From: an uncultured Mycoplasmatota bacterium
GTDB lineage: Bacteria; Bacillota_I; Bacilli_A; RF39; UBA660
Reading direction: 5' to 3'
Length of the DNA stretch: 50,448 nucleotides
Assembly (NCBI GenBank): GCA_946554325.1
Contig: CAMNSB010000002.1
Location: 1 to 50,448 of the forward strand
In this document: positions 1-50,448 of the stretch, one piece after another
How the letters are laid out: each line of letters opens with the position of its first letter
Position numbering within the stretch: the first letter of the stretch is position 1
Program-made: the position numbers and the translations under genes
Notes under the pieces: generated by a model
Database searches by the model: none
The model's input: only the letters and a program-made list of their open reading frames with translations
What the model was told of the DNA's origin: nothing

Positions 1-61
1 TTGAGTCACTTTTCTTTATTTTTTTGTTTCACATCATTTACAAACGTACAATTTTGATAAC

Positions 62-84
62 AAAAAAACTCCTCTTTAGAAGTT
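62..84 (-). terminator. Putative intrinsic terminator downstream of gpmI
   Basis: Minus-strand RNA AACUUCU-AAAG-AGGAGUU (7 bp, one G.U) followed by a U-run (plus-strand A62-A66), about 30 nt after the gpmI stop. Confidence 0.4.
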
Positions 85-111
85 TTATTTTCCACAACTT
101 CTGTGGATATT

Positions 112-1611
112 TTATTTTTCAATTAAACTTTTTCCTGTCATTTCCACAGGTATTTCTAAATTCATCAATTCTAAAATGGTTGGAGCAATATCAGCAAGTT
201 TTCCAGGTACTAACTTCATATCTTTTTTGGTTACGATAAAAGGAACTAAATTTGTTGTATGCGATGTTATAACATTTCCCTCTTTGTCTAGCATTTCTTC
301 ACAGTTTCCATGGTCTGCTGTTACTATCATAATACCTCCTAACTCTTCTATCTTGTTGTAAATTTGTTCTAGACATTTATCCACCGTTTCTACTCCTTTT
401 ATGGCAGATTCTAAAACTCCTGTATGTCCTAACATGTCACCGTTTGCAAAATTTAGAATAATCAGGTCATAGTTTTCCATCTCTTTTAATAGGTTTTCTG
501 TAATCTCTTTGGCACTCATTTCTGGTTTTAAATCATATGTTGCCACCTTGGGTGAGGGAATTAGAATTTTTTTCTCATTTTTATAATCTATCTCTCGTCC
601 TCCATCAAAGAAGAAAGTAACATGAGCAAATTTTTCTGTCTCTGCTATTCTTAATTGGCTTAGTCCACATTTTTCTATATATTCTCCTAAGCCATTTTTT
701 AAGATTGGGTCACAGAAGGCATGGGCTGCTTTTACTGTTTTTACCACTGGCATCATTGTCACTACTTTTAAATTAGGAATTAGAGGTACCTTTAAGCCAT
801 TTTCCTCATTTGTGATGCAAGTGAGCATTTCGCGGAGGCGGTCTTTTCTATAATTGAAAACAATGACTCCATCATTTGTAGCAATATTTCCTTTTTCATC
901 ATAAATTCTCGGTTCAAAAAACTCATCGGTTATTTGTTCTTGATAACTTTCCTCTAAATCTTCTTTTATTGTCCTGCCTTTTCGACCAATATGATTTACT
1001 ATTGTGTCGTAAGAAGTTTTTAGGCGGTCGTAATTATTATCCCGGTCCATTCCATAGTATCTTCCACCAACGGTTGCTATTTTTCCAATACCTAGTTTTG
1101 CTATTTTTTCTTCTACCTTAGAAATATAAGTATAGGCACTTTTTGGATCTGTATCTCTTCCATCCGTAAAAAGATGCAAATATACTCTTTCTACCTTGTT
1201 TTCTTTACACATATCTAAAAGGGCCATCAAATGATTAATATGAGAATGTACCCCTCCATCGCTAATTAGGCCCATTAAGTGTAGTTTCGAATGCTTTTCT
1301 TTTACATGGGTGATGACATTTAGGAGTTCTTTATTTTGAAAAAAATTTTTATCTTCTATGCTTTTATTGATTAGTTCTAGTGGCTGGTAGACAATTCTTC
1401 CTGCCCCAATATTCATGTGTCCTACTTCAGAGTTTCCCATTTGGCCTTTAGGAAGCCCTACTTCGCATCCTGATGCAACAAGTGTTGTATGGGGATAGTT
1501 TTCCCAAAGCATGTTAAATATTTTATTATCAGCTTGGGACACAGCATTTCCATATTCTTCTTTTCTTAATCCATAGCCATCTAATATTGTTAAAATTACT
1601 GGTTTTTTCAT
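112..1611 (-). CDS. gpmI: 2,3-bisphosphoglycerate-independent phosphoglycerate mutase
   Basis: 499 aa ORF. N-terminal MKKPVILTILDGYG, SEVGHMNIGAGR and C-terminal TADHGN motifs are typical of iPGM. AAAGGAG RBS upstream. Confidence 0.93.
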   Translation of the reverse strand: MKKPVILTILDGYGLRKEEYGNAVSQADNKIFNMLWENYPHTTLVASGCEVGLPKGQMGNSEVGHMNIGAGRIVYQPLELINKSIEDKNFFQNKELLNVITHVKEKHSKLHLMGLISDGGVHSHINHLMALLDMCKENKVERVYLHLFTDGRDTDPKSAYTYISKVEEKIAKLGIGKIATVGGRYYGMDRDNNYDRLKTSYDTIVNHIGRKGRTIKEDLEESYQEQITDEFFEPRIYDEKGNIATNDGVIVFNYRKDRLREMLTCITNEENGLKVPLIPNLKVVTMMPVVKTVKAAHAFCDPILKNGLGEYIEKCGLSQLRIAETEKFAHVTFFFDGGREIDYKNEKKILIPSPKVATYDLKPEMSAKEITENLLKEMENYDLIILNFANGDMLGHTGVLESAIKGVETVDKCLEQIYNKIEELGGIMIVTADHGNCEEMLDKEGNVITSHTTNLVPFIVTKKDMKLVPGKLADIAPTILELMNLEIPVEMTGKSLIEK

Positions 1612-1623
1612 AGGTACTCCTTT

Positions 1624-2901
1624 CTAAATTTTCATATCATTTAGGCAAAATACTGCATAGATTGGTAAATAACGTACTTCTTTTTTTGTAGAAAAGTTAT
1701 TTTCTGTGATTCGATATGCATTTTTTACAGTAAATCTTTTCATAAAAATAGATAGTGACTTTGCTTTTGACATCGAACGGGTTGCAATTTCAATTGGTAT
1801 TACTTCTCCCATTCTATTTTGAATGACAAAGTTTACTTCCGCTTTTCCTTCTGATTGATAATAGTATAGAGAATATCCTGCTTCCATTAGCGTCTTTGCA
1901 ATGTGATTTTCATATAACGTTTCTTTCAGTTTTTCATCTGTTAGTAGTGTCTTCATTGATAAATGCAACATAGAGTATAAAAGACCATCATCTGGTAAGT
2001 ACAATTTAAAACTTTCTTTTTCCCTACAACTACTTAGGGGAGACTTTACTGCTTGAATTTTGTAACTACGATAGACAATTTGATTATCTACTAAGTATTT
2101 AATTGCTCCTTCATATTCTTTTGCCCGTCTTCCTCGCCCTAGTAAGCCATATTGGAATTTTTTGTTATCTTTTTTTAATTGATCTGGAATAGAGCGAAGT
2201 ACTTCTATTCCACGGCTAATATCAATCAAAGTAGGATTTAGGGAAATTTCTGCTTTATAAGCATCTAGTGTTTTTTGCTTAATAGCATCTAATCTTACTT
2301 CATTGTATCCTTCTTTTTCTTTTAAGACTACTTCTGGTAGTCCCCCTGTTTTTAAATATTCATAAAAATAATCTAGTGCTACTTTATGAAAAGGACAGGT
2401 TTTATGTTTTTCAAATGATTCTCTTATAAGACTTGCTAATTGATGTTCATCATGTGCCCATAAATACTCTTCAAAGTCCATCTCACTCATTCCTTTAAAT
2501 TGTAATTCTTCCCCTTTAAAAATATTTAGATTTTCACGATGGGATGTTATTAATATAATGTGATAATCTCTTCTTTCACTTCCTATTAACTTTAATCCCT
2601 TTACTATTTCTAGTTCACTGATATTATCGAATACTAAAAGAGTATCTTCTTTTAAAATGGTTTCTTTTGACATTAGGGAAAGATTTAAAATTAATTTATC
2701 AGGTGACTTTTCTTTTTTAAATAATTCTAGAAGTTCACTATTTGTACTACAATTAAAATACACTACATTTTTATAGTTTTGACTTCCAAATTCTAATGTG
2801 GTGAATGTTTTGCCGATTTGTCTTGGGCCATAAACTAATAGGGGTTTTCTAATTAAATCATTTTTCCATTTGTGAAAGTACTGCATTATTTTTCGTTCCA
2901 T
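1624..2901 (-). CDS. AAA+ ATPase, DUF4143-type
   Basis: 425 aa. Walker A GPRQIGKT close to the N-terminus; length and layout match AAA_14/DUF4143 ATPases. AGGAGG RBS 9 nt before the ATG. Confidence 0.65.
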   Translation of the reverse strand: MERKIMQYFHKWKNDLIRKPLLVYGPRQIGKTFTTLEFGSQNYKNVVYFNCSTNSELLELFKKEKSPDKLILNLSLMSKETILKEDTLLVFDNISELEIVKGLKLIGSERRDYHIILITSHRENLNIFKGEELQFKGMSEMDFEEYLWAHDEHQLASLIRESFEKHKTCPFHKVALDYFYEYLKTGGLPEVVLKEKEGYNEVRLDAIKQKTLDAYKAEISLNPTLIDISRGIEVLRSIPDQLKKDNKKFQYGLLGRGRRAKEYEGAIKYLVDNQIVYRSYKIQAVKSPLSSCREKESFKLYLPDDGLLYSMLHLSMKTLLTDEKLKETLYENHIAKTLMEAGYSLYYYQSEGKAEVNFVIQNRMGEVIPIEIATRSMSKAKSLSIFMKRFTVKNAYRITENNFSTKKEVRYLPIYAVFCLNDMKI

Positions 2902-3031
2902 AAAGTGTGTCCTCCTAACATATTCATTAAATTAAGTATACTATTTGTTGCAAATTCCGTCAAGTTCTGACGATTGACAAAATTCGCGGTTTTTAGCAAA
3001 AATAAAAAAGACTACTACTGCTCGTCCCTTC

Positions 3032-3808
3032 CTATTCGATACTACTGGGTTTATGAAATTCGAGTCTTAGTTTGTCAGCGACTGTGACAATAAACTCGGA
3101 GTTTGTGGGTTTTGCTTTGTCAATATCGACACTATGTCCAAATATTTCTTCCATCAACTGCCAGTTACCACGATTCCAACTTACTTCGATAGCGTGTCTG
3201 ATTGCTCGCTCTACGCGTGAGACTGTGGTATCAAATTTCTTTGCAATATCTGGATATAGTTCTTTCGTAATTCCTCCGATTACTTCAGGGCGGTCATAAA
3301 GCATTTGAATTCCTTCTCGGATATATTGATATCCTTTGATGTGAGATGGCACTCCTAACTCGTGCAGTGTTTTCGTAATTGAGATTTGTAAATTATTGTG
3401 ATAGACATCGATTGATTTACTACCAAATTTACTTCCCTCCATTACCTCTTCTACTCTCTTTTCTAAGTCATCTAGTTCAAATGGCTTTAGTATAAAGTAA
3501 CTGATTCCTAGTTCTGATGTTTTTCTTATCATATCTTGTGCATTATAAGAGGTTAATATAATTACTTTCTTATCAATTTTCTTCTTACGCATTTTTTCTA
3601 AGACATATACGCCGTCTTTTTTCGGCATGATTAGGTCTAAGAGTATTAAGTCATATTCATCTCTTTTCTTATCGATAAGATTAAAACCATCCTCTCCATT
3701 ATGTGCACGTAATGTTACTTTAATATCTGCGTGTTTACTAAAAAATTCGGTAACCATGTTTACTAATTCCACATTGTCATCGACCATTAATATTCTTGTC
3801 TTTTCCAT
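3032..3808 (-). CDS. spo0A: Sporulation master regulator Spo0A (response regulator)
   Basis: 258 aa. Receiver domain (MVDDN..., [11 protein letters not shown]) plus Spo0A-specific C-terminal DNA-binding domain ([35 protein letters not shown]). Confidence 0.9.
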
Positions 3809-3841
3809 TTCTTCTCCTTCCCTATACTACCACGCATTTTC

Positions 3842-3897
3842 ATTATATAACATTATGTCGGAAATTGGTAGAGAAAAAAAAGACAAGTTTTGTCGAA
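3842..3897 (-). promoter_or_regulatory. Candidate spo0A promoter with 0A-box-like heptamers
   Basis: Minus strand TGtTATATAAT (TG-extended -10 candidates, 3842-3852) about 35 nt upstream of the spo0A ATG. Plus-strand TGTCGGA (3856-3862) and perfect TGTCGAA (3891-3897) match the Spo0A box consensus TGTCGAA. Confidence 0.4.
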
Positions 3898-3903
3898 ATG
3901 CGT

Positions 3904-4587
3904 CTAGCACAGCTCTAGGAAAACTTGCAGTTTTTCTAATTTTAGGCTTAATCCTCCTAGGAGGTAGCCCTCTATATGTTTACTTGTTTTTAAGTATTCG
4001 ATATTTTCATCACTCACACTTCCACCATATAATAGGGTAGATTTTGGACAAGAAAAGCGAATAGATGTTAGAGCTTCGTCTAACTCTTCTATGGTAGGAA
4101 CCAGCCCTGTTCCAATTGCCCAAACTGGCTCATAAGCTATCATTATGTTTTTTGTTTCAAAAGAATTAAGAATAGATAGTTGTCTTTTAATCACTTCTAG
4201 TCTCTCTCCTTTATTCCTTTCCTCTTTTGTTTCTCCTACACATAAAATAGGTGTTATCCCTTGCTCTAGTAGCTTTTCTATTTTTTTCTTTATCTCTTCT
4301 TCTGTTTCTTTATGCTCTTTTCTTCTTTCACTATGACCAACAAGTGCATATTTTACATTTAAGCTTTTTAATTGACTTGAGGCAATATCTCCTGTATGAG
4401 CACCTGTCTCATAGATTGATGCATCTTGTGTTCCTAGGGCAACATTTTCAAGATTAAATAGGGCGAGATAAGGACTACTTGGGCACACTACTAGTGAATG
4501 GGATGTTTTTATCTTTGAAAACTCCCGTTGATAGTTTAAAAATTCATCTTTTGTTAAATTACATTTATGGTTTAGTACAATTTTCAT
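3904..4587 (-). CDS. tpiA: Triosephosphate isomerase (short, divergent N-terminus)
   Basis: 227 aa. Catalytic motifs VGHSERR and AYEPVWAIGTG are present. The N-terminal motif reads NHKCN instead of the usual GNWKMN. Confidence 0.85.
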   Translation of the reverse strand: MKIVLNHKCNLTKDEFLNYQREFSKIKTSHSLVVCPSSPYLALFNLENVALGTQDASIYETGAHTGDIASSQLKSLNVKYALVGHSERRKEHKETEEEIKKKIEKLLEQGITPILCVGETKEERNKGERLEVIKRQLSILNSFETKNIMIAYEPVWAIGTGLVPTIEELDEALTSIRFSCPKSTLLYGGSVSDENIEYLKTSKHIEGYLLGGLSLKLEKLQVFLELC

Positions 4588-4712
4588 ATTCTTTCTCCTT
4601 TTTTTGCTTTATAGTTCCACATTATGACACCATATATATTAATTAGTAGATAACTAGTAGAGGTCAGTAACATCATAAGGGAATTATTGCCACCATTTAT
4701 TACTACTATGAT

Positions 4713-5246
4713 TCAAATAATGAGATCAATAATATTGTTGATTAACCATAACCACCAGGATTCTTTGAATCTTAATATCATTAAAACGATACCACATAGA
4801 TTAATGCAGTTAGAACTTGCGTCTAATATTGCTAATTGCTGATTTGGAATGAGAGTTAATAAGTACCCAAGTAGGAGGCTTCCAAGTAGACAAGATAATG
4901 TAATTATCATAGAGTTTCTTGGCGTAAACTCTCTTACCTTTACATTTTCTTCTTTATCTAAGTTTTTATTCCACGCTAAGAAACCTTTTATTTGAAGTGG
5001 TGCAAAGATTAGTATGTAAAAGAAAAAGATGCCAAATAGGTGGTTTTTTAGTGATACATAGCCCATTAAAGAATAGTTAATTAATCCAAATATATAATTT
5101 ATCTTTTTACCTTCACTTGCAAAATAAGCATTTAATAAGCCTGTTGCTAGAATAGCGTTTCCTAATAAGGGATCTTTTGTAAACACACCTACTAGAGACG
5201 AAAAAGCTATACAAACTATTGAAATTATTAAATACTTCTTTTGCAC
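4713..5246 (-). CDS. pnuC: Nicotinamide riboside transporter PnuC-like membrane protein
   Basis: Multi-TM ORF ending KESWWLWLINNIIDLII, resembling the conserved PnuC C-terminal W/N motif. I moved the start from the ORF-track 5309 to GTG 5246, which lies 8 nt after AGGAGAG and removes the overlap with the upstream gene. Confidence 0.6.
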   Translation of the reverse strand: MQKKYLIISIVCIAFSSLVGVFTKDPLLGNAILATGLLNAYFASEGKKINYIFGLINYSLMGYVSLKNHLFGIFFFYILIFAPLQIKGFLAWNKNLDKEENVKVREFTPRNSMIITLSCLLGSLLLGYLLTLIPNQQLAILDASSNCINLCGIVLMILRFKESWWLWLINNIIDLII

Positions 5247-5265
5247 ATATTTCACTCTCCTGTTT

Positions 5266-6126
5266 TTACATAAAATTTTTACTAATCCACTGATAGAGCA
5301 AATTACCAATTTCTAATTCTTTTTCTTGATATGTATGTCCTGTATTTTCTATTATTTTATATTCGAAATTATTACAGTTACAAGCTTTTTCTTTTAACAG
5401 GTTAAGTTGTAAGTAAAATTCTTCTTCATTGGAACCAGAAAATGTCAGTATGGGAATATCTATTGTTTTAAATTGTTTCCAACTTTGCACGTTATTTATG
5501 ATTGGTAAATTGTTTAGGTTTGAATTTTCGTTGTACCAGTTATTATATGTTCTAGAGCTCATATACATATAATCTTCTACTTGTTTATGAAGAAGTTTTT
5601 CTGGCTTTTTATTCTCTATATTTTCTTTTGCTTCATTTAATAATTCATTATAATCAGGCTGTAACATTTTATGACTTCCTACCATATCTGGAGCACTGGC
5701 TAATATCATTCCTAAAATAGTAGGATGTTTTTTGTAATAATAGTAAATAACTTTATTACATCCATAACTATGTCCTAATAGTATTATTCTTTGATATCCC
5801 TTTTTCTTTGCTATTTCTATTGCTAAGTCAATATCGTAAATACAGTCTTCGAAGATCTCATACATACAACCACATCTTTTGAATGTTCCATCTTTCATTT
5901 CTATATCATTTTCAATAGAATGACCTCTATTATGTTCATACAAAAAGCCAATATTTTTTTGTGATAACAATTTTCCCCATACTGTTGCAAAATAGTTATC
6001 TATTATCGTTGCACACATGCCATGAATACAAACTACGCAAATATCCTTTTTACTACTTTCAAAGTGTACCATAGGTAACTTTAATCCATCTTTTGTATAA
6101 GCATTACTGATAAATTCAATGTTCAT
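5266..6126 (-). CDS. Alpha/beta-fold hydrolase
   Basis: 286 aa. GHSYG nucleophile elbow, VCIHGM oxyanion-type motif, C-terminal NTGH. No signal peptide. Confidence 0.7.
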   Translation of the reverse strand: MNIEFISNAYTKDGLKLPMVHFESSKKDICVVCIHGMCATIIDNYFATVWGKLLSQKNIGFLYEHNRGHSIENDIEMKDGTFKRCGCMYEIFEDCIYDIDLAIEIAKKKGYQRIILLGHSYGCNKVIYYYYKKHPTILGMILASAPDMVGSHKMLQPDYNELLNEAKENIENKKPEKLLHKQVEDYMYMSSRTYNNWYNENSNLNNLPIINNVQSWKQFKTIDIPILTFSGSNEEEFYLQLNLLKEKACNCNNFEYKIIENTGHTYQEKELEIGNLLYQWISKNFM

Positions 6127-6136
6127 AATTCATCCT

Positions 6137-7363
6137 CTAATTCCTTTTTATTTTTTCGTGAAGCTTAGAAATGAGTCCAAAGCGATATTTTTTCTTTTCT
6201 TTAATCGCACGTTCATACACTTCCAACACTTGGTTTGCGTAATGACTTGTTCCACAATGCTCTGCTTGAATGCGTGCCTGTTTTGCAAAGTAGGCTCTTT
6301 TCGTTTTATCGTTGTATAAGTCCAGTACTTGTTTTTGGTATTCTTTTTCTGTCTCAAAAAACTTACCATTTAGGTCATCTGTCATCATGGAGATAAATGA
6401 CTCATCCTTCATACAAAGTGGTACAAGGCCTGAAGCCATTGCTTCAATTACCGTTAGTCCTTGTGTTTCTGTTTTAGATGCTGTTGCAAATAGGTCTCCA
6501 CAATGATAATAATATGGAATATCTTCCCAGGCAACTTTATCAGTAAATAAAATATTTTTGGTTAGTCTGTTTTCTTTTGTGTATGATTCGTATTTTTCCT
6601 TATCTGGTCCATCGCCTACGATTAAAAGTTTGATGTTGGCGTGTTTTTTTACTAGTTCTCTTTGAGAATTCAATAAAAACTCGATATTCTTCTCTTGGGC
6701 GAGGCGTCCTACAAATACAATCGTAAAATCTCTTTTTGTAAGTCCTAAATGTTTTTTTATTTCTTGTACTTTTCTTTGATTTATATTTTCTTCGAAAAAA
6801 CGTTCTACTTCGATGCCTGTTGGAATAATATGAACATTTTTTTCAAACTTGTATTTTTCTTTAAATAATTTATACGTCTTATTGGTTGGTACGATTAGTT
6901 CTGTTGCTGTTGTTTCACAATAAAACTTGGTAAAGTATTCCACTAGTTTCTTGCTTGACTTTTGAAAGTATCCTTTTGTTATATAGTGAATATAGTCCTC
7001 ATACATAGTGTGATAGGTATGAACTAAGGGAATGTTATACTGTTTTGCAAAAAGACGAGCGAAGGTTCCTATTGCAAACTCTGTTTGTGAATGAATCACA
7101 TCTAGATTCCAACTTTTGATTTTGTTCACAGCCACAATTGGATAAATACTTGTTAAGCGAGAATCATAAATCCCTGTTGGAATGCCAGGAATTCTGAGAA
7201 TTTTTTCTTCCTCATTATATTCATATTTAAAGTCTATCAAATTTGCTGTTACTACATAGACAGTATGCCCTTTTTTCTCTAAAGCTTTTTTTAACATGAT
7301 TTCACTAGTAACTAGTCCACTAATATATGGTGTATATGTTTCTGAAAAAATTCCTATTCGCAT
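6137..7363 (-). CDS. GT4-family glycosyltransferase (glycolipid synthase-like)
   Basis: 408 aa. GT-B/GT4 E-x7-E signature (ETQGLTVIEAMASGLVP). Overlaps the upstream membrane-protein gene by 10 nt. Confidence 0.8.
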   Translation of the reverse strand: MRIGIFSETYTPYISGLVTSEIMLKKALEKKGHTVYVVTANLIDFKYEYNEEEKILRIPGIPTGIYDSRLTSIYPIVAVNKIKSWNLDVIHSQTEFAIGTFARLFAKQYNIPLVHTYHTMYEDYIHYITKGYFQKSSKKLVEYFTKFYCETTATELIVPTNKTYKLFKEKYKFEKNVHIIPTGIEVERFFEENINQRKVQEIKKHLGLTKRDFTIVFVGRLAQEKNIEFLLNSQRELVKKHANIKLLIVGDGPDKEKYESYTKENRLTKNILFTDKVAWEDIPYYYHCGDLFATASKTETQGLTVIEAMASGLVPLCMKDESFISMMTDDLNGKFFETEKEYQKQVLDLYNDKTKRAYFAKQARIQAEHCGTSHYANQVLEVYERAIKEKKKYRFGLISKLHEKIKRN

Positions 7364-8376
7364 CTTTTTTTACTCCCTTCATCCATATTAAATACAATGG
7401 CACCTATAATCATTGGTAAATAATATGTGATAAATCTCCAGACTAGTAAAACCGCACTAGTGACGCCACTTGATAAAAATGAGTGAAAGAAACTTAAAAA
7501 CCCATACTCAATTCCACCACTCGCTCCTGGTATTGGAACAAAAGAACCTACAATCAGAACATAAGCAGAGGTTACCATAGATTTTGCCATTGTTAGGCTT
7601 TTAAAATCTCCTAGAGAATATACAATAAAGAGAGGGACAAGATAGAAACAGGCAAGGCTTAATAGATTTAAAAGTACGCCTACTATGGCAAGTAATTTTT
7701 TTTGTTTTAAGTCTTGAGTACTTTTGTGAAATTCTGTAATTCTATCTTTCCATCGTTCTTTCGCCTCTTCCTTATTCTTTATTACTTTTAATTTTGATAA
7801 GATGTTAATGCCATGATAGATGATATAACTTGTTACCTTTTTAGAAAATGCTAGGATAAACAAAAATACTGCAACTAATGTATTTATTAGAAATCCTAAT
7901 AAAACTAAATTTCTTAAGATGGGACTGTTTTGAAAGAGATGAAATTTTGCGTTGTAAATAACAGCAAATAGACCAAATAGTACTAATGCCACTTGGTAGA
8001 AGATAAAGTTTTGCATGATGAAATTAGTCCCCTGGCTAATACGAATCCCATGTTCTTTTAGCATGTAGACTTCCATTGGTTGTCCACCTGTAGAAAATGG
8101 CGTAATGCCGTTAAAGAATTGGACAATTACACTATGTTTTATTGCTTCTTTTAAAGAATACTTCTCTTTTTCATTTACTACTTTATAGGAGACTATTCCT
8201 TTTAAAATAATGGATAGGAAAAACACAAAAACGGCAAGTAGTAAGTATTTATAGTCCATATTTTTTAAAGCATTTATAGTACTTGCAAAATCTTCTTTTA
8301 GGACTAATACTAATACTAGTAGTGTGATTAATAATATTAAGATTGTATTTTTTCTGATGTTTTTTATTATCTCCAT
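7354..8376 (-). CDS. Flippase-like (UPF0104 / LPG-synthase TM-domain type) membrane protein
   Basis: 340 aa with about 8 hydrophobic segments and a basic central loop. This architecture is typically paired with GT genes. Overlapping stop/start on both sides suggests an operon. Confidence 0.55.
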   Translation of the reverse strand: MEIIKNIRKNTILILLITLLVLVLVLKEDFASTINALKNMDYKYLLLAVFVFFLSIILKGIVSYKVVNEKEKYSLKEAIKHSVIVQFFNGITPFSTGGQPMEVYMLKEHGIRISQGTNFIMQNFIFYQVALVLFGLFAVIYNAKFHLFQNSPILRNLVLLGFLINTLVAVFLFILAFSKKVTSYIIYHGINILSKLKVIKNKEEAKERWKDRITEFHKSTQDLKQKKLLAIVGVLLNLLSLACFYLVPLFIVYSLGDFKSLTMAKSMVTSAYVLIVGSFVPIPGASGGIEYGFLSFFHSFLSSGVTSAVLLVWRFITYYLPMIIGAIVFNMDEGSKKRCE

Positions 8377-8816
8377 TTTGTCGCTTCTCTTTCTTTTATA
8401 ATTGGTTTATCCTTTACAAAGGTTTCCATTTTTTCTTCTTCTCCTAGATATTCGTATCCTAATCTGTTTAATGTATGAATCATACTTTTATCTTCTTTTT
8501 CAGCAAAAACAAAAGATTCTTCCATATCCATTGAATCTAGTGCATAGTCTGTGGCAATACCTATCATTCTTCTTGGACCTTCTTTTTTGATTTTTGGAAA
8601 AGTTAAGATACAACTTCTAATATCACTATTTGCGGTAATATTACAACTATCGATAATATCAAAGTCTTTTAATAAATAAAGACTTTCATTTATGGTCCCA
8701 TAGTTTTTAGCAATACTTGATTCCATTAAGGGATGCTCTTGTTCAAAAGCTAGGACTGCATTTAGTTCTAATAAAGCACCTGTTGGTTTTCCGACTAATA
8801 ACTTTTCTCTACTCAT
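8367..8816 (-). CDS. Hypothetical protein (first gene of the flippase-like/GT4 operon)
   Basis: 149 aa ORF that overlaps the downstream gene by 10 nt. No motif I can name with confidence. Confidence 0.45.
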   Translation of the reverse strand: MSREKLLVGKPTGALLELNAVLAFEQEHPLMESSIAKNYGTINESLYLLKDFDIIDSCNITANSDIRSCILTFPKIKKEGPRRMIGIATDYALDSMDMEESFVFAEKEDKSMIHTLNRLGYEYLGEEEKMETFVKDKPIIKEREATKWR

Positions 8817-8824
8817 AATTCCCC

Positions 8825-10003
8825 CTATTTTATCGCTTCAATGCCTGGTAGACTTTTTCCTTCTAAATATTCAAGAGTTGCTCCTCCTCCTGTTGAGATG
8901 TGATAGATTTTATCTTCTACCTTTGCATTTTTTGCTGCGGCTACAATATCGCCTCCACCTAGTATTGTCTTTATATTCTTTTCTGCTAGATTATTTAATA
9001 CTTCATTTGTTCCTAATTTGAAGTTTTCTAACTCGTAGACACCAAGAGGTCCATTCCATAGTACCAGTTTAGCATCTTTTAGATGATTTTTAAATATTTC
9101 TATTGTTGATGTGCCAATATCTAGTCCTATATCGTCAAAGTCTAGTTCATCAATACCTTTTTCTGTTACTGGAGTTTCATCACTAAACTCACTTGTTACT
9201 TTAAAATCTACTGGTAGTATTATTTTTTCTGGATACTTTTTTGTTATTTTTTCACAAAAAGATAAGTGTTCATTATCACAGATAGAGTTTCCAATTTCAT
9301 AGCCTTCTGCTTTTAGAAAGGTAAAGGCCATCCCTCCTCCAATTAAAATTTTATCGGCTTTTGCTACTATATTTTCTATTACACCAATTTTATCCCCTAC
9401 TTTGGAACCACCTAAAATTACAATAAATGGTTTATTGGGGCAATTTAATTCTTCTAATGCACTCAATTCTTTTTCTATTAGAAAACCAATGCAGCTTGTT
9501 TTGATGTGGGAGGCAATTCCAACATTAGAGGCATGGGCACGATGTGCTGTTCCAAAGGCGTCATTTATAAAAATATCAGCAAGATGAGCCCAATAAGCAC
9601 CTAATTCTTCATCATTTCCGCTCTCTTTTTTTCCTTCTATATCTTCAAATCTTGTATTTTCTAAAAGAAGGACTTCACCTGGTTTTAGGCTACTTACTTT
9701 TTTCTCTACCTTTTCTCCTCTAGTCTCTTCTATAAATGTTATTTTTTGTTTTAAAAGTTTTTCTAACTCTTTGGAAACAGGTTTTAATGATTTTTCTTTT
9801 TTATCTTCTTCTGTTTTTACACGTCCTAAGTGAGAAAGAAGAATTACTTTTGCTTTTTCTTTGATGCAATACTTTATCGTCTCTAAACTTTTTTCAATGC
9901 GAGTATTATCGATTATTTTCCCTTTTTTTAGTGGAACATTAAAATCACAACGAATGATTACTGTTTTATTTTTCATATTTACATCTTTTAAACACTTTTT
10001 CAT
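8825..10003 (-). CDS. pgk: Phosphoglycerate kinase
   Basis: 392 aa. IRCDFNVP N-terminal motif and C-terminal ISTGGGATLEYLEGK. GGAGG RBS 7 nt upstream of ATG 10003. Confidence 0.93.
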   Translation of the reverse strand: MKKCLKDVNMKNKTVIIRCDFNVPLKKGKIIDNTRIEKSLETIKYCIKEKAKVILLSHLGRVKTEEDKKEKSLKPVSKELEKLLKQKITFIEETRGEKVEKKVSSLKPGEVLLLENTRFEDIEGKKESGNDEELGAYWAHLADIFINDAFGTAHRAHASNVGIASHIKTSCIGFLIEKELSALEELNCPNKPFIVILGGSKVGDKIGVIENIVAKADKILIGGGMAFTFLKAEGYEIGNSICDNEHLSFCEKITKKYPEKIILPVDFKVTSEFSDETPVTEKGIDELDFDDIGLDIGTSTIEIFKNHLKDAKLVLWNGPLGVYELENFKLGTNEVLNNLAEKNIKTILGGGDIVAAAKNAKVEDKIYHISTGGGATLEYLEGKSLPGIEAIK

Positions 10004-10069
10004 TTCGAATCCTCCATTTTCTTTTTCATTATAACATACATCTTTCTTTTAGAGCAAAAAATTAAATTG

Positions 10070-10093
10070 AAAAAGGCGACTTTATAGTCTCCC
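10070..10093 (-). terminator. Possible weak terminator/attenuator between gap and pgk
   Basis: Minus-strand GGAGACU-AUAA-AGUCGCC (one A.G mismatch) followed by U5. Confidence 0.3.
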
Positions 10094-10132
10094 TCTTCTT
10101 TTTTATCTTTACCTATTTCATCAGAGCTACGT

Positions 10133-11143
10133 TCATTTATTAATGTTACATAAGTATTTTGCAGTACGTACCATTTGGGCAGTATAACTCATTTCATTAT
10201 CATACCAAGCGACTACTTTTATTAATTGTTTTCCATCTACTTCTAGTACACTTGTGGATAGAGCATCTACAACTCCTCCTTTGTTAGAACCTATGATATC
10301 ACTTGATACAATTGGGTCTTCTGTGTATCCTAATGTTTCGTTTGTATTTTCTTTTAGTGCCTGATTTACTTCTTCTTTGGTTACATTTTGGTTTAACTCT
10401 AGTACCAAATCAATTACAGAACCAGTTGATACTGGAACACGCATTGCTGTTCCATCTAGACGTCCTTCTAGGTCTTTTATAACTTTTCCAATGGCACTTG
10501 CTGCACCAGTGGATGCTGGAATGATATTGGCAGCGGCTGCACGTCCACGGCGAGCACGAATTCCTTTTTTATGTGGGACATCTAGTGTTGCTTGGTCATT
10601 GGTGTAGGCATGAACTGTCGTCATGTATCCTTTTTCAATTCCAAATTTATTATGAATTACATTTAAAACAGGGGCTAGACAGTTTGTTGTACAACTTGCT
10701 GCAGAAATGATCTCTTCTTCTCCTGTTAACTCTTTTTCATTTACATTATATACAATCGTTTTTAAATCTCCCTTTGCTGGAGCAGAAATTACTACTTTTT
10801 TAGCACCTGCTGCAATATGGGCAGACGCTTTTTCTTTATCTGTAAATCTTCCTGTACATTCCATTACCACATCAATATCTAATTCGCTCCAAGGTAAGTT
10901 TTCTGGGCTAGTCTCTGCATAAACTTTTATTTTTCTTCCTCCTACAATGATAGCATCCTCTTCATTTGTAATTTCATCTACTCTATAATTTCGATGGTTC
11001 GTATCATACTTTAATAAGTAGGCAAGTTGTTCTGCATCTGTTAAGTCATTAATTGCTACTACTTCAAAATCATTACTTTCTTCCATTAATCTAAAAACTA
11101 ATCTTCCAATTCTTCCAAATCCATTGATTGCTACTTTTATCAT
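10133..11143 (-). CDS. gap: Glyceraldehyde-3-phosphate dehydrogenase
   Basis: 336 aa. NGFGRIGR NAD-binding motif and active site SCTTNCLAP. Confidence 0.95.
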   Translation of the reverse strand: MIKVAINGFGRIGRLVFRLMEESNDFEVVAINDLTDAEQLAYLLKYDTNHRNYRVDEITNEEDAIIVGGRKIKVYAETSPENLPWSELDIDVVMECTGRFTDKEKASAHIAAGAKKVVISAPAKGDLKTIVYNVNEKELTGEEEIISAASCTTNCLAPVLNVIHNKFGIEKGYMTTVHAYTNDQATLDVPHKKGIRARRGRAAAANIIPASTGAASAIGKVIKDLEGRLDGTAMRVPVSTGSVIDLVLELNQNVTKEEVNQALKENTNETLGYTEDPIVSSDIIGSNKGGVVDALSTSVLEVDGKQLIKVVAWYDNEMSYTAQMVRTAKYLCNINK

Positions 11144-11228
11144 TTTTTCATCTCCTTATTTTCATTATATAGTTTTCCACAGGTAAAGGCAATATATTCT
11201 CTTTTTTTTGACAGCTTTTGAATGTAAA

Positions 11229-11258
11229 GAAAAAATATCCACAATTTTCTGTGGATAT
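11229..11258 (-). terminator. Intrinsic terminator after the uridine-kinase-like gene
   Basis: Perfect 9-bp stem AUAUCCACA-GAAAAU-UGUGGAUAU starting at the stop codon, followed by U6. Confidence 0.7.
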
Positions 11259-12910
11259 TAATCATGGAAACAACTTCCGCCAATAAATTCTCTTAAAATA
11301 GAATCTTGTGGAATACTTTCTGCTGGAATTGGTAGGAAGAGATGCAAGAAGTTAATAAGTCTTTTCGCTTCTTCATAATACTCTGAATTTACATCTACTG
11401 AATATAGAAGTGGTTCCACATAAGTTTTTAATACCCCCAATTCATAAATTAGGGCTGTATTATAGACTACATCAGCATCATCCTGATATGGGAATATATA
11501 CTTTTCTTCTCCGCGTCTTACCGAAGGCCAACTTCTAAGTGTTGCTTCTACATTATAACCTCTTGTTCTATTATCACGAATCATTCTCCTTAATAATCTA
11601 TTATCTGTGGTCGAGATTCTGTTATGATCATCCATGTTCAACTCTGTTAAGGCAGATAAGTAAATTTTATACTTTTTCTCTCGTTTAATATTAGTTAGAA
11701 TATGAGGATCTAGTCCATGGATTCCTTCAATTAAAATTAAATCTTTTTCTCCTACTTGAATTGTTTTATTATATTCTTTTTTTCCAAGCAGAAAATTATA
11801 GGTTGGTACTAATACTTCTTCTGCGGCAATTAGTTTTGCCATGTGTTCATCAAATAGTTTTAAATCAATTGCTTCTAGGCACTCATAATCTGGTTTGCCA
11901 TCTTCCCCAATTGGATTTTCTTCCTTTTCTACAAAATAGTCATCCATAGAAATTACTTTTGGAGTTTTTCCTAGACTTTGTAAATACATACATAATTTTT
12001 TAGTAGTTGTTGTTTTACCAGAGGAAGAAGGACCTGCTAACAGTACAATTTTTACTTCTTCTTTTTTTACGATTTCTCTTGCAATTTCTAACAAGCGATT
12101 ACTTGTAATCATTTCATTCATTCGAATTAAATCACTAATTTTTCCCGTTGACACCATATCATTTAGTTCTGGTGCATTACGTACATTCATTAGTTTTGCC
12201 CATGTTCTGCATTCTTTAAAGATATCAAACATATGAGGATGATGTTCATATTCTTTTATTTTATCATTAATATAAACGGTTGGAAAACGTAATACAAAGC
12301 CATATTCATTTACATAGGTTAAATCAAAATCTTTAATATATTGGGTAGAAATTGGCATAGAGTAATAAAAATAGTTATAAAGATTCCCTAGGCGATATAG
12401 ATTTACAAAAGTATTGGTATTATATTTCATTACCCCTACTTTAGAAGTATCTCCCATTTGTTCAAAATAACGAATTGCATCCATTCTATCTACATGAATT
12501 TCACTGATGTTTAAATCTTTTTCTACTAGAGAGAGCATTTTTTCCTTTATCTCTTTGATACTTTCTTTTGATATTTTGAAGTCTACCTCTACATAAATTC
12601 CTTTATCTATAGAATGTTGAATTTTCATATTTTTAGTAGGACCATATAATTCTTTAATGGCATATTGAAGTATAAATTTTAGTCCATTTACATGCACTCT
12701 ATTTCCTTCTCTGGATGTTAAATCTAAAAACTGAACTTGTGCAGATTCCACAATTTTTGTTGTTAATTCTTTTAATACACCATCTACTTTGGCAAGTAAA
12801 ATTGGGTAACGAAAATTGTCTTGTTCTATTTTTGATAATTCTTCTAGTGTAATTCCTTTTGGTACTTCTCTTTTTTGGCTACCTATTAATATTTCTATAT
12901 TTTCTATCAT
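11258..12910 (-). CDS. Uridine kinase/PRK-family nucleoside kinase with N-terminal TGS-like extension
   Basis: P-loop LAGPSSSGKTTT in the C-terminal half and a long N-terminal extension, as in clostridial nucleoside kinases. Start set to ATG 12910, 6 nt after AAGGGTG; the ORF track starts at GTG 12919. Confidence 0.7.
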   Translation of the reverse strand: MIENIEILIGSQKREVPKGITLEELSKIEQDNFRYPILLAKVDGVLKELTTKIVESAQVQFLDLTSREGNRVHVNGLKFILQYAIKELYGPTKNMKIQHSIDKGIYVEVDFKISKESIKEIKEKMLSLVEKDLNISEIHVDRMDAIRYFEQMGDTSKVGVMKYNTNTFVNLYRLGNLYNYFYYSMPISTQYIKDFDLTYVNEYGFVLRFPTVYINDKIKEYEHHPHMFDIFKECRTWAKLMNVRNAPELNDMVSTGKISDLIRMNEMITSNRLLEIAREIVKKEEVKIVLLAGPSSSGKTTTTKKLCMYLQSLGKTPKVISMDDYFVEKEENPIGEDGKPDYECLEAIDLKLFDEHMAKLIAAEEVLVPTYNFLLGKKEYNKTIQVGEKDLILIEGIHGLDPHILTNIKREKKYKIYLSALTELNMDDHNRISTTDNRLLRRMIRDNRTRGYNVEATLRSWPSVRRGEEKYIFPYQDDADVVYNTALIYELGVLKTYVEPLLYSVDVNSEYYEEAKRLINFLHLFLPIPAESIPQDSILREFIGGSCFHD

Positions 12911-12993
12911 ATGACACACCCTTTTTTCTATTCTGTTATTATTGTATCACATTTTGGCGAAAGAGAATACGCATATTTTAAATTTATTGTGTC

Positions 12994-13016
12994 TATAATA
13001 TGAGTAAGAGAGGGTG
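12994..13016 (+). promoter_or_regulatory. Candidate clpP -10 element and RBS
   Basis: TATAAT at 12994-12999 and GAGGGTGA RBS just before ATG 13022. There is no convincing -35, and I saw no CtsR-type GGTCAAA repeat. Confidence 0.3.
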
Positions 13017-13021
13017 ATGAT

Positions 13022-13597
13022 ATGAGTTTAGTGCCAGTAGTTGTTGAAAAAGATATCAATGGAGAGCGTAGTTATGATATTTTCTCTCGACTTTTAAAAG
13101 AGCGTATTATTATGCTTAGTGGAGAAATTAACGATTCAGTAGCAAATAGTGTGATTGCTCAGCTTTTATATTTAGATTCTATTAATCATGATGATATTAG
13201 TCTCTATATTAACTCACCTGGTGGAGTGATTACCTCTGGTATGGCAATTTATGATACAATGCAATTTATTAAGAGTGATGTTTCTACGATTTGTGTTGGA
13301 ATGGCTGCTTCTATGGCTTCTTTTCTACTTTCTAGTGGGGCAAAGGGAAAACGCTTTTGCCTTCCTAATTCTGAAGTGATGATTCATCAACCACTAGGTG
13401 GTGCACAGGGGCAAGCGACAGAGATTAAGATTGCTGCAGAACATATATTAAAACTTAAGGATAAACTAAATCGATTGCTTTCTAAGAATACTGGAAAAGC
13501 TTTAGAGACGATTGAGAAGGATACAGAGCGAGATAATTTTATGGATGCAGAAGAAGCTCTTCACTATGGTCTTGTTGATAAAATTGTAGAAAAATAG
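13022..13597 (+). CDS. clpP: ATP-dependent Clp protease proteolytic subunit
   Basis: 191 aa. [16 protein letters not shown]-terminus, catalytic Ser context GMAASMAS, and MIHQPLGG. Confidence 0.95.
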
Positions 13598-13686
13598 AAT
13601 AATTAAGTCGCTTATATTTTCTAGAAAAACATACACTATCAGTAACTATTTTTACATAAAATTTGCTTTTTATAAGCTCTTATTTC

Positions 13687-14607
13687 TTAAAATTTTTCTA
13701 CTAATTCTTTGATTTTACGAAAACGATGATTTAAGCCTGATTTTGTTATCTTTTTTCCTGTTTCTAACGAAATAATTTCGCTTAATTCTTTCAAGGAAGC
13801 TTCTGGATATTTTAGTCGATATTCTAGAGCTTCTTTTGTTTTGTCATCTAGCAATTCTATTGCCATATGCTCTTTCAATATTTCAATTTGTTTTAATTGG
13901 CTACTTGCTGCATCTACTACTTTATTGATATTTGCTTGTTCACAATTATTGAGACGATTGGTTTGATTTTTTTTATCACGGTAAATTCTGATATTTTCAA
14001 AATACATTACGGCATTAGATGCTCCTAATAATTTTAAATAGTCACTTATTTTTTCTGCTTCTTTCATATAAATCATATAACCTTTATCTCGGGTTAGAAT
14101 TTTTGCATTCAAATCAAAAATATTTAAAAGCTTTTGAACGAAGACTGCTTCTTCTGGTTTTGATATTAAAAGTTCCATATGATATCTTGAAGTTTTTGGA
14201 TCATTTATACTTCCTTGACATAAAAATACGCCTCGTAAATATGACCTAAGTTCTTCATTTGCTCCTATAATATATTGTGGTGGTGTACTCAGATAAGTTT
14301 TATTTTTATCATAATATCCAATATCTTCTAGAATTAGGGTTAAGTTTTCTGTTACTTTTATGACATAGAGTTTATTTTTAGAAAAGTTTAGGTTTTCTTT
14401 GATATCCACTTCTACTTTTGTCTCATATAGATTATTTAATATCTCTATCAGTTTTTCTTTTATCTCTTTATTTTCTGTTGTTAATCTTAGGGTATCTTCT
14501 TCTAGTTCTCCATTATTTCTAATAAATCCCGAAAGCTGTGCAATTAGTTCTGTTTTGGAACCTTCCACCTGTAAAATTTCATTTTTTATTTTTGTAGTAT
14601 AAGACAT
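13687..14607 (-). CDS. whiA: Sporulation/cell-division regulator WhiA
   Basis: 306 aa. Degenerate LAGLIDADG-like core (RGVFLCQGSINDP) and a C-terminal HTH (LSEIISLETGKKITKSGLNHRFRKI). Located downstream of yvcK as in Firmicutes. Confidence 0.88.
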   Translation of the reverse strand: MSYTTKIKNEILQVEGSKTELIAQLSGFIRNNGELEEDTLRLTTENKEIKEKLIEILNNLYETKVEVDIKENLNFSKNKLYVIKVTENLTLILEDIGYYDKNKTYLSTPPQYIIGANEELRSYLRGVFLCQGSINDPKTSRYHMELLISKPEEAVFVQKLLNIFDLNAKILTRDKGYMIYMKEAEKISDYLKLLGASNAVMYFENIRIYRDKKNQTNRLNNCEQANINKVVDAASSQLKQIEILKEHMAIELLDDKTKEALEYRLKYPEASLKELSEIISLETGKKITKSGLNHRFRKIKELVEKF

Positions 14608-14608
14608 T

Positions 14609-15562
14609 TTAATCCCTCATTAAATATGAAAATATTTCATTTGATAATTTTAAGCTATTGTGACGAATTACATTATCTATAATGCTTAAAGTATCCACTT
14701 CTATTAATTCTGTTTCTAGTTTTTCTAGCTCTTCTTTATCAATTAATACTTTTTCTTTGGTCTCTTCTGTTTGATATTTTTCTATTATTTTCTGATCTAG
14801 TTTTGTATTTCCAGCGATAACTACATCTATTTTTCTCTTTTCTAGGTAGCTATTGATTAGTTTCACATGGTCGGCTACGGTAAAATTATCTGTTTCTCCT
14901 GGTTGAGTCATCGCATTGCATAAGTACATAATAGGCGTGCTTGTTTCATTTAAAGCTTCTTGAACCTCTTTACAAATAATATTTGGTAAAAGACTTGTAT
15001 ATAAGCTTCCCATACTGAAAATAATTAAGTCACTTGTTTTTATTGCCTCAATTACTTCTGGTGTTACATGAGGTTCTTCTTTATAGAAAATCTTTTTTAT
15101 TTTCTGAGGAGATTTGCTAATTTCTTTTTGACCTTCAATTAGTTCATCTTTTTCTGTTGTACACATTAGTGTTAGGCTAGAATCTTCTGAGATTGGTAAA
15201 ACTTTGTGGTTTACATCTAGTAGATTAGAAAGGGCTTTGATAGAATCATCTAGACTTCCTGTAATATCTAGGAGTGCTGTTAAGATTAAATTTCCAATAG
15301 CATGCCCGTCTAAGTCACTTGATGTTTGAAATCTATATTCCATTAATTGTTTTATCGTAGAGTCTTTACTTGATAAGCTGGTTATTACTTTTCTAATATC
15401 TCCTACTGCTGGGGTGTTAAATTCTTTTCGTAGTTTTCCTGTCGATTTACCATTATCAGAAACTGTAATTACAGAGGTAATATCTACTGGAAAGTTCTTT
15501 AATCCTTTCAGTAGATACGAAAGACCTGTTCCACCACCTAATACAGTTACTTTCTTATTCAT
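14609..15562 (-). CDS. yvcK: Gluconeogenesis factor YvcK (CofD-like, UPF0052)
   Basis: VTVLGGGTGLS N-terminal motif and CofD-like layout. Start set to ATG 15562 behind GGAGG; the ORF-track start 15592 adds 10 unlikely residues. Confidence 0.85.
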   Translation of the reverse strand: MNKKVTVLGGGTGLSYLLKGLKNFPVDITSVITVSDNGKSTGKLRKEFNTPAVGDIRKVITSLSSKDSTIKQLMEYRFQTSSDLDGHAIGNLILTALLDITGSLDDSIKALSNLLDVNHKVLPISEDSSLTLMCTTEKDELIEGQKEISKSPQKIKKIFYKEEPHVTPEVIEAIKTSDLIIFSMGSLYTSLLPNIICKEVQEALNETSTPIMYLCNAMTQPGETDNFTVADHVKLINSYLEKRKIDVVIAGNTKLDQKIIEKYQTEETKEKVLIDKEELEKLETELIEVDTLSIIDNVIRHNSLKLSNEIFSYLMRD

Positions 15563-15604
15563 CTTTTCACATCCTCCATTCAATATATGCAACTATCCTT
15601 ATTA

Positions 15605-16522
15605 TTAATCATTCATTGCTTTTGATAAATGGATTGCTGCAGTCGCTCCATCTGAGGTTGCTGTTACAATTTGGCAAATTTCTTTTTCTCTTACGTCTCC
15701 TATGGCGTAAATTCCTTTTACTCTCGTTTCCATATTCGCATTTGTCTCAATAAATCCTTCTTCATTTGTAATGCCTAAATAGGAAAAACAATCTGTTTGT
15801 GGGATATAACCAATAAAGATAAAGCAGCCTGTTGCTTTTATATTTTCTACTTTATTTTCTCTAGCAATTCTAACGTGGGAAAGCTGTCCTTTGCTTTCTA
15901 TTAAATCGGTTACATTTGCATTTGTTATAATTTCAATATTATCAATATATTTTAATTCGTCTTGTAAGTATGACTTTGCCCTAAATTCTTCTCGTCTATG
16001 AATGAGGGTTACTTTTTTGCATATGGAAGATAAATAAATTGCTTCTTCTAAGGCTGTGTCCCCTCCACCAATTACTACTACTTCTTCTCCTTTAAAGAAT
16101 GCTCCATCACAAGTAGCACAATAACTGATGCCATGCCCTATTAGTTTTTCTTCATTTGGTAGTCCTAATTTTTTAGGATTTCTTCCTGTGGCAATGATTA
16201 TATTTTTCGTAATAAGTTCTTTTTCATCATCCAGAACAATTATCTTTCGATCTTGGTCTAATTTTACATTTTGTACTTTTTGATAGAGTATTTCTACTCC
16301 TAACTCTTTTACCTGGGATAAAATTTTGGTAGCAAGTTCTGCTCCTGTGATACTTTTAAATCCTGGATAGTTTGTGATAGTCATGGTTTTTGCCACTTGC
16401 CCTCCAGGAGTTTCTCCTTCTATTAATAGGCAGGAAAGACCTGCATGTTTTAAGTAAATGGCTGAGGTCATCCCAGCAGTTCCTGCTCCTATTATTATAA
16501 CGTCATAATTATTTTCTTTCAT
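15605..16522 (-). CDS. trxB: Thioredoxin-disulfide reductase
   Basis: 305 aa. GAGTAG FAD motif, redox-active CATCDG, GGGDTALEEA NADPH motif. Confidence 0.92.
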   Translation of the reverse strand: MKENNYDVIIIGAGTAGMTSAIYLKHAGLSCLLIEGETPGGQVAKTMTITNYPGFKSITGAELATKILSQVKELGVEILYQKVQNVKLDQDRKIIVLDDEKELITKNIIIATGRNPKKLGLPNEEKLIGHGISYCATCDGAFFKGEEVVVIGGGDTALEEAIYLSSICKKVTLIHRREEFRAKSYLQDELKYIDNIEIITNANVTDLIESKGQLSHVRIARENKVENIKATGCFIFIGYIPQTDCFSYLGITNEEGFIETNANMETRVKGIYAIGDVREKEICQIVTATSDGATAAIHLSKAMND

Positions 16523-17321
16523 TTATCTCATCCTTTGCATATAAATTTTCAAATCTTGAACTTCTTTTTGGGTGTATTATAAAGAAGTATATGCCTATCA
16601 TTAGGCAGATGATGGAGGCGATTTGTGCCACTCTAATCGATCCAAGCATTAAGGAATCCATTCGCATTCCTTCAATAATAAAGCGAGCGGCTGAATACCA
16701 TATTAGATAAAATCCCATTAATTGTCCATTTTTTAGCCTTGGGTATTTTCTAATTAAAAGTAAGGCGATAAATCCAAATACATTCCAAATGGATTCATAG
16801 AAAAATGTTGGTTGATGATACTCTCCCATAATATACATTCCACTTATAATGAAATCAGGAATTCCTGTACTTTTTAATTTTGCTGCTGTTGTAATAGCAC
16901 CATAGGCTTCTTGATTAAAAAAGTTGCCCCATCTTCCGATTGCTTGTCCTAAAATAAGACCTACTACAATCATATCAAATATTTTTAACGTGTTTTGTTT
17001 GTATTTTTTGCAATAAATAAGGGATGTAATACCTCCGAAGAGAATTCCTCCATGTATAGCAAGACCTCCATTCCATACTTCTAAGATTTCTAAGGGGTTT
17101 TTACTGTAGTAATCAAGATGGAAGGTTACATAATAGAGTCTTGCTCCAATGATTCCAAAGATTACTGCATAAAAAAGAAGATTGATAAAAAAGTCTTGAT
17201 CTATATGTTTTTTCTTTGTCTCTCGATAGATTACTGTAGATGCTCCTAATATGGCTAATAGTATAAATATTGAATACCAATATATTTGAAAGAAACCTAA
17301 GTCAAGTGCTATTTTACTCAT
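16509..17321 (-). CDS. lgt: Prolipoprotein diacylglyceryl transferase
   Basis: 270 aa polytopic protein with Lgt motifs (GGLAIHGG, GRWGNFFNQEAYG). Confidence 0.9.
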   Translation of the reverse strand: MSKIALDLGFFQIYWYSIFILLAILGASTVIYRETKKKHIDQDFFINLLFYAVIFGIIGARLYYVTFHLDYYSKNPLEILEVWNGGLAIHGGILFGGITSLIYCKKYKQNTLKIFDMIVVGLILGQAIGRWGNFFNQEAYGAITTAAKLKSTGIPDFIISGMYIMGEYHQPTFFYESIWNVFGFIALLLIRKYPRLKNGQLMGFYLIWYSAARFIIEGMRMDSLMLGSIRVAQIASIICLMIGIYFFIIHPKRSSRFENLYAKDEINERK

Positions 17322-17742
17322 GTTTTTTTACCCTCCTAACAATTGGTTTTATAATGAATCCTTCCATCAAGAAGTTCATAATTGATATTAATATGGCAAT
17401 CCATATGGCTATCCAGAAGTTATTTAAATCAAAGTGACTTCCTAGTATCCAGTCTGTTAATTTTAAGATGAAGAGATTGATAAAGGGATAGAAAAGTCCT
17501 AAAGTGAGTCCTGTTATTGGAATCGTTAGGGTAACTAAAATTGGTTTTATAGTGATATTTAGCAAATAGACGATAAAAACTACTAAGAATGAATAAATAT
17601 AAGAGTGATTTAGATCAATATAGAGACTGTCAAATAGACTTGATACTATGATAAAGACAATAGTATAACCTAACATATAGACAATCCATTCTAGTATACG
17701 ATTGATTCTCGTAAAACCTTTTGTCTCTTTGATTATTTGCAT
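17314..17742 (-). CDS. DUF360 / holin-family-4-like membrane protein (YvlD-like)
   Basis: 142 aa with 4 TM segments. Sits between uvrA and lgt, as the yvl genes do in Bacillus. Confidence 0.5.
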   Translation of the reverse strand: MQIIKETKGFTRINRILEWIVYMLGYTIVFIIVSSLFDSLYIDLNHSYIYSFLVVFIVYLLNITIKPILVTLTIPITGLTLGLFYPFINLFILKLTDWILGSHFDLNNFWIAIWIAILISIMNFLMEGFIIKPIVRRVKKHE

Positions 17743-17751
17743 TTTTTCACC

Positions 17752-20565
17752 TCACAGAATTTTTGTTAAGAATTTACCTGTGTACGACTCTTTTACTTTT
17801 GCTACTTCTTCTGGAGTTCCAGTTGCCACAATTTGTCCTCCCAGGTCTCCACCTTCTGGTCCAAGGTCAATGATGTGATCTGCTACTTTTATGACATCTA
17901 GATTGTGTTCAATGACGACTACTGTATCTTTATTATCTACTATTTTTTGTAAAATTGCAAGTAGACGCTTGATATCGTGGGTATGAAGTCCTGTGGTTGG
18001 TTCGTCTAGAACAAACAGGGTTTTTCCTGTTGCTTTTCTTTGTAATTCTTTAGCAAGCTTTACCCTTTCTGCTTCCCCTCCTGATAAGGTTGGAGCACTT
18101 TGTCCTAGTTTGATGTAACCTAAGCCAACATCTTCTAATACTTGCAATTTGTTCTTAATCTTGGGAACATTTTCAAAAAATTCTAGTGCTTCGCTTACTC
18201 TCATATCTAGGACATCTGCAATATTCTTATCTTTATATTTTATGTTTAGAGTTTCTCTATTATATCTTGTACCATTACAAACTTCACATGGAACATATAC
18301 ATCTGGTAAGAAGTGCATCTCAATTTTTTTCACACCATCTCCACGACATGCTTCACATCTTCCACCTTTTACATTAAAAGAGAATCTATTTTTTTCATAG
18401 CCATACATTTTTGCTTCTTTGGTTGTTGTAAATAGGGTTCTAATATCATCAAATACTCCTGTATAGGTTGCTGGATTACTTCTTGGTGTTCTTCCAATAG
18501 GGCTTTGAGATATTTCCACTATTTTATCTAAGTTATTGATACCTAAGATTTTCTTGTGCTTTCCAGGACGATCTTTAGAACGATATAGTTCTTTTGAAAT
18601 ACTCTTGCATAATATTTCGTTGATTAGACTACTTTTTCCACTTCCGCTTACTCCCGTTATACAAGTAAATGTTCCTAATGGTATTGTTACATCAATATTT
18701 TTTAAATTATTTTCTTCTGCACCTTTTATAGTCAATTTTTTGCCAGTGCTTTTTCTTCTGTTTTTTGGAACTTCAATACATAATTTTCCACTTAAATACT
18801 TTCCTGTTAAACTTTTTTCGTTATTCATTACTTCTTGTGGAGTTCCTATTGCCATAATTTTTCCACCACGGTCTCCTGCTTCTGGACCAATATCTACTAG
18901 ATAGTCACTGGCAAGCATAGTATCAGTATCATGTTCTACCACAACCAAGGTATTTCCTAAGTCCCTCATTTCTAAAAGGGAATTAATTAGACGTTCATTG
19001 TCCCTTTGATGGAGTCCAATACTAGGTTCATCTAATACATATAAAACTCCTGTTAGACGAGAACCAATCTGGGTTGCTAGACGAATTCTCTGAGCCTCTC
19101 CGCCAGATAAAGTTCCAGCACTTCTATTTAGTGTTAAATACTCTAAGCCTACATTTTTTAAAAATTCAAGGCGGGAATTAATTTCTTTTAATACTAAATT
19201 TGCAATTTGCTTTTGTTCTTCTGATAATTTTAAATTTTGAAAGAAAGGGATTAATTCTTTAATACTTAAACAAGTAACTTCATAAATACTTTTCTTTCCT
19301 ACTTTTACTGCTAGAACATCATCATTTAGCCTTGCTCCATGACAGGTTTCACAAGTATATTCTATCATGTAATGTTCTAACCAATCTCTAATCCAAGTAC
19401 TTGTAGTTTCTCTATATCTTCTTTCCAGATTTGTAATAATTCCTTCATAGAAGTCATCACTATTTGTAATGTTTCCACTTTTGGTCGCATAATGAAAATG
19501 AATGATTTCATCACTTCCATACATAATAATTTGTTGTTCTTTGGTGGTTAGTTTTTTAAATGGTTTATCCATATTAATTTTATAATGCTTACAAACACAT
19601 TCCAGTTTTTTATAATAAATACCATCTTGATCATCACTCAAAGTTTTAATACATCCTTCATTGATGCTTAGACTTTTATCTGGGATTACAAGGTCAGGGT
19701 CAATTTGTTGTTTAATTCCTAATCCTTTACAATCTGGGCAAGCTCCAAAAGGGGCATTGAAACTAAAGATATTTGGTTCTAACTCTGGTAGTGAAAACTC
19801 ACAGTATGGGCAAGCAAAGGACTCTGAGAATAACAATTCTTTAGCATTATCCCCTAATATTTGAATGATTACTTTTCCTTTGGATAGCTTAACCGCTTGC
19901 TCTAGCGACTCTGATAGTCTGCCACGAATGTCTTCTTTTAGGATAATTCTATCTACAACGACATCAATATTTTCACGCTTATTTTTATCTAGTATAATTT
20001 CTTCACTTAAATCAAACATTTTTCCATTGATACGAACTCTTATGTAGCCTTCTTTTCTAAGACTATCTAATAATTCTTTATGTGTTCCTTTTTCACGGTA
20101 TGTAACAGGGGCCATTATAATAATTTTGGTTCCTTCTTTATACTCCAAAATTTTATTTGCCATTTCCTCTACACTTTGTGATGTGATAGGGATATTATGA
20201 TTTTTACAATAAGCGACTCCAATACGGGCAAATAAAAGACGCAAATAATCATAAATTTCTGTTACTGTTCCTACAGTTGAACGTGGGTTTTTACTTGTCG
20301 TCTTTTGGTCAATACTAATAGCAGGGGAAAGTCCTTCAATGCTATCTACATCTGGCTTTTCTGTTCCACCTAGAAATTGACGGGCATAGGCAGATAGGCT
20401 TTCTACATATCTTCTTTGTCCTTCTGCATAAATAGTATCAAATGCAAGGGAACTTTTTCCACTACCACTAACTCCAGTCATTACGATTAATTTATTTTTT
20501 GGAAGTTCAAGGGAAACATTTTTTAAATTGTTCTCACGAGCTCCTTTGATTATAATTTTATCCAT
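17752..20565 (-). CDS. uvrA: Excinuclease ABC subunit A
   Basis: 937 aa. Two ABC modules (GVSGSGKSSL twice, LSGGEAQR/LSGGEAER) and zinc-finger CxxC pairs. Confidence 0.97.
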   Translation of the reverse strand: MDKIIIKGARENNLKNVSLELPKNKLIVMTGVSGSGKSSLAFDTIYAEGQRRYVESLSAYARQFLGGTEKPDVDSIEGLSPAISIDQKTTSKNPRSTVGTVTEIYDYLRLLFARIGVAYCKNHNIPITSQSVEEMANKILEYKEGTKIIIMAPVTYREKGTHKELLDSLRKEGYIRVRINGKMFDLSEEIILDKNKRENIDVVVDRIILKEDIRGRLSESLEQAVKLSKGKVIIQILGDNAKELLFSESFACPYCEFSLPELEPNIFSFNAPFGACPDCKGLGIKQQIDPDLVIPDKSLSINEGCIKTLSDDQDGIYYKKLECVCKHYKINMDKPFKKLTTKEQQIIMYGSDEIIHFHYATKSGNITNSDDFYEGIITNLERRYRETTSTWIRDWLEHYMIEYTCETCHGARLNDDVLAVKVGKKSIYEVTCLSIKELIPFFQNLKLSEEQKQIANLVLKEINSRLEFLKNVGLEYLTLNRSAGTLSGGEAQRIRLATQIGSRLTGVLYVLDEPSIGLHQRDNERLINSLLEMRDLGNTLVVVEHDTDTMLASDYLVDIGPEAGDRGGKIMAIGTPQEVMNNEKSLTGKYLSGKLCIEVPKNRRKSTGKKLTIKGAEENNLKNIDVTIPLGTFTCITGVSGSGKSSLINEILCKSISKELYRSKDRPGKHKKILGINNLDKIVEISQSPIGRTPRSNPATYTGVFDDIRTLFTTTKEAKMYGYEKNRFSFNVKGGRCEACRGDGVKKIEMHFLPDVYVPCEVCNGTRYNRETLNIKYKDKNIADVLDMRVSEALEFFENVPKIKNKLQVLEDVGLGYIKLGQSAPTLSGGEAERVKLAKELQRKATGKTLFVLDEPTTGLHTHDIKRLLAILQKIVDNKDTVVVIEHNLDVIKVADHIIDLGPEGGDLGGQIVATGTPEEVAKVKESYTGKFLTKIL

Positions 20566-20626
20566 ATTATCTACTTCTCCTTTTGTTATTAGAAAGTAAT
20601 ATATCTATTTCCTTTAGCTGTGTCAT

Positions 20627-20635
20627 ATTATAACA
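20627..20635 (-). promoter_or_regulatory. Candidate uvrA proximal promoter (extended -10)
   Basis: Minus-strand TGTTATAAT, about 60 nt upstream of the uvrA ATG. Confidence 0.4.
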
Positions 20636-20700
20636 CTTTTTTTAAAATTTGTCTTAGGAAATTAACGGAAAACTACGAAGTAATTTTTTCCCTTACTTGA

Positions 20701-20729
20701 AATATACATTGCAAACAAATGTTTGTCAA
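20701..20729 (-). promoter_or_regulatory. Candidate uvrA distal promoter overlapped by a palindromic operator
   Basis: Minus-strand TTGACA (20724-20729), 17-nt spacer, TATATT (20701-20706). The spacer contains the inverted repeat CAAACA-nn-TGTTTG (20712-25), which resembles a Cheo/LexA box (CGAAC-N4-GTTCG) with symmetric G->A/C->T changes. Confidence 0.4.
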
Positions 20730-20745
20730 CAAAAATTAAAAAAAT

Positions 20746-21672
20746 CTATCTACTTTTCGGTCTTGTAGATAGAACTTTTTCGTATTGACTCATAAAATCA
20801 TTTTCATCTTCGCTACTTGTTGCGATTGTTGTTACTAGATAGTTAAACTTTTTATAATCTTCAGGTAAAGTTAGAAACTCCAAAAGATATTTTCCTGTTT
20901 CTAAATCTTTTTCTACCTCATAGGTTAGTCGTTCTATATCAAATTTCTCTTCATTAATCGCATTTACTAATTTTAAAGAAAAATTGAGATTATTTTGAAT
21001 TGTTTTTTCATTTAGTGTTCCATTCGGATATCTAATTTCCATTCTTTTACTTACTCTATAGTCTTGTAAGCTAATGCCATCTCTTTTTACAAATGTCGCT
21101 TGATCATGATATAGCAAATTATATAAATAATCTGTGTGTTCATTAAATTCTATTTTGTTTACTTTGTTCAGTAAAGTTGGACGCAGATGCCTAGCATACG
21201 TTTCTTTTTCATCTCGAATTAAAAAACAATCTCCCATATAATATAGGTCCATTTCATTTTCATATATTGACACTATTTTGGCAAGTGTTTCCATAAACTT
21301 TGGTGGTTTTTTTACTTTTTCTAACTTAATATTTATTTGATTACTGCAACTATTATTAATTTTGGCTCCATTTTCCCTTAATATTTTACATATTTTCTTT
21401 AGCTCTATCCAATCTATTTTTTCATTATTATAAAGTCTACTTGAGATTTCTCCTCCATATATCTTTTTTTCTTTTTCTACTGATACTGTACTATCTATAT
21501 CTAAGTAATTTCTATTATAAATAGTACTACTTGATTTGTGGTTTCTCATATAGACTATTGGTATTTCTGTTTTTTGAAATTGTTTTTCTAATTGTTCTAG
21601 GGAAGCATCTACAAATTCTAGTTCTTGTCCATATGGATACTTGGTAATTCCTATATCATATCGATAGATCAT
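20746..21672 (-). CDS. Amidoligase-like (glutamine-synthetase-fold, Amidoligase_2-type) protein, possibly degenerate
   Basis: Motif order typical of the family: N-terminal G-x-E-x-E (YGQELEF), mid GGEISSR, GA-x-x-N-x-SC (GAKINNSCSNQINI) and C-terminal MEIRYPNGTLN (the family has lEfR...gTld). Start set to ATG 21672 behind AAAGGAAG. Confidence 0.4.
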   Translation of the reverse strand: MIYRYDIGITKYPYGQELEFVDASLEQLEKQFQKTEIPIVYMRNHKSSSTIYNRNYLDIDSTVSVEKEKKIYGGEISSRLYNNEKIDWIELKKICKILRENGAKINNSCSNQINIKLEKVKKPPKFMETLAKIVSIYENEMDLYYMGDCFLIRDEKETYARHLRPTLLNKVNKIEFNEHTDYLYNLLYHDQATFVKRDGISLQDYRVSKRMEIRYPNGTLNEKTIQNNLNFSLKLVNAINEEKFDIERLTYEVEKDLETGKYLLEFLTLPEDYKKFNYLVTTIATSSEDENDFMSQYEKVLSTRPKSR

Positions 21673-21729
21673 CGTGACCACTTCCTTTTTTTAGAACATA
21701 TTATAAATCTTTTTTTGTATTTTTTCAAT

Positions 21730-23184
21730 TTATTTTTGATTTGAGGTTTTTAATTCTTTTATTTTTCTTTTGGCATAACTTGTTTTTACTTCTTTTTCCC
21801 AATCTCTACATGGTCCAATAAAATTTTCATCTGTTTTTATTTTTACTCGGTCTTCATTTTTTAACATGTAGTTTAGAGAAACTTCTTCTTCATTCACTAT
21901 AGCATTCGTTAAATATGGGGCATTGTTTTCATCTATTCTGTAGGCAAAATCCATTAGGCAAGCATCTATTGGTAATTCTATTACTTCTCCTGTTTGGTCA
22001 TGAATTACATGAATGTGTTTTGCAAATAGTTCTGTTTTTAGGCAATTTACAAATGCTTGATTACTTGTTATTGTCTCATTTGCATCTATTAAATAACTGT
22101 AGAATTGACTTTTCTTTTCTAATTCTTCTTGCATATAATATTTTGCATTTTCGTGATAAAATTCCCAATATGCTGAAAGTCCTTTAGCAGCAATTTTGTG
22201 CATTCTTTCCGTTCTAATTTGAGCTTGTACATGTCTTCCTTCTAAACCATAGACAGTAGTGTGAAGGGACTGATAAAGGTTGGTTTTGGGACTACAGATA
22301 TAGTCTTTCATTTTTCCTGGAACTGGTTTAAATTTTCTATGAATTAGACCTAAACTTTGGTAGCATTCAAAGAAATCTTCTACTACTATTTTTAAAGCTA
22401 GAAGATCATTCATTTTGGCAAGATTTTGATGTTCCTTTAAATAGTTAGAGATTCCATAGATACTTTTTATTCTTGGCGTAATTTTACTAGTAATCCCTTC
22501 CTTTTTTAGGGCATTTTTAATTATTTCAGACATTTCTTCTAAGCATTCTTTACTTTTCTCTTCTAATTTTTCTCTTGTTTCTTTGGCATATTTATAGGTA
22601 TCTGGTTCTAAATACATAAGAGATAAATCTCTTAGTTCTACTTGTGTTTCATTATCCCCTAAGTAGTTTGCTGTTGGTGCCATGATGTCCATTGTTTCTT
22701 TGGCATTTTCTATTTGTTTTTCATACCTTTTGTACTGTAATGTTCGCATATTGTGCTTACGATCTGCTAATTTTATTTGAGGAATCCTAACGTCTGTTTT
22801 TATTCCTACTGATAACTTTCTGATATTTGCCATATTCTGTTCTTGTTTTGTAGAAAAATTTAATCTACTAATTTTTGAAACACCATCTGTTAGAATTGCT
22901 ACATCTTTATTATACTCTTTTTCAATATCTTCTTTTGTGATATCTGTATCTTCAATCGTATCATGTAAAAGGCATGCACAAATAGTGTCTCTATCTGCAT
23001 AGCGTAAGGCCATTAAATAAGCAACATATAGAGGATGGCTAATATAAGGGTCTCCACTTTGTCTATAGACTCCACTATGCAAACTTTTGGCATCCTTATA
23101 AGCATGCATTATCATCTTAGCATCTTCTTCTTTGGTATAAGTATTTACTAGTGTCATTAAATCATCAATTGTTGGATTTTTCAT
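21730..23184 (-). CDS. RelA/SpoT homologue: HD hydrolase + synthetase-like + TGS, lacking the distal C-terminal regulatory domains
   Basis: 484 aa. HD motifs (ISHPL, LLHDTIEDT, ADRKHNMRTL), a RelA_SpoT-like region (PRIKSIYGI, DYICSPKTNLYQSLHTTV, QAQIRT) and a TGS-like segment (GEVIELPIDACLMDFAYRI...RVKIKT). Only about 40 aa follow the TGS. Confidence 0.85.
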   Translation of the reverse strand: MKNPTIDDLMTLVNTYTKEEDAKMIMHAYKDAKSLHSGVYRQSGDPYISHPLYVAYLMALRYADRDTICACLLHDTIEDTDITKEDIEKEYNKDVAILTDGVSKISRLNFSTKQEQNMANIRKLSVGIKTDVRIPQIKLADRKHNMRTLQYKRYEKQIENAKETMDIMAPTANYLGDNETQVELRDLSLMYLEPDTYKYAKETREKLEEKSKECLEEMSEIIKNALKKEGITSKITPRIKSIYGISNYLKEHQNLAKMNDLLALKIVVEDFFECYQSLGLIHRKFKPVPGKMKDYICSPKTNLYQSLHTTVYGLEGRHVQAQIRTERMHKIAAKGLSAYWEFYHENAKYYMQEELEKKSQFYSYLIDANETITSNQAFVNCLKTELFAKHIHVIHDQTGEVIELPIDACLMDFAYRIDENNAPYLTNAIVNEEEVSLNYMLKNEDRVKIKTDENFIGPCRDWEKEVKTSYAKRKIKELKTSNQK

Positions 23185-23203
23185 TTTCTCTTCCTCCTAT
23201 AGC

Positions 23204-23246
23204 AAAATGACAGTTTTAAGCTCTTAAGACTTAAAACCGTCATTTT
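23204..23246 (-). terminator. Strong hairpin/intrinsic terminator between the small ORF and the Rel-like gene
   Basis: Minus-strand AAAAUGACGGUUUUAAG-[9-nt loop]-CUUAAAACUGUCAUUUU forms a 17-bp stem with one G.U. The 3' arm ends in U4, and the Rel-like RBS AGGAGG follows 6 nt later. Confidence 0.65.
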
Positions 23247-23334
23247 ATTTTTTCATTATTTGTTTTGGACACAATAATGGTGCTAGTGGAAAGTTTTGAA
23301 TACTATTTTGATTATTTACTATCACTACTACCAT
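23245..23334 (-). CDS. Unannotated 29-aa ORF downstream of the radical SAM/SPASM gene (candidate peptide substrate or leader peptide)
   Basis: GGAGG (23340-23344), a 5-nt spacer, then the ATG at 23334. Translates MVVVIVNNQNSIQNFPLAPLLCPKQIMKK*. The stop codon overlaps the first bases of the terminator stem. It is below the ORF-track length cut-off. Confidence 0.35.
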   Translation of the reverse strand: MVVVIVNNQNSIQNFPLAPLLCPKQIMKK

Positions 23335-23383
23335 AGAAACCTCCAAAATATTTATATTAATATTATCACTTTTTCTTTAAATG

Positions 23384-24226
23384 TCAATCTTTTTTTATCT
23401 TAAATCTTTCTTTATAGGTACAGCTTTGACATAACTCTTCACTAGGATAATGCGTCTGAAAACTTTCTTTTAATGTATTTAATCTAGGAGAAGCAAGAAT
23501 AGAGGAAAAACTTTCTTTATAAATATTTCCAAGGTTTATGATACCGTTACTGTCTAGACAACATGGTACTATAGTTCCATCTACTAAAATAGCAATCTGT
23601 GTTTTTAAGGCCATACAATATCCACAAGATTTGTGATTTGTCTTTCTGGGCCAGATAAATTCTTTTTCTTTATCCACATAAGTAGTAGAATTTATTTTGA
23701 CATTTTGCTCACATTTTAACTTTTCCACAATATTGGGGGATAAGTTGTAATATTTCTTTAATCTTTCCACAATTTTTGTTGATTTTTCATCTAGTCTAGT
23801 ATCCTTTAGTGTCCACAATCTATAAATTATTAGAATATCTTCTCTGATGATGGTAGTGGCTGTTAGTATTTTTTCTATGATGCCACTATTTTTATATTCT
23901 GCATGGAGAGAGATGTTTATCTTCTTTACAGAAGGATGAGTATTTAGCATATCAACTTTTTCGGGTAGTAAGATACCATTTGTTGTGATATTTACCCTAA
24001 GAGCATAAAAATCAGCAAGAGTAAGAAGGGAGTCTAGATGTGGGTGAAGAAGAGGTTCTCCTTTTACGTGTAAATAAATGGTGTTTGTATAAGGTTTGAT
24101 TTCTTTTAAAATACGTTCAAACTCTCCTATTTTCATCATTCGAGTTTTTCTGTTATCTTTACTACAGAAGGAACAGGCGAGATTGCAATGATTTGTTATT
24201 TCTATATATACTTTCTTAAATTTCAT
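23384..24226 (-). CDS. Radical SAM enzyme with C-terminal SPASM/twitch-type Cys cluster
   Basis: 280 aa. CNLACSFC (CxxxCxxC) at residues 14-21. C-terminal cysteines CGYC...PCC...CQSC. The ATG overlaps the uvrB stop (TAATG). Confidence 0.85.
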   Translation of the reverse strand: MKFKKVYIEITNHCNLACSFCSKDNRKTRMMKIGEFERILKEIKPYTNTIYLHVKGEPLLHPHLDSLLTLADFYALRVNITTNGILLPEKVDMLNTHPSVKKINISLHAEYKNSGIIEKILTATTIIREDILIIYRLWTLKDTRLDEKSTKIVERLKKYYNLSPNIVEKLKCEQNVKINSTTYVDKEKEFIWPRKTNHKSCGYCMALKTQIAILVDGTIVPCCLDSNGIINLGNIYKESFSSILASPRLNTLKESFQTHYPSEELCQSCTYKERFKIKKD

Positions 24227-26172
24227 TATTCTGACTTCATTTCAAACAAGATGTCTCTAAGTTCCATGGCACGTTCAAAGTCTAGATTCTTTGCGGCTTC
24301 TCTCATTTCTTGTTCAACCTTTTCTATGGTTAGTGCTATTTCTTTTTTGGTCATTTTCTTCTTAGGAGATGATGCCTCATCTACATTACTAATTACTTCT
24401 CTAATTTCTTTTTGGATTGTTTTTGGAATAATGCCATACTCTTTATTATATGATTCTTGAATTTTTCTACGACGAGCAGTTTCTGTGATTGCCTGATTCA
24501 TACTATCTGTTACTTTATCTCCATACATAATAACGTGTCCTTTGGCATTTCTTGCACAACGTCCGATGGTCTGAATTAAACTTCTGTTACTACGTAAGAA
24601 TCCCTCTTTATCTGCATCAAGAATTGCAATTAGGGAAACTTCTGGGATATCGATTCCTTCTCGTAATAAGTTAATTCCTACTACTACATCGTATTTTCCT
24701 GCTCTTAAGTCGTGAATGATTTTTAGTCTTTGGAGAGTTTTTACTTCGGCATGTAAATAGGCTACTTTGATATCTAACTCTTTTAAATAGTTTGTTAGCT
24801 CTTCTGCCATACGAATCGTAAGGGTTGTTACTAATGTTCTTTCATTTAATTCAATTCGCTTGTTAATTTCTCCTACTAAGTCATCAATTTGGCCTTCTGT
24901 TTTTCTCACTTCTACTGTTGGATCTAAAAGCCCTGTTGGTCGGATGATTTGTTCAATGAATTTTCCTTCAGTGTGTTCTAGTTCATAATCCCCTGGCGTT
25001 GCAGAAACATAGATTGCTTGATTGATTTTTTTCTCAAATTCATCAAACTTTAATGGTCTATTATCTAGGGCGCTTGGAAGACGAAAGCCGAAGTCTACTA
25101 AATTCATTTTGCGAGCACGGTCTCCATTATACATTCCTCTTACCTGTGGTAGAGTAACATGAGACTCATCTATAACAAGTAGGTAGTCATCTGGAAAGAA
25201 GTCCATCAAAGTAGTTGGAGTTTCTCCAGGGCTTCTTCCTGCCATTGGGGCAGAATAGTTTTCAATTCCTGTGCAAAAACCTGTTTCTTCCAACATTTCA
25301 ATATCATAATTTGTCCTTTGTTCTAGGCGTTCTGCTGGTAGGGGTTTATTATTTTCTTTAAAATATGCAAGCCGTTCTTTTAACTCTTTTTGTATTCTAA
25401 CAATGGCATCTTTTAATTTATTATCACTTACTACGAAATGACTTGCTGGAAATAGACTAATGGTTTTTTTATTTGAGATAATTGCTCCTGTTAGAGTATC
25501 TATTTCACTAATCCTATCAATTTCACTACCAAAAAACTCAATTCGGTAACCCGTCGTATTTTGATATGCTGGAATGATTTCTAAGGTATCTCCTCTTACT
25601 CTAAAAGTTCCACGTTTAAAGTCCATGTCGTTTCGCTCATATAGCATGTCCACTAGTTTTGTAAGTACTGCATTTCTTTCCACTTCGTCTCCTACATTTA
25701 GAGTTAACATTTTATTTTTATACTCATCTACTTCACCAATACCATAGATACAAGAGACACTAGCAACCACAATAACATCTCTACTTGATAAAAGACTACT
25801 AGTAGCACGATGACGAAGTTCATCTATTTCATCATTGATGGATGAGTCTTTTTCAATATAAGTATCGGTGGAAGGAACATATGCTTCTGGTTGATAGTAA
25901 TCGTAGTATGACACAAAATACTCTACTCGGTTATTTGGAAATAGTTCCTTAAATTCACTGTAAAGTTGTCCTGCTAGTGTTTTATTGTGAGCAAGTACTA
26001 AGGTTGGCTTATTTACTTCTTTTATTACATTTGCAATTGTAAATGTTTTTCCTGTTCCTGTTGCTCCTAGTAGGACTTGTTCTTTTTTTCCTTCTTTAAT
26101 GCCATTCACTAATTCTTTTATTGCTTTTGGTTGGTCCCCATTGGGGGTATATTTTGATACTAATTCAAACAT
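24226..26172 (-). CDS. uvrB: Excinuclease ABC subunit B
   Basis: Helicase motifs GATGTGKTF and DESH, and a C-terminal UVR domain ([16 protein letters not shown]). Start set to ATG 26172 (MFELVSKY) behind GGAGG; the ORF-track start 26244 adds 24 unlikely residues. Confidence 0.96.
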
Positions 26173-26356
26173 TTTCTGACCTCCATCTTTTCGCATATAT
26201 TTACTGTAAAAACCTATATTGATTTCTATTTTATATAAATTCATTTAGAATAGCAATATATTTTAATTAGAAAAAGAAAAGACTCTTTCAGCTTTTATGT
26301 TAATTTATTGTTTTCATTGATTTTTGATATGATTTCTCAGTATTTTGTAAGAGTAT

Positions 26357-27019
26357 TTAGATTTTCTTTTGATAGAATCCTATATTGGAAATAGTTTCTT
26401 CTAATATATTGTTTTTTATAATTTTTTCTGTAATATGAGTTATTGTTTCAATACTTGGATTATTGTTTAACTCTTCATAATAACTTTTCATTTCATTATT
26501 TCTTGTTCTTGAATCAAAATAGTTTTTAAGTATAATAGCTGTTGCATAATCATATGCACTGTCCTCATTGATTGCTTGATGGGCATTTAAGTTATCTAGT
26601 AATACTTCTGGATTTTCTAAAACACTATCCATGTTTCTTGTCTTTATTTTGATCTTCTTTATTCAAGCATTCTACTAAAAAGGGTACAGTTTGTGATGCT
26701 GGGAGTATTGCAAGCAACTCCTAAACTTTAAAGGTATGTATAATTACTTCAAAATCATTATAAATTAGATCATTCCAAAAGAAATCTTTTAATAGATCAT
26801 TATAAAATGGTTTTGTCATATATTGATTGAAAGTTGTCCATGTTAAGGCTTTTAATTTTTCTCTTTCTTCTTTGTGGCATGGTACAGCTTTTATAATCTA
26901 TATATCTAATTTCATCTTCATGAATCCTACAGTATCTCTTTGCAGTAAAAATATCTAGATTTTTAAAGTAACAATTTTTACACCTAATAGGTGGAAAACC
27001 TTTTTTTAATTTTTTTCAT
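26357..27019 (-). pseudogene. Decayed gene of unknown function (multiple frame changes/stops)
   Basis: Minus-strand reading from ATG 27019 gives MKKIKK, then after frame changes GFPPIRCKNCYFKNLDIFTAKRYCRIHEDEIRYIDYKSC..., then DLLKDFFWNDLIYNDFEV, then ELLAILPASQTVPFLVECL, ending in the 91-aa ORF 26357..26632. The first shift falls in an A-run. Confidence 0.4.
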
Positions 27020-27139
27020 TTGTATCATAGTGTTTAATAGGTTGATAGGTCATAATCTATTTTCCTTTCTTTTTTTACTTTATTATACTATATAAGATTA
27101 AAATGTTCTTTAAAACTTTTTTTATTTTGAATTTTAATT

Positions 27140-27174
27140 AAAAAGCTCCATGTTAATTATACATAGAACTTTTT
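27140..27174 (-). terminator. Intrinsic terminator after the ftsEX-M23 operon
   Basis: Minus-strand 13-bp stem AAAAAGUUCUAUG-[9 nt]-CAUGGAGCUUUUU (two G.U pairs), about 20 nt after the M23 stop. Confidence 0.5.
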
Positions 27175-27195
27175 AAAATTAGAGGCTTTAAAATT

Positions 27196-28407
27196 TTATC
27201 TACTATTCCAACGTGATGGAAAATTAATATAGCGTCCTGGATTAATGGTACTTCTTTGGTATTGACCCCAAGTGCATCCTCCACCTGGTGATTTCCAATC
27301 ACATGTTGTTAATTCTACATGTAAATGTGGTCCTGTTGAGTATCCAGTAGATCCCATTAGTCCAAGCCTTGTACCTGGTGTTACTGTCTGTCCTACATTT
27401 ACATACCATGCTCTCATATGGGCATAAGTGGAATAAATAATTTGTCCTCCTATATTATGTCTTATTTTTAATACCAATGCTCCATAACCATCATAAAATT
27501 TTGCAGTAACGATTCCTGTAGCTAATGGATAGATAGGAATTGATTTGTTGCTACTTGATAAATCCATTCCCATATGGCCACCATATCCGCCATAACCTTG
27601 TGTAATATATCCATATTGCATTGGAAGAGCAAAACCATATTGGTTCATTGTATAACTTCCATCATCAGCAACTACAGTACCTCCGCCACTTCCAACTGGT
27701 GGGGGGTCTAGTCTTGCTATACAGGCATTGATTGTTTCTGTTTTATAGCAACCTTTTTTTGTTAAATACTCCACTTGTGCTTTAGCACTTTTTATTTGTT
27801 CTTCTAAATTTGGCATTCCTGCTTTTATTTTAGAAGTGTCTGCATCAATTCTTTCTTTTTCTGATTGAAGAGATTTTTTAAGTGAATCTAGCTCTGTTTT
27901 TTTCTTGGCAAGGGAATCCTTTTGTTGGTTATTTTTTTCAATTAATGCTTTTAGTTCTTTCATTACTTGATCATTATATTCTGTTAATTGTTCTACTACT
28001 GACATTCTATATATCATATCTGTAATGCTAGTAGATCCGAATGCATATTCCAAATAGGCATTATCTCCATTTGCAATTTGATAATATTCCATTATCTTTT
28101 TGCTTTCTTCTTTTTTTGCTACTATTTCTTCTTCATTCTTTTTTATTTCTTGTTCAAGATTTGCAATATCTGTTTCTGCTTGTTTAATTTGGGATTCAAT
28201 ATTTGTAATTTTTTTCTTAATTTCTGCTACTTCAGCATCGTTTTTTGCTACTTTATCTTTCTTTTCTTGTAACTCTTGTGTATATTTTTTTACTTCTGCT
28301 TCAAACTCTGCTAAAGTTTGGGCTTTTGCTTTTGTTTCTGTTGGTACTGAAATCATACCAATACTCATGATAGCAATACTAAATAATGCAATACTCTTTT
28401 TTCTCAT
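27196..28407 (-). CDS. FtsEX-associated coiled-coil M23 (LytM) peptidoglycan hydrolase (PcsB/EnvC-like)
   Basis: 403 aa. Signal peptide, a long Lys/Glu coiled coil, and a C-terminal LytM domain with intact HMGMD, YAHM and GPHLHVE motifs. Start overlaps the ftsX stop. Confidence 0.85.
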   Translation of the reverse strand: MRKKSIALFSIAIMSIGMISVPTETKAKAQTLAEFEAEVKKYTQELQEKKDKVAKNDAEVAEIKKKITNIESQIKQAETDIANLEQEIKKNEEEIVAKKEESKKIMEYYQIANGDNAYLEYAFGSTSITDMIYRMSVVEQLTEYNDQVMKELKALIEKNNQQKDSLAKKKTELDSLKKSLQSEKERIDADTSKIKAGMPNLEEQIKSAKAQVEYLTKKGCYKTETINACIARLDPPPVGSGGGTVVADDGSYTMNQYGFALPMQYGYITQGYGGYGGHMGMDLSSSNKSIPIYPLATGIVTAKFYDGYGALVLKIRHNIGGQIIYSTYAHMRAWYVNVGQTVTPGTRLGLMGSTGYSTGPHLHVELTTCDWKSPGGGCTWGQYQRSTINPGRYINFPSRWNSR

Positions 28408-29306
28408 TATACTTTTAAATACCTCCTTACAGCATGTGCACTTCCTATCATACCTACAATAATTCCTATTATTAGTATAGCAAGAGATGCACTATAAATA
28501 AATGGTTCTGGTTTTATTAGGATAATTACTGGTGAGAATAAATATCCTTCAAAATGATTATAGAAAGCTAAATATCCAAAGGTTGTAATTAATATTGGAA
28601 TAATTGCACCAATGGCTCCTAGAACCATTCCTTCAATAATAAATGGTGTCTTAATGGTAAAGTTTGATGCTCCTACTAATCTCATGATGGAAATTTCTCT
28701 TTTTCTTGAGAAGATGGTTAATTTTATTGTATTTACAATTAAGAATACAGTTACTAGTATTAAAGCAATGACTACTCCATAGGCTACTTTTTCAATAGAT
28801 GCAAAAGCTACTACCATTTTATCGACCATATTTTCTCCATAACGTACTACGGATACTTTATCCATTTTTTCTATTTTTCTAGCTGTTGTGCCGATTTTCA
28901 TGATATCTTTTACTTTTACTTGAAAAGTATCTTTTAGGGGAGAGTTTTCATCATCCCAACCATCCATTACTGTCTTAAAGACATCGGACTCTTTTACCAT
29001 TTCCTTTTTTACATCATTTTTACTTTTGAATGTATATTTTTCTACATTCTCTAATGATTCTATTTTTTTCTTTACACTTGTTACTTCTTGTTCTGTTGCT
29101 TTTGTATCTAGAAAGACGACTATAGTCATGTCTTTTTCTAATTCTTTTGTAAAGTTTTTTACGTTGAATGAAGCAATTATGGCGATTGCTACAATAATTA
29201 GCGTAATTGTGATACAGGAAATAGAAGCGAGTGATAAACTGAAGTTTCTGAATACACTTTTGAAAGCATCACGGAAACTTCTTCCTAACATTCTAAATAG
29301 CTTCAT
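28407..29306 (-). CDS. ftsX: Cell division ABC transporter permease FtsX
   Basis: 299 aa. TM1, a large extracytoplasmic loop, then 3 C-terminal TMs. Overlaps ftsE. Confidence 0.88.
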   Translation of the reverse strand: MKLFRMLGRSFRDAFKSVFRNFSLSLASISCITITLIIVAIAIIASFNVKNFTKELEKDMTIVVFLDTKATEQEVTSVKKKIESLENVEKYTFKSKNDVKKEMVKESDVFKTVMDGWDDENSPLKDTFQVKVKDIMKIGTTARKIEKMDKVSVVRYGENMVDKMVVAFASIEKVAYGVVIALILVTVFLIVNTIKLTIFSRKREISIMRLVGASNFTIKTPFIIEGMVLGAIGAIIPILITTFGYLAFYNHFEGYLFSPVIILIKPEPFIYSASLAILIIGIIVGMIGSAHAVRRYLKV

Positions 29307-29988
29307 GATAAGTTCCTTTCTCTTTAAAGTCGATTAGTCTTCCATCCTTTAAAGTAATTACTTGCTTTTTCATTTTGTTTACAATTTCTTTATCGTGGGT
29401 TGCCATAATGATGGTCGTTCCTGTTTCTTTATTAATATTATCTAAGACTTTCATAATTTCCATACTCATCTCTGGGTCTAGGTTTCCTGTTGGTTCATCA
29501 CATAAAAGTAATTTAGGTTCATTTACAATAGCTCGTGCAATTGCTACACGTTGTTGTTCTCCTCCTGATAATTGATCTGGATAATTATGAATTTTATTTT
29601 TAAGTCCTACTACTTCTAGTGCTTTTAACACTTTGGTACGGGCTTCATTTTTACTTGCTCCAATTACTTCCATTGCAAAATTTACATTTTCATAAACGGT
29701 CAGTTTGGGAAGCAATCTATAGTCTTGGAATACAATTCCTAACTTTCTTCTTAATTTATATACTTTTGTATTTCTTAGTTTTACAACGTTTACTCCACCT
29801 ACTACTATTTGGCCCTTACTTGGACGTTCCTCTCGGTAAAGCATTTTAATTAGTGTAGATTTACCACTACCTGAACCTCCAATAACGAAAGTAAAAGACC
29901 CTTTTTTGATTGATAGGTCTAGGTCTTGAATAGCGGTAACTCCGTTTTTATATTGTTTGCTGACATTTTTTAATCTGATTAAATCCAC
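29293..29988 (-). CDS. ftsE: Cell division ATP-binding protein FtsE
   Basis: Walker [10 protein letters not shown], signature LSGGEQQR, Walker [10 protein letters not shown]. Start set to GTG 29988, 8 nt after AAGGTAGG. Confidence 0.92.
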
Positions 29989-30075
29989 TAAATTCACCTA
30001 CCTTGGTGTATATATTGTACCACATTAATCGACAAAAAAAAAGGAAGTTTGTCTACCTTTTTCTGGAAGTTTACA

Positions 30076-30939
30076 TTATTTTCCACCTTCTACTTGATAG
30101 GCATCACAGGCTAGGAAGAAAGCATCGTTATCTAGCATCTTTATTCCTGTTGTTACCTGAAAGTATTCACGAGATGGGATAACAGTTAGCAATACTTTTC
30201 TTCTTTTTTGTAAGAAGCCTCCTTTTACATCAAATACTGTAACACTATGATTTAAATGATTGATAATATATTCTTTTACTTCTTCATCCTTACTTGTAAT
30301 AATATAGAAGGCTTTATTGTTGGATATTCCTAGTAAAACTCTATCAATTAATAGACTAGTAATGAATAAAATTATCATTGCATACATGACAATTGCAAAA
30401 CCAAAGAAGAAGCCTCCGATTAGTACTACTATCATATTAATAATAAAACTGGATTTTGATACTGGAATATTAAAATATTTAAAAAGAATTTGGCTTATAA
30501 TTTGGAGTCCTCCATTACTAAATCCTACTTTAAATATGATTCCATTTAACACACCACTGATGGCTCCTATAAAAATAGAAATTAATAGTAAATCGCTCAT
30601 GTCAATTACGATAATACTTCCAATATTTTCTGTTAAATGTACAAAAACTGGATAGATGAGAGTGGCTACAATGGATCCTGATGTTTTTTCTACACCTAAA
30701 TAGAGAAAGCTTAATAGTAAGAGTATTACTGATAGAATAAATGTAATCATAGCAGGATTCCAGCCATATAAATATTTCGTAATAATTGTAATACCGCCTA
30801 CTCCACCAGTTACTAGTTTTGTGGGTAGCAATAGGAGATTAAAGACACAGGCAGATAGGAAAAGAGCAATAATTAATATGATGTAGCGCCTTATTAGTTT
30901 TTTGCTGTGGATTGTTTTAATTACTTGTTCTATATTCAT
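30076..30939 (-). CDS. YitT-family membrane protein (DUF2179 C-terminal domain)
   Basis: 287 aa. 5-6 TM segments plus a C-terminal soluble domain (VTVFDVKGGF...FFLACDAYQVEGG). Paralogue of the upstream gene. Confidence 0.8.
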   Translation of the reverse strand: MNIEQVIKTIHSKKLIRRYIILIIALFLSACVFNLLLLPTKLVTGGVGGITIITKYLYGWNPAMITFILSVILLLLSFLYLGVEKTSGSIVATLIYPVFVHLTENIGSIIVIDMSDLLLISIFIGAISGVLNGIIFKVGFSNGGLQIISQILFKYFNIPVSKSSFIINMIVVLIGGFFFGFAIVMYAMIILFITSLLIDRVLLGISNNKAFYIITSKDEEVKEYIINHLNHSVTVFDVKGGFLQKRRKVLLTVIPSREYFQVTTGIKMLDNDAFFLACDAYQVEGGK

Positions 30940-31821
30940 CTACTCACCTCCAAATACTTCATATGCATCTGTTACGACAAAGAAACTATCTGGATCAATT
31001 TCATGAAGCCCTTCTTTTAGTTTGTAATACTCTTTGGTTGGAAGTACACACATTAAGACTGTTTGACGCTCTTTTTTGTATCCACCTTTAGCATTAAAAA
31101 TAGTAACGCCATGATTTAGATATTTTAAAATATAATCTTTTACTTTTTCTTCTTCACTGGTAATAATATAGAAAGCCTTACTATCAGAAATTCCTAAGAT
31201 AACACGATCTGTTATAAAACTTACAATATATAAAATAATCAAAGAATACATTAGTTTGTTGATTCCAAAAACAAAAGCAGAGGATAAAACAATTAAACCA
31301 TCGCTTATTAAAATACTATTTCCAATACTAATATGCAAATATTTCGATAAAATTTGGTTTAGGATATCTGTTCCACCACTTGTGTATCCTGCTTTAAATA
31401 TCATTCCTGCACCTGATCCGTAGAGAACAGCACCAAATATTGTAGTTAGGAGTAGTTGGGAGGAATCTATATCTACATATGCTCCGATATTTGCAGTTAG
31501 TTTGACACATACTGGAAAAAGCAGACTCCCAAGAATAGATCCTCTTGTTTTTTCCCATCCTAAGAGAAAGTAACTTGCGACTAGCAAGATACAGGATCCT
31601 GTTAAAATTACTAAGGAATTATCCCAACCAAAGACGGAGTTTAGAATGACAGAGGCTCCACTCATTCCACCTGGTACTAAATTATTAGGTGAAAAGAAGA
31701 GATTAAAGGCACTTGCTACTATTAGTGAGCCTATTAGGAATTCTATAAATCGTTTTACTTTAGCTTTTTCATAAATGTGCTGTAATATTAAATCTGTTTT
31801 TTTGGATCTTAAAAACTTCAT
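30940..31821 (-). CDS. YitT-family membrane protein (DUF2179 C-terminal domain)
   Basis: 293 aa, same architecture (VTIFNAKGGY...FFVVTDAYEVFGG). Forms a tandem paralogue pair. Confidence 0.8.
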   Translation of the reverse strand: MKFLRSKKTDLILQHIYEKAKVKRFIEFLIGSLIVASAFNLFFSPNNLVPGGMSGASVILNSVFGWDNSLVILTGSCILLVASYFLLGWEKTRGSILGSLLFPVCVKLTANIGAYVDIDSSQLLLTTIFGAVLYGSGAGMIFKAGYTSGGTDILNQILSKYLHISIGNSILISDGLIVLSSAFVFGINKLMYSLIILYIVSFITDRVILGISDSKAFYIITSEEEKVKDYILKYLNHGVTIFNAKGGYKKERQTVLMCVLPTKEYYKLKEGLHEIDPDSFFVVTDAYEVFGGE

Positions 31822-31822
31822 T

Positions 31823-32918
31823 TTATTCTCCCCTTTTTAAATTACTTTGTATAAATAAATCTATATCACCATCTAATACTTTTGAGACATTACTTGTTTC
31901 TATATTGGTACGATGATCTTTTACCATGGCGTATGGATGCATAATATAGCTTCTAATTTGTGAACCAAATTCTATATTTTTTTGTTTACCTTTGATGTTA
32001 TCTAGTTCTTGTTTCTGTTTCTCTTCTTCTAATAATAGAAGTTTCATTTTTAGCACTTTCATTGCTTGTTCCTTATTCTGAATTTGGCTTCGCTCATTTT
32101 GGCAGGTTACTATAATTTTAGATGGTAGATGGGTAATTCTTACTGCTGAGTCTGTGGTATTTACCCCTTGTCCACCACAACCGCTAGAGCGATAGACATC
32201 AATTTTTAAGTCTTTTTCGTCAAGTGTAATATCTATTTCTTCTTTCATTTCTGGGGTTATCTCTACAGAAGCAAAAGAGGTATGACGCCTATTATTTGAA
32301 TCAAATGGAGAAAGACGAACTAAGCGATGTACTCCTTTTTCTTGTTTTAAATATCCATAGGCATTTGGTCCTTTGATTAGAATTGTGGCACTTTTGATTC
32401 CTGCTTCTTCTCCATCTTGATAATCTAATAATTCTGTTTTATATTTTTTAGCCTCACACCATCTTCTGTACATTCTATAAAGCATTAATGCCCAATCACA
32501 AGCTTCTGTTCCTCCTGCTCCAGAATGTATTTCTAAAATACAGTTATTATTATCATAGGGACCACTTAAGTACATATAGTATGATAGGTCTTCTAAATCT
32601 TTTTCTATTTTTTCTAAATCACTAGAAATCATTTTTTTTGTTTCTATATCCTCTTCTTCTAATATTTCTAGAAATTCTCTATCCGTTTCCAGACGGCTTT
32701 TCATATCTACTATGGAGCTTGTTATCTTTTTTAGTTCACTTACTCTACTAATTACTTCTTCACTATGTTTTTTATTATCCCAAAAGTTAGGTTTTAGCAT
32801 CTCTTGTTCTAGGGATTTTAATTCTTCTAGGTTTTTTTCTACGTCAAAGTGACCTCCATAATTCTTTTAACTCTGTTTCGGTTTGTTCTAAAAATTTTAC
32901 TATTTCATTTTTGTTCAT
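31823..32918 (-). CDS. prfB: Peptide chain release factor 2 (requires programmed +1 frameshift)
   Basis: Frame 0 from ATG 32918 gives MNKNEIVKFLEQTETELKELWRSL, then an in-frame TGA (32846-32844). The +1 frame continues DVEKNLEELKSLEQEMLKPNFWD... into the 325-aa ORF, which contains the SPF and GGQ motifs. Confidence 0.93.
32843..32857 (-). promoter_or_regulatory. prfB autoregulatory +1 frameshift site
   Basis: Minus-strand GGAGG (32857-32853), 3 nt, then CTT TGA C (32849-32843). This is the canonical SD-like element plus slippery CUU-UGA-C. Confidence 0.9.
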
Positions 32919-32969
32919 AATCTCTCCTACTTTCATCTTTATTATACACGGATTTATTAGGTGTGCCAA

Positions 32970-33575
32970 TTACTTATTTTTATTTTGTACAAAATCTCCG
33001 TTTTTAATATATTTTCGAAATATTCTTTTGCCATTTTTTTGGATATAGAGATTTGTAAAACGAATTTTTATTCCTTTTGCTGTTTCAAAATTGAAGTCAT
33101 TCTGTATTTGGAAATGAATATGCGGTCCATTCGTATTTCCACTATTTCCAACTTGTGCAATATAATCTCCTGTTTTTACCATATCTCCTACTTTTACTTG
33201 GAAGCTATCTTTTAAGATATGGGCAATGAGACTGTATTCATTATTTTTATGTTTGATTAAAATATAGTTTCCTTTCACATCATCTGCATCACATACAATT
33301 GGTCTATTTTTTCTAATTTTTGTATCTTTATATTCGTTACAAATATCTACTACATAACCGTCTAATGGTGCATAAATTTTCTTTTTATAGGAATAATAAT
33401 TAGGAATGATTAAATAGTCATCATGATAGGGCTTATTTTTTTCATCTCTAATTTCAAAATCGTATGCATAACGTTGCTCAGGTATATCCCACGAATGGGA
33501 ATTTTTTTTTGTAATTCCTCCAAACTCAATAAAAAACTCTTCTTTAAATGGTAAATGATATTTATTTTTACTCAT
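32970..33575 (-). CDS. M23-family metallopeptidase without signal peptide
   Basis: 201 aa. GNSGNTNGPHIHFQI and LIAHIL motifs. No N-terminal hydrophobic segment. Confidence 0.7.
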   Translation of the reverse strand: MSKNKYHLPFKEEFFIEFGGITKKNSHSWDIPEQRYAYDFEIRDEKNKPYHDDYLIIPNYYSYKKKIYAPLDGYVVDICNEYKDTKIRKNRPIVCDADDVKGNYILIKHKNNEYSLIAHILKDSFQVKVGDMVKTGDYIAQVGNSGNTNGPHIHFQIQNDFNFETAKGIKIRFTNLYIQKNGKRIFRKYIKNGDFVQNKNK

Positions 33576-33674
33576 AAATTATCCTTTCTGGTATATTTTT
33601 CTAAATAGTACATATGCTATTAGTGGGGAGGGTTCACTGTTAAATGTGAAGATCCCCTGTATATAGATTGGTAC

Positions 33675-33998
33675 TTAGGTTACACTAAGTGCCTTTTTTA
33701 TTTTAATATACCATATTTTTAATGCTTCTGAAATATTAAAGTTATAATGGAACAAAAAAGAAAATAGTGTGACTCTTTCTACTATTCTATTTAATGATGT
33801 TTTTAATGCATCTCTATCATATTTATCAGACATATCTCTTGTAAGCATATATTTTTGTTTTTCATTTTTATAGAGTTCATTATTTTGTAGCTCATATTCT
33901 AAATTATGATACCAATATAAGTGTTCTCCTCCTGCTAGAATTAAAACGTCTGCTTTGATATCTAGATTATTTATTAATGTAGATATATACTTCATCAA
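33675..33998 (-). CDS. Hypothetical protein, possibly a gene fragment
   Basis: 107-aa ORF with no recognisable motif. Lies in the decayed accessory segment. Confidence 0.3.
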   Translation of the reverse strand: MMKYISTLINNLDIKADVLILAGGEHLYWYHNLEYELQNNELYKNEKQKYMLTRDMSDKYDRDALKTSLNRIVERVTLFSFLFHYNFNISEALKIWYIKIKKALSVT

Positions 33999-34051
33999 AT
34001 GTCACTGTTGCCTTGTCCTCTTTTAAACTTGGAAACTTTTTCGTTCATACT

Positions 34052-34938
34052 TTATTTATTTGATATTAATTTACTTTCTTCTTTTACTTGTTTTTGTAAT
34101 AATTCCAAATCTTTCATACTTTTACTATTTTGTAAAGATTTCATTTGTCTTTTGGTAGATTTATTTAATCTTATTAATCTTTCTCTCTGTGATAAACCAT
34201 CTTCAATTAATTCGGCACTTGTATTTTGCAAGTTATTTAATATTACTAAATGAAGTAAATCGGTATAATCTCTTATATTTCCTTTTTTAGCAAGTTCTGG
34301 ATTACTTTCTTTCCATTCTTTTGCTGTCATTCCAAATAATGCCACATTTAAAATGTCTGCCTCATCAGAATAAACATATTGTTTTTGACTTTCTGTTAAA
34401 TTAGGAACTATACATTTCTTTATTGCATCAGTATGAACTACATAATTAACTTTTGATAGAAGTCTTGTTGCACTCCACTCTAGTTTATATTGATATGCTT
34501 CATTAGTTTTTAATCTTTCGAATTCAGTTATTAAATATAATTTGAACTCTGGAGATAGCCAACTAGCAAATTCAAAGGCAATATCTGGATGAGCAAAAGT
34601 TCCAATGCTATACCTTCCCCCTTAGAGATAATACCTATTGCATTGGTTCTTTTAATCCATTGAGATGGGGACATTGCAAAAGAATTTCTACCATACTCAG
34701 TTTTAATTTGGTCGAATTCAACCAAATTAAAATCAGGATTATGAATTTCTTCCCATAAACCAATGTAATCAATAGTTGTAATCCTTCTTAACCAATTCTT
34801 TACTGTAAAAGATGGATCACTAGAATTTTGATACTTAGCTAAATCTGTTAATGAAATATAATTAACATTACCTACTCTTAAAATTCCCACTTTATTTTCT
34901 TTAACAATAATTTCTGTTGTTACTTCATCTTTTTTCAA
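34052..34938 (-). pseudogene. KilA-N domain protein gene, disrupted by a 1-nt frameshift in a G5 run
   Basis: The N-terminal ORF (34531..34938) carries a KilA-N-like start (VGILRVGNVNYISLTDLAKY). At the C5/G5 run 34617-34621 the alternative frame continues GGRYSIGTFAHPDIAFEFASWLSPEFKLYLITEFERLK... without stops, in frame with ORF 34052..34345. Confidence 0.75.
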
Positions 34939-34967
34939 TAGATATTATCTCACTTTCTTGAAATTTA

Positions 34968-35150
34968 AAAGGATGTTCACATATTTTTTCTGTTTACATC
35001 CTTTATTTTTAGGGCATTTAAGCCATATTTTTTAATTATTTGCAAACAAATATGAATTTGTTAACATTTTTTAACTTTGCGTGAGTCTAGCAAACCCTTT
35101 ATTTATCTCATTTTCCGCAGCAATTTTTGTACTTTTTGCCCGAACCACAA
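34968..35150. repeat. Distal copy of the att-like direct repeat (displaced secA 3' tail plus terminator region)
   Basis: Collinear with 38743-38916. Shared identical blocks are AAAGGATGT (34968/38743), CATCCTTTA (34997/38773), AATTTGTTA (35055/38831) and CCCGAACCACAA (35139/38905), with one ~10-nt indel. Confidence 0.75.
35108..35149 (-). pseudogene. Displaced secA 3'-terminal remnant (13 codons plus stop)
   Basis: Minus strand TGT GGT TCG GGC AAA AAG TAC AAA AAT TGC TGC GGA AAA TGA translates CGSGKKYKNCCGK*. Live SecA ends CGSGKKYKQCCGK*. Confidence 0.75.
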
Positions 35151-35282
35151 AAACTTTGTACTCCCATATTATCAATACTTACAATATTTATAATATTATT
35201 GATATTTCTATGTTTTTAGGACTAGGTAATTCCTATATTATCCATATTATTAGTATCATTTTTATTATAAATATTTCTCTAC

Positions 35283-35310
35283 TGTGGACAAATTGAGGAC
35301 ATTGTCCACA
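35283..35310. repeat. Inverted pair of TGTGGACAA motifs (candidate integrase arm-type sites)
   Basis: TGTGGACAA (35283-35291), 10 nt, then TTGTCCACA (35302-35310). A third copy, TTGTCCACA, lies at 38795-38803 near the other island end. Confidence 0.4.
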
Positions 35311-35364
35311 TTCGTTCACTGGTATAAGTATATCATATTTTAATTATTTTATAAATTGTGCAAT

Positions 35365-36384
35365 TTATTTATTTTCTATTTGCTTTGTTTCATTTAACAA
35401 TCTATCAAAATCAGATACATAATTATTATCTTGAATGACTTTGAACTTTTCATATTCACTTTCGGCTTTCTCTTTGGCTTGTTTATGAGAAATTTTACCT
35501 TTTCCCTCTAAAACATCATAATGAAATACTCTTAATGCATTTTCTACTTCATTCTTCCAATCATTCATATACATTGCAATATTTCTTTCAGCATTATTTT
35601 CGGCAATATCTAAAAATAAGTTGACTAAATTATTCAAGTTCTTAATTTCTTTTTCATCTAAATAATTTTTAGCAATTATTACATCCGATTTTAGTATCTT
35701 GCCATCAGGAGAATTCTCCCATGTTGTAAGTCCCATATTATCTTTTTTTGCATCAACTCTATTATAAACAATTTCAGCAGCAGTATGACCAGTGATAGCA
35801 AAGTGGAATTTATTTTGAATCGTTTTATAAAACGTTATTGCCATATCACTATCTTTATCATAATCAATTGAACATTCAGCAAATATATCAGTAATTTTTT
35901 GATAAAACATTCTTTCACTTGTACGAATTAACTTAATTCTTTCAAGCAATCTTTTAAAGTATTCTTGATCAGATTTTCGTGCTTTCATAAATCTTTCATC
36001 ATTTAAAGCAAAACCTTGAACCATATAGTCTTTGATTATTTTATTAGCCCAAGTTCTAAATTTAATTGCCTTTTTGGAATTAACTCTAAATCCAATAGAA
36101 ATAATCATATCAAGATTATAATATTTTGTATTATAAGTTTGTTTTCCGTCATTACCCATATGTGCAATTTTTGCACATGTGCTACTTTCATTTAATTCTT
36201 CATCTTTATAAATATTATTGATATGCCTAACAATGCCACTTCTATCAATATTAAAAAGTGTAGATAAAGCTTCAGTATTTAACCAAACATCTTCGTTTTC
36301 AAGTAATACTTCTACTTTAGTATTCCCATCTTCATCATTATAAAATAAAATATTTTTTTCATTTCCAATTAGTTTATCATTCAT
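35365..36384 (-). CDS. RhuM-family (Virulence_RhuM) protein
   Basis: N-terminal ILFYNDEDGNTKVEVLLENEDVWLNTEALSTLFNIDRSGIVRHINNIY and YNLDMIISIGFRVNSKKAIKFRTWA are typical of RhuM-family proteins. Start set to ATG 36384 behind AAGGAGG. Confidence 0.8.
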   Translation of the reverse strand: MNDKLIGNEKNILFYNDEDGNTKVEVLLENEDVWLNTEALSTLFNIDRSGIVRHINNIYKDEELNESSTCAKIAHMGNDGKQTYNTKYYNLDMIISIGFRVNSKKAIKFRTWANKIIKDYMVQGFALNDERFMKARKSDQEYFKRLLERIKLIRTSERMFYQKITDIFAECSIDYDKDSDMAITFYKTIQNKFHFAITGHTAAEIVYNRVDAKKDNMGLTTWENSPDGKILKSDVIIAKNYLDEKEIKNLNNLVNLFLDIAENNAERNIAMYMNDWKNEVENALRVFHYDVLEGKGKISHKQAKEKAESEYEKFKVIQDNNYVSDFDRLLNETKQIENK

Positions 36385-36469
36385 TACTTGCACCTCCTTT
36401 AACAATTATTCATTAAGTAATCAGCTAATAATATTATACTATTTTTTATCTTGCTTAACAATGTTACTA

Positions 36470-37722
36470 CTAAAATTTATCTCTCAAATTTATATCTATT
36501 TCTTTTTCTATTGATTCACAAATTTTAATTAAGTCATTAGTGGTACTAGTAATATAATAATTTTCTGTTGTTTCAGTTCTACTATGACCTAACAACTTAG
36601 AAATGTCTTTTATTTCATTTCCTATTCTTAATGCTTTTGTAGCAAAACTGCCTCTTAAATCATAAAATCTGCAGTTGATTCCTAATTCGTGATGAATAAT
36701 TTTAAATGGATATCTTATAATATCTGTTCCAGAATATGTGCCATCTTTCCTAGTAAATACCATTTCTACTCTATTGCGTTTAGAATAACTTTCCATAATT
36801 TTATATTCCACTAACTTACCAAATTTATTTTTTACTTCTTCTATAATATATCTTTTATACTTTTTTGCATATTGATTTTTTAAATTATTTTGTATATTTT
36901 TATAATCTATTAGTACTGCATATAAACTATCACAAATATAAACCTCCCTTTGACTACCTGGTGTTTTAGTTGTAGCTAAGTACCATCTTCCACTTTCTCC
37001 TTTATCTTTTGCATACACAGTTTTATTTATGTTAATAATTCTATTATCTAAATCTATATCATCCCAAGTTAAAGCAAATACCTCTCCTGTTCTCATACCT
37101 GTATAACAAGCAGTAATAAATGCACATATAAATACTTTATTATTCTTAAATCTATTTAAAATTATTTCTATTTCTTCTTTAGTATAAACGTGCCTTACAT
37201 CGTTTTTTTTGATTCAAATGATAACACTCTAGGTATTTCTAAATCACAGGCTATATTATTTTTAATAAAACCAAAATAATATGTTGCATCTCTTAAAGAG
37301 CTTTTAATAACCTTTTGATAATTTCTTAATGCTTCTTTTGTACTAGAAGTTTGGTATAACTTTAATAATGCTTGATTTAAAATATATGGAGTTAGAACTG
37401 ATAACTTATAATTACCTAATTCTTCTTTTATATTACCAAAAGACTCTTTATATCTCTTTGCAGTAGAATATTTATAATTTATTTCAAAATATTCTTTCAT
37501 CCAGTAATCTAAATAATCTCCATATAACATATTACATTCATTAGTAGTTACCCCATTAATGAATTCATCATATGCTTTTTGTCCTGCTATAAATGCTTCA
37601 TTTTTAGTATTAAATCCACTTTTAGTTATTTGCTTTCTTTTACCATTTACCTTTCCTGCTTCAAAACAATATTGATAGACATTCCCTCTTTTTCTTATAT
37701 TGATCATCTTATCATCTCCCAT
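36470..37722 (-). pseudogene. int: Tyrosine recombinase/integrase with Arm-type N-terminal domain, split by a 1-nt frameshift in an A8 run
   Basis: The N-terminal ORF (MINIRKRGNVYQY...NGKRKQITKSGFNTKNEA, SAM-like core-binding part) stops at 37195. The catalytic ORF (MRTGEVFALTWDDI, YDLRGSFAT, LLGHSRTETTENYY) is open back to 37213. One extra A in the run at 37203-37210 would fuse them into a protein of about 415 aa. Confidence 0.85.
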
Positions 37723-37747
37723 TCTTTGATTATTATTATTCTACATC

Positions 37748-37779
37748 AAAAAAGTGAAGCATTTTTTCTACACTTTCAC
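37748..37779 (-). terminator. Possible terminator between the membrane cassette and the integrase gene
   Basis: Minus-strand GUGAAAG...CUUCAC (6 bp with one bulged A) followed by U6. Confidence 0.4.
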
Positions 37780-37818
37780 ATTTTAACTATCATTTTTTAA
37801 ATTTTCTTTTTTCATTTA

Positions 37819-38232
37819 TTATTTTTTCCAAAACCAAAACAAATATATACTCATAGAAAGCATAGAAAGTACAAAACTTGCAATCAAATATATATAAATA
37901 TATAATTGATAACATTCTAATGAATCTTGAAATGCTACTATTAAGAAAGGTATTACAACACTAATAAAAATAATAATTATAGATAAAATTCGACCAATTT
38001 TAATATCAAGCGTTGAATTAATACTTTTTAATCTTTTCTCATAAATTTTTTTCTGTTGCTCCTTTAATCTTATTTGATAAGATAAATTATCCATATTTCT
38101 TAATCTATTAATATTTTGAATATTATCAATTGCACTAACTATTCGTGGAGTTTTTAAATCTAGATTAGGAATAATAGGTGGCGGTGTAACTAGAGAACTA
38201 AAATCTGGCAATTTTAAATCTGGTAATTTCAT
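37819..38232 (-). CDS. Hypothetical membrane protein (Pro-rich N-terminus, coiled coil, two C-terminal TM helices)
   Basis: ATG 38232 lies 8 nt after AAGGAG and 2 nt after the upstream stop. Sequence MKLPDLKLPDFSSLVTPPPIIPNLDLKTP..., with hydrophobic LSIIIIFISVVIPFLIVAF and IYIYLIASFVLSMLSMSIYLFWFW. Confidence 0.5.
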   Translation of the reverse strand: MKLPDLKLPDFSSLVTPPPIIPNLDLKTPRIVSAIDNIQNINRLRNMDNLSYQIRLKEQQKKIYEKRLKSINSTLDIKIGRILSIIIIFISVVIPFLIVAFQDSLECYQLYIYIYLIASFVLSMLSMSIYLFWFWKK

Positions 38233-38233
38233 C

Positions 38234-38698
38234 TTATTCACTCCTTTCATAAATTTCATCAACTATTATTTCTTCTACCGAATACTTTTCAACTTTTAGT
38301 TGTTTCTTGCACTCTTCTATTGAAATATCATTGCTTATGATTTCTGCAACCATTAACACATATTCTTTTACATATTGATAAAAATCATTTTGTTCTTGTT
38401 CGCTAATATATGGTATGGAATTTGATATTTTGTACTCTTTTCCTTCAAATATTAAATCAATTATAGAATATACATTATCCTCTTTATAAAATCCATATTG
38501 TTCTTCCTTCAGACCATTAAATTGCTTATTCATATTTTCCAATTCAATAGTTATATCTTCAATTGTGCCAATAACTTCATTTTTTTCTTTTTTTAAATCC
38601 ATTACTTTAGAAATAATCAAACCTATAATGATTGCTATAAAAACACCTATTATTTGTATACTATTTAAAATCAATTCTATTAAATTATCCCATTCCAT
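38234..38698 (-). CDS. Hypothetical membrane-anchored protein (N-terminal TM, coiled coil, acidic C-terminal domain)
   Basis: 154 aa. IQIIGVFIAIIIGLIISKV TM segment, then KKEKNEVIGTIEDITIELENMNKQFNGLKEE. No recognisable family. It is the first gene inside the island on the secA side. Confidence 0.5.
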   Translation of the reverse strand: MEWDNLIELILNSIQIIGVFIAIIIGLIISKVMDLKKEKNEVIGTIEDITIELENMNKQFNGLKEEQYGFYKEDNVYSIIDLIFEGKEYKISNSIPYISEQEQNDFYQYVKEYVLMVAEIISNDISIEECKKQLKVEKYSVEEIIVDEIYERSE

Positions 38699-38742
38699 AC
38701 CTTACCGCCTCTCAATTTATTATTTTAACTATTTTCTACAAT

Positions 38743-38916
38743 AAAGGATGTCAACAAATTTTATTTTGCTGGCATCCTTTAATTTTAATGGATTTTGTCC
38801 ACATTTTATTCAATTGGTTGACAAACAACAAATTTGTTACCTTTTTGATTTTTTACTTTTCCCTTATTTTATCTTACTTTCCACAACATTGCTTATACTT
38901 CTTTCCCGAACCACAA
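38743..38916. repeat. secA-proximal copy of the att-like direct repeat
   Basis: See 34968-35150. It covers the last 14 codons of secA and about 130 nt downstream, including the hairpin AAAGGATG...CATCCTTT and one TTGTCCACA motif (38795-38803). Confidence 0.75.
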
Positions 38917-41366
38917 GGACATGGATCATTACGCCCTATTTTTTTTACTCTTTTTGGTTGTTTTTTGCTTTCTTTTTCAGTACCTTCATTTGCTTTTTTA
39001 TTTTTCACTACTTCTTTACGTTCAATATTTTGCCGAATTTCTGCTTTTAACAAGAAGATGGAAGTGTCCTTATCAATCTTTTGTAACATTTGATCAAATA
39101 AATCAAATCCCTCCATTGTGTATGCACGTAGTGGATCTTCTTGAGCATAACCACGAAGTCCAATTCCTTCTCTTAAATGGGACATTGTATTAATATGTTC
39201 CATCCAGTAATTATCAATTACTTGAAGGGAAATTGCTTTTTCAAATTCTCCTGTTACTTCTTCTGGAATTTCTGATAGTTTTTCTTCATAGGCATCCACT
39301 ACCAATTTATATAGTTTGTCAATTACTTCATTTTCATCTTCACCTTTAATGGATGATACTTTAATATCTTTTTTCAATAAATTTTCGTTGGCAAACTCCA
39401 CAATATCTTCCATATCTTCCTCAGTTAAATATCCTTCTGGTGCAATATGGGATTTTACTAAGTCTTCTGTATGATGGCGGAATGTATCTAAAATTGTTTC
39501 ATGAATCGAATCATTATCTAAAATTTCATTTCGCTTATCATACATAATTTCACGTTGATTGTTCATTACATCATCGTATTGTAGCAGTTGTTTACGGGTA
39601 TCAAAGTTGTTTCCTTCTACACGGGTTTGAGCTGTTCCAATTGATTTGGTAAAGGTTTTACTTTGAATAGCTTGCTCTCCAAGTCCCATTGTTTTCATTA
39701 AATCTCGAATTCTATCACTTCCAAAACGAACCATTAACTCATCTTCCATAGAAACGAAGAATTGTGTATATCCTGGATCACCTTGACGGCCAGAACGACC
39801 ACGCAACTGGTTATCTATACGACGAGACTCATGACGTTCTGTACCAACAACACATAATCCGCCTAGTTCTCTAATTTCATCCGATAATTTAATATCAGTA
39901 CCACGTCCAGCCATATTGGTGGCAATGGTTACTGATTTATGTTGACCGATTTTAGAAATAATCTCTGCTTCACGTGCATGGTTTTTGGCATTTAATACTT
40001 CATGTGGTATTTTTGCTTGTTTTAGAAGTTTACTAATTAATTCACTGGTCTCAATTGCAATGGTACCAATCAAAACTGGTTGTCCTCTATTATAACAATC
40101 TTTCACAAAATCAATAATTGCATGATATTTTGCCTCCTGTGTCGCATAGACTAAGTCTGGTGCATCGATTCTTTCTACAGGACGGTTTGTTGGAATTTCA
40201 ATTACATACATATTATAAGTATCACGGAATTCTTCTTCCTCCGTCTTCGCAGTTCCTGTCATACCAGCAAGTTTTTGATACATTCTAAATAAGTTTTGGA
40301 ATGTAATAGTAGCAAGTGTTTTTGTCTCTTGATTAATCGTTACGCCTTCTTTAGCCTCGATTGCTTGATGAAGTCCATCACTATAAGCACGCCCCTTCAT
40401 AAGACGTCCTGTAAATTGATCGACAATTATGATTTCATCATCTTGTACTACATAATCAAAATCTTTCTTCATAGCATAATTTGCACGTAATGCTTGATTG
40501 ATATAGTGTACCAGGGTAGCATTATTTATATCGTATAAATTGTCTATGTGAAACATTTTTTCTGCTTTAACACTTCCAGAGTCATTTAAATTGACACTTT
40601 TTGTCTTCTCATCATAAATATAGTCTTCATCCAATTTTAGCCCTTTTACAAATCGATCAGCATCTATATAAAGGTTGGCACTTTGCATTTGTCCTCCCGA
40701 AATAATAAGTGGGGTTCTTGCTTCATCAATTAAAACTGAGTCAACCTCATCGATAATGGCAAAGTTTAATGGTCTTTGTACTCGTTCTTCTTTATGTACT
40801 ACCATATTGTCTCGTAAGTAATCAAAACCTAATTCGTTATTGGTAGTGTATAAAATATCACAGGCATACTGTTCTTGTTTTTCTTCGGCACTTAAATCAC
40901 GACTATTTACACCAACTGTTAGTCCTAAAAATCTGTGGATTCCACCCATCCATTCTGCATCACGTCCTGCTAAGTATTCATTAACTGTAATAATATGAAC
41001 ACCTTTTCCAGTTAAGGCATTTAAATATGCTGGTAGGACACTTGTTAAAGTTTTTCCTTCACCAGTTTTCATCTCAGCAATATTTCCATAATGAATTGCT
41101 TGTCCACCTAATAGTTGTACATAGAAAGGTTTTTCCCCAATGACACGATATGATGCTTCTCTTGCTACAGCGAAAGCTTCTACTAGAATATCATCTAGAG
41201 TTTCTCCTTTTTTTAATCTTTCTTTAAATTCTTCTGTTTTGGCTTTTAGCTCTGTATCTGTTAGATTAGACATTTCTTCTTCTAGTTCCATAATAGCATC
41301 TGCTTGATGTTCAAACTTTTTTAATTCTTTATATTCATGATCAAACATTTTTCTAATAAAATTCAT
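38874..41366 (-). CDS. secA: Preprotein translocase ATPase SecA
   Basis: 830 aa. MKTGEGKT Walker A, DEVDS, and the C-terminal zinc-binding tail CPCGSGKKYKQCCGK. Confidence 0.97.
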   Translation of the reverse strand: MNFIRKMFDHEYKELKKFEHQADAIMELEEEMSNLTDTELKAKTEEFKERLKKGETLDDILVEAFAVAREASYRVIGEKPFYVQLLGGQAIHYGNIAEMKTGEGKTLTSVLPAYLNALTGKGVHIITVNEYLAGRDAEWMGGIHRFLGLTVGVNSRDLSAEEKQEQYACDILYTTNNELGFDYLRDNMVVHKEERVQRPLNFAIIDEVDSVLIDEARTPLIISGGQMQSANLYIDADRFVKGLKLDEDYIYDEKTKSVNLNDSGSVKAEKMFHIDNLYDINNATLVHYINQALRANYAMKKDFDYVVQDDEIIIVDQFTGRLMKGRAYSDGLHQAIEAKEGVTINQETKTLATITFQNLFRMYQKLAGMTGTAKTEEEEFRDTYNMYVIEIPTNRPVERIDAPDLVYATQEAKYHAIIDFVKDCYNRGQPVLIGTIAIETSELISKLLKQAKIPHEVLNAKNHAREAEIISKIGQHKSVTIATNMAGRGTDIKLSDEIRELGGLCVVGTERHESRRIDNQLRGRSGRQGDPGYTQFFVSMEDELMVRFGSDRIRDLMKTMGLGEQAIQSKTFTKSIGTAQTRVEGNNFDTRKQLLQYDDVMNNQREIMYDKRNEILDNDSIHETILDTFRHHTEDLVKSHIAPEGYLTEEDMEDIVEFANENLLKKDIKVSSIKGEDENEVIDKLYKLVVDAYEEKLSEIPEEVTGEFEKAISLQVIDNYWMEHINTMSHLREGIGLRGYAQEDPLRAYTMEGFDLFDQMLQKIDKDTSIFLLKAEIRQNIERKEVVKNKKANEGTEKESKKQPKRVKKIGRNDPCPCGSGKKYKQCCGK

Positions 41367-41451
41367 AATAGTTCCACTCTCCTTATCCCATTATTCTATC
41401 AAAAAAAAAGAAATGTGTTAAGTCTTTTTCCAACTTTCATTCTTTTATCTT

Positions 41452-42021
41452 TTAAATATCTTTACGATAACAATATCTTACATCAGAAATTGGACCTTTT
41501 TTATGTTCTAATTCCATCTTTAATACTTTTGTCATAATTGTTGCCTGTTCTAATAATGTCATATTTATTGATTCAAACTGTGCTAATTTATAAGAGGAAT
41601 CAAAAGTGGCTATCAGATGGGGATTATCACAATCATTTTCTGATGACATTAATATAGGGTACCCTAGTGATAGGGCATCAAAGAATCTTTGATAAATAAA
41701 CTGAAGCGATGTAACAAAACTTTCACTATATGTATTTGCCTCAAGTTTTTCTAATATCAGTTCTGCAAAGTCTAATGCTTCTTTAGGGTATATACTTATA
41801 TCTGCATTTGTTAGTGAAATGTAATTTGCACAACACTCAAATAAACTATCTTGATATACTTTTAGTTTTTCATCTGGTCCTACTGATTGTTCTGGAAATA
41901 AATAAAATAGTTCAAAATCAGATTCATTTTCTGAAATTTTATTTTTCATATGCTTTATAATATTCTTTTTAGTTTCTTCATTAAATATTTTGAAAAAATA
42001 ATTAATCTCTACTTTTTCCAT
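41452..42021 (-). CDS. Hypothetical cytoplasmic protein
   Basis: 189-aa acidic ORF between hpf and secA with no recognisable motif. Confidence 0.4.
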   Translation of the reverse strand: MEKVEINYFFKIFNEETKKNIIKHMKNKISENESDFELFYLFPEQSVGPDEKLKVYQDSLFECCANYISLTNADISIYPKEALDFAELILEKLEANTYSESFVTSLQFIYQRFFDALSLGYPILMSSENDCDNPHLIATFDSSYKLAQFESINMTLLEQATIMTKVLKMELEHKKGPISDVRYCYRKDI

Positions 42022-42081
42022 AATACTGCCTCTTCTCTTTGTCTATATTATATACATTTTTCTATAATAGTCAAATTTTAT

Positions 42082-42114
42082 CTATAAAAGAAAAAGACAG
42101 TATTTGCCTTTTTC
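42082..42114 (-). terminator. Intrinsic terminator after hpf
   Basis: Minus-strand GAAAAAGGCA-AAUAC-UGUCUUUUUC (10 bp, one G.U) followed by UUUUAU, starting 4 nt after the hpf stop. Confidence 0.6.
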
Positions 42115-42117
42115 TTT

Positions 42118-42645
42118 TTATTCAGATTCAATAACGCCATAGCCGCCATCTTTTCTTTTATAAACAACGGCATGAGTTGAAGTCTCACTATCTTTATACA
42201 TATAAAATTGATGTCCAAGAAGTTCCATTTGAAGTATTGCTTCTTCTTCATTCATTGGTTTTACTTCTACTTTTTTCCTCTTAACAACTTCCTTTTTTTC
42301 TTCTGGTTCTTCTTCTATAGCATTAAAATCAAATTCAACTACTGTTTTTGTCTGTCTTGCTACTAATTTCGTTTTATTCTTTCTAATTTGTCTTTCTAAA
42401 ACATCTACTGCTTTATCTACTGCTTTATAAAAGTCTTCTTGTTTTTCTTCACTTCTTAAAATAACTGTTTTTAGAGGAATTGTAATCTCGACTATTTGGT
42501 CTTTTCCTCTTACTTTAACTAAAACTGTACAACGAACACCATCTGCATTTTCTAGATACTTTTCTAACCTTCCTATTTTTTCGTCAATGTATGATTTCAT
42601 TGACTCTGTGACACTTAACTTGTCACCACGAATAATCATTTCCAT
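42118..42645 (-). CDS. hpf: Ribosome hibernation promoting factor (long form)
   Basis: 175 aa. N-terminal S30AE/YfiA-like domain (IRGDKLSVTESMKSYIDEKIGRLEKY), linker, and C-terminal dimerisation domain (KPMNEEEAILQMELLGHQFYMY). Confidence 0.9.
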   Translation of the reverse strand: MEMIIRGDKLSVTESMKSYIDEKIGRLEKYLENADGVRCTVLVKVRGKDQIVEITIPLKTVILRSEEKQEDFYKAVDKAVDVLERQIRKNKTKLVARQTKTVVEFDFNAIEEEPEEKKEVVKRKKVEVKPMNEEEAILQMELLGHQFYMYKDSETSTHAVVYKRKDGGYGVIESE

Positions 42646-42696
42646 ACCATTCGCCTCCTTTACTATATACTATCATAAAGACCAAAAAAAAACTAC

Positions 42697-42915
42697 TTAT
42701 TTTGTAGTAGTAGTTTCTTTTACTAGTTTCACATGATTCGCTTGTAATCCTTTAGATGTCTCAAGTAAAACAAACTCAACATATTGACCCTCAGCTAGTG
42801 TTTTATACCCGTCTTGTTCTATAGCAGAATAGTGTACAAAGATATCTTCGTTTTCTTTGTATTCTATAAAGCCATAACCCTTCTCATTGTTAAACCATTT
42901 AACGCGACCAATCAA
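42697..42915 (-). CDS. Cold-shock protein (CspA family)
   Basis: 72 aa. [15 protein letters not shown] (RNP1) and IFVHYSAI (RNP2). TTG start 6 nt after GGTGAGGTG. Confidence 0.92.
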
Positions 42916-43055
42916 CTTCTACACCTCACCTTCTTTTAATTCTTTTGCACATCAGGTTATTTTGTCATGCGCATTTTCATTTTACCACTTTTATTACGAT
43001 AGTTACGAAATTTCTGTTAATGGTAGTTCTGTGACTGTTTTTGGTAATATTTTCC

Positions 43056-43080
43056 TATAATTCGACAAAATTCGACAAAA
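43056..43080. promoter_or_regulatory. Tandem perfect Spo0A boxes next to a TATAAT in the csp/agrB intergenic region
   Basis: Plus-strand TATAAT at 43056-43061, followed by TTCGACAAAA twice (43061-43080). On the minus strand this reads TGTCGAA at 43061-43067 and 43071-43077, giving 10-bp phasing. Confidence 0.45.
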
Positions 43081-43172
43081 GTTAAAGGAAAAAGAACTCT
43101 GAATTGCTACTTTTTTTAGATATTTATTTTTTTGATATAGTATAGATGGTTCGGAGAAGATGAGGTGATTAT

Positions 43173-43766
43173 TTGAAACAAGCATTTTTAAGTAGGTCTA
43201 TGAAGTTTATTATTGCTTATAAAAGTTACACTGATGAAGAAATCGAGAAATTACGTTATGGATTAGAGGGATTATACTTAACTATTACCAAACTTGTTGT
43301 TATTTGTACTCTTGCTATCTTCCTTGATATGGTTAAAGATTTATTCTTATTACTTATATTGTTTAATGTTATTCGATTTTCAGGATTTGGATTTCATGCT
43401 AACAAAAGTTCCGAATGTTTAATTTTTTCTACTATTTTATTCATTGGATTACCTTCATTCATGAAATATTTTGCATTTGGTAATTTTGTATTTGCCATTG
43501 TTGGGGGAATTGGTGTCATCATTCTTGCTATTTATGCACCTGCTGATACTGTTAAACGACCACTACCAAATGTAAGAAAGAGAAAATTTAGAAAGATTGT
43601 TACTACTTGTACTGCTATTATCTACATGTTGCTTGCTTTATTTATTCATAATACTTGTATTAACTATTTATTTATTGTGGCAATCATATTAGAAGCTGTT
43701 ATGGTTAACCCTTTCACATATAAAATATTTGGACAGCCTTATAGAAATTATTTGGCTTATCAATAG
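43173..43766 (+). CDS. agrB: AgrB-like accessory gene regulator (AIP-processing membrane peptidase)
   Basis: 197 aa polytopic protein. N-terminal layout and conserved His/Cys context (FGFHANKSSECLIFS) as in AgrB. TTG start after GAGGTGA. Confidence 0.8.
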   Translation: MKQAFLSRSMKFIIAYKSYTDEEIEKLRYGLEGLYLTITKLVVICTLAIFLDMVKDLFLLLILFNVIRFSGFGFHANKSSECLIFSTILFIGLPSFMKYFAFGNFVFAIVGGIGVIILAIYAPADTVKRPLPNVRKRKFRKIVTTCTAIIYMLLALFIHNTCINYLFIVAIILEAVMVNPFTYKIFGQPYRNYLAYQ

Positions 43767-43820
43767 GCTTAGATATTAGTAATAGTATTTTAAGTAATCT
43801 ATAAGAGAGGAGAAGAGGGT

Positions 43821-43943
43821 ATGAAAAAAAGATTAGCTAAATTTTTTGGTGTTGTTGTACTAATGCTTACTGGTGCGGCATCAATGGGTTGTATGGTACT
43901 TTTAATAGATGAACCGTTAGCACCTGCTAGTTTAAGAGACTAA
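43821..43943 (+). CDS. agrD: AgrD-like autoinducing peptide precursor (unannotated small ORF)
   Basis: GAGAGGAGAAGAGGG RBS region, then ATG 43821. Translates MKKRLAKFFGVVVLMLTGAASMGCMVLLIDEPLAPASLRD*, with an amphipathic leader, a single Cys with hydrophobic residues after it, and an acidic DEP..P..L tail as in AgrD. Lies directly downstream of agrB. Confidence 0.6.
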   Translation: MKKRLAKFFGVVVLMLTGAASMGCMVLLIDEPLAPASLRD

Positions 43944-43958
43944 AAAACTACTGAGAAA

Positions 43959-45272
43959 TCAGTAATTTTTTTTTGGTAATATTACTATTTTTTGAATATA
44001 ATAGTCATCAATTATTCTTCTTTCTACAGTAAACCATTTTTCTTTATTTATTATTTTATTAATCAAATATAATCCTTTACCATGTCCAGTTCCTTTTGTA
44101 CTATATCCCTTTTGTGAAATCTTTTCTATTTTTACTTGGTCTTTTCTAAACTTATTTGATATTACTATATTCGTTGCACTATCCATATTATAAATTTCTA
44201 ATGTTAAAACTTTTTTTTTCATTTTTGCTATTTCATCTATCGCATTATCAATATATACTCCTAAGACTTTTGACAATACTTTATTTTCTTCATAAGTTAG
44301 TTGCTTTAGATTTTTAGTAACATTTTTACTTATATCTAAGACAATAGAAATTTTTTTGTTTTTTGCCACAATTATTTTATAATATAATAAACCTTTAATA
44401 CCACCTTTGGGGATGTTTTTTAATTGTGAGGCAACCATTTGATCTTCTGAATTTATATTGGTACCCATATCATTGATATATTTAATGGCATCTTTTTTCT
44501 TATTCCTTTCAATATATTGTTTTAGAACTGCAAGTTGATTTTTATATTCATGATTATTCAGTGAAATTTCATCAATACTATTTTCTAATTCTTTAAAATA
44601 ATCAAATAGACAATCATATTGAATCATCAAATTATTATATTCATTTCTATCTTTAAAAAAGATTAGAATTATGATTATGTATGTTACTGCAATTAGTAAG
44701 TTTATAAAGTATTGTTCACTCCATTGAAAATTCATACTAATATTATATAATACATATAAAATTACAACAATAGATGCTGTTAATAAAAATAAGGTTGAGA
44801 ATCTACTTCGATCGTTTAAATTGAAAATAAAATTTTTTAATTTATTTTTTATTGGAGTTATATTAATTATCATAATAGTAGCTCCACAAACAATAATATT
44901 AAATGGTAATATGTAATATCATATTCCTCTAACTTGTTCTATAGTCACCCAATTTATAAGTACTAGACTACCCATCAAGTCTGAAATAGAAAGTATTGCT
45001 ATCGTTATTAAAAGCGTTATTGTTATTTTATATATACTTTGCCTTGTTAAAAATTTAAAGGCTATAATATATAAGACTAGTTTTAATATGCCACTTTCTC
45101 CACTATATTTTACTTGATATGAAAAATAAGTAATAATTGTCAATATTGCTATTAGTAGTAATTGGTTTTTCTTTGTTGGTTTATATTCCTTATCTAACAT
45201 TGTTTTCATCAAATGCATTAAAGTTATGGCACAAATAGCTGCACATATTATTTTTACTACAATATTTGTCAT
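43959..45272 (-). pseudogene. agrC: AgrC-like sensor histidine kinase interrupted by a single in-frame TGA
   Basis: ORF 44919..45272 (4 TM) and ORF 43959..44873 (2 TM plus HEYKNQL H-box, IDNAIDE N-box, GYSTKGTGHGKGLY G-box) are in the same frame. They are separated only by TGA 44919-44921 and the hydrophobic read-through YYILPFNIIVCGATI. The combined 437 codons match AgrC length. Confidence 0.75.
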
Positions 45273-45314
45273 ATCTTTTTACTCCTTTTTATGTGCTTAA
45301 AGAAAAGCATTGGT

Positions 45315-46046
45315 TTATCGACTAGTTCTAACACGTATCATCAACTCCTTCTTTTTGTCTCTAGCGATAAGATGTGTATGTGTTCCATCTTTGAATATTA
45401 GCTTATTCTTAGAGGCATCATAACTTTCTATTTGATCGATATTTACAATTACACTTCTGTGAATTTTCATAAATCTCTTATCTAGTAATTTCAGTACAGA
45501 GTTTAAACTCCCAGCGCTCGTTTTATTACCATAGGTTGTATGAATGATACATCTTTTACTATCTTGTTCTTTTTCAATACTGATAATATGGCGAAAGTCT
45601 ATTTTATGACAAATGTGATTATACTCATATGATAGGCTTTTCTCCCTTTTATCATAATTACTCATCACTCTATTTAAGTCTTGCCTCAGTACTTTATCAC
45701 AGCCATTTAATTTGTTTACAAAATCAAATATAGCAAGTCTTGTACTCAATGCTTCGTATCTATATTCTTCATGTGAAGTTACGATGATAATAATAGATAT
45801 CCAGTCATCATATTTCTCTCTAATAATTCTAGCAGCATCTAAGCCAGTTCCTTCATTTGTTACTAAATCTAAGAAATATACTTTGAAGCCAATTTCGTCT
45901 TTTACAATATTTTCAAAATTCTTATCATAACCTTCAAAGTAATGAATTTTGTAATCTATCTCATAATTCATCATAAAATTATCTATCGCAGTCTTTATAA
46001 TATCTATAAATTGGTGATTATCTTCACAAACAATAAAATTAAGCAT
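45315..46046 (-). CDS. agrA: LytTR-family response regulator (AgrA-like)
   Basis: 243 aa. Receiver domain (VCEDN, YFLDL) and a C-terminal LytTR domain (FMKIHRSVIVNIDQI). Confidence 0.85.
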   Translation of the reverse strand: MLNFIVCEDNHQFIDIIKTAIDNFMMNYEIDYKIHYFEGYDKNFENIVKDEIGFKVYFLDLVTNEGTGLDAARIIREKYDDWISIIIIVTSHEEYRYEALSTRLAIFDFVNKLNGCDKVLRQDLNRVMSNYDKREKSLSYEYNHICHKIDFRHIISIEKEQDSKRCIIHTTYGNKTSAGSLNSVLKLLDKRFMKIHRSVIVNIDQIESYDASKNKLIFKDGTHTHLIARDKKKELMIRVRTSR

Positions 46047-46124
46047 AATCCACTACCCTCTCTATTCTTATTCATTTTACCATATTTTTCCACTTTATCA
46101 AAGATGATTAACAAAAAAGCAACT

Positions 46125-47252
46125 CTACTTTTTAGATATTGCTTTCTTTTTTTTCTTCTCTTTTTTCGTTGTTTTTACATGTAATTTATCTTTTACTTTT
46201 TTTGTGATTTTAGGATTTTTATCTGAAATAATACTTGTATGAAATACAAACCAAAAGACAATAATTAATAGAATTATATATATTATTTTACCTATCACCG
46301 GATCTTTTAATTGATATAAAATAGATGCTGCTGCGAATAAGATATTAATAAAATATATAATTAATACAGTTGTTCTTTGTGAAAAGTTCATTCCTAATAA
46401 TTGGTGATGTAGATGCTCTTTGTCTGGAGAAAAGATTGGTTGTTTTTTTAGCATCCTTCGAATAATAGCAAAAGCGGTATCTAATATTGGAATAGCAAGA
46501 ATTAAGAGTGGTACAAAGAATGATGTTAAGGTAGGTCCTTTAAATTCTAAAAGGGCAATTACTGCTATAATAAAACCTTCAAACTGGGTACAGTCACCTG
46601 CAAAAATAGTGGCAGGATAGAAATTATGTAATAAAAATCCTAAGGTGGAACCTAGCATAATGAAAGTAAGCATCATAACTAAACTTCCACTTCTTGCCTG
46701 ATAAAAACCGATAATTCCGATTGTTAAATAAAAGATGGAACAGATTCCTCCACTTAAACCATCTAGGCCATCTATTAAGTTAATAATATTACAACAGGCA
46801 ACGATAAATAAAATGGTTAATGGATAGGACCATACTCCAAAGTTTATGGAAAATCCAAACGCTGTTATATTATTTAATAGAATTCCTCCATAAAAGACGA
46901 TAACGGATGCGGCTACTAACTGACCTAAGAATTTATAGGATGCTCGAATGGAATGGATATCATCTATAATTCCTACTAGTACAATGATAAAACTACCAAT
47001 TAAAATGGAATTCATTTGCAAGCTTTGATCTCCAAAAAGCATGTAGCCAAATAAAAATCCTAGAAATATCCCAACAGCACCTAATTTGGGTACTTCCTTT
47101 TTATGAATATGTCTATTTCCTTCATCACTTCTCGGTTTATCCATAGCATCAATATGCCTTGCAATTTTTTTCATTAGTGGTTGAATTAATGCTGAGAAAA
47201 TAAAGGTTACTAGTACAATTTTGGCAGCACTTAGTATATCTTGATTCATCAC
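46125..47252 (-). CDS. tagO: Undecaprenyl-phosphate GlcNAc-1-phosphate transferase (MraY/WecA family, TagO-like)
   Basis: 375 aa polytopic protein. NLIDGLDGL motif and HLHHQL. Lys-rich C-terminal tail. Confidence 0.8.
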   Translation of the reverse strand: MMNQDILSAAKIVLVTFIFSALIQPLMKKIARHIDAMDKPRSDEGNRHIHKKEVPKLGAVGIFLGFLFGYMLFGDQSLQMNSILIGSFIIVLVGIIDDIHSIRASYKFLGQLVAASVIVFYGGILLNNITAFGFSINFGVWSYPLTILFIVACCNIINLIDGLDGLSGGICSIFYLTIGIIGFYQARSGSLVMMLTFIMLGSTLGFLLHNFYPATIFAGDCTQFEGFIIAVIALLEFKGPTLTSFFVPLLILAIPILDTAFAIIRRMLKKQPIFSPDKEHLHHQLLGMNFSQRTTVLIIYFINILFAAASILYQLKDPVIGKIIYIILLIIVFWFVFHTSIISDKNPKITKKVKDKLHVKTTKKEKKKKKAISKK

Positions 47253-47317
47253 TCTACCTCTTTTCTAACTAAATTATAAACAATATTTTCTAAATTATCA
47301 AATAAAAAAACCGATTT

Positions 47318-48319
47318 TTATCGGTCTCCTAAGCGTGCAATGTTATCTAATAATACTCCTGTTCCTTCTGCTACACAAGTTAGTGGAGAATCTGCAATAA
47401 ATACAGGGACTTCTAATTCTTTTGTTAATAATTCTGGCAATCCTTGTAGCATTGCTCCTCCTCCTGTTAGAACAATTCCTTTATTGACAATGTCTGCAGA
47501 TAATTCTGGAGGAGTTTGTTCTAATACATTGGTTGCTGCTTTAATAATTTTATATACACTTTCATGAAGAGCTTCTTCTATTTCAGGCTGAGTAATTGTG
47601 ATTGTATGGGGAAGTCCTGTAATTAGATTTCTTCCACGTACTTCCATATTTTCCTTTTTATTGGGATCAAATATATTACCAAAATTAATTTTTATATCTT
47701 CGGCTGTTCTATCTCCTATTAATAATTTATATTTTTCTTTTATGTATTTTATAATATCTTGGTCAAAAACATTTCCTGCTACTCGTACTGAAGTTGAAGT
47801 TACAATATCATCTAAGGAAAGTACTGCAATATCTGTTGTACCTCCTCCAATATCAATTACCATATTCGCACTTGGTTTTGAAATATCCATTCCTGCTCCT
47901 ATGGCTGCTACTTTTGGTTCTTCTTCTATATAAACTCTTCTAGCTCCTGTTCTTTCTGCCGCTTCTTTAATTGCATTTTTTTCAACAGGAGTTACATTTG
48001 TTGGACAACAAATTAGAATACGTGGTCTAGAGAAGAGAGAACTTGCTTTTATTTTCTTGATAAAGGTATTTAGCATAATTTCTGTTATTTCAAAATCTGC
48101 AATGACACCATCTTTCATTGGTTTAATCGCTTTTACTTTTCCTGGCGTTCTCCCTAGCATTTCATTTGCTTCACGACCTACTGCTATTACTTTTTTAGAA
48201 TCTGTATCAATAGCTACAATACTAGGCTCATTTAAAACAATCCCTTGTCCTTTTATATAAATTAATACATTAGCTGTTCCTAAATCAATTCCAATATCTT
48301 TTGCTAACACTTTTATCAC
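47318..48319 (-). CDS. mbl: Rod shape-determining actin homologue MreB/Mbl
   Basis: 333 aa. DLGTANVL, DIGGGTTD and LTGGGA motifs. Lies directly downstream of spoIIID, as mbl does in Bacillus. Confidence 0.92.
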   Translation of the reverse strand: MIKVLAKDIGIDLGTANVLIYIKGQGIVLNEPSIVAIDTDSKKVIAVGREANEMLGRTPGKVKAIKPMKDGVIADFEITEIMLNTFIKKIKASSLFSRPRILICCPTNVTPVEKNAIKEAAERTGARRVYIEEEPKVAAIGAGMDISKPSANMVIDIGGGTTDIAVLSLDDIVTSTSVRVAGNVFDQDIIKYIKEKYKLLIGDRTAEDIKINFGNIFDPNKKENMEVRGRNLITGLPHTITITQPEIEEALHESVYKIIKAATNVLEQTPPELSADIVNKGIVLTGGGAMLQGLPELLTKELEVPVFIADSPLTCVAEGTGVLLDNIARLGDR

Positions 48320-48357
48320 TTCCTTTTCCTAAACATTATTATTTTACCATAAAATCT

Positions 48358-48615
48358 CTATTTTATTTTATTTTTTTTATATTTTTTCTTTGTTGATTCT
48401 CCTCCTCGTAGATGTCTTGTTTTAATATGGTCTTTAAATACGTTTTGAACTTCTTCATAAAGATTATTATCGATTCTTTTTAGTCTTAGGTGCATGTCTT
48501 TATGGATCGTACTTTTTCCAACATTTAATTCTTTTGCTACCTGTCTTAACGTCTTTTTTTGTTTTATAATTATATTTGCTTCCTTTAACGTTCTTTCTAC
48601 TAATCTTTTTTCCAT
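48358..48615 (-). CDS. spoIIID: Sporulation transcriptional regulator SpoIIID
   Basis: 85 aa. HTH (TLRQVAKELNVGKSTIHKDM) and C-terminal HLRGGESTKKKYK, closely matching the SpoIIID layout. Confidence 0.88.
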   Translation of the reverse strand: MEKRLVERTLKEANIIIKQKKTLRQVAKELNVGKSTIHKDMHLRLKRIDNNLYEEVQNVFKDHIKTRHLRGGESTKKKYKKNKIK

Positions 48616-48687
48616 ATGTTCCTTCTTTCTAGTAAAGTATATATAGAAAATTAAAAAAATATGAAAAAAAGAAGGGTCAACTTCTTT

Positions 48688-49323
48688 TTATTCTTGGTTT
48701 GTAGAAATGTCTTTATCAATTTGTTCTTCCGGGTTTATAATCATTCCTTTTAGATACATTTCAAAGTGTAAATGATTTCCTAGATCTTTATCAATTTCAT
48801 TGGTACCACTTTTTCCTATTATTTGTCCTTGTGTTACCGTATCCCCTTTTTTTACACTTACTTCTGATAGGCTTTGATAAACTGTAATATATTCGTTATC
48901 ATGTTTAATTTCTACAGTTTTTCCTAATAAATCATCTTCTGTTACTTTTGTTACAGTTCCATTTAGTACAGAAACCACATCAAAAGTTTCTTGTGATTTA
49001 TAATCAAGTCCTGAATTTTGGATGTATGTATTATCATGTCTTGTTAATGATTTTTCTTGGTTTGCTGCTTCTCCTTTATAATCATAATAGTATTTTCCTA
49101 TTTCTACTTTTTCACTTGTAAATGGTTTTATGATTTTTGTTGTTTCATTAATTACTGGCACGTCTTGATTTAGGATAATACTAGATACATAATTGTAATC
49201 TGGATTTACTTTTGTCTTTTTCATATTTTTAGCAACATAATATGTTCCGATTGTAAGTCCTATTACAAAAATTACATACACACTTGGTAAAACATAGGGT
49301 TTTAACTTCAACTTTTTCTTCAT
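48688..49323 (-). CDS. spoIIQ: SpoIIQ-like membrane-anchored degenerate LytM-domain protein
   Basis: 211 aa. One N-terminal TM, then a LytM domain with HLHFE retained but the first motif reading NSGLD (H->N) and YQSL in place of Y-x-H-L. Adjacent to spoIIID as in Clostridia. Confidence 0.55.
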   Translation of the reverse strand: MKKKLKLKPYVLPSVYVIFVIGLTIGTYYVAKNMKKTKVNPDYNYVSSIILNQDVPVINETTKIIKPFTSEKVEIGKYYYDYKGEAANQEKSLTRHDNTYIQNSGLDYKSQETFDVVSVLNGTVTKVTEDDLLGKTVEIKHDNEYITVYQSLSEVSVKKGDTVTQGQIIGKSGTNEIDKDLGNHLHFEMYLKGMIINPEEQIDKDISTNQE

Positions 49324-49373
49324 AATTTCACCTCATTAAGAGTTTGCACCAAAACGAGGAATTTATTCATTAT

Positions 49374-49577
49374 TTATAAAATTTTTGAACATTCAAAAAA
49401 GTCCATGATAAAGTTTGTAATTAAATAGATCATAGCAAGACCTAATAAAAAATAAAAAATTCTTGCTTGATAAATTTTATTTTTTTTAAAAATACCATTA
49501 ATATTTATGGATTCCATTGACCAAATTACTAAAATAGTTACAAAAAAATAAACAAAAAATTTAACGTTCATTTTCAT
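49374..49577 (-). CDS. Small DUF1146 (YwzB-like) membrane protein
   Basis: 67 aa with 2 TM segments. IYQARIFYFLLGLAMIYLITNFIMDF resembles B. subtilis YwzB (FQARLLYILL...SNFFLDY, from memory). Confidence 0.5.
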   Translation of the reverse strand: MKMNVKFFVYFFVTILVIWSMESININGIFKKNKIYQARIFYFLLGLAMIYLITNFIMDFFECSKIL

Positions 49578-50004
49578 ACCTCGTTATTTTGTCTATTCTT
49601 CTTTGGTGTCTTTCATCATTTATTACTTCTGCACTTAGAAAGGCATCTATATATTTTTTTATATTTTCCATACTATCTGTGTAATTAAATGTCATTACAT
49701 TAGCACCATTATCATTTCTACTTAGTATAGCATCTTCTTCTGAGTTTATTTTTGCACAACGTATTCCTTTTACTTTATTAGCTGCGATCGACATTCCTAT
49801 TCCTGTTCTACATACTAGTATTCCTATTTCTATTTCTTTTTGAACTACTTTTTCACAAACTTTGAATGCAAAATCAGGATAATCATCTGTTTCTGTATTT
49901 TCTTTACTATAATCTATTACAGTATGATTTTTGCTTTTTAAGTATTTTATTATTTCTTGTTTATATTTTACTCCTCTATGATCACTTGCAATTCCTATTT
50001 TCAT
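49561..50004 (-). CDS. rpiB: Ribose-5-phosphate isomerase B
   Basis: 147 aa. MKIGIASDHRG and LVCRTGIGMSIAANK motifs of the RpiB/LacAB family. Confidence 0.9.
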   Translation of the reverse strand: MKIGIASDHRGVKYKQEIIKYLKSKNHTVIDYSKENTETDDYPDFAFKVCEKVVQKEIEIGILVCRTGIGMSIAANKVKGIRCAKINSEEDAILSRNDNGANVMTFNYTDSMENIKKYIDAFLSAEVINDERHQRRIDKITRYENER

Positions 50005-50071
50005 ATGTTTCTCCTTTTCTATTTCTATTTATCGTTAGTATATCACAATTTATTCAAAAGAAAAACTGCCT

Positions 50072-50287
50072 TTAAGCAGCTTCTGTTTGATCAAATCCAT
50101 ATTTCTTATTGAATTTATCTACGCGACCAGCACGTGACTTTCTACTTTGTTGTCCAGTATAGAATGGATGACATTTTGAACAAACTTCAACACTAATTTC
50201 ATCTTTGTTAGATTTTGCTTTAAATGTTTCTCCACAAGCACAAGTAATTGTGCAATCTTTATAATCTGGATGAATTCCCTTTTTCAT
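50072..50287 (-). CDS. rpmE: 50S ribosomal protein L31 (zinc-binding type)
   Basis: MKKGIHPDY start behind GGAAGGAG, CxC...CxxC cysteines and HPFYTG. The ORF-track start 50335 is an upstream extension. Confidence 0.93.
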
Positions 50288-50448
50288 TTGATTCACTCCT
50301 TCCGCCATGGCTAGTGCCATAGTAATTAAATGCATTGTTAATATAACAAATTTTTTCTAGTTTGGCAAGGATTTTTGCATAATTAATATTCTATCTTCCA
50401 TTCTAAAATGAAAGTGGAATAAAAAAGAAAGGAGTTTACAGTATATGT

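Follow-up and report, generated by a model that had tools for sequence, protein, structure and literature searches.

A radical SAM gene, a shortened RSH gene with a putative leader attenuator and an amidoligase gene between uvrB and uvrA of uncultured gut Bacilli: probably three independent units

In the E. coli pyrBI operon, transcription is governed by translation-coupled attenuation at an intrinsic terminator, which a leader ORF reaches or enters. A ribosome that follows closely behind RNA polymerase blocks the hairpin, which leads to read-through into the structural gene; an antiterminator structure is not needed. The signal is the UTP-dependent pausing of RNA polymerase. Among RSH proteins, SpoT[Hs] of Moraxellaceae, such as the SpoT protein of Acinetobacter baumannii, is a monofunctional alarmone hydrolase that arose from a bifunctional ancestor (PMC9974481). 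Six Bacillus strains have a truncated long RSH, RshC[HS] (Atkinson et al. 2011, PMC3153485). In RelSeq, the E323Q substitution abolishes detectable synthetase activity (PMC13299517).

The window, the whole stretch of 50,448 nt analysed here, carries on its minus strand uvrB, a radical SAM/SPASM gene, a 29-aa ORF, a hairpin, a 484-aa RSH gene, a 308-aa Amidoligase_2 gene and uvrA, in this order. Every feature that an earlier note on this DNA had placed between uvrB and uvrA was recovered, each at its position and on this strand, which bears out the presence of extra genes in the interval. The features are:

24226-26244, minus strand: uvrB (Pfam UvrB_inter, UvrB, Helicase_C and UVR)
23384-24226, minus strand: radical SAM enzyme of 280 aa with a C-terminal SPASM/twitch-type Fe-S domain (Pfam Radical_SAM 1.1e-12, SPASM 1.2e-13)
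23360-23387, minus strand: promoter-like site of the leader/RSH unit, TTGACA, 16 nt, TG-n-TAATAT, beginning at the radical SAM stop codon (scan)
23245-23334, minus strand: leader ORF of 29 codons (MVVVIVNNQNSIQNFPLAPLLCPKQIMKK) with GGAGG 7 nt upstream (conservation of the open frame and of the SD)
23203-23243, minus strand: terminator-like hairpin (23207-23243) with a short U-run (dG -16.7 kcal/mol; leader z-score -3.6)
21730-23184, minus strand: short "long RSH" of 484 aa, HD, SYNTH and TGS domains (Pfam HD_4 1.9e-30, RelA_SpoT 8.4e-26, TGS 1.8e-9)
21700-21728, minus strand: promoter-like site before the amidoligase gene, TTGAAA, 17 nt, TATAAT (scan, 11/12 matches)
20746-21672, minus strand: stand-alone Amidoligase_2 protein of 308 aa, glutamine-synthetase / gamma-glutamyl-cysteine-ligase fold (Pfam 9.7e-11, 42.4 bits, cut-off 22)
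20701-20729, minus strand: distal uvrA promoter-like site, TTGACA, 17 nt, TATATT (scan)
20627-20655, minus strand: proximal uvrA promoter-like site, AAGACA, 17 nt, TG-n-TATAAT (scan and conservation)
17752-20565, minus strand: uvrA (Pfam UvrA_DNA-bind, UvrA_inter and ABC_tran)

The real start of uvrB is likely the ATG near 26172, which is preceded by GGAGG and gives a product of ~648 aa; uvrB of relatives measures 648-653 aa. The promoter scan found 45 sites against 45.2 expected, which is not above chance, and the promoter calls are therefore based on position and conservation.

We consider it probable that this stretch is not a system. Rather, three independent units would lie side by side here in a lineage-specific arrangement: the radical SAM gene, a leader-hairpin-RSH unit that probably encodes a hydrolase-only enzyme under an attenuator, and the amidoligase gene.

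The most interesting gene of the interval is the shortened Rel-type RSH with what appears to be its own leader-peptide/terminator switch. The protein belongs to a family of ~480-aa proteins made of HD, SYNTH and TGS domains, without ZFD/RRM. Alignment to B. subtilis Rel (6yxa) places its C-terminus at the start of the helical domain, with neither ZFD/CC nor RRM/ACT; it thus lacks the C-terminal domains that bind the ribosome. HD residues R41, H50, H74, D75, E78, D79, D141 and N145 are invariant in 120 homologues. At the position of the catalytic synthetase glutamate (RelSeq E323), the protein has Gln320. This glutamine is present in 138/138 short members (120/120 closest homologues and 18/18 short forms), as against a glutamate in 62/62 long Rel controls. 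The earlier note had called the RSH hydrolase-competent and probably synthetase-dead. The intact HD motif and a glutamine that is the natural equivalent of RelSeq E323Q agree with this view, and, judging from these residues, the protein most likely hydrolyses (p)ppGpp without making it. The synthetase domain is otherwise strongly conserved (R238, K240, Y243, D260, K293, D294, K300, N302, Y304, H308, Q322 and R324). Such conservation would not be expected if the domain were inactive, and residual catalysis, altered catalysis or regulatory nucleotide binding may persist. If the genome had no other (p)ppGpp synthetase, a hydrolase-only RSH would be without substrate.

One may ask whether this RSH is instead the bifunctional housekeeping Rel of the organism, in which (p)ppGpp synthesis persists despite Gln320 and truncation removes only the control by the ribosome. 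It is the sole RSH seen in ~0.9 Mb of clade DNA, and the remaining substrate-binding residues of the synthetase are all invariant. It is also generally known that, in other species, N-terminal Rel fragments show catalytic activity. Nevertheless, we find this unlikely, because the identical change ends detectable synthesis in RelSeq and the glutamate is retained by every long Rel control. Moreover, other changes accompany the glutamine in short RSHs (AExG..AHW to AS(F/Y)G..AYW and DL.A.R to DLLALK). The canonical recJ-apt-rel-hisS context, found for about half of the long forms, is lost in all 24 short forms (0/24), and the score against NCBIfam TIGR00691 (432 bits) is below the cut-off of 499.

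Upstream of the RSH gene, the -35 and -10 elements of the promoter-like site and their spacing are kept in L001, L010, L011 and L012. Five species in all share this promoter, the SD, the ORF and the hairpin. The leader ORF ends in TAA (23245-23247), which lies directly against the 5' arm of the hairpin. The hairpin has 15 contiguous pairs, or ~18 with the flanking A-U pairs, followed by UUUUG. Over five species, 96% of the cells are paired (29-49% in slid controls) and four pairs are changed on both sides, hence compensatory. The hairpin unit ends 22 nt upstream of the RSH start codon, so that RSH can be transcribed only by read-through. No Rfam family matches the leader or the hairpin.

The same organization recurs in relatives. 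An SD-preceded small ORF ending at or inside a terminator hairpin, which itself ends 6-36 nt before the RSH start, was found in 20/23 short-form RSH loci; these 20 ORFs have 17-48 codons, and their stops fall between -5 and +28 nt relative to the hairpin's first base. The leader is missing in three of the more divergent short forms (L070, L072 and L075). None of the 59 long-form RSH loci, in which start codons are assigned automatically, has an SD-preceded leader ORF of this kind. The small ORF and the hairpin travel with RSH, not with the radical SAM gene. What the earlier note had listed as two separate items forms one unit, which goes with the RSH gene.

We read the leader ORF and hairpin as a putative ribosome-dependent attenuator of RSH. 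With RSH they would make up one cassette, self-contained and under its own promoter. On reaching the end of the leader ORF, a ribosome would cover the hairpin's 5' arm. As long as leader translation is brisk and keeps close to RNA polymerase, the hairpin would not form and the hydrolase gene would be read through. A late or stalled leader ribosome, as in starvation or under inhibition of translation, would let the hairpin form and transcription stop. Hydrolase supply would thereby track translational capacity. The cassette would have landed between the radical SAM gene and uvrA in one genus-level group. The short U-run of 4-5 U after the hairpin counts against the attenuator.

Another account is that the hairpin, which comes after the radical SAM gene, is a plain terminator of the uvrB-radical SAM transcript, that the small ORF is a chance frame and that RSH is expressed from leaky, unregulated read-through. 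Short ORFs and A/U-rich hairpins are frequent at 30% G+C, and the composition of the leader peptides is not protein-like. This account is nonetheless quite improbable given that short RSH genes in unrelated contexts are preceded by an equal arrangement, complete with an SD before the ORF and a promoter-like site of its own. The pattern is also nearly specific to RSH, as it was seen for 17 RSH genes and only 2 others among 214 genes of the same loci. Finally, the leader frame stays open over 28-30 codons in five species despite indels.

An attenuated RSH unit would be one of three separate occupants of the interval. The earlier note had seen the radical SAM gene, small ORF, RSH and amidoligase as one accessory block that had colonised the uvrBA junction and could be a module for a nucleotide signal or peptide modification, expressed with the DNA-damage or stress response. 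The genes do lie on the same strand with close spacing, their order is retained in the five closest species and the RSH-amidoligase gap has no terminator. The neighbourhoods of relatives largely refute such a module, which we judge very unlikely. The complete order uvrB-radical SAM-RSH-amidoligase-uvrA was found only in the window and in L001-L003, L010, L011 and L012, where uvrB is 89-95% identical. In L013 and L015 (uvrB 80-84%), the amidoligase gene is upstream of uvrB and RSH is absent. Elsewhere, the amidoligase gene is 4-5 kb from uvrB (L004, L016 and L017), flanked by trpS and a rhomboid gene (L007), or flanked by xerD and rarA (seven loci). In 80 metagenome RSH loci, neither uvrB, the radical SAM gene, the amidoligase gene nor uvrA occurs within 6 kb of RSH. 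Scattering of all three genes in relatives, named by the earlier note as the sign against its module, is therefore seen for RSH and amidoligase, unlinked outside the closest species; the radical SAM gene instead stays between uvrB and uvrA. Each unit has its own promoter-like site. Neither flanking repeats nor an integrase nor a compositional break was found at the block.

Homologues of the radical SAM gene are located between uvrB and uvrA in 5/5 further loci (L053, L056, L138, L139/140 and L141). The gene is an old resident of this interval in a clade of uncultured gut Bacilli, ancestral there as RSH and amidoligase are not, and cannot be counted as a recent coloniser of the junction. Its ATG overlaps the uvrB stop codon (TAATG), through which it would be expressed with uvrB. 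The protein has a CX3CX2C motif (C14/C18/C21) and invariant cysteines C204, C222, C223, C266 and C269. The top PDB matches of its AF2 model (pLDDT 86) are BtrN, EpeE, anSME, MoaA and SuiB. No NCBIfam equivalog was reached at cut-off. SPASM radical SAM enzymes often modify small Cys-containing peptides encoded alongside, and the 29-aa ORF, which contains Cys, is immediately downstream; that it encodes a RiPP precursor matured by this enzyme is nevertheless hardly credible and already contradicted, since the ORF and hairpin precede short RSH genes having no radical SAM gene within 6 kb, radical SAM loci without RSH have no conserved small ORF and 57-145 nt of promoter DNA before uvrA (L053, L138 and L141), and the leader peptides lack sequence conservation within the family.

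Residues E17, E19, H45, E75, E138, R153, E212 and R214 of the amidoligase are invariant in the family alignment. The substitution of metal ligands claimed earlier holds for one position, Gln112, where 26/30 family members have His. The AF2 model (pLDDT 93) best matches YbdK, GS type III, PafA and Dop in the PDB. Clustered at 50% identity, the 300-aa core subfamily comes to ~35 clusters, and the set at E <= 1e-30 to 469; no relatives were found in phages or viral contigs. Upstream of the gene, 21682-21726 and the stretch holding the proximal uvrA promoter share 71% identity. As RSH and amidoligase are still adjacent in the closest species with no terminator between them, co-transcription is possible there. 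The protein is probably a stand-alone ATP-dependent carboxylate-amine ligase, from a family restricted to the lineage and with its own promoter. It would have no fixed partner, its housekeeping neighbours change, and its place beside RSH and uvrA would be a matter of history.

The radical SAM gene, the RSH unit and the amidoligase gene are joined in a single small group of uncultured gut Bacilli.

As the earlier note had suggested, uvrA has its own promoter candidates, two promoter-like sites. The proximal one is kept regardless of the upstream gene (window, L001, L011, L012 and L053), and uvrA would thus retain conserved promoters of its own. A degenerate LexA/DinR-like palindrome, CAAACATTTGTTTG (20712-20725), overlaps the distal site. 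Better boxes (CGAACnnnnGTTyn) are found ~90 nt upstream of uvrA in L053, L056 and L013. None was found upstream of uvrB. The proposed link of the block to DNA damage is weak, the sole box being downstream of the block, immediately before uvrA.

As in the Bacillus-type uvrBA operon, uvrB and uvrA are on the same strand, and the downstream synteny lgt, trxB, yvcK, whiA, clpP is preserved. In contrast, at least the radical SAM gene always separates uvrB and uvrA in this lineage, the promoters of uvrA are its own and the LexA-like box precedes uvrA rather than uvrB. No described counterpart of the conserved position of the radical SAM gene was found in the literature.

Among twitch/SPASM enzymes, BtrN, EpeE and anSME are the best structural matches of the radical SAM model (Foldseek E 1e-9 to 5e-7, TM ~0.56-0.60) and share the CX3CX2C cluster and the C-terminal Cys-rich auxiliary-cluster domain. 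However, sequence identity is merely 14-22% and no peptide- or sugar-pathway gene adjoins the gene studied here. Likewise, YbdK/GCS2 ligases and PafA/Dop are the best structural matches of the amidoligase, which has a G-x-E-x-E first strand, further conserved Glu residues and an E-x-R motif, but TM is only ~0.4 and identity ~10%. The partners of known Amidoligase_2 peptide-tagging and phage systems are absent here, and the present family is chromosomal and lineage-restricted.

The RSH leader would resemble that of pyrBI in its ORF running up to a terminator hairpin and in the proposed ribosome-driven read-through. Unlike in pyrBI, the candidate signals are a particular amino acid or the rate of translation; the leaders show no sequence conservation. 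By description only, the RSH is like RshC, also from Bacilli, with HD, SYNTH and TGS, truncated within the helical domain and without CC/ACT; RshC was described, under the label [HS], as a divergent second copy next to an ordinary Rel (PMC3153485). Like SpoT[Hs], the RSH is of the long type and is predicted to combine an active HD domain with a pseudo-SYNTH domain that is retained but non-catalytic. SpoT[Hs] belongs to the gammaproteobacterial SpoT branch, works alongside RelA and retains its whole C-terminal region (TGS, helical, ZFD and RRM), which activates the hydrolase, whereas the present protein comes from Bacilli and ends after TGS. The SYNTH domain of SpoT[Hs] is strongly diverged; here it is almost intact, with one telling Glu to Gln change.

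The genes of the uvrB-uvrA region all lie on the minus strand and are laid out as follows.

24226-26244, minus strand: uvrB (ORF; an SD-preceded ATG near 26172 gives a protein of 648 aa, as in relatives)
23384-24226, minus strand: radical SAM/SPASM gene (rSAM), 280 aa; its ATG overlaps the uvrB stop codon (TAATG)
23245-23334, minus strand: leader ORF of 29 codons, with GGAGG 7 nt upstream
23207-23243, minus strand: hairpin, dG -16.7 kcal/mol, followed by UUUUG
21730-23184, minus strand: RelA/SpoT homologue (RSH), 484 aa, starting 22 nt past the end of the hairpin
20746-21672, minus strand: Amidoligase_2 gene (Pfam), 308 aa
17752-20565, minus strand: uvrA, last gene of the stretch

Pfam confirms all the domains named in the earlier note, and the observed gene order stands. 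The G+C content of the window is about 30%. On the 3' side of uvrA, synteny is Bacillus-like (yvlD-like, lgt, trxB, yvcK, whiA, clpP). The nearest relatives of every gene of the block are found in metagenome-assembled genomes from the mouse-gut catalogue MGBC and from human, rabbit and ruminant guts, which their depositors labeled “uncultured Bacilli bacterium”, “uncultured Tenericutes bacterium” or “Mycoplasma sp. CAG:472”.

The earlier note read this arrangement as a single accessory module that had colonised the uvrBA junction, possibly tied to DNA damage. The neighbourhoods of relatives do not support such a module. The complete order is limited to the window and to six homologous loci (L001-L003, L010, L011 and L012), the uvrB of which is 89-95% identical to that of the window. 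In some of these loci the amidoligase gene is present as two tandem copies, and an additional ORF is found in L011. At 80-84% uvrB identity (L013, L015), the amidoligase is upstream of uvrB, the rSAM is downstream and there is no RSH. At about 72% identity (L004, L016, L017), the amidoligase is 4-5 kb away from uvrB. In more distant loci, it is flanked by trpS and a rhomboid gene, or by xerD and rarA, and a distant subfamily of 340 aa adjoins thrS/gltX, ileS, ruvX or other genes. An RSH 52% identical to that of the window is located between ftsW and a C39-peptidase/YcaO cluster. A metagenome scan returned 80 RSH loci, and no uvrB, rSAM, amidoligase or uvrA is found within 6 kb of any of them. 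Outside the closest species, the RSH and the amidoligase are thus unlinked; scattering in relatives is what the earlier note had named as refuting its view, and it is observed for these two genes. We conclude that history has placed three units side by side in the block: the rSAM, a cassette made of the leader and the short RSH, and the amidoligase. Caution is therefore in order with tight same-strand clusters of small genomes that rearrange fast, as they can be historical accidents.

Two other views of the whole block are not supported. For a genomic island or a mobile insertion, integrase, repeats, tRNA target and compositional break are all wanting: the block contains no integrase and no tRNA, its flanks share only short and weak repeat matches, none of them significant, and its G+C content (0.28-0.30, versus 0.30-0.35 in the flanks) changes without a sharp break. 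As for a defence system, PADLOC gives only weak viperin-like matches to the N-terminal part of the rSAM and none for the other genes, the amidoligase included.

Other conserved operons of the window are interrupted by unrelated genes, so that this genome commonly has genes shuffled into the junctions of operons. The glycolytic cluster (112-11143) reads gap-pgk, five unrelated genes (LPG_synthase_TM, a glycosyltransferase, a hydrolase, a PnuC-like gene and one unknown), tpi, spo0A, an AAA_14/DUF4143 gene and gpmI. The position of spo0A (3032-3808) within this cluster is unusual for a small-genome gut Bacillus. The secA and prfB genes are neighbours in Bacillus. Here, secA (38874-41366) and prfB (31823-32800) are parted by a stretch of low G+C content (34500-38700, 23-26%) that contains an integrase split in two ORFs (37195-37722 and 36470-37096), a RhuM-family gene (35365-36405) and a KilA-N gene (34531-34938). 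This stretch looks like a decayed integrative element. An agr-like quorum-sensing set (43173-46046) is found between hpf and a glycosyltransferase/mreB cluster; AgrB is encoded on the plus strand, whereas the minus strand carries a GHKL histidine kinase and a LytTR regulator.

The rSAM belongs to a large and uniform family of 277-283 aa, the best 120 matches of which all reach 56% identity or more. The five further homologue contigs that were examined all have the gene between uvrB and uvrA. It is therefore not a recent coloniser but an old, lineage-wide resident of the interval. Since all the loci examined carry it there, the interval is never empty in this lineage, and it takes further genes. 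Often, a Cu-oxidase_4 (PgeF/YfiH-like) gene of 240 aa comes before the rSAM and overlaps its start, and in some loci the rSAM is followed by another gene. The Cu-oxidase_4 gene is present between uvrB and the rSAM in L138 (4292-5014), L139/L140, L141 (4310-5029) and probably L056 (4724-5440); the window has none. These observations suggest that the Cu-oxidase_4 gene and the rSAM are a conserved gene pair. In the window, the rSAM is predicted to be co-expressed with uvrB.

The radical SAM motif CX3CX2C corresponds to C14, C18 and C21, and the SPASM domain is recognized by Pfam (1.2e-13). The C-terminal auxiliary-cluster domain is rich in cysteines, of which C204, C222, C223, C266 and C269 are invariant. 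In the structural model (pLDDT 86), the nearest folds are those of the twitch/SPASM enzymes BtrN, EpeE, anSME, MoaA and SuiB. No NCBIfam equivalog (MoaA, W-cofactor maturase, viperin, PqqE, etc.) reaches its cut-off; the best match, TIGR04317, scores 71.7 bits for a cut-off of 380 and the others are far below theirs. A literature search found no paper tying a radical SAM enzyme of this type to uvrBA.

The amidoligase matches Amidoligase_2 (PF12224) with 42.4 bits for a cut-off of 22. Its AF2 model (pLDDT 93) has YbdK (GCS2), glutamine synthetase III, PafA and Dop as best PDB neighbours, which identifies the protein as an ATP-dependent carboxylate-amine ligase of the GS fold. E17, E19, H45, E75, E138, R153, E212 and R214 are invariant in the family alignment, in which G15 is kept as well. 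The histidine of the CSNHI motif is present in 26 of 30 members; analogy with gamma-glutamylcysteine ligase (gamma-GCS) and GS would make it a putative ligand of the second metal. It is Gln112 in the window protein, and glutamine in three other members. The residue-level remarks of the earlier note on the RSH and the amidoligase were largely right. Because the change is sporadic and the other ligands are intact, the amidoligase is not called dead.

An exhaustive profile search gave about 35 clusters at 50% identity for the core subfamily of 300 aa; the number of clusters rises to 469 at E <= 1e-30 and to 4543 at E <= 1e-3. Tandem paralogues are found in several relatives (L001, 8001-9868; L004, 8001-9869), with 46% and 39-44% identity to the single protein of the window. 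A phage origin was dropped, as neither the 50,697 phage records searched nor IMG/VR contigs gave a relative; the relatives are chromosomal. NCBIfam has no equivalog for the protein. Partners of the amidotransferase/Ntn, alpha-E or transglutaminase-like peptidase types are not linked to it, the neighbours being changing housekeeping genes, and clustering of all neighbours over 45 loci returned no recurrent partner. The amidoligase is an orphan, stand-alone gene. Genes of the family adjoin trpS (L007, L019, L025), thrS/gltX (L047, L052) and ileS (L035, L038, L044), and cysS is close to the amidoligase in L004. Such adjacency to aminoacyl-tRNA synthetases occurs in at least four unrelated neighbourhoods, above expectation by a rough estimate, and is retained as a lead.

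A possible link to the SOS response is confined to uvrA. The extended -10 promoter-like site proximal to uvrA is kept both in loci with the amidoligase upstream and in those with the rSAM there. About 90 nt upstream of uvrA, a DinR/LexA-like box (CGAACnnnnGTTyn) is found in L053, L056 and L013. The window copy (CAAACATTTGTTTG, 20712-20725) is degenerate and overlaps the distal -35 of uvrA, and L001, L011 and L012 lack the box region. The palindrome of the window has no second exact occurrence, and its loose matches are no more frequent than chance would give. A search for LexA boxes upstream of uvrB found none. Because the box is only before uvrA, the RSH and the amidoligase are upstream of the sole candidate damage-responsive element, not under it. 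The 45 nt before the amidoligase gene (21682-21726) share 71% identity with the stretch of the proximal uvrA promoter (20609-20653). This resemblance may be a relic of the amidoligase insertion, through promoter duplication, or may reflect chance between AT-rich promoters.

The part of the block most worth experiments is the short RSH family with its leader. The HD domain is recognized by Pfam (HD_4, 1.9e-30), and its residues R41, H50, H74-D75, E78-D79, D141 and N145 are invariant in 120 homologues. The alignment with B. subtilis Rel (6yxa) covers residues 7 to 478, and the C-terminus corresponds to position 480 of B. subtilis Rel, at the start of the helical domain. The TGS domain is retained; the ribosome-binding ZFD/CC and RRM/ACT domains of Rel are missing. 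The match to NCBIfam TIGR00691 covers profile positions 1-449 of 687 with 432 bits, below the cut-off of 499.

In the synthetase domain (SYNTH), the equivalent of RelSeq D264 is kept as D260. The equivalent of RelSeq E323 (E324 in B. subtilis) is Gln320. A glutamine occupies this position in all 138 short-form sequences examined: the 120 best homologues (120/120), all of about 480 aa, and 18/18 short forms (476-516 aa) of the metagenome scan. In the 62 long Rel of the same scan, most of them 716-829 aa and three running off the contig, the residue is glutamate (62/62). Three motifs also distinguish the long from the short forms: AE.G.AAHW becomes AS(F/Y)GLTAYW, DL.A.R becomes DLLALK and R.KH..S becomes R.KN..G. 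In the account of Hogg et al. 2004 available through PMC13299517, synthetase activity of the RelSeq variants D264G and E323Q was undetectable. We therefore face a large and uniform short Rel family of uncultured gut Bacilli that naturally carries the classic synthetase-killing E-to-Q change, and the short RSH is predicted to supply a (p)ppGpp hydrolase. The remaining nucleotide-binding surface of its SYNTH domain is invariant in the 120 homologues. This argues that selection acts on the domain, which may serve as a pseudo-SYNTH scaffold, as a sensor of a ligand or as a catalyst of weak or altered activity.

The canonical context of rel in Firmicutes is recJ-apt-rel-(dtd)-hisS. Long-form rel genes have apt (35/62), recJ (34/62) and hisS (27/62) as neighbours; none of the three adjoins any of 24 short-form genes. 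The short forms have thus left the canonical context. A plasmid search with the RSH returned ordinary full-length Rel/SpoT only, mostly in PLSDB records of several hundred kb to several Mb; its Bacillus match (L143) is an ordinary Rel of 727 aa in a normal recJ-apt-rel locus. Neither a SAS nor a second RSH was found in about 0.9 Mb of clade DNA, which is uninformative as this DNA is a patchwork of many genomes. A literature search gave nothing specific on the stringent response in this lineage.

Upstream of the RSH, the five closest species share a -35/-10 pair starting at the rSAM stop codon, a GGAGG, an open frame of 28-30 codons and the hairpin. The stem is 96% paired over the five species (29-49% in slid controls), with four pairs changed on both sides. 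The hairpin ends just 20-29 nt before the RSH start, so that transcription of the RSH has to pass through it. The layout of an attenuator is complete (promoter-like site, SD, short ORF and terminator hairpin) and leaves no space for another promoter. The same leader layout precedes the RSH of L009, in a different genomic context. After correction of start codons, it is found in 20 of 23 short-form loci. In these 20, the leader ORF has 17-48 codons and is preceded by an SD-like motif in all but one (19/20), its stop is -5 to +28 nt from the first base of the U-tailed hairpin, and 6-36 nt separate the end of the hairpin from the RSH start. No SD-preceded leader ORF was found in 59 long-form loci, where six ORF ends are those of upstream genes such as apt. 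The short-form loci contain 214 genes of 150 aa or more; among these, the leader pattern is present before 17 RSH genes and two others, one of which is an artefact caused by a Met inside mreB. It is thus with the RSH, not with the rSAM, that the small ORF and the hairpin go.

The other non-RSH match is hpf (42118-42645), a hibernation-factor gene. Its leader region (42646-42760) contains an SD-preceded ORF of 17 codons ending at a U-tailed hairpin, 35 nt before the hpf start.

Proximity to a SPASM enzyme raises another reading of the small ORF, as a RiPP precursor of the sactipeptide/ranthipeptide type. It is ruled out by the association of the ORF with the RSH and by the leader peptides, which are not conserved between distant short-form members; moreover, no such small ORF was found in rSAM loci without RSH. 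Non-conserved peptides are typical of regulatory leaders. Riboswitch and T-box readings were dropped as well, since Rfam models gave nothing at the gathering threshold over the whole window, nor anything at E <= 1 over 20500-24300.

These features predict that the RSH cassette is under translation-dependent attenuation. A ribosome terminating at the leader stop codon would cover the 5' arm of the hairpin, so that the simplest mechanism would be ribosome-dependent read-through. Prompt translation of the leader would prevent termination and allow read-through into the RSH; late or stalled translation would lead to termination. No antiterminator alternative is evident in MFE and centroid folds of the leader. 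We infer that such a direction would be sensible for a hydrolase, less of which would be made when translation falters. In 16 non-redundant leader peptides (from the window, 23245-23334, L009 and L058-L074), cysteine accounts for 5.0% of the residues and is present in 15 of the 16. This is about four-fold above local proteins (1.2%) and about two-fold above random translation of such AT-rich DNA, which already gives about 2.6%, so that the enrichment is taken as a hint. A literature search on leaders of rel genes gave nothing specific.

Taken as a whole, a broader scenario can be proposed, to which we give a rather low probability. In this scenario, alarmone control in this lineage of gut Bacilli with small genomes would have moved from the Rel protein to the mRNA leader and, separately, the rSAM could be an undescribed repair-linked enzyme. 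The Rel protein would have lost its ribosome-reading C-terminal domains together with synthetase catalysis, and its gene would have gained a leader ORF the translation of which decides transcription of the hydrolase. Such a translation-sensing attenuator might be tuned by Cys-rich leaders. If confirmed, it would be a simple, testable case in which alarmone turnover is set by leader translation rather than by binding of the enzyme to the ribosome. Two further leads, the rSAM fixed between uvrB and uvrA and the family of the orphan amidoligase, have no function assigned.

Ribosome-dependent read-through of a terminator is known from the E. coli pyrBI leader, and it is by analogy with this leader that we propose it for the RSH. 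With respect to the protein, the short RSH, if confirmed as hydrolase-only, would be a second, independent long RSH of this kind. The closest described cases are SpoT[Hs] and RshC[HS]. SpoT[Hs] of Moraxellaceae is a hydrolase-only long RSH in which a pseudo-SYNTH domain is kept (PMC9974481). The window RSH has a putative pseudo-SYNTH domain too, but SpoT[Hs] retains the full C-terminal region that the window RSH does not have. RshC[HS], a long RSH of six Bacillus strains, is cut short inside its helical domain (PMC3153485). Compared by description, the window RSH is similarly truncated at the helical domain: it keeps TGS and has lost CC and ACT.

Follow-up and report, generated by a model that had tools for sequence, protein, structure and literature searches.

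The locus lies on the minus strand of the window, that is, of the whole 50,448-nt stretch analysed here (contig CAMNSB010000002.1 of an uncultured Mycoplasmatota bacterium), and this is the strand of every feature in the leader region. The gene for a 280-aa radical SAM (rSAM) enzyme is followed by a 29-codon open reading frame (mini-ORF), a terminator-like hairpin and a gene encoding a 484-aa Rel-like protein. An earlier sequence-only reading had described a Shine–Dalgarno (SD) arrangement GGAGG-N5-ATG, the 29-codon ORF, the hairpin and the ribosome-binding site of the Rel-like gene immediately after it, and all of these were confirmed at their coordinates. The exact mini-ORF sequence is additionally recorded as a called gene on four contigs. 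Two elements had been missed, namely a promoter and a helix, referred to below as P1, that hides the SD and AUG of the mini-ORF. The features are located as follows.

23360..23387, minus strand: sigma-A-type leader promoter, near-consensus TTGACA-16-TAATAT with a TG extension
23387-23382, minus strand: promoter -35 box TTGACA, overlapping the rSAM stop TGA and followed by a 16-nt spacer
23386-23384, minus strand: stop codon TGA of the rSAM gene
23383-23335, minus strand: 49-nt gap between the rSAM gene and the mini-ORF, with GGAGG inside
23368-23360, minus strand: extended -10 box TGaTAATAT, with the predicted start at an A near 23353
23322..23348, minus strand: 5' strand of helix P1, comprising UUUUGGA (with the first 3 nt of the SD), the AUG at 23334-23332 and the first four codons ('VVV')
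23344-23340, minus strand: mini-ORF SD GGAGG, then 5 nt and the ATG at 23334
23334-23245, minus strand: leader mini-ORF of 29 codons plus TAA, MVVVIVNNQNSIQNFPLAPLLCPKQIMKK*
23263..23288, minus strand: 3' strand of helix P1 (anti-SD/anti-AUG), codons 16-24, PLAPLLCPK, containing CACUA, ACCAU and UCCAAAA
23247-23245, minus strand: mini-ORF stop TAA, overlapping the first stem bases of the hairpin
23246-23204, minus strand: terminator-like hairpin (putative attenuator) of 17-18 bp, ending in U4 and then GCUAU
23198-23193, minus strand: SD AGGAGG of the Rel-like gene, 5 nt past the terminator
21730..23184, minus strand: Rel-like gene, 484 aa, ATG at 23184, the gene regulated in the proposed model

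The leader promoter matches at 10/12 positions, with the TG extension, in the promoter scan and is kept in the aligned close and intermediate relatives. Equivalent TTGACA or TTGACT and -10 boxes were found by eye just 5' of the mini-ORF in the loci of more distant relatives (the far group). TTNTTT-like tracts were also seen by eye in far-group leaders. The 181-nt leader of the window is predicted to fold with z = -4.17 relative to dinucleotide shuffles.

The layout of promoter, SD-led ORF, terminator and SD-led rel gene is common to all 29 distinct loci analysed, which belong to a ~480-aa truncated Rel family with 41-82% Rel identity and lie in unrelated genomic contexts. Two more loci of this family stand outside the set: L026 is without such a leader, and the contig end truncates L022. 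The truncated Rel family occurs widely across metagenome bins of gut Bacilli and forms more than 100 clusters at ~50% identity, and a metagenome scan for close relatives returned only loci of ~50% identity, mostly duplicates of those in the set. The mini-ORF ranges from 17 to 50 codons across the family. The sequence-only reading had made its case hinge on conservation of this reading frame at orthologous loci, and the frame is indeed kept: led by its SD, it is open up to the terminator in 29/29 loci at a per-locus chance of ~0.08, with the other two frames open in just 8/58 cases. In 27/29 loci the stop codon begins -13 to +25 nt relative to the first base of the stem; in the other two the ORF crosses the terminator and stops at the rel AUG or shortly after it. 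Within the 12 close and intermediate relatives, the frame, its length and its stop position are all kept, and every indel preserves the reading frame. In 21/23 family loci the distance from the end of the terminator to rel is 19-30 nt, and a terminator at this distance from the start was found in 0/68 canonical long-Rel loci. By this position the terminator lies within the rel leader, and because it ends so close to the start codon, rel would have no other promoter.

The rSAM gene does not share this distribution. Its orthologues (46-50% identity; L001-L003) are coupled to uvrB, with uvrA or other genes coming next and neither a mini-ORF nor rel, and no rSAM gene was found inside the examined flanks (1.5-4 kb) of the far-group mini-ORF loci. 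Judged by the company it keeps across genomes, the module belongs with the Rel-like gene, not with the rSAM gene. No match to the leader was found in Rfam, either for the window region at E up to 10 or for 20 related loci at the gathering score, and a literature search of limited coverage turned up no leader attenuator described for rel.

The terminator hairpin has a predicted dG of -16.7 to -17.6 kcal/mol, and its stem is 97.5% paired in the 12 relatives, with five pairs changed on both sides in a compensatory manner. The relatives carry 5-8 U after the stem and the window carries U4 (UUUUGCUAU); because this U-tract is short, termination in the window may be leaky, and a simple terminator scan did not call the window hairpin. 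The one metatranscriptome found to contain the organism yielded three 151-nt contigs, none spanning the leader, a coverage too thin to reveal a 3' end at the hairpin. An RNA antiterminator supplied by the ORF interior or by the 5' region was considered and rejected by both pairing tests. Pairing of the ORF interior with the 5' arm of the terminator gave z near 0, and pairing of the 5' region with the terminator was no better for cognate (-9.9) than for non-cognate combinations (-10.7; p = 0.93).

The same kind of comparison gave the opposite result for the 5' region and the ORF interior, with a cognate energy of -17.3 kcal/mol against a non-cognate energy of -12.3 kcal/mol, and 0/20000 permutations were as good (p < 5e-5). 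The P1 pairing is thus locus-specific and real. In the minimum-energy fold from the predicted 5' end, P1 consists of the pairs 23348-23342/23269-23263, 23334-23330/23281-23277 and 23327-23323/23288-23284, with pair probabilities of ~0.9 in the window's leader. Relative to shuffles, P1 has a mean z of -1.21 over the 29 loci. Pairing of the rel SD with the leader, which served as the control, is not enriched (mean z -0.04), and the idea that the leader sequesters the rel SD was rejected on this value. In the 12-sequence alignment, 72-79% of the P1 cells are paired, versus 38-58% with the partner slid; covariation inside the close group alone is modest. An alternative anti-SD register proposed by RNAalifold, GGAGGU with ACCAUU, was set aside, as the 5'-end fold favours UUUUGGA:UCCAAAA together with AUGGU:ACCAU. 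The SD is hidden under either register. The stretch PLAPLLCPK, read as peptide, is encoded by the helix strand that masks the SD and AUG of the same ORF. The interior of P1 is not conserved, and the leader therefore has no aptamer-like core.

The Rel-like protein is a truncated long RSH with HD_4, RelA_SpoT and TGS domains and nothing past TGS; the C-terminal helical, CC/ZFD and ACT/RRM domains are absent from the 484-aa protein, and family members measure 471-494 aa versus 703-755 aa for canonical Rel. The motifs of the hydrolase domain are preserved (LLHDTIEDT and HNMRT aligned to B. subtilis Rel, 6YXA; HDxxED kept). In the synthetase, the catalytic Glu is replaced by Gln in the window protein (VQAQIRT), and Q-[A/T/M/C]-QIRT occurs in every family member where the motif search found QIRT. 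Family members generally carry DLLALK and AYW at positions where canonical Rel has DLxAxR and AAHW alongside E-x-QIRT, and the catalytic E is kept in the six canonical Rels checked. The Rel-like enzyme is probably confined to (p)ppGpp degradation, an assignment that leans on the known role of one residue, reportedly the one altered in Rel_Seq E323Q (Hogg et al. 2004).

The 29-codon frame is real. Rather than yielding a peptide product, it most likely forms the translated segment of a conserved RNA switch that probably sets the amount of the shortened Rel-like enzyme. We think it probable that the ORF serves as the translated core of an attenuator that acts in cis, is antiterminator-free and translation-coupled, and gates transcription of the truncated rel gene. 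The strong promoter at the rSAM stop would start an RNA that carries the mini-ORF SD within its first ~20 nt. About 70 nt later, codons 16-24 would emerge and close P1 over the SD and AUG, so that ribosomes could load only during ongoing transcription of the leader. The ORF ends exactly at the foot of the terminator, 20 nt before the rel ribosome-binding site, and since there is no alternative antiterminator, only the pioneer ribosome could keep the terminator from forming; by analogy with E. coli pyrBI and pyrE, it would sit on or move into the 5' arm as RNA polymerase reaches the U-tract. Prompt initiation followed by unhindered elongation would then give read-through and production of Rel, and late initiation, or an upstream stall caused by starvation or translation inhibitors, would leave P1 and the terminator formed and no Rel made. 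We infer this direction of control, with translation as the ON state, from the lack of an antiterminator. RNA polymerase of the Bacillus type reportedly outruns ribosomes, and the ribosome may therefore catch up only if the polymerase pauses.

The likely logic of such a device would be that the hydrolase is made only under healthy translation, in which case the mRNA leader would sense ribosomes in place of the protein, which is no longer able to do so after losing all ribosome-binding domains past TGS. More tentatively, and as a conjecture that we hold possible without leaning towards it, the ribosome sensing of the lost Rel C-terminal domains could, in this clade of uncultured gut Bacilli, have moved into the mRNA, so that a leader reading transcription–translation coupling licenses a hydrolase-only RSH and alarmone degradation is set by coupling rather than by ribosome allostery.

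Cys codons are enriched ~2-fold in the leader ORFs, an observation that the plain coupling model leaves unexplained. The 29 leader ORFs contain 51 Cys versus 22 expected from composition (z 6.4), the other frames contain 25-26, at least one Cys is present in 26/29 loci, and many far-group peptides carry clustered Cys (CSC, CC, CxxC). A sensor of Cys-tRNA could be an added layer on the same device: ribosomes stalled at Cys codons would fail to reach the terminator in time, and rel would be off under cysteine shortage. Polycysteine leader ORFs acting as cysteine-responsive attenuators have been reported from mycobacteria (bioRxiv 10.1101/834739) and count in favour of this reading. Against it, the window's ORF has a single Cys, whose codon belongs to the anti-SD strand (UGU of GUGUCCAAAA); the position is Arg or Gly in 7/12 close and intermediate relatives, and three loci (L009, L106 and L110) have no Cys in the leader ORF at all. 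By hand count, about one third of the Cys codons fall within the 3' strand of P1, where the RNA is constrained by pairing. A cysteine-sensing layer thus seems unlikely to us, although it retains the most weight among the alternatives.

An independent small-protein gene, whose product would be a functional 29-aa micropeptide with rel expressed by constitutive leak-through, appears a good deal less likely still. The mini-ORF does have its own strong promoter, strong SD and terminator, it is called by gene callers (a 30-aa gene is called in L106), and some of the far-group peptides look like membrane peptides in being hydrophobic. However, comparison of synonymous and non-synonymous changes, a check that the sequence-only reading had proposed, gave a near-neutral pN/pS of 0.93, and the codon positions vary evenly, with no periodicity. 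No peptide similarity is detectable between the close and far groups, lengths vary over the 17-50 codons given above, and the sole conserved peptide 'motifs' are the two strands of P1. The terminator moreover belongs to the rel leader by position, and two of the ORFs run through it to the rel start. The peptide sequence is unconstrained and not under selection.

The better conservation of P1 and the terminator than of the peptide might also be explained if a trans-acting factor controlled both structures and the ORF were incidental; the Rel-like protein itself, some nucleotide or an antisense RNA could play this part. On the plus strand the hairpin carries a U-rich tail and is faced by a promoter-like site, but the number of such promoters is within chance (8 found vs 9.6 expected). 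An SD-spaced frame that is open in 29/29 loci and stops at the terminator foot would be unexpected for an incidental ORF, and neither an aptamer-like core nor an Rfam match was found. We regard this reading as very unlikely.

The sequence-only reading had alternatively proposed a Val/Ile-rich leader peptide that modulates the terminator and thereby read-through into the Rel-like gene. One half of that proposal survives in the attenuator favoured here, as the leader ORF would govern the terminator and read-through; the Val/Ile specificity does not survive. V, I, M and L abound at the N-termini of the close and intermediate peptides (MVVVIV, MVVLMT, MAVVMI, MVITMI and others), as an attenuator of the trp/ilv type would have them, but those of the far group are unrelated (MIRL, MKKK, MGK, MRNY), and the Val/Ile run is not kept beyond the first of these groups, whose Rel identity is ~60-82%. 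Within that group, RNA pairing accounts for its conservation, because these codons supply the 5' strand of P1 and pair with CACUA and ACCAU. The codons also lie ~70 nt from the terminator, and there is no antiterminator that a stall could favour; under the proposed model a stall at the Val/Ile codons would consequently promote termination and not read-through. A Val/Ile attenuator is already largely refuted and keeps only a marginal chance of being correct.

The idea with which the sequence-only reading began, that the mini-ORF encodes a RiPP-like precursor or other peptide substrate of the adjacent rSAM/SPASM enzyme, can practically be dismissed despite the same-strand neighbour and the Cys in the peptide, as the mini-ORF, within the examined flanks, tracks the Rel-like gene and not the rSAM gene, the Cys is variable, the peptide evolves near-neutrally, the mini-ORF is placed after the rSAM stop under its own promoter, and the rSAM protein has only Radical_SAM and SPASM Pfam domains, with no peptide-recognition (RRE/PqqD-like) domain and no NCBIfam maturase model reaching its cut-off. 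The case carries a caution for annotation: short Cys-containing ORFs beside rSAM genes should not be annotated as RiPP precursors, and what looks like a "conserved peptide motif" is here an RNA helix strand.

Control of (p)ppGpp is normally attributed to allosteric regulation of Rel, RelA and SpoT on the ribosome. Here, a truncated and apparently hydrolase-only Rel family carries a conserved translated leader and terminator. If the translation-coupled attenuator is true, regulatory function would have migrated from protein domains to cis-acting RNA, and the model is directly testable by reporter fusions.

At the protein level, the closest described counterpart is RshC[HS] (Atkinson et al. 2011, PMC3153485), a long RSH that is found truncated in some Bacillus strains. 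This likeness is restricted to the protein, and no leader attenuator is described for RshC. The inactive appearance of the synthetase also recalls the hydrolase-only long RSHs of the SpoT[Hs] type, as in monofunctional SpoT-type enzymes.

Among leaders, the classical amino-acid attenuators trpL, hisL, leuL and ilvL, represented by Rfam leader families, share with the present one a promoter-proximal short SD-led ORF followed by an intrinsic terminator, with ribosome position deciding the outcome. They differ from it in that the leader here is without antiterminator/anti-antiterminator pairing and keeps no tandem regulatory codons family-wide (Cys is enriched family-wide and variable in this clade), and the predicted polarity is opposite, with a stall leading to termination. 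In B. subtilis, bmrB-bmrCD is a ribosome-stalling attenuator of antibiotic-resistance genes. Drug-stalled ribosomes at vmlR (PMC9226507) and msrD (PMC10314930) expose an antiterminator and turn the gene ON, and vmlR has been linked to (p)ppGpp physiology (PMC9226507). Like the present locus, these three Firmicute systems have 5' leaders in which an upstream small ORF is combined with a terminator and its translation state controls read-through, whereas the present leader has neither an antiterminator nor a conserved peptide arrest motif.

A mechanistic parallel is offered by pyrBI (pyrL) and pyrE of E. coli, in which leader translation reaches or crosses an intrinsic terminator, the trailing ribosome prevents the hairpin without any RNA antiterminator, and the output reports the tightness of transcription–translation coupling. 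The leader ORF here similarly reaches or overlaps the terminator and no antiterminator was found; blocking of the hairpin by the ribosome is proposed here by analogy. The input and target differ: pyrBI and pyrE respond to UTP-sensitive polymerase pausing at U-runs and serve pyrimidine synthesis, whereas the target here is an RSH enzyme. The leader described here also hides its own SD and AUG in a helix, which pyrL lacks, and its host belongs to a low-GC Bacilli lineage rather than being E. coli. If the proposed model holds, it would represent a clean natural antiterminator-free coupling sensor in a Gram-positive lineage, where coupling is debated.

In the window, the leader of the Rel-like gene lies downstream of a radical SAM (rSAM) gene. 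Its parts are as follows.

Leader of the Rel-like gene in the window
24226-23384, minus strand: rSAM/SPASM gene, with its TGA stop at 23386-23384
23387-23360, minus strand: near-consensus promoter, TTGACA-16-TAATAT with a TG extension
23344-23340, minus strand: Shine-Dalgarno (SD) sequence GGAGG of the mini-ORF, within the 49-nt gap after the rSAM stop and followed by 5 nt and ATG 23334
23334-23245, minus strand: 29-codon mini-ORF, translated as MVVVIVNNQNSIQNFPLAPLLCPKQIMKK, with TAA at 23247-23245
23246-23204, minus strand: terminator-like hairpin of 17-18 bp, dG about -17 kcal/mol, U4 at its end
23198-23193, minus strand: SD AGGAGG of the Rel-like gene, 3' of the hairpin
23184, minus strand: ATG of the Rel-like gene, encoding a 484-aa HD_4 / RelA_SpoT / TGS protein

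The SD-ATG pair, ORF, hairpin and Rel-like ribosome-binding site (RBS) all lie on the minus strand where the sequence-only reading had placed them; that reading missed the promoter and a helix hiding the mini-ORF's own RBS. The rSAM stop codon and the promoter's -35 box overlap. Given a near-consensus promoter after rSAM, the mini-ORF heads its own transcript, which is the sole visible route to rel. The 181-nt leader folds with z = -4.17 against shuffles, and the TAA runs into the first A's of the hairpin, which a simple terminator scan of the window did not call because its U-tract is short. On the plus strand (window 23087-23260), the same hairpin has a better U-tract (TTTTATTTTTTC), and a promoter-like TTGGCA-17-TATCAT (23087-23115, plus strand) inside the 5' end of rel is directed at it. 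This site could yield a candidate antisense RNA of ~130 nt over the rel RBS, with promoter-like hits here at chance level.

The minus-strand gene order is uvrB, rSAM (coupled by TAATG), leader, Rel-like gene, Amidoligase_2 and uvrA. To assign the module, loci were gathered by a Rel-like protein query, from relatives in >90%-identity clusters, and from homologues at 60-74% identity. All 29 distinct truncated-Rel loci, with Rel identity from 82% down to 41%, share one order: TTGACA/TTGACT promoter, SD, ORF of 17-50 codons, hairpin with U-tract ending 19-30 nt before the rel start, SD and rel. Two more loci of the family depart from this: in L026 the leader is missing, and L022 is truncated by its contig end. 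Among 68 control loci of canonical 700-755-aa Rel, 12 carry a terminator-like hairpin in the 130 nt before the gene, none at the -19 to -30 position (nearest hairpin end, -39). In three loci (L001-L003) the rSAM orthologue (46-50% identity) is also fused to the uvrB end; uvrA or another gene comes next, and there is neither a mini-ORF nor rel. In the far group of truncated-Rel loci, which have the mini-ORF, no uvrB, rSAM or amidoligase was found in the 1.5-4 kb of fetched flank, except a uvrB fragment in L070. On this evidence the module belongs to the truncated Rel family and not to the rSAM gene.

Several features of the neighbourhood were also recorded. The 280-aa rSAM/SPASM protein (23384-24226, minus strand; translationally coupled to uvrB) matches no NCBIfam model at cut-off and is a uvrB-linked rSAM with no role assigned by NCBIfam; its gene is kept between uvrB and uvrA, or straight after uvrB, in L001-L003, which lack the Rel block. 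Across the relatives L008, L009 and L103-L111 (window 17752-26244), UvrB is 92-94% and UvrA 91-95% identical, and the genes between them evolve far faster (Rel 60-80%, rSAM 68-76%, amidoligase 53-64%). The Amidoligase_2 gene (20746-21681, minus strand) follows truncated rel in most relatives with the uvrB-rSAM-rel arrangement; L107 and L108 have a DUF7666 gene in its place. In the window's clade truncated rel sits between uvrB and uvrA. Two far-group loci have a T-box leader directly 3' of it (L019:3058-3268, L025:2991-3178), an arrangement like that of Bacillus (rel ... T-box-hisS), which suggests that their truncated rel is at the ancestral rel locus. One MAG (CAKOIF01) holds two truncated Rel paralogues in one bin: L023 (480 aa) has the leader, and L027 (about 459 aa, QCQIRT) has a plain promoter without it, after a recA-like gene. 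In L107/L108:3001-3063 the Rel-like gene as called has 498 aa and begins at an ATG within the hairpin of the terminator, 60 nt upstream of the SD-led start; annotated starts in this family are unreliable.

The mini-ORF frame is real. In 29/29 loci an SD-led frame stays free of stop codons until 9 nt or less from the terminator, against a chance of ~0.08 per locus under mononucleotide shuffling; of the other two frames, 8 of 58 are open. Among 12 relatives of the close and intermediate groups, ORF length is 27-34 codons, and all length differences preserve the frame. The stop codon begins -13 to +25 nt from the first base of the stem in 27 of the 29 loci; the ORFs of L011 and L015 continue through the terminator, ending a few nt past the rel AUG and with a UGA overlapping it, respectively. 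No conservation is seen in the peptide itself: the 12 sequences have a pairwise pN/pS of 0.93 (0.75 and 1.06 in frame-shifted controls), giving no sign of peptide constraint, variability is flat across the three codon positions, and no similarity was seen between far-group and close-group peptides. The loci conserve translation as such, and its end point. Relative to composition, F, K, M, N, P and V are over-represented besides Cys in the 29 leader ORFs, and H, T, Y and I under-represented.

Only two blocks are conserved within the close group, the start region (with SD, AUG and V/I/M codons) and L-[LSV]-[LV]-[C/R]-P-K, and they are mutually complementary. When the window leader was folded from its predicted 5' end, the minimum-energy structure contained a helix, P1, with pair probabilities of about 0.9.

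Segments of P1 in the minimum-energy fold
23348-23342 with 23269-23263, minus strand: UUUUGGA pairs with UCCAAAA
23334-23330 with 23281-23277, minus strand: AUGGU pairs with ACCAU
23327-23323 with 23288-23284, minus strand: UAGUG pairs with CACUA

The 3' strand of P1 coincides exactly with codons 16-24 (PLAPLLCPK), and in each leader of the family the SD region has its best duplex with the ORF interior at the "motif" of that locus. The duplex has a mean z of -1.21 against shuffles over the 29 loci (rel SD control, -0.04), and the 5' region pairs with its own ORF interior at -17.3 kcal/mol versus -12.3 for another locus's (0/20000 permutations as good). Locus L107 has GGG:CCC at the window's GGA:UCC, L015 pairs AUUUCGGAGG with CUUUCGAAAU, L021 pairs AAAAGAAGGC with GCCUUUCUUUU, and L020 forms 14 bp. 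Since locus sequences differ yet stay complementary, P1 shows covariation at family scale; the signal is weaker within the 12-sequence alignment (72-79% of cells paired versus 38-58% with the partner slid). The apparent peptide motif is therefore an RNA helix strand. The far-group anti-SD strand carries a pyrimidine tract (CCUUUCUUU, TTNTTT-like), which might, speculatively, also be a NusG-type pause signal.

The terminator is 97.5% paired in the 12-sequence alignment, and at five pairs both partners have changed. Complementarity of the ORF interior to its 5' arm was no better than in shuffles, and pairing of the 5' region with the terminator was not locus-specific (cognate -9.9, non-cognate -10.7, p = 0.93). 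P1 and the terminator are thus the leader's two stable hairpins, with no RNA antiterminator or any RNA alternative to termination.

These results bear on other readings of the ORF. Cys sensing may form an extra layer across the family, Cys being enriched in leader ORFs (51 versus 22 expected, z 6.4; 26/29 loci) and the P1 strand holding only about a third of their Cys codons by hand count; for the window's clade it is a weak explanation, as the window ORF has one Cys and three relatives none. The sequence-only reading had also offered a leader peptide gating rel by sensing Val/Ile supply. A leader ORF before a terminator that would gate rel is retained, but branched-chain sensing is not supported: the Val/Ile run is restricted to relatives of the close and intermediate groups, its codons belong to the 5' strand of P1, and there is no antiterminator on which it could act. 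Two observations contradict a stand-alone micropeptide: pN/pS is close to 1, and the terminator is situated within the rel leader. The proposed RiPP-like precursor with a Cys crosslink site is contradicted by linkage of the module to rel, neutral peptide evolution and loss of the Cys, which is Arg in six relatives and Gly in one.

The Rel-like enzyme was compared by alignment with Rel of B. subtilis (PDB 6YXA; E = 7e-97). Its hydrolase motifs are intact, and several synthetase motifs differ from canonical Rel: LEVQIRT, around the catalytic Glu, is VQAQIRT, DLLAVR is DLLALK and AAHW is SAYW. Gln occupies the Glu position in every family member with QIRT found (four members gave no pattern match), and Glu is kept in six canonical Rels. 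In Rel_Seq, this Glu-to-Gln change abolishes synthesis. The Gln and the intact hydrolase motifs indicate that the enzyme is probably hydrolase-only. It ends after TGS, as does RshC[HS] (Atkinson et al. 2011, PMC3153485). It lacks the domains docking Rel on the ribosome.

We hypothesize that the leader senses how well translation keeps pace with transcription. Without translation, termination would be the only outcome, whereas a ribosome on the terminator's 5' arm as polymerase reaches the U-tract would prevent it; the conserved position of the stop codon, at the stem or within it, predicts such blocking. P1 would shut the RBS about 70 nt after its synthesis, and so limit initiation to a co-transcriptional window and a pioneer ribosome. 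Quick initiation and elongation would give read-through into rel; late loading, or a stall at hungry codons or by inhibitors, would give termination. Read-through on healthy translation is the proposed polarity of the switch, and a hydrolase produced only under healthy translation would make a coherent logic. No leader attenuator at a rel gene was found in Rfam or in the literature searched. The E. coli pyrBI and pyrE attenuators work on the same principle as that proposed here, a form of ribosome-mediated attenuation to which the rel leader adds a helix sequestering its own RBS.

Follow-up and report, generated by a model that had tools for sequence, protein, structure and literature searches.

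We analysed a 50,448-nt stretch of DNA (the window) in which secA is followed by a 3.8-kb integrase-bearing segment, island A, and by what is very probably a second, decayed element carrying a KilA-N gene. The features, in order from secA onwards, are as follows.

38874..41366, minus strand: secA, the target gene, 830 aa (Pfam SecA_DEAD, SecA_PP_bind, SecA_SW and SEC-C)
38905..38916, no strand assigned: attL core region, read on the secA strand as TTGTGGTTCGGG and encoding Cys-Gly-Ser-Gly, a 12-mer found twice in the window
38904 to 35151: island A, 3.8 kb, made up of tail, arm with hairpin, two membrane genes, integrase, RhuM gene and a 214-nt right arm
38874..38904, minus strand: surrogate secA tail (..KKYKQCCGK and stop), element-borne and now the live SecA end (sequence comparison)
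38742..38873, minus strand: P' arm of island A (aligned to those of 10 related elements whose hosts differ greatly)
38234..38698, minus strand: cargo slot 1, gene A, 154 aa, N-terminal membrane helix (ORF and domain searches)
37819..38262, minus strand: cargo slot 1, gene B, 147 aa, C-terminal membrane segment (ORF list)
36470..37722, minus strand: tyrosine integrase in two frames (Pfam arm-binding, SAM-like and catalytic domains)
37203..37210, minus strand: A8 tract at the integrase domain boundary, T8 on the plus strand (frame analysis)
35365..36405, minus strand: cargo slot 2, RhuM-family protein, 346 aa (Pfam PF13310, E = 3e-101)
35151..35364, minus strand: P arm, right end of island A (72-91% identical to segments in relatives)
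35139..35150, no strand assigned: attR core region of island A and left junction of the older KilA-N cassette (repeat alignment)
35108..35138, minus strand: orphan secA tail (..KKYKNCCGK and stop), surrogate tail of the KilA-N cassette (sequence comparison)
34939..35107, minus strand: P' arm of the KilA-N cassette (identity to relatives L028 and L067)
34052..34938, minus strand: KilA-N pseudogene, frameshifted, in pieces of 135 and 97 aa (Pfam, relatives)
33675..34044, minus strand: what remains of the 3' part of a Ppx/GppA-like chromosomal gene, with a deletion junction at about 34039-34044 (comparison with relative L004)

Two repeats of about 180 nt (34968-35150 and 38743-38916), collinear and on the same strand, bracket the island as the original prediction had claimed. 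Their gapped local alignment scored 61, against a mean of 11.7 (sd 2.3, maximum 26) for 2951 random segment pairs all taken from the window, and their identity in a MAFFT alignment was about 75-78%; such a score lies well outside chance, and the pair is real. The blocks AAAGGATGT, CATCCTTTA and AATTTGTTA, proposed as identical, were found in both copies, and both encode the SecA zinc-finger tail: the proximal copy holds the last 14 codons plus stop of secA, and the distal copy reads CGSGKKYKNCCGK and a stop on the minus strand (35149 to 35108), again as claimed. After the core, the two tails differ by seven synonymous codon changes, TAA versus TGA and a single Q-to-N replacement, just as first described; tail diversity is 0.07-0.09 at codon positions 1 and 2 versus 0.51 at position 3, which bears out the coding-type divergence proposed for both tails. 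Furthermore, a stable hairpin is present in each copy, with a free energy of -19.7 kcal/mol (z = -5.0) in the P' arm of island A (38742-38781) and -16.6 kcal/mol (z = -4.8) in the KilA-N cassette (34968-35004). Neither was called by a simple terminator scan, because the loops are longer than it allows and the proximal copy has a weak U-tract; the hairpin at 38742-38781 probably terminates secA transcription.

An AT-rich region with a hairpin is like many dispersed repeats, but an origin of the pair as a REP/MITE-like element, or as a duplication that arose locally or by chance and has nothing to do with integration, is exceedingly improbable. The 12-mer CCCGAACCACAA occurs exactly twice in the 50 kb with one mismatch allowed (0.06 expected), and all matches of the 180-nt segment, in a comparison of more than 100 loci, lie on the secA strand at secA ends or orphan secA tails, the outcome that the original prediction had put forward for checking. 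Searches of the region for Rfam families and tRNAs were negative, and no tRNA or tmRNA turned up in the window. Moreover, homology breaks off at one and the same codon throughout: the boundaries of all tails and P arms map to the core, and each copy examined loses similarity at the Cys-Gly codons, in line with the abrupt end reported earlier. When the left and right junctions of about 12 related elements were compared, TGTGG alone was common to both, and the crossover is probably within or adjacent to it. The 12-mer had been taken for the att core; this was right as to location and wrong as to length, since the family-wide core shrinks to TGTGG, and the 12-mer is identical between the window's two copies because both tails derive from related elements.

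The secA frame is intact through the SEC-C zinc-finger tail. The tail sequence tracks the type of the adjacent element and not SecA phylogeny, being near-identical in L011, L110 and L082. The secA-proximal tail and its ~140-nt arm, which holds the conserved blocks AACAAATTTGTTGTTTGTCAAC and AAATGTGGACAAA, travel with related integrases even where the host SecA is only 42-48% identical. The arm precedes a related integrase in L110, where SecA is 48% identical and the integrase 90% identical in its N-terminal half, in L106 (SecA about 42% identical) and in L087, L082, L063 and L047; the live tails of these elements all read TGTGGTTCGGG, and the tails that follow their right arms are heterogeneous (GGAAGTGG, GGCAGTGG, GGCTCTGG). 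P arm-like segments always end at an orphan tail (L018, L047, L054, L063 with two copies, L082-85 and L110). In island A the P arm contains TGTGGACA/TGTCCACA repeats and GATAATA-type repeats, which are candidate arm-type integrase sites. The GC content of island A is 24.7%, versus 30-34% in the flanks. These comparisons support the view that the secA-proximal tail and hairpin were brought by island A; of the earlier proposal that one tail is element-derived and the other native, the first half stands and the second does not.

The earlier reading had a single island, with the distal copy as the chromosome's own secA tail and terminator, pushed aside by it. That copies lie on both sides of an integrase-bearing segment, with coding-type divergence, would fit this reading, but it is contradicted by KilA-N cassette identity, the L004 site and the deletion junction, and we regard it as highly improbable. 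The distal copy is 92% identical over 211 nt to positions 6549-6759 of L028, where the segment is the live secA tail and the spacer before an intact KilA-N gene, and 91% identical to positions 13394-13605 of L067 (211-212 nt), where an orphan tail is followed by KilA-N. SecA of those genomes is only about 81-82% identical to that of the window. This makes the distal copy the left arm of an older cassette, and, as this cassette is separate, the window holds two stacked elements. A KilA-N pseudogene directly adjoins the distal copy; L028, L046 and L068 have the gene intact, and its 294-296-aa products match PADLOC candidate PDC-S22. What lies past the distal repeat, a point that the original prediction had passed over, is a decayed KilA-N cassette and not plain chromosomal flank.

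The closest empty site, in L004 (SecA 95% identical), has the order secA, Ppx-like gene, M23 peptidase, prfB, with the Ppx-like gene intact directly after secA and with no such arm or hairpin between them. Because L004 is a different species, its empty state is ancestral only by presumption. In the window this expected next gene is cut at the deletion junction: the KilA-N cassette has lost its right end, and with it have gone the native tail of secA and some 157 codons of the Ppx/GppA-like gene, and the same junction is present in the same-species contigs L097, L099, L101 and L102. The related elements and the L004 site support the claim of a site-specific, integrase-type island in the secA 3' end. 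The empty site sought by the original prediction was thus found in another species; for the window's own species only occupied sites were seen, with neither an empty site nor an excised circle. Pattern scans for the predicted attP junction (GGGAGTACAAAGTTTT-TGTGGTTCGGG-AAAGAAGTATAAGC) and the predicted restored attB junction (GATCCATGTCCT-TGTGGTTCGGG-CAAAAAGTACAAAAATTG) returned only occupied or native secA ends.

We consider it very likely that two mobile cassettes are stacked in the secA 3' end, the older one decayed and truncated. The repeats, their boundaries, the linkage of tails to elements, the empty site of a relative and the spread of the family over several hosts are seen directly in the sequence comparisons, whereas the recombination chemistry, the terminator function and any present mobility of island A are inferred. 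From the sequence comparisons we infer that lambda-type tyrosine integrases would recombine attP with the DNA for Cys-Gly of the SecA C-terminal zinc finger (..CPCGSGKKYKxCCGK and stop), with a crossover in or beside TGTGG. Just right of the core, each element carries its own last ~10 secA codons plus stop and a ~140-nt arm with a terminator-like hairpin, so that after integration SecA would end, at full length, in element DNA, and the previous tail would be displaced downstream as an orphan. By the time island A entered, a single-gene KilA-N cassette would already have provided the end of secA; this cassette has since decayed through a frameshift in its gene and a deletion that removed its right end together with the native tail and a portion of the adjacent chromosomal gene. 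An island in the essential secretion gene secA would in this way supply a replacement gene end and a probable terminator.

Between the repeats, the two small membrane ORFs, the tyrosine integrase and the RhuM gene were present as originally listed. Gene A had no family match in profile searches, and gene B weakly resembles a PycTM effector (E = 1.3e-4, which alone is not significant). This slot between P' arm and integrase varies in relatives: L082 has a kinase there and L063 an ORF of 179 aa. The RhuM protein matches PADLOC phage-defence candidate PDC-S05 (E = 3e-134), and cargo genes match candidate anti-phage families. Phages often carry KilA-N and RhuM/Bro-N domains, and the integrase falls in PHROG 1 and shares about 32% identity with phage integrases of C. 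difficile; even so, it is very unlikely that island A is a prophage remnant or PICI-like satellite with a secA attachment site. At 3.8 kb, the island is without a replication, packaging, capsid or regulatory module, the integrase is its sole protein matching a PHROG, and the other match, the intact L028 KilA-N, is a protein of the neighbouring cassette type. Viral contigs scanned for the junctions yielded nothing.

A 1-nt frameshift in the A8 run puts the integrase in two frames, with the arm-binding and SAM-like domains at 37195-37722 and the catalytic domain at 36470-37096; the original prediction had missed this frameshift. A full-length protein would need a -1 slip or a change from A8 to A9, and one added A gives a 417-aa integrase 67-82% identical to full-length homologues. 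Island A may be unable to move on its own, and it is possible, if doubtful, that after site-specific integration the A8 frameshift killed the integrase and left a fixed, immobile remnant with a functionless split ORF. The split state is identical in a second assembly (L001), the neighbouring KilA-N cassette is clearly decayed, no excisionase-like gene is visible in island A and, as noted, the window's species shows occupied sites only. Against this, all six interrupted alleles, about 50-90% identical to the window's, are free of further stops in both halves; five carry A8 (the window, L047, L063, L110 and L106) and one A7 (L067, which would need A6). A8 and A9 alleles (the latter in L082 and L086) are interspersed in the integrase tree, with repeated flips among close relatives: L106 (A8) and L086 (A9) are 95% identical, and full-length P0001 groups with L063 and L110. 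C-terminal-only integrase ORFs form four protein clusters with 94 member sequences, and the A8 state is therefore common and persistent. The A_AAA_AAA heptamer, with a stop codon shortly after it, is typical of the slippery sites known from -1 frameshifting and transcriptional slippage, and its presence here would be compatible with a working integrase. Integrase relatives of roughly 50% identity terminate larger elements and have an HTH_17 Xis-like gene as their neighbour.

Across a comparison set of 80 related genomes, many loci have an integrase about 200 nt past secA. At about 17 of roughly 38 informative loci there were one to four extra tails on the secA strand, giving up to five in tandem; orphan tails were first found by a peptide pattern that favours intact copies, and degenerate copies exist. 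Of 80 contigs, 33 end within 600 nt after secA and 4 within 600 nt before its start. By these comparisons the secA end is a clade-wide, stacked insertion hotspot in a group of uncultured gut bacteria; its description as an unusual attachment site holds for the literature searched and fails within the clade, where it is common. In genomes whose SecA is 81-83% identical, RhuM is 87-92% and KilA-N 96% identical, and the element family has spread horizontally across hosts.

The secA target and the element family appear undescribed, no report having been found in the literature searched, and the mechanism is of a known kind, with a surrogate 3' end and tandem accretion. Phage 21 and e14 integrate into icd of E. 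coli and bring a surrogate 3' end. Like island A, they use a tyrosine integrase, target the 3' part of a housekeeping protein gene and carry an alternative gene end, diverged mostly at synonymous sites, by which the target gene stays functional; the displaced original end likewise stays at the far junction. The secA target is smaller (the last ~12 codons versus ~50 codons of icd), its elements are 1-5 kb cassettes, several in tandem, instead of prophages, and, unlike phage 21/e14, the surrogate piece also bears a terminator-like hairpin. ICESt1/ICESt3 and CIMEs, at the fda 3' end in Streptococcus thermophilus, underlie the accretion-mobilisation model, and composite SCC arrays occupy the rlmH/orfX 3' end in staphylococci. 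As in the secA arrays, insertion is site-specific at a conserved gene's 3' end, an att repeat copy bounds each unit, and integrase-less units share att sites with integrase-bearing ones, so that movement in trans is possible; for the secA units, the shared arms suggest that such mobilisation may occur. The secA elements differ in being without conjugation or mobilisation genes and much smaller, often single-gene, and SCC uses serine recombinases in place of a tyrosine integrase.

In islands of the Islander/TIGER class, the target, a tRNA or tmRNA gene, is split and then made whole by island sequence, the displaced piece shows where the island ends, and tandem islands at one such site are common (PMC4383910). 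The secA islands follow this logic, but with a protein-coding zinc-finger motif as target instead of an RNA gene. The secA integrase shares its N-terminal arm-binding, SAM-like core-binding and catalytic domains with Tn916/Tn1549-type integrases (PDB 6en0, 6emz), although sequence similarity is marginal (E about 1e-4); unlike these, secA integration is strictly site-specific at the tail, and island A is without a Xis gene. Arrays such as that in L019 are superficially integron-like, with units of one to three genes, a short conserved recombination site for each and no integrase inside. However, the secA integrase is not of the IntI type (NCBIfam integron-integrase score 46.7 versus a cut-off of 265), each unit starts with a probable terminator and would therefore have no common promoter, unlike integron arrays, and the secA att sites are of the duplex core-plus-arm kind, whereas integron sites are folded attC.

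The 3' end of secA in the window carries island A, an integrase-bearing insert running from 38904 to 35151 on the minus strand. Its genes all lie on the secA strand, in the order two small membrane ORFs, tyrosine integrase and RhuM-family gene, and the older KilA-N cassette lies downstream. The features of this region are the following:

38874-41366, minus strand: secA, 830 aa, SEC-C motif complete
38742-38781: hairpin in the P' arm of island A (the element DNA right after the surrogate tail)
37195-37722, minus strand: integrase frame 1, arm-binding and SAM-like domains
37203-37210: frameshift tract, A8 on the minus strand (T8 on the plus strand)
36470-37096, minus strand: integrase frame 2, catalytic domain
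35151-35364: P arm (right arm of island A), 214 nt before the distal core
34052-34938: KilA-N gene, frameshifted into pieces

The direct repeats that bound the island, a distal copy at 34968-35150 and a secA-proximal copy at 38743-38916, are collinear, ~180 nt each and ~75-78% identical. Their local alignment scored 61, compared with a mean of 11.7 (sd 2.3, maximum 26) for 2951 random segment pairs from the window, and the 12-mer CCCGAACCACAA, which lies at their edge on the secA side, was counted twice in 50 kb where 0.06 occurrences are expected. Read on the secA strand, the distal copy gives CGSGKKYKNCCGK*; compared with the live tail it has seven synonymous changes, one Q->N replacement and a different stop codon (TAA versus TGA). 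The repeats, tails and intervening gene content described in the original prediction are confirmed. Variation has the same coding-type pattern in 62 live and 22 orphan tails, some of the latter degenerate and first sought by a search that favoured intact copies: 0.07-0.09 at codon positions 1 and 2 and 0.51 at position 3. A dispersed REP/MITE-like repeat, the alternative named at the outset, was rejected: there are two copies in the window, and the matches at other loci are all secA ends or orphan tails.

As in an attL/attR pair, the repeats hold a 12-nt identity within ~180 nt of collinear similarity, at a boundary common to ~12 related elements. In these elements the left junction is TGTGGTTCGGG, and the right junction varies after TGTGG (TGTGG-AAGTGG, -CAGTGG, -CTCTGG and others). 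Read from these junction sequences, the core common to both junctions across the family is TGTGG, possibly with a flanking base, and not the 12-mer first proposed; identity reaches 12 nt in the window because both tails stem from the same att family.

Although its end is element DNA, secA remains intact. The proximal tail and the following ~140 nt can be aligned in blocks with the DNA downstream of secA at every locus where a related integrase element comes next, and tail and arm accompany the element even into hosts with a SecA just 48% (locus L110) or about 42% (L106) identical; the N-terminal half of the L110 integrase is 90% identical to that in the window. Because this alignment with related elements holds even in distant hosts, we assign the proximal tail and the ~140 nt to the element, as its P' arm. 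The P arm is 72-91% identical to segments in L018, L047, L054, L063, L082-85 and L110, and each of these segments ends exactly at an orphan tail. Repeats of TGTGGACA/TGTCCACA and of GATAATA type in the P arm could be arm-type integrase binding sites. Folded directly, the hairpins of the proximal and distal copies had free energies of -19.7 and -16.6 kcal/mol (z about -5). A simple terminator scan called neither; the hairpin is a predicted terminator that probably ends secA transcription. No tRNA or Rfam family was found in the region.

The original prediction of an island with a surrogate secA tail therefore stands, whereas its view of the other copy as the displaced native tail does not. Over 211 nt the distal copy shares 92% identity with L028 6549-6759, which is the live secA end of that related locus and is followed by an intact 294-aa KilA-N gene; with an orphan tail plus KilA-N in L067 the distal copy shares 91%. 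Because it matches these KilA-N units, the distal repeat is the left arm of an older cassette and not a native chromosomal tail. On its left side this cassette has an att site and arm with homology to their counterparts in island A. The right end has been lost by deletion in the window; in L028 and L067, KilA-N units have a tail on either side. About 10 nt past the KilA-N stop, at ~34039-34044, the window sequence jumps into codon ~158 of a Ppx-like gene, and the same deletion junction is present in four other same-species contigs. On the sequence evidence, the native secA tail is deleted in the window. The Ppx/GppA-like gene encodes ~293 aa in L004 (4622-5503), a related locus, and is cut to its last ~107 codons in the window species (33675-34044). 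Two same-species contigs, L098 and L100, diverge at 33811 into Fic-domain cargo; the interval between secA and the M23 peptidase gene is thus strain-variable.

We next turned to the secA end in related genomes. A SecA scan of species-representative genomes gave 80 loci (L002-L081), nearly all from metagenome-assembled genomes of uncultured gut 'Bacilli', 'Tenericutes' or 'Mollicutes', with SecA 78-96% identical. In many the integrase lies ~200 nt past the secA stop; others, like the window, have cargo first and then the integrase. Between one and four additional secA tails lie downstream in about 17 loci, always on the secA strand and beginning at the Cys-Gly-Ser-Gly codons. There are five tails in 7.4 kb in L019, four in L018 and three each in L063 and L031, and the arrays of three of these loci span:

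L019, 12452-19872: tail array
L018, 12455-22194: tail array
L063, 12464-18471: tail array

The units of L019 hold one to three genes each and no integrase; they encode hypothetical proteins (so annotated, without a family search) and a protein like an ATP-binding cassette. L085, another locus with an array in this range of three to five tails, has a tandem pair of integrase elements. Of the 80 contigs, 33 end no more than 600 nt past the secA stop, 20 of these within 150 nt, compared with 4 whose end falls in the 600 nt upstream of the secA start. Such an asymmetry is to be expected where strains differ at a single point, and the hotspot accounts for these ends of metagenome-assembled contigs as a systematic assembly break.

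An empty site was found in another species. In L004 (SecA 95% identical), secA is followed by 70 nt, the Ppx/GppA-like gene, an M23 peptidase gene and prfB, with nothing downstream of secA like the post-stop part of the repeat. Within the same species no empty site was found: exact-protein look-ups with SecA, the M23 peptidase and the upstream 189-aa protein returned only occupied or truncated contigs. We also ran exact-pattern scans of JGI metagenome contigs and IMG/VR viral contigs with a degenerate 30-mer covering attL, attR, the predicted attP (...GATAATATGGGAGTACAAAGTTTT TGTGGTTCGGG AAAGAAGTATAAGCAATGTTGTGG) and the restored attB, the predicted secA::KilA-type junction being ...GGGCGTAATGATCCATGTCCT TGTGGTTCGGG CAAAAAGTACAAAAATTGCTGCGG. 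The JGI metagenome scan gave eight matches, all at ends of secA or SEC-C-type genes that were either occupied or looked native; neither an attP nor a same-species attB junction was among them, and L110 and L106 emerged as new occupied sites. The IMG/VR viral contigs gave no match to the 30-mer. The core DNA, beyond the peptide alone, recurs far outside the clade, with its nucleotide sequence conserved as far away as Proteobacteria, so that integrases of this kind may have an unusually broad choice of targets, a point of interest in the search for integrase tools. The 30-nt sequence CCATGTCCTTGTGGTTCGGG[AC]AA[AG]AAGTA[CT] was seen verbatim at the secA end of distant bacteria (metagenome contigs L105, L107 and L108), which have CH-type tails (..KKYKQCHGK..) and SecA 42-46% identical.

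Island A is a known kind of integration: phage 21 and e14 at icd and islands in tRNA genes follow the same logic of a regenerated target and a displaced fragment, and the stacking in secA arrays resembles that of ICESt/CIME at fda and SCC at rlmH. What appears new is the secA target, for which full-text searches of the literature found no report, though large island databases may still list it. The last codons of essential secA thus join the list of protein-gene attachment sites; since a replacement zinc-finger tail and a terminator arrive with every element, this site can tolerate heavy use. An integron was rejected: the integrase scores 46.7 and 27.4 bits with the NCBIfam integron-integrase models against cut-offs of 265 and 435, and is not of IntI type. 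A prophage or phage satellite (PICI) was likewise rejected for island A, which measures 3.8 kb, has four genes, none of them for replication, packaging or morphogenesis, and matches PHROG through its integrase only; the PHROG match of KilA-N came from the intact L028 copy, and that gene belongs to the neighbouring cassette.

The integrase has PF00589 (E = 1.3e-14), Arm-DNA-bind_4 and Phage_int_SAM_3 domains. One A added to the tract between its frames yields a 417-aa protein 67-82% identical to many full-length integrases, and translation without a slip gives a 175-aa protein with the arm-binding and SAM-like domains. A8 occurs at the same codon in the window allele, L047, L063, L110 and L106, the state of L047 being judged from allele comparison, with its fusion outside the tree; L082 and L086 are A9 single-frame alleles, and L067 is shifted the opposite way (A7 where A6 is needed). 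The L106 (A8) and L086 (A9) integrases are 95% identical, and the full-length integrase P0001 clusters with L063 and L110 in the integrase tree. Because A8 and A9 alleles are interspersed among close relatives, tract length has changed repeatedly. Four protein clusters, with 94 member sequences, consist of C-terminal-only ORFs.

This pattern fits reversible tract-length switching, leaky slippage, or both. Reversible variation in tract length fits at least as well as a programmed -1 frameshift or transcriptional slippage of the IS3 or dnaX type, and a strictly programmed frameshift fixed within a clade was rejected in view of L086 versus L106 and the repeated switching in the tree. Simple recurrent inactivation of the integrase is a further possible reading; no allele compared has further stops. 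The integrase may thus be phase-variable or slippage-gated, which would make the A8/A9 tract a compact candidate switch for mobility. In the full-length homologues P0005-P0007, which read ..ELKKRYTNEE.., ~six residues right after the A tract are missing, a gap that could be a secondary deletion restoring the frame of an A8 ancestor.

Integrases 82% and 67% identical adjoin secA in other lineages, one of them with a 914-aa SecA. Relatives at ~50% identity are Xis-Int pairs ending larger elements, near prfB or beside a SEC-C ORF; the closest phage integrases are ~32% identical, and PDB matches were marginal. Directly after one such ~50%-identical Xis-Int pair, in L092 (5097-5756), lies a 219-aa ORF with a weak SEC-C match, which may be an orphan tail included in a reading frame or else a SEC-C target of another type.

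We propose that island A entered by site-specific recombination of the lambda type between attP (P arm, core, P' arm) and the zinc-finger codons of secA. The P' arm would supply the last ~10 secA codons, the stop and a stable hairpin, and each new arrival would shift earlier units downstream, producing arrays. By analogy with CIME, integrase-less units sharing the arm family (KilA-N cassettes and the L019 units) could move in trans. A joint reading, which we put forward tentatively as possible rather than likely, is that the secA zinc-finger tail is an integron-like landing pad, used throughout uncultured gut Bacilli and also in some other Firmicutes. Small cassettes with one to four genes apiece, most of them candidates for defence, would each bring a spare SecA tail and terminator and would be stacked and displaced there, the integrase-less ones possibly shuffled in trans. 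One integrase family would act on them, its synthesis gated by the A8/A9 tract through phase variation or frameshifting, with the unslipped 175-aa arm-binding protein as a possible regulator; orphan tails would be reserve ends that become live once the upstream unit excises, and not debris.

In PADLOC, the RhuM protein of island A corresponds to candidate PDC-S05 and intact KilA-N to PDC-S22. One membrane protein of island A weakly resembles PycTM, and the same slots in relatives hold Ser/Thr kinase, Fic, MqsR, SocA and DUF3800 genes. In a large, uncultured gut lineage with reduced genomes, the secA-prfB interval can serve as a marker for genes that are flexible or candidates for defence. The prfB gene itself lies in two frames, with GGAGG then CTTTGAC at 32843-32857 (minus strand); the split reflects the standard autoregulatory +1 frameshift of release factor 2 rather than an error. 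A few kb upstream of secA (43173-44873; L001 4137-7010) lies an agr-like quorum-sensing set, conserved in relatives and comprising AgrB, a 40-aa AgrD-like peptide, a HATPase_c_5 sensor kinase and a LytTR regulator.

Follow-up and report, generated by a model that had tools for sequence, protein, structure and literature searches.

A two-gene membrane cassette of mobile defence islands in uncultured gut Firmicutes, a candidate abortive-infection or toxin-antitoxin-like module

Analysis of a 50,448-nucleotide stretch of DNA from an uncultured Mycoplasmatota bacterium (contig CAMNSB010000002.1, positions 1 to 50,448; referred to below as the window) led to two adjacent genes, A and B, that encode small membrane proteins. 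As judged by comparing the loci in which it occurs, this cassette is a self-contained two-ORF unit that moves among mobile defence islands of uncultured gut Firmicutes. Our preferred reading, which we put forward tentatively, is that the products of A and B form one small membrane complex that serves as an autonomous, membrane-acting abortive-infection or toxin-antitoxin-like module. It is the gene neighbourhood that points to a defence, exclusion, or toxin role for the pair; family and fold searches found no homology of A or B to a validated effector.

Gene A (38234..38698, minus strand) encodes an acidic protein of 154 aa (pI 4.3) with one TM helix, and gene B (37819..38232, minus strand) encodes a basic protein of 137 aa (pI 9.6) with two C-terminal TM helices, as defined by the ORFs, by alignments (A1 for A; A2 and A3 for B), and by AlphaFold2 (AF2) models. 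The genes meet at a translational-coupling junction (38230..38248, minus strand; sequence GAAAGGAGTGAATAAGATG) in which an AGGAG RBS within the end of A is followed by the TAA stop codon of A (38234-38236), one base, and the ATG of B at 38232, which bears out the description of two tightly coupled minus-strand ORFs given in an earlier note on this DNA. Across complete loci, the gap from A to B is 3-23 nt, an arrangement of short, adjacent, co-directional genes with coupled translation. About 150 homologues of A and about 115 homologues of B are known, and the dN/dS values of A (0.20-0.38) and B (0.12-0.34) indicate purifying selection on both. Given these homologues and dN/dS values, we conclude that A and B are genuine genes.

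In the window, an integrase island of ∼3.9 kb, bounded by a duplicated secA 3′ end, contains A and B. The secA 3′ end and its terminator are duplicated imperfectly (∼195 nt, 77% identity). The island-proximal attachment-site repeat (38742..38916, minus strand; direct repeat D1, alignment, and fold), which holds the present secA 3′ end and its hairpin, lies directly upstream of A, and the island-distal repeat (34968..35150, minus strand; repeat, alignment, and fold), which holds the displaced secA 3′ end (encoding a product that ends in CGSGKKYKNCCGK before the stop codon) and a terminator hairpin (34968-35004), lies at the opposite end of the island. The duplication thereby confirms that, within the island, A and B are the genes nearest to secA. 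Next to the pair is a tyrosine integrase encoded in two ORFs (36470..37722, minus strand). Across tyrosine-integrase islands, the order A-B-int is conserved, and the gene after int is variable or missing. The proposal that an uncharacterized two-component membrane module is carried as island cargo is supported, but the term cargo is too simple, because in these islands it is the gene after int that varies, and A-B-int that is kept.

In the window, the slot for variable cargo is occupied by a gene (35365..36405, minus strand) whose earlier assignment to the RhuM family was confirmed (Pfam, E = 2.9e-101; PADLOC, PDC-S05). Only in one island lineage (the window, L023, and L024) is the pair joined by RhuM; a PrrC-like AAA_13/PDC-S06 gene takes its place between conserved flanks in L005, and RhuM is absent from L049 and every other context, so the suggestion that A and B act with the adjacent RhuM gene found no support.

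No sigma-70-like promoter was found between the upstream hairpin and A when the window was scanned for promoters, and we therefore rejected the idea that A has a promoter of its own there. The upstream hairpin (38742-38781) is strong (−28.4 kcal/mol for a 149-nt stretch, z −3.7) and lacks a clear U-tract. An earlier contrast between this copy and the distal secA hairpin, the only one credited with a U-tail, was right in that the upstream hairpin is real and without a clear U-tract, but the difference is modest. From these sequence features, expression of the cassette in the window is probably due to read-through from secA over the hairpin that lacks a U-tract. Between B and the integrase is a second, weak hairpin followed by U6 (37748..37779, minus strand; fold, −8.2 kcal/mol, z −1.4). 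This hairpin, previously taken to separate the pair from the integrase, exists, but 17 of 200 shuffled sequences fold equally well and the terminator scan did not call it; it may be a leaky terminator at best.

Comparison of the loci that contain the pair showed that the nucleotide homology shared by different contexts breaks off no more than 4 nt from the ends of the two ORFs. We identified at least 10 independent mobile or defence-island arrangements, with known defence genes within 1-3 genes of the pair. In these arrangements, the pair is found with a DpnII RM system, a TIR-like gene, and a serine recombinase; with an Eco47II RM system; with a type I S-like gene, T5orf172, and HTH-Fic; with methyltransferases and GmrSD; with KilA-N (PDC-S22); with Abi_alpha and a PDC-M11B-like gene; with DpnD-PcfM or Fic; with a tyrosine integrase and RhuM, AAA_13, or nothing; and, as a fused form, beside HsdR, GmrSD, and HTH-Fic. 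The neighbouring RM systems are of types II, I, and IV, and the recombinases are of the tyrosine or serine type. Defence genes or recombinases adjoin the pair in nearly all loci, and its genomic position is always variable. The homologues are therefore linked to mobile elements and lack the status of core genes, in line with the earlier note, and the recurrence of defence neighbours in differing contexts is what marks residence in defence islands. RM, PrrC-like, RhuM, and Fic/Doc genes have been described as a multi-level defence neighbourhood (PMC3710099), and TM proteins encoded in defence hotspots are generally regarded as suicide effectors (PMC9122126).

The pairing of A and B is conserved to the limit of detection. 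Nearly all complete loci have B directly after A, even at identities as low as ∼30%, and the gene immediately before remote B homologues (27-30% identity) is still a homologue of A (hhalign, 97.8% and 99.1%). The paired conservation expected of a two-component system was thus observed, and several lineages carry the two genes in a naturally fused form. In L024, a one-base deletion at the junction fuses A and B into a 292-aa protein; further fusions are represented by P0264 to P0267, by P0241, and by the short fusions P0248 and P0253, a natural fusion of 298 aa is present in L059, and an entire remote clade consists of A-B fusions of 292-320 aa. The fusions are of independent origin. Because several lineages fuse A and B, the two proteins appear to be halves of one three-TM unit. 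Decay of one partner was also observed, with A deleted at its 5′ end in L005-L008, B disrupted in L004, and B absent in L033-L035, and a 5′-truncated A with an intact B persists in many samples (P0137, on 56 contigs). As read from these loci, partner decay shows that loss of neither A nor B is immediately lethal.

These data bear on whether the cassette is purely an addiction (post-segregational killing) module that stabilizes small islands, in which B would be a membrane toxin, A would be the upstream acidic antitoxin, and neither would have a direct anti-phage role. Like type II toxin-antitoxin, membrane-toxin, and holin-antiholin pairs, A and B are short coupled genes, encode an acidic and then a basic product with overlapping stop and start signals, and reside on mobile elements beside RM systems; toxin-antitoxin modules are commonly found next to RM systems. 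The place of A-B-int as the conserved backbone of tyrosine-integrase islands, with a variable or missing gene after int, also fits an addiction role. However, both A and B are membrane proteins, and A lacks a recognizable DNA-binding domain through which autoregulation could occur. Scans with Pfam, NCBIfam, and PADLOC revealed neither an HTH, RHH, or AbrB domain nor a match to a toxin family in A or B, and no holin or toxin-antitoxin family was matched in Pfam or PHROGs. The in-frame fusions, including the whole fused clade, are hard to square with differential stability of a toxin and its antitoxin, and stable natural fusions fit the classical labile-antitoxin mechanism poorly. In addition, loci with truncated A and intact B persist, which speaks against strong toxicity of B in the absence of full-length A. 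We regard a role in addiction alone as unlikely.

The predicted anatomy of the two proteins was derived from hydropathy, charge, and AF2 models. Hydropathy and the AF2 model of A (pLDDT 92.5) agree on a single helix over residues 3-85 that contains an N-terminal TM segment (residues ∼9-30), so that A has a short extracytoplasmic N-end, the TM segment, a coiled-coil stalk that extends to residue 85, and a small helical C-terminal domain. The TM helix is the best-conserved segment of A (alignment A1) and carries an invariant G18-x3-A22-x3-G26. In the AF2 model of B (pLDDT 77.7), a disordered, Pro-rich N-terminus (residues 1-26) precedes a long helix (residues 27-100) that continues into TM1, and TM2 spans residues 106-136. 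The stalk helix of B carries a conserved AIDNIQNINRLRDMDNL and leads into TM1 with invariant P95 and F96, a 9-residue outer loop joins TM1 to TM2, and TM2, with invariant F120 and S123, is followed by a basic WFWKK tail at the C-terminus; the TM helices are the best-conserved segments of B (alignments A2 and A3). Hydropathy and AF2 thus agree with the earlier view of A as a protein with one N-terminal TM helix and a coiled-coil-like segment, and of B as a protein with a Pro-rich N-terminus and two C-terminal TM helices. No recognizable sensing domain was seen in A or B.

The positive-inside rule predicts an N-out/C-in topology for A and an N-in/C-in topology for B, which would place the long helices of both proteins on the cytoplasmic face. 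The helix of A exits the membrane and that of B re-enters it, and the natural fusions join A and B in that order. The cytoplasmic parts are of opposite charge, acidic in A and basic in B, and this contrast in pI is found across the family. Under the preferred reading, that of an autonomous membrane-acting module, the glycine-zipper-like helix of A and the Pro-kinked hairpin of B would form a three-TM bundle beneath an antiparallel cytoplasmic coiled coil, a contact for which the fusions and the charge contrast are the evidence. This coiled coil would be capped by the helical C-terminal domain of A and the Pro-rich N-terminal peptide of B. The hairpin of B would be the membrane-perturbing effector, A would be a sensor that keeps B inactive, and a trigger, either a phage protein or loss of A, would free or rearrange the complex, leading to oligomerization and depolarization of the cell. 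Points that count against this reading are the stable fusions, which suit a classical labile antitoxin poorly, the loci in which one partner has decayed, the weakness of the PADLOC matches of B to PycTM and CorA-like models, found in a minority of members, the predicted position of nearly all of the protein mass in the cytoplasm or the membrane, and the lack of a recognizable sensing domain.

The same topology bears on a less likely explanation, that A and B are a superinfection-exclusion-type membrane blocker that prevents entry of phage or foreign DNA and does not kill the cell. Known Sie proteins include Sie2009, T4 Imm, P22 SieA, and HK97 gp15. Both A and B are small integral membrane proteins encoded beside integrases, as known Sie genes are; partner decay suggests low toxicity; and the defence-island context is shared with DNA-targeting RM and GmrSD systems, which likewise act at the entry stage. 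On the other hand, extracytoplasmic exposure is minimal (∼8 residues of A and the 9-residue loop of B), and neither protein is similar to any PHROG. Moreover, classical Sie genes are prophage morons, whereas the cassette was never found in the phage or prophage sequences searched. It was absent from the IMG/VR, phage, and plasmid collections, and a tblastn search with A and B against 50,697 GenBank phage records gave no match at E ≤ 0.01. This absence also indicates that the cassette is not a phage lysis gene. A phage or holin origin was rejected for want of any match in IMG/VR, GenBank phages, or plasmids; B shares the N-in, C-in topology of the class II holin hairpin, but A and B differ from holin modules in having no lysin partner and no occurrence in phages. 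An M23 peptidase gene (32970-33575) is present in the window, but its position is beyond the distal repeat and thus not within the att-bounded island.

Searches for a known family gave no significant assignment for A, B, their remote homologues, or the fusions among the matches listed for Pfam, NCBIfam, PHROGs, and PADLOC. The sub-threshold matches in these scans were TM and coiled-coil noise (ZapG-like, DUF948, DUF2721, DUF2207_C, Rz-like spanin, MAG1210, and FliR). A profile search of PDB sequences found nothing significant, the best matches being an amyloid precursor TM segment and leucine zippers (E ≥ 0.09), and Foldseek searches at E ≤ 0.001 were empty for the A model against PDB and BFVD and for the B model against PDB. 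The inability of the earlier note to place either product in a known family was therefore well founded, with no clear holin or Abi match in sequence or fold searches.

No PADLOC model matched A. B matched the PADLOC PycTM model weakly, with E = 1e-4 over residues 58-126 (profile positions 3-71 of 154), which is the TM region and prone to composition bias, and PycTM matches were obtained for 4-5 of 26 diverse B members (best E = 1e-4). Like B, the Pycsar PycTM, CBASS 2TM/4TM, and CRISPR-associated CorA effectors have a two-helix membrane hairpin after a cytoplasmic helix and are found in defence islands. Unlike these effectors, B has no cyclic-nucleotide-binding or other ligand domain, its weak matches to them span the TM region only, and it needs a separate 1-TM partner. 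No cNMP-binding domain was found for B or its homologues among the Pfam matches listed, and no cyclase or CRISPR genes were found in any neighbourhood. A SLATT-type 2TM effector was rejected, as no SLATT family was among the Pfam matches listed and the TM helices of B are C-terminal.

A relationship of B to CorA was suggested by a weak match of one B member to the PADLOC CorA-like model (E = 7e-6), by the JGI label 'CorA' on one homologue, and by a layout that B shares with CorA/2-TM-GxN channels, in which a stalk helix runs into a TM1 with a conserved Pro, followed by a short outer loop, TM2, and a basic C-tail. In an hhalign comparison of the B family with eight aligned canonical CorA TM domains, taken from E. 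coli, T. maritima, and six plasmid genes, the probability was 1.9%, and it was 0.3% against E. coli CorA. The profile search of PDB with B returned no CorA chain. B also differs from CorA in lacking the GMN motif and the N-terminal alpha/beta domain, and its loop, F-Q-(D/N/E), has no Gly. Based on these results, CorA was rejected.

In L001-type loci, the most abundant type, A and B are directly followed by a gene for a 365-aa TIR-like or nucleoside-deoxyribosyltransferase-like protein with a long coiled coil, the N-domain of which matches the PADLOC TIR effector (E = 3.7e-9) and, below cutoff, Pfam PF05014 (E = 1.8e-5). A validated system of two TM proteins and a TIR protein exists (PMC9122126). 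This system, Rst_2TM_1TM_TIR from the P2-like phage AC1 hotspot (Rousset et al. 2022, PMC9122126), resembles the cassette in having a 1-TM and a 2-TM small protein side by side and, in the case of L001-type loci, a TIR partner, and it is proposed to kill via its TM proteins (PMC9122126). It differs in gene order, and the hosts of A and B are Gram-positive. In addition, only L001-type loci and L027 have the TIR-like gene after the pair, and it is absent from most A-B contexts and from the window, where the pair is followed by the integrase, so the pair is predicted to be independent of the TIR-like gene.

These comparisons also address a further alternative, ranking below the two considered above, in which a neighbouring enzyme (TIR-like, Fic, or nuclease) would act through A and B as a common downstream membrane effector, and the pair in the window would be an orphan or remnant. 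The two-TM-plus-TIR precedent (PMC9122126) and the TIR-like gene of the most abundant locus type are consistent with such a role. An 80%-identical HTH-Fic gene precedes a two-gene version of the cassette in L026 and a ∼32%-identical fused version in L058, which suggests selection for the module in this slot. However, the flanking gene differs in almost every context, with nucleotide homology stopping at the ends of the cassette, neither a TIR-like nor a Fic gene adjoins the pair in the window, L014, L030, L036, or L049, and neither A nor B has a detectable nucleotide-binding domain.

Least likely of all is a non-conflict membrane function (envelope stress, division, or transport) that hitch-hikes on islands, to which the weak sub-threshold resemblance to ZapG-like, DUF948, DUF2721, and DUF2207_C families and the position of L030 inside a cell-wall glycosyltransferase cluster, with its own consensus promoter, might point, but which sits poorly with the always variable genomic position, with defence genes or recombinases as immediate neighbours in nearly all loci, and with an extremely patchy taxonomic distribution (6 of 185,579 species genomes). 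The family is tiny, with 33 clusters among 1.84 billion representatives.

Returning to the preferred reading of an autonomous membrane-acting module, we can conceive of a more specific form, itself doubtful, in which the A-B pair or its fused form is a previously unrecognized, self-sufficient anti-phage system, a miniature three-TM 'executioner' that has a cytoplasmic sensor domain of its own. It would travel as a bare, often promoterless cassette behind diverse defence genes (RM, Fic, or KilA-N) or secA, and it would also be the conserved passenger of a family of very small integrative islands that produce their integrase through programmed −1 frameshifting. If A and B are a working defence or addiction module, they would constitute a very small membrane system, of two proteins or one fused protein, without homology to catalogued ones, from a rare family in low-GC gut Firmicutes that are uncultured and poorly explored. 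With its charge-complementary cytoplasmic stalks, the three-TM unit, whether split or fused, would, if this is true, offer a compact model of the silencing and triggering of membrane suicide effectors, and the precise delimitation of a two-ORF cassette behind unrelated defence genes bears on how defence islands are assembled.

The integrase of the window island encodes its arm-binding and SAM-like domains in one ORF (37195-37722) and its catalytic domain in the other (36470-37096), as identified with Pfam. A −1 shift at the slippery heptamer A_AAA_AAA (37204-37210) is predicted to join the two ORFs. Since this shift site is identical in four diverged integrase copies and purifying selection acts on each half (omega 0.09-0.34), the possibility that the integrase is a pseudogene was rejected. 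The idea that the recombinases look split because of an alternative genetic code was also rejected, because the remaining genes of the window are intact in table 11.

Genes A (38234-38698, minus strand, 154 aa) and B (37819-38232, minus strand, 137 aa from the ATG at 38232) were located where an earlier note had placed two minus-strand ORFs. At their junction, GAAAGGAGTGAATAAGATG, an AGGAG site within the end of A is followed by the TAA stop, one base, and the ATG of B. Relatives were found for both (∼150 of A and ∼115 of B), pairwise dN/dS values for A and B were 0.12–0.38, and, judged from the sequences, A and B are genuine genes. In the fetched loci, B lies 3–23 nt after A wherever both locus ends are present, so the two-component system proposed in the note is borne out as far as paired conservation goes; the exceptions are decay products in which A is 5′-deleted (L005-L008), B is disrupted (L004), or B is absent (L033-L035). 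Directly upstream of remote B homologues (27–30% identity) there is still an A homologue (hhalign 97.8 and 99.1%).

The two genes also occur as fusions. Loss of a single base in L024 (GAATAAGATG to GATAAGATG) yields a 292-aa A-B fusion, proteins P0264 to P0267 (276–283 aa) and the divergent P0241 (308 aa) are A-B fusions, in two short fusions, P0248 and P0253, the TM helix and coiled coil of A are joined directly to the stalk and hairpin of B, and one remote clade consists entirely of fused proteins of 292–320 aa (L029, L058, and L059). A-B fusion has arisen several times, and A and B are one unit, obligately paired and sometimes fused. In L033-L035, which have a 147-aa A homologue (6001-6444 in L033) and no detected B, split reverse-transcriptase ORFs of the group II intron type (RVT_1 and GIIM) lie just downstream of A, and loss or disruption of B is therefore possible in these loci.

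Hydropathy and charge place one TM helix in A (about residues 9–30) and two in B (about 82–100 and 110–133). Acidic residues before the TM helix of A and a Lys cluster after it predict an N-out, C-in orientation, and the basic 80-residue N-terminal part ahead of the TM helices of B predicts N-in, C-in. In structures predicted with AlphaFold2 from the family alignments, A (pLDDT 92.5) is a single unbroken helix spanning TM and stalk (residues 3–85), followed by three short helices, and B (pLDDT 77.7) has a disordered, Pro-rich N terminus (1–26), a helix (27–100) that leads without a break into TM1, and, after a turn of five residues, TM2 (106–136). The TM helices are the best-conserved segments in the family alignments: A keeps IQIIG-FIAII-GL, with G18, A22, and G26 invariant, and B keeps P95, F96, F120, and S123. 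We take the G18/A22/G26 pattern to resemble a glycine zipper, a motif typical of helices that pack tightly or form channels, and this likeness explains spurious amyloid-precursor matches of A in the PDB profile search. Family pI values are 4.1–5.0 for A versus 9.1–9.9 for B. The A-then-B order of the fusions implies that the helix of A exits the membrane and that of B returns, and this order and the opposite charges together support an antiparallel cytoplasmic coiled coil over a three-TM bundle.

Neither protein could be assigned to a known family, in agreement with the earlier note, since profile, PDB-sequence, and Foldseek searches gave no clear match. Searches of Pfam, PHROGs, PADLOC, and NCBIfam with A returned sub-threshold matches only, profile searches of PDB sequences with A and B returned nothing significant, and Foldseek found no match for the A model in PDB and BFVD or for the B model in PDB. 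With B, just two matches stood out: a weak one to PADLOC PycTM (E = 1e-4), confined to the TM region, and one to a CorA-like PADLOC model, obtained with 1 of 26 diverse B members (E = 7e-6). In its layout B resembles CorA: the stalk helix runs on into TM1, a Pro is conserved, and after a short loop come TM2 and a basic tail. The GMN motif is missing, and when the B family was compared by hhalign with the TM domains of eight canonical CorA proteins, the probability was 1.9%; B is not a detectable relative of CorA. The B-family profile, searched exhaustively against 1.84 billion representatives clustered at 50% identity, matched only 33 clusters (E ≤ 0.001). A was present in 6 of 185,579 species-representative genomes, all six being uncultured Clostridium, Clostridia, or Bacilli MAGs from gut or rumen, and neither A nor B had a match in IMG/VR, GenBank phages, or PLSDB plasmids.

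In the window, a 56-nt direct repeat (38861-38916 and 35095-35150) extends in alignment to ∼195 nt at 77% identity, covering the last secA codons, a spacer, and a strong hairpin. The secA-proximal attachment-site (att) repeat (38742-38916) consists of the secA 3′ end and terminator hairpin, and the distal one (34968-35150), an imperfect duplicate, consists of a terminator hairpin and a displaced secA 3′ end that still codes for the tail CGSGKKYKNCCGK and its stop. Both hairpins (38742-38781 and 34968-35004) fold well (z −3.7 and −3.5, respectively). A duplicated secA end of this kind is the hallmark of an element that has inserted at the secA 3′ end and carries its own copy of it; together with the hairpins, the duplication delimits an island from about 38916 to 34968 (∼3.9 kb) that contains A, B, an integrase gene, and a RhuM gene only. 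These borders confirm the earlier placement of A and B as the first genes inside the island on the secA side. The hairpin plus U6 reported between B and the integrase gene is present but weak (−8.2 kcal/mol, z −1.4). A scan upstream of A in the window found no sigma-70-type promoter, so read-through from secA would be the simplest expression route. Outside the island, towards prfB, are a split KilA-N gene, a 107-aa ORF, and an M23 peptidase gene. The KilA-N/PDC-S22-type gene (34052-34938, minus strand), broken into ORFs of 135 and 97 aa that match profile positions 5–103 and 196–276 of 281, is probably left over from an earlier insertion between secA and prfB; its intact relatives adjoin the A-B pair in L030 and L059. 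For the M23 peptidase gene (32970-33575, minus strand, 201 aa), between prfB and the island remnants, no clear signal sequence is apparent from the ORF listing.

The tyrosine integrase (int; 36470-37722, minus strand) is encoded by two ORFs, the first (170–175 aa) with the Arm-binding and SAM-like domains and the second (206–228 aa) with the catalytic domain, which a −1 shift joins at the in-phase heptamer A_AAA_AAA (TC A AAA AAA ACG ATG TAA). The identical heptamer occurs in four diverged integrase copies at different genomic sites (37204-37210 in the window, ∼8073 in L005, ∼8448 in L023, and ∼2375 in L049), and both halves are under purifying selection (omega 0.09–0.34). These features point to a programmed −1 frameshift (or to transcriptional slippage on A8) and away from a pseudogene.

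Comparison of window positions 35107-36405 with L005 positions 8883-11340 showed that cargo has been exchanged between common flanks, with the integrase gene on one side and, on the other, 260 nt (35107-35365) that overlap the start of the distal att copy. The slot holds RhuM (PDC-S05) in the window versus a PrrC-like AAA_13 gene (PDC-S06) in L005, and other contexts are without RhuM, so RhuM is not the specific partner of A-B that had been suggested. The view of the pair as island cargo holds in that it lies inside integrase islands, but across the tyrosine-integrase loci compared A-B-int stays constant and the cargo gene that follows int varies. The L005 AAA_13 gene is itself split (120 + 577 aa).

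Between the window and the L001- and L014-type serine-recombinase islands, nucleotide similarity is limited to the cassette, from 4 nt ahead of the ATG of A to 4 nt past the stop of B. The order is secA, A, B, int, RhuM in the window and L023-L025; truncated A, B, int, AAA_13/PDC-S06 in L005-L008; A, B, int, and then metallo-beta-lactamase-fold and aminotransferase genes, not a known defense gene, in L049; and an Xis-like gene, int, A, B in L051. Two methyltransferases and DpnII precede A-B, and a TIR-like coiled-coil protein and serine recombinase follow it, in L001-L004, L009-L013, L056, and L027, an arrangement inserted within an M14 peptidase gene, and L014-L017 have Dcm and Eco47II, A-B, and a serine recombinase. 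Other loci have a type I S-like gene, T5orf172-DUF4357, HTH-Fic, and A-B (L026 and L053); a serine recombinase, an HTH gene, two methyltransferases, two unknown genes, A-B, and GmrSD (L036); a DUF1016 gene, a 594-aa gene, KilA-N, and A-B with its own TTGACA-17-TATAAT promoter (L030); or conjugative-element genes (DpnD-PcfM, methyltransferase, and ImmA) or a transposase ahead of A-B (L046-L048), which Fic follows in L046. The remote L022 has a serine recombinase, an HTH gene, Abi_alpha, A-B, and a PDC-M11B-like gene, and fused AB stands between HsdR, GmrSD, HTH-Fic and TnpV, SIR2 in L058 and between a serine recombinase and DUF5677, KilA-N in L059. RM, PrrC-like ABC-HEPN, RhuM, and Fic/Doc genes form a known multi-level defense neighborhood (PMC3710099). 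The varied neighborhoods show that A-B homologues are not core genes and, through guilt by association, are strong evidence that A-B takes part in conflict systems. A-B is a rare, unannotated membrane module acting as a mobile cassette in defense islands of uncultured gut Firmicutes.

A-B is best classed among the small membrane effectors of defense or addiction systems, as a candidate function. Our tentative proposal is a self-contained, membrane-acting abortive-infection or toxin-antitoxin-like module, in which the Pro-kinked hairpin of B would be the membrane-perturbing element and A a membrane-tethered partner restraining B via the stalk coiled coil. A trigger would be sensed by A, via its conserved Tyr-rich C-terminal helical domain and the Pro-rich N-terminal peptide of B, and activation would lead to oligomerization and depolarization. 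The P2-like AC1 system, with two TM proteins and a TIR protein, is a validated small-TM precedent in a defense hotspot (PMC9122126). The L001-type loci copy this architecture (pair plus TIR-like protein), but homology was not detectable in comparisons of A and B with GenBank phages, where AC1 may be absent. One rival reading is that A-B is a shared effector for neighboring TIR-like or Fic genes, another is that it is a Sie-type entry blocker, and a third is that its membrane role has nothing to do with conflict. A pure addiction module is a further rival; stable fusions and persisting loci with truncated A and intact B argue against a labile antitoxin of the classical kind and against B being highly toxic in itself. 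Mainly because such fusions and loci exist, we rate any single mechanism, including the self-contained module, as possible at best. The A-B finding is real, out of the ordinary, and a good case for experimental testing, its weight being limited by the now numerous candidate defense genes, the narrowness of the family, and its uncultured hosts.

The HTH-Fic genes of L026 (7053-8890) and L058 (5025-6876) are 80% identical, and the slot after them holds the two-gene A-B in L026 and the fused version in L058, whose A parts are 62 and 32% identical, respectively, to the A of the window; either the association with Fic is real or one position has undergone homologous replacement. The protein encoded directly after A-B in L001 (7905-9002), L009-L013, L027, and L056 has 365 aa, with a coiled coil of ∼200 residues and, at the N terminus, a domain resembling TIR or nucleoside 2-deoxyribosyltransferase; it matched a PADLOC TIR effector (E = 3.7e-9) and, below cutoff, Pfam PF05014 (E = 1.8e-5), with no match in NCBIfam or PDB sequences. 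Large serine recombinases beside the cassette were repeatedly called as 2–4 consecutive ORFs (e.g. 155 + 158 + 221 aa) in many independent metagenomes (L001 9560-11166, L009 8760-10366, L014 8520-9871, and others).
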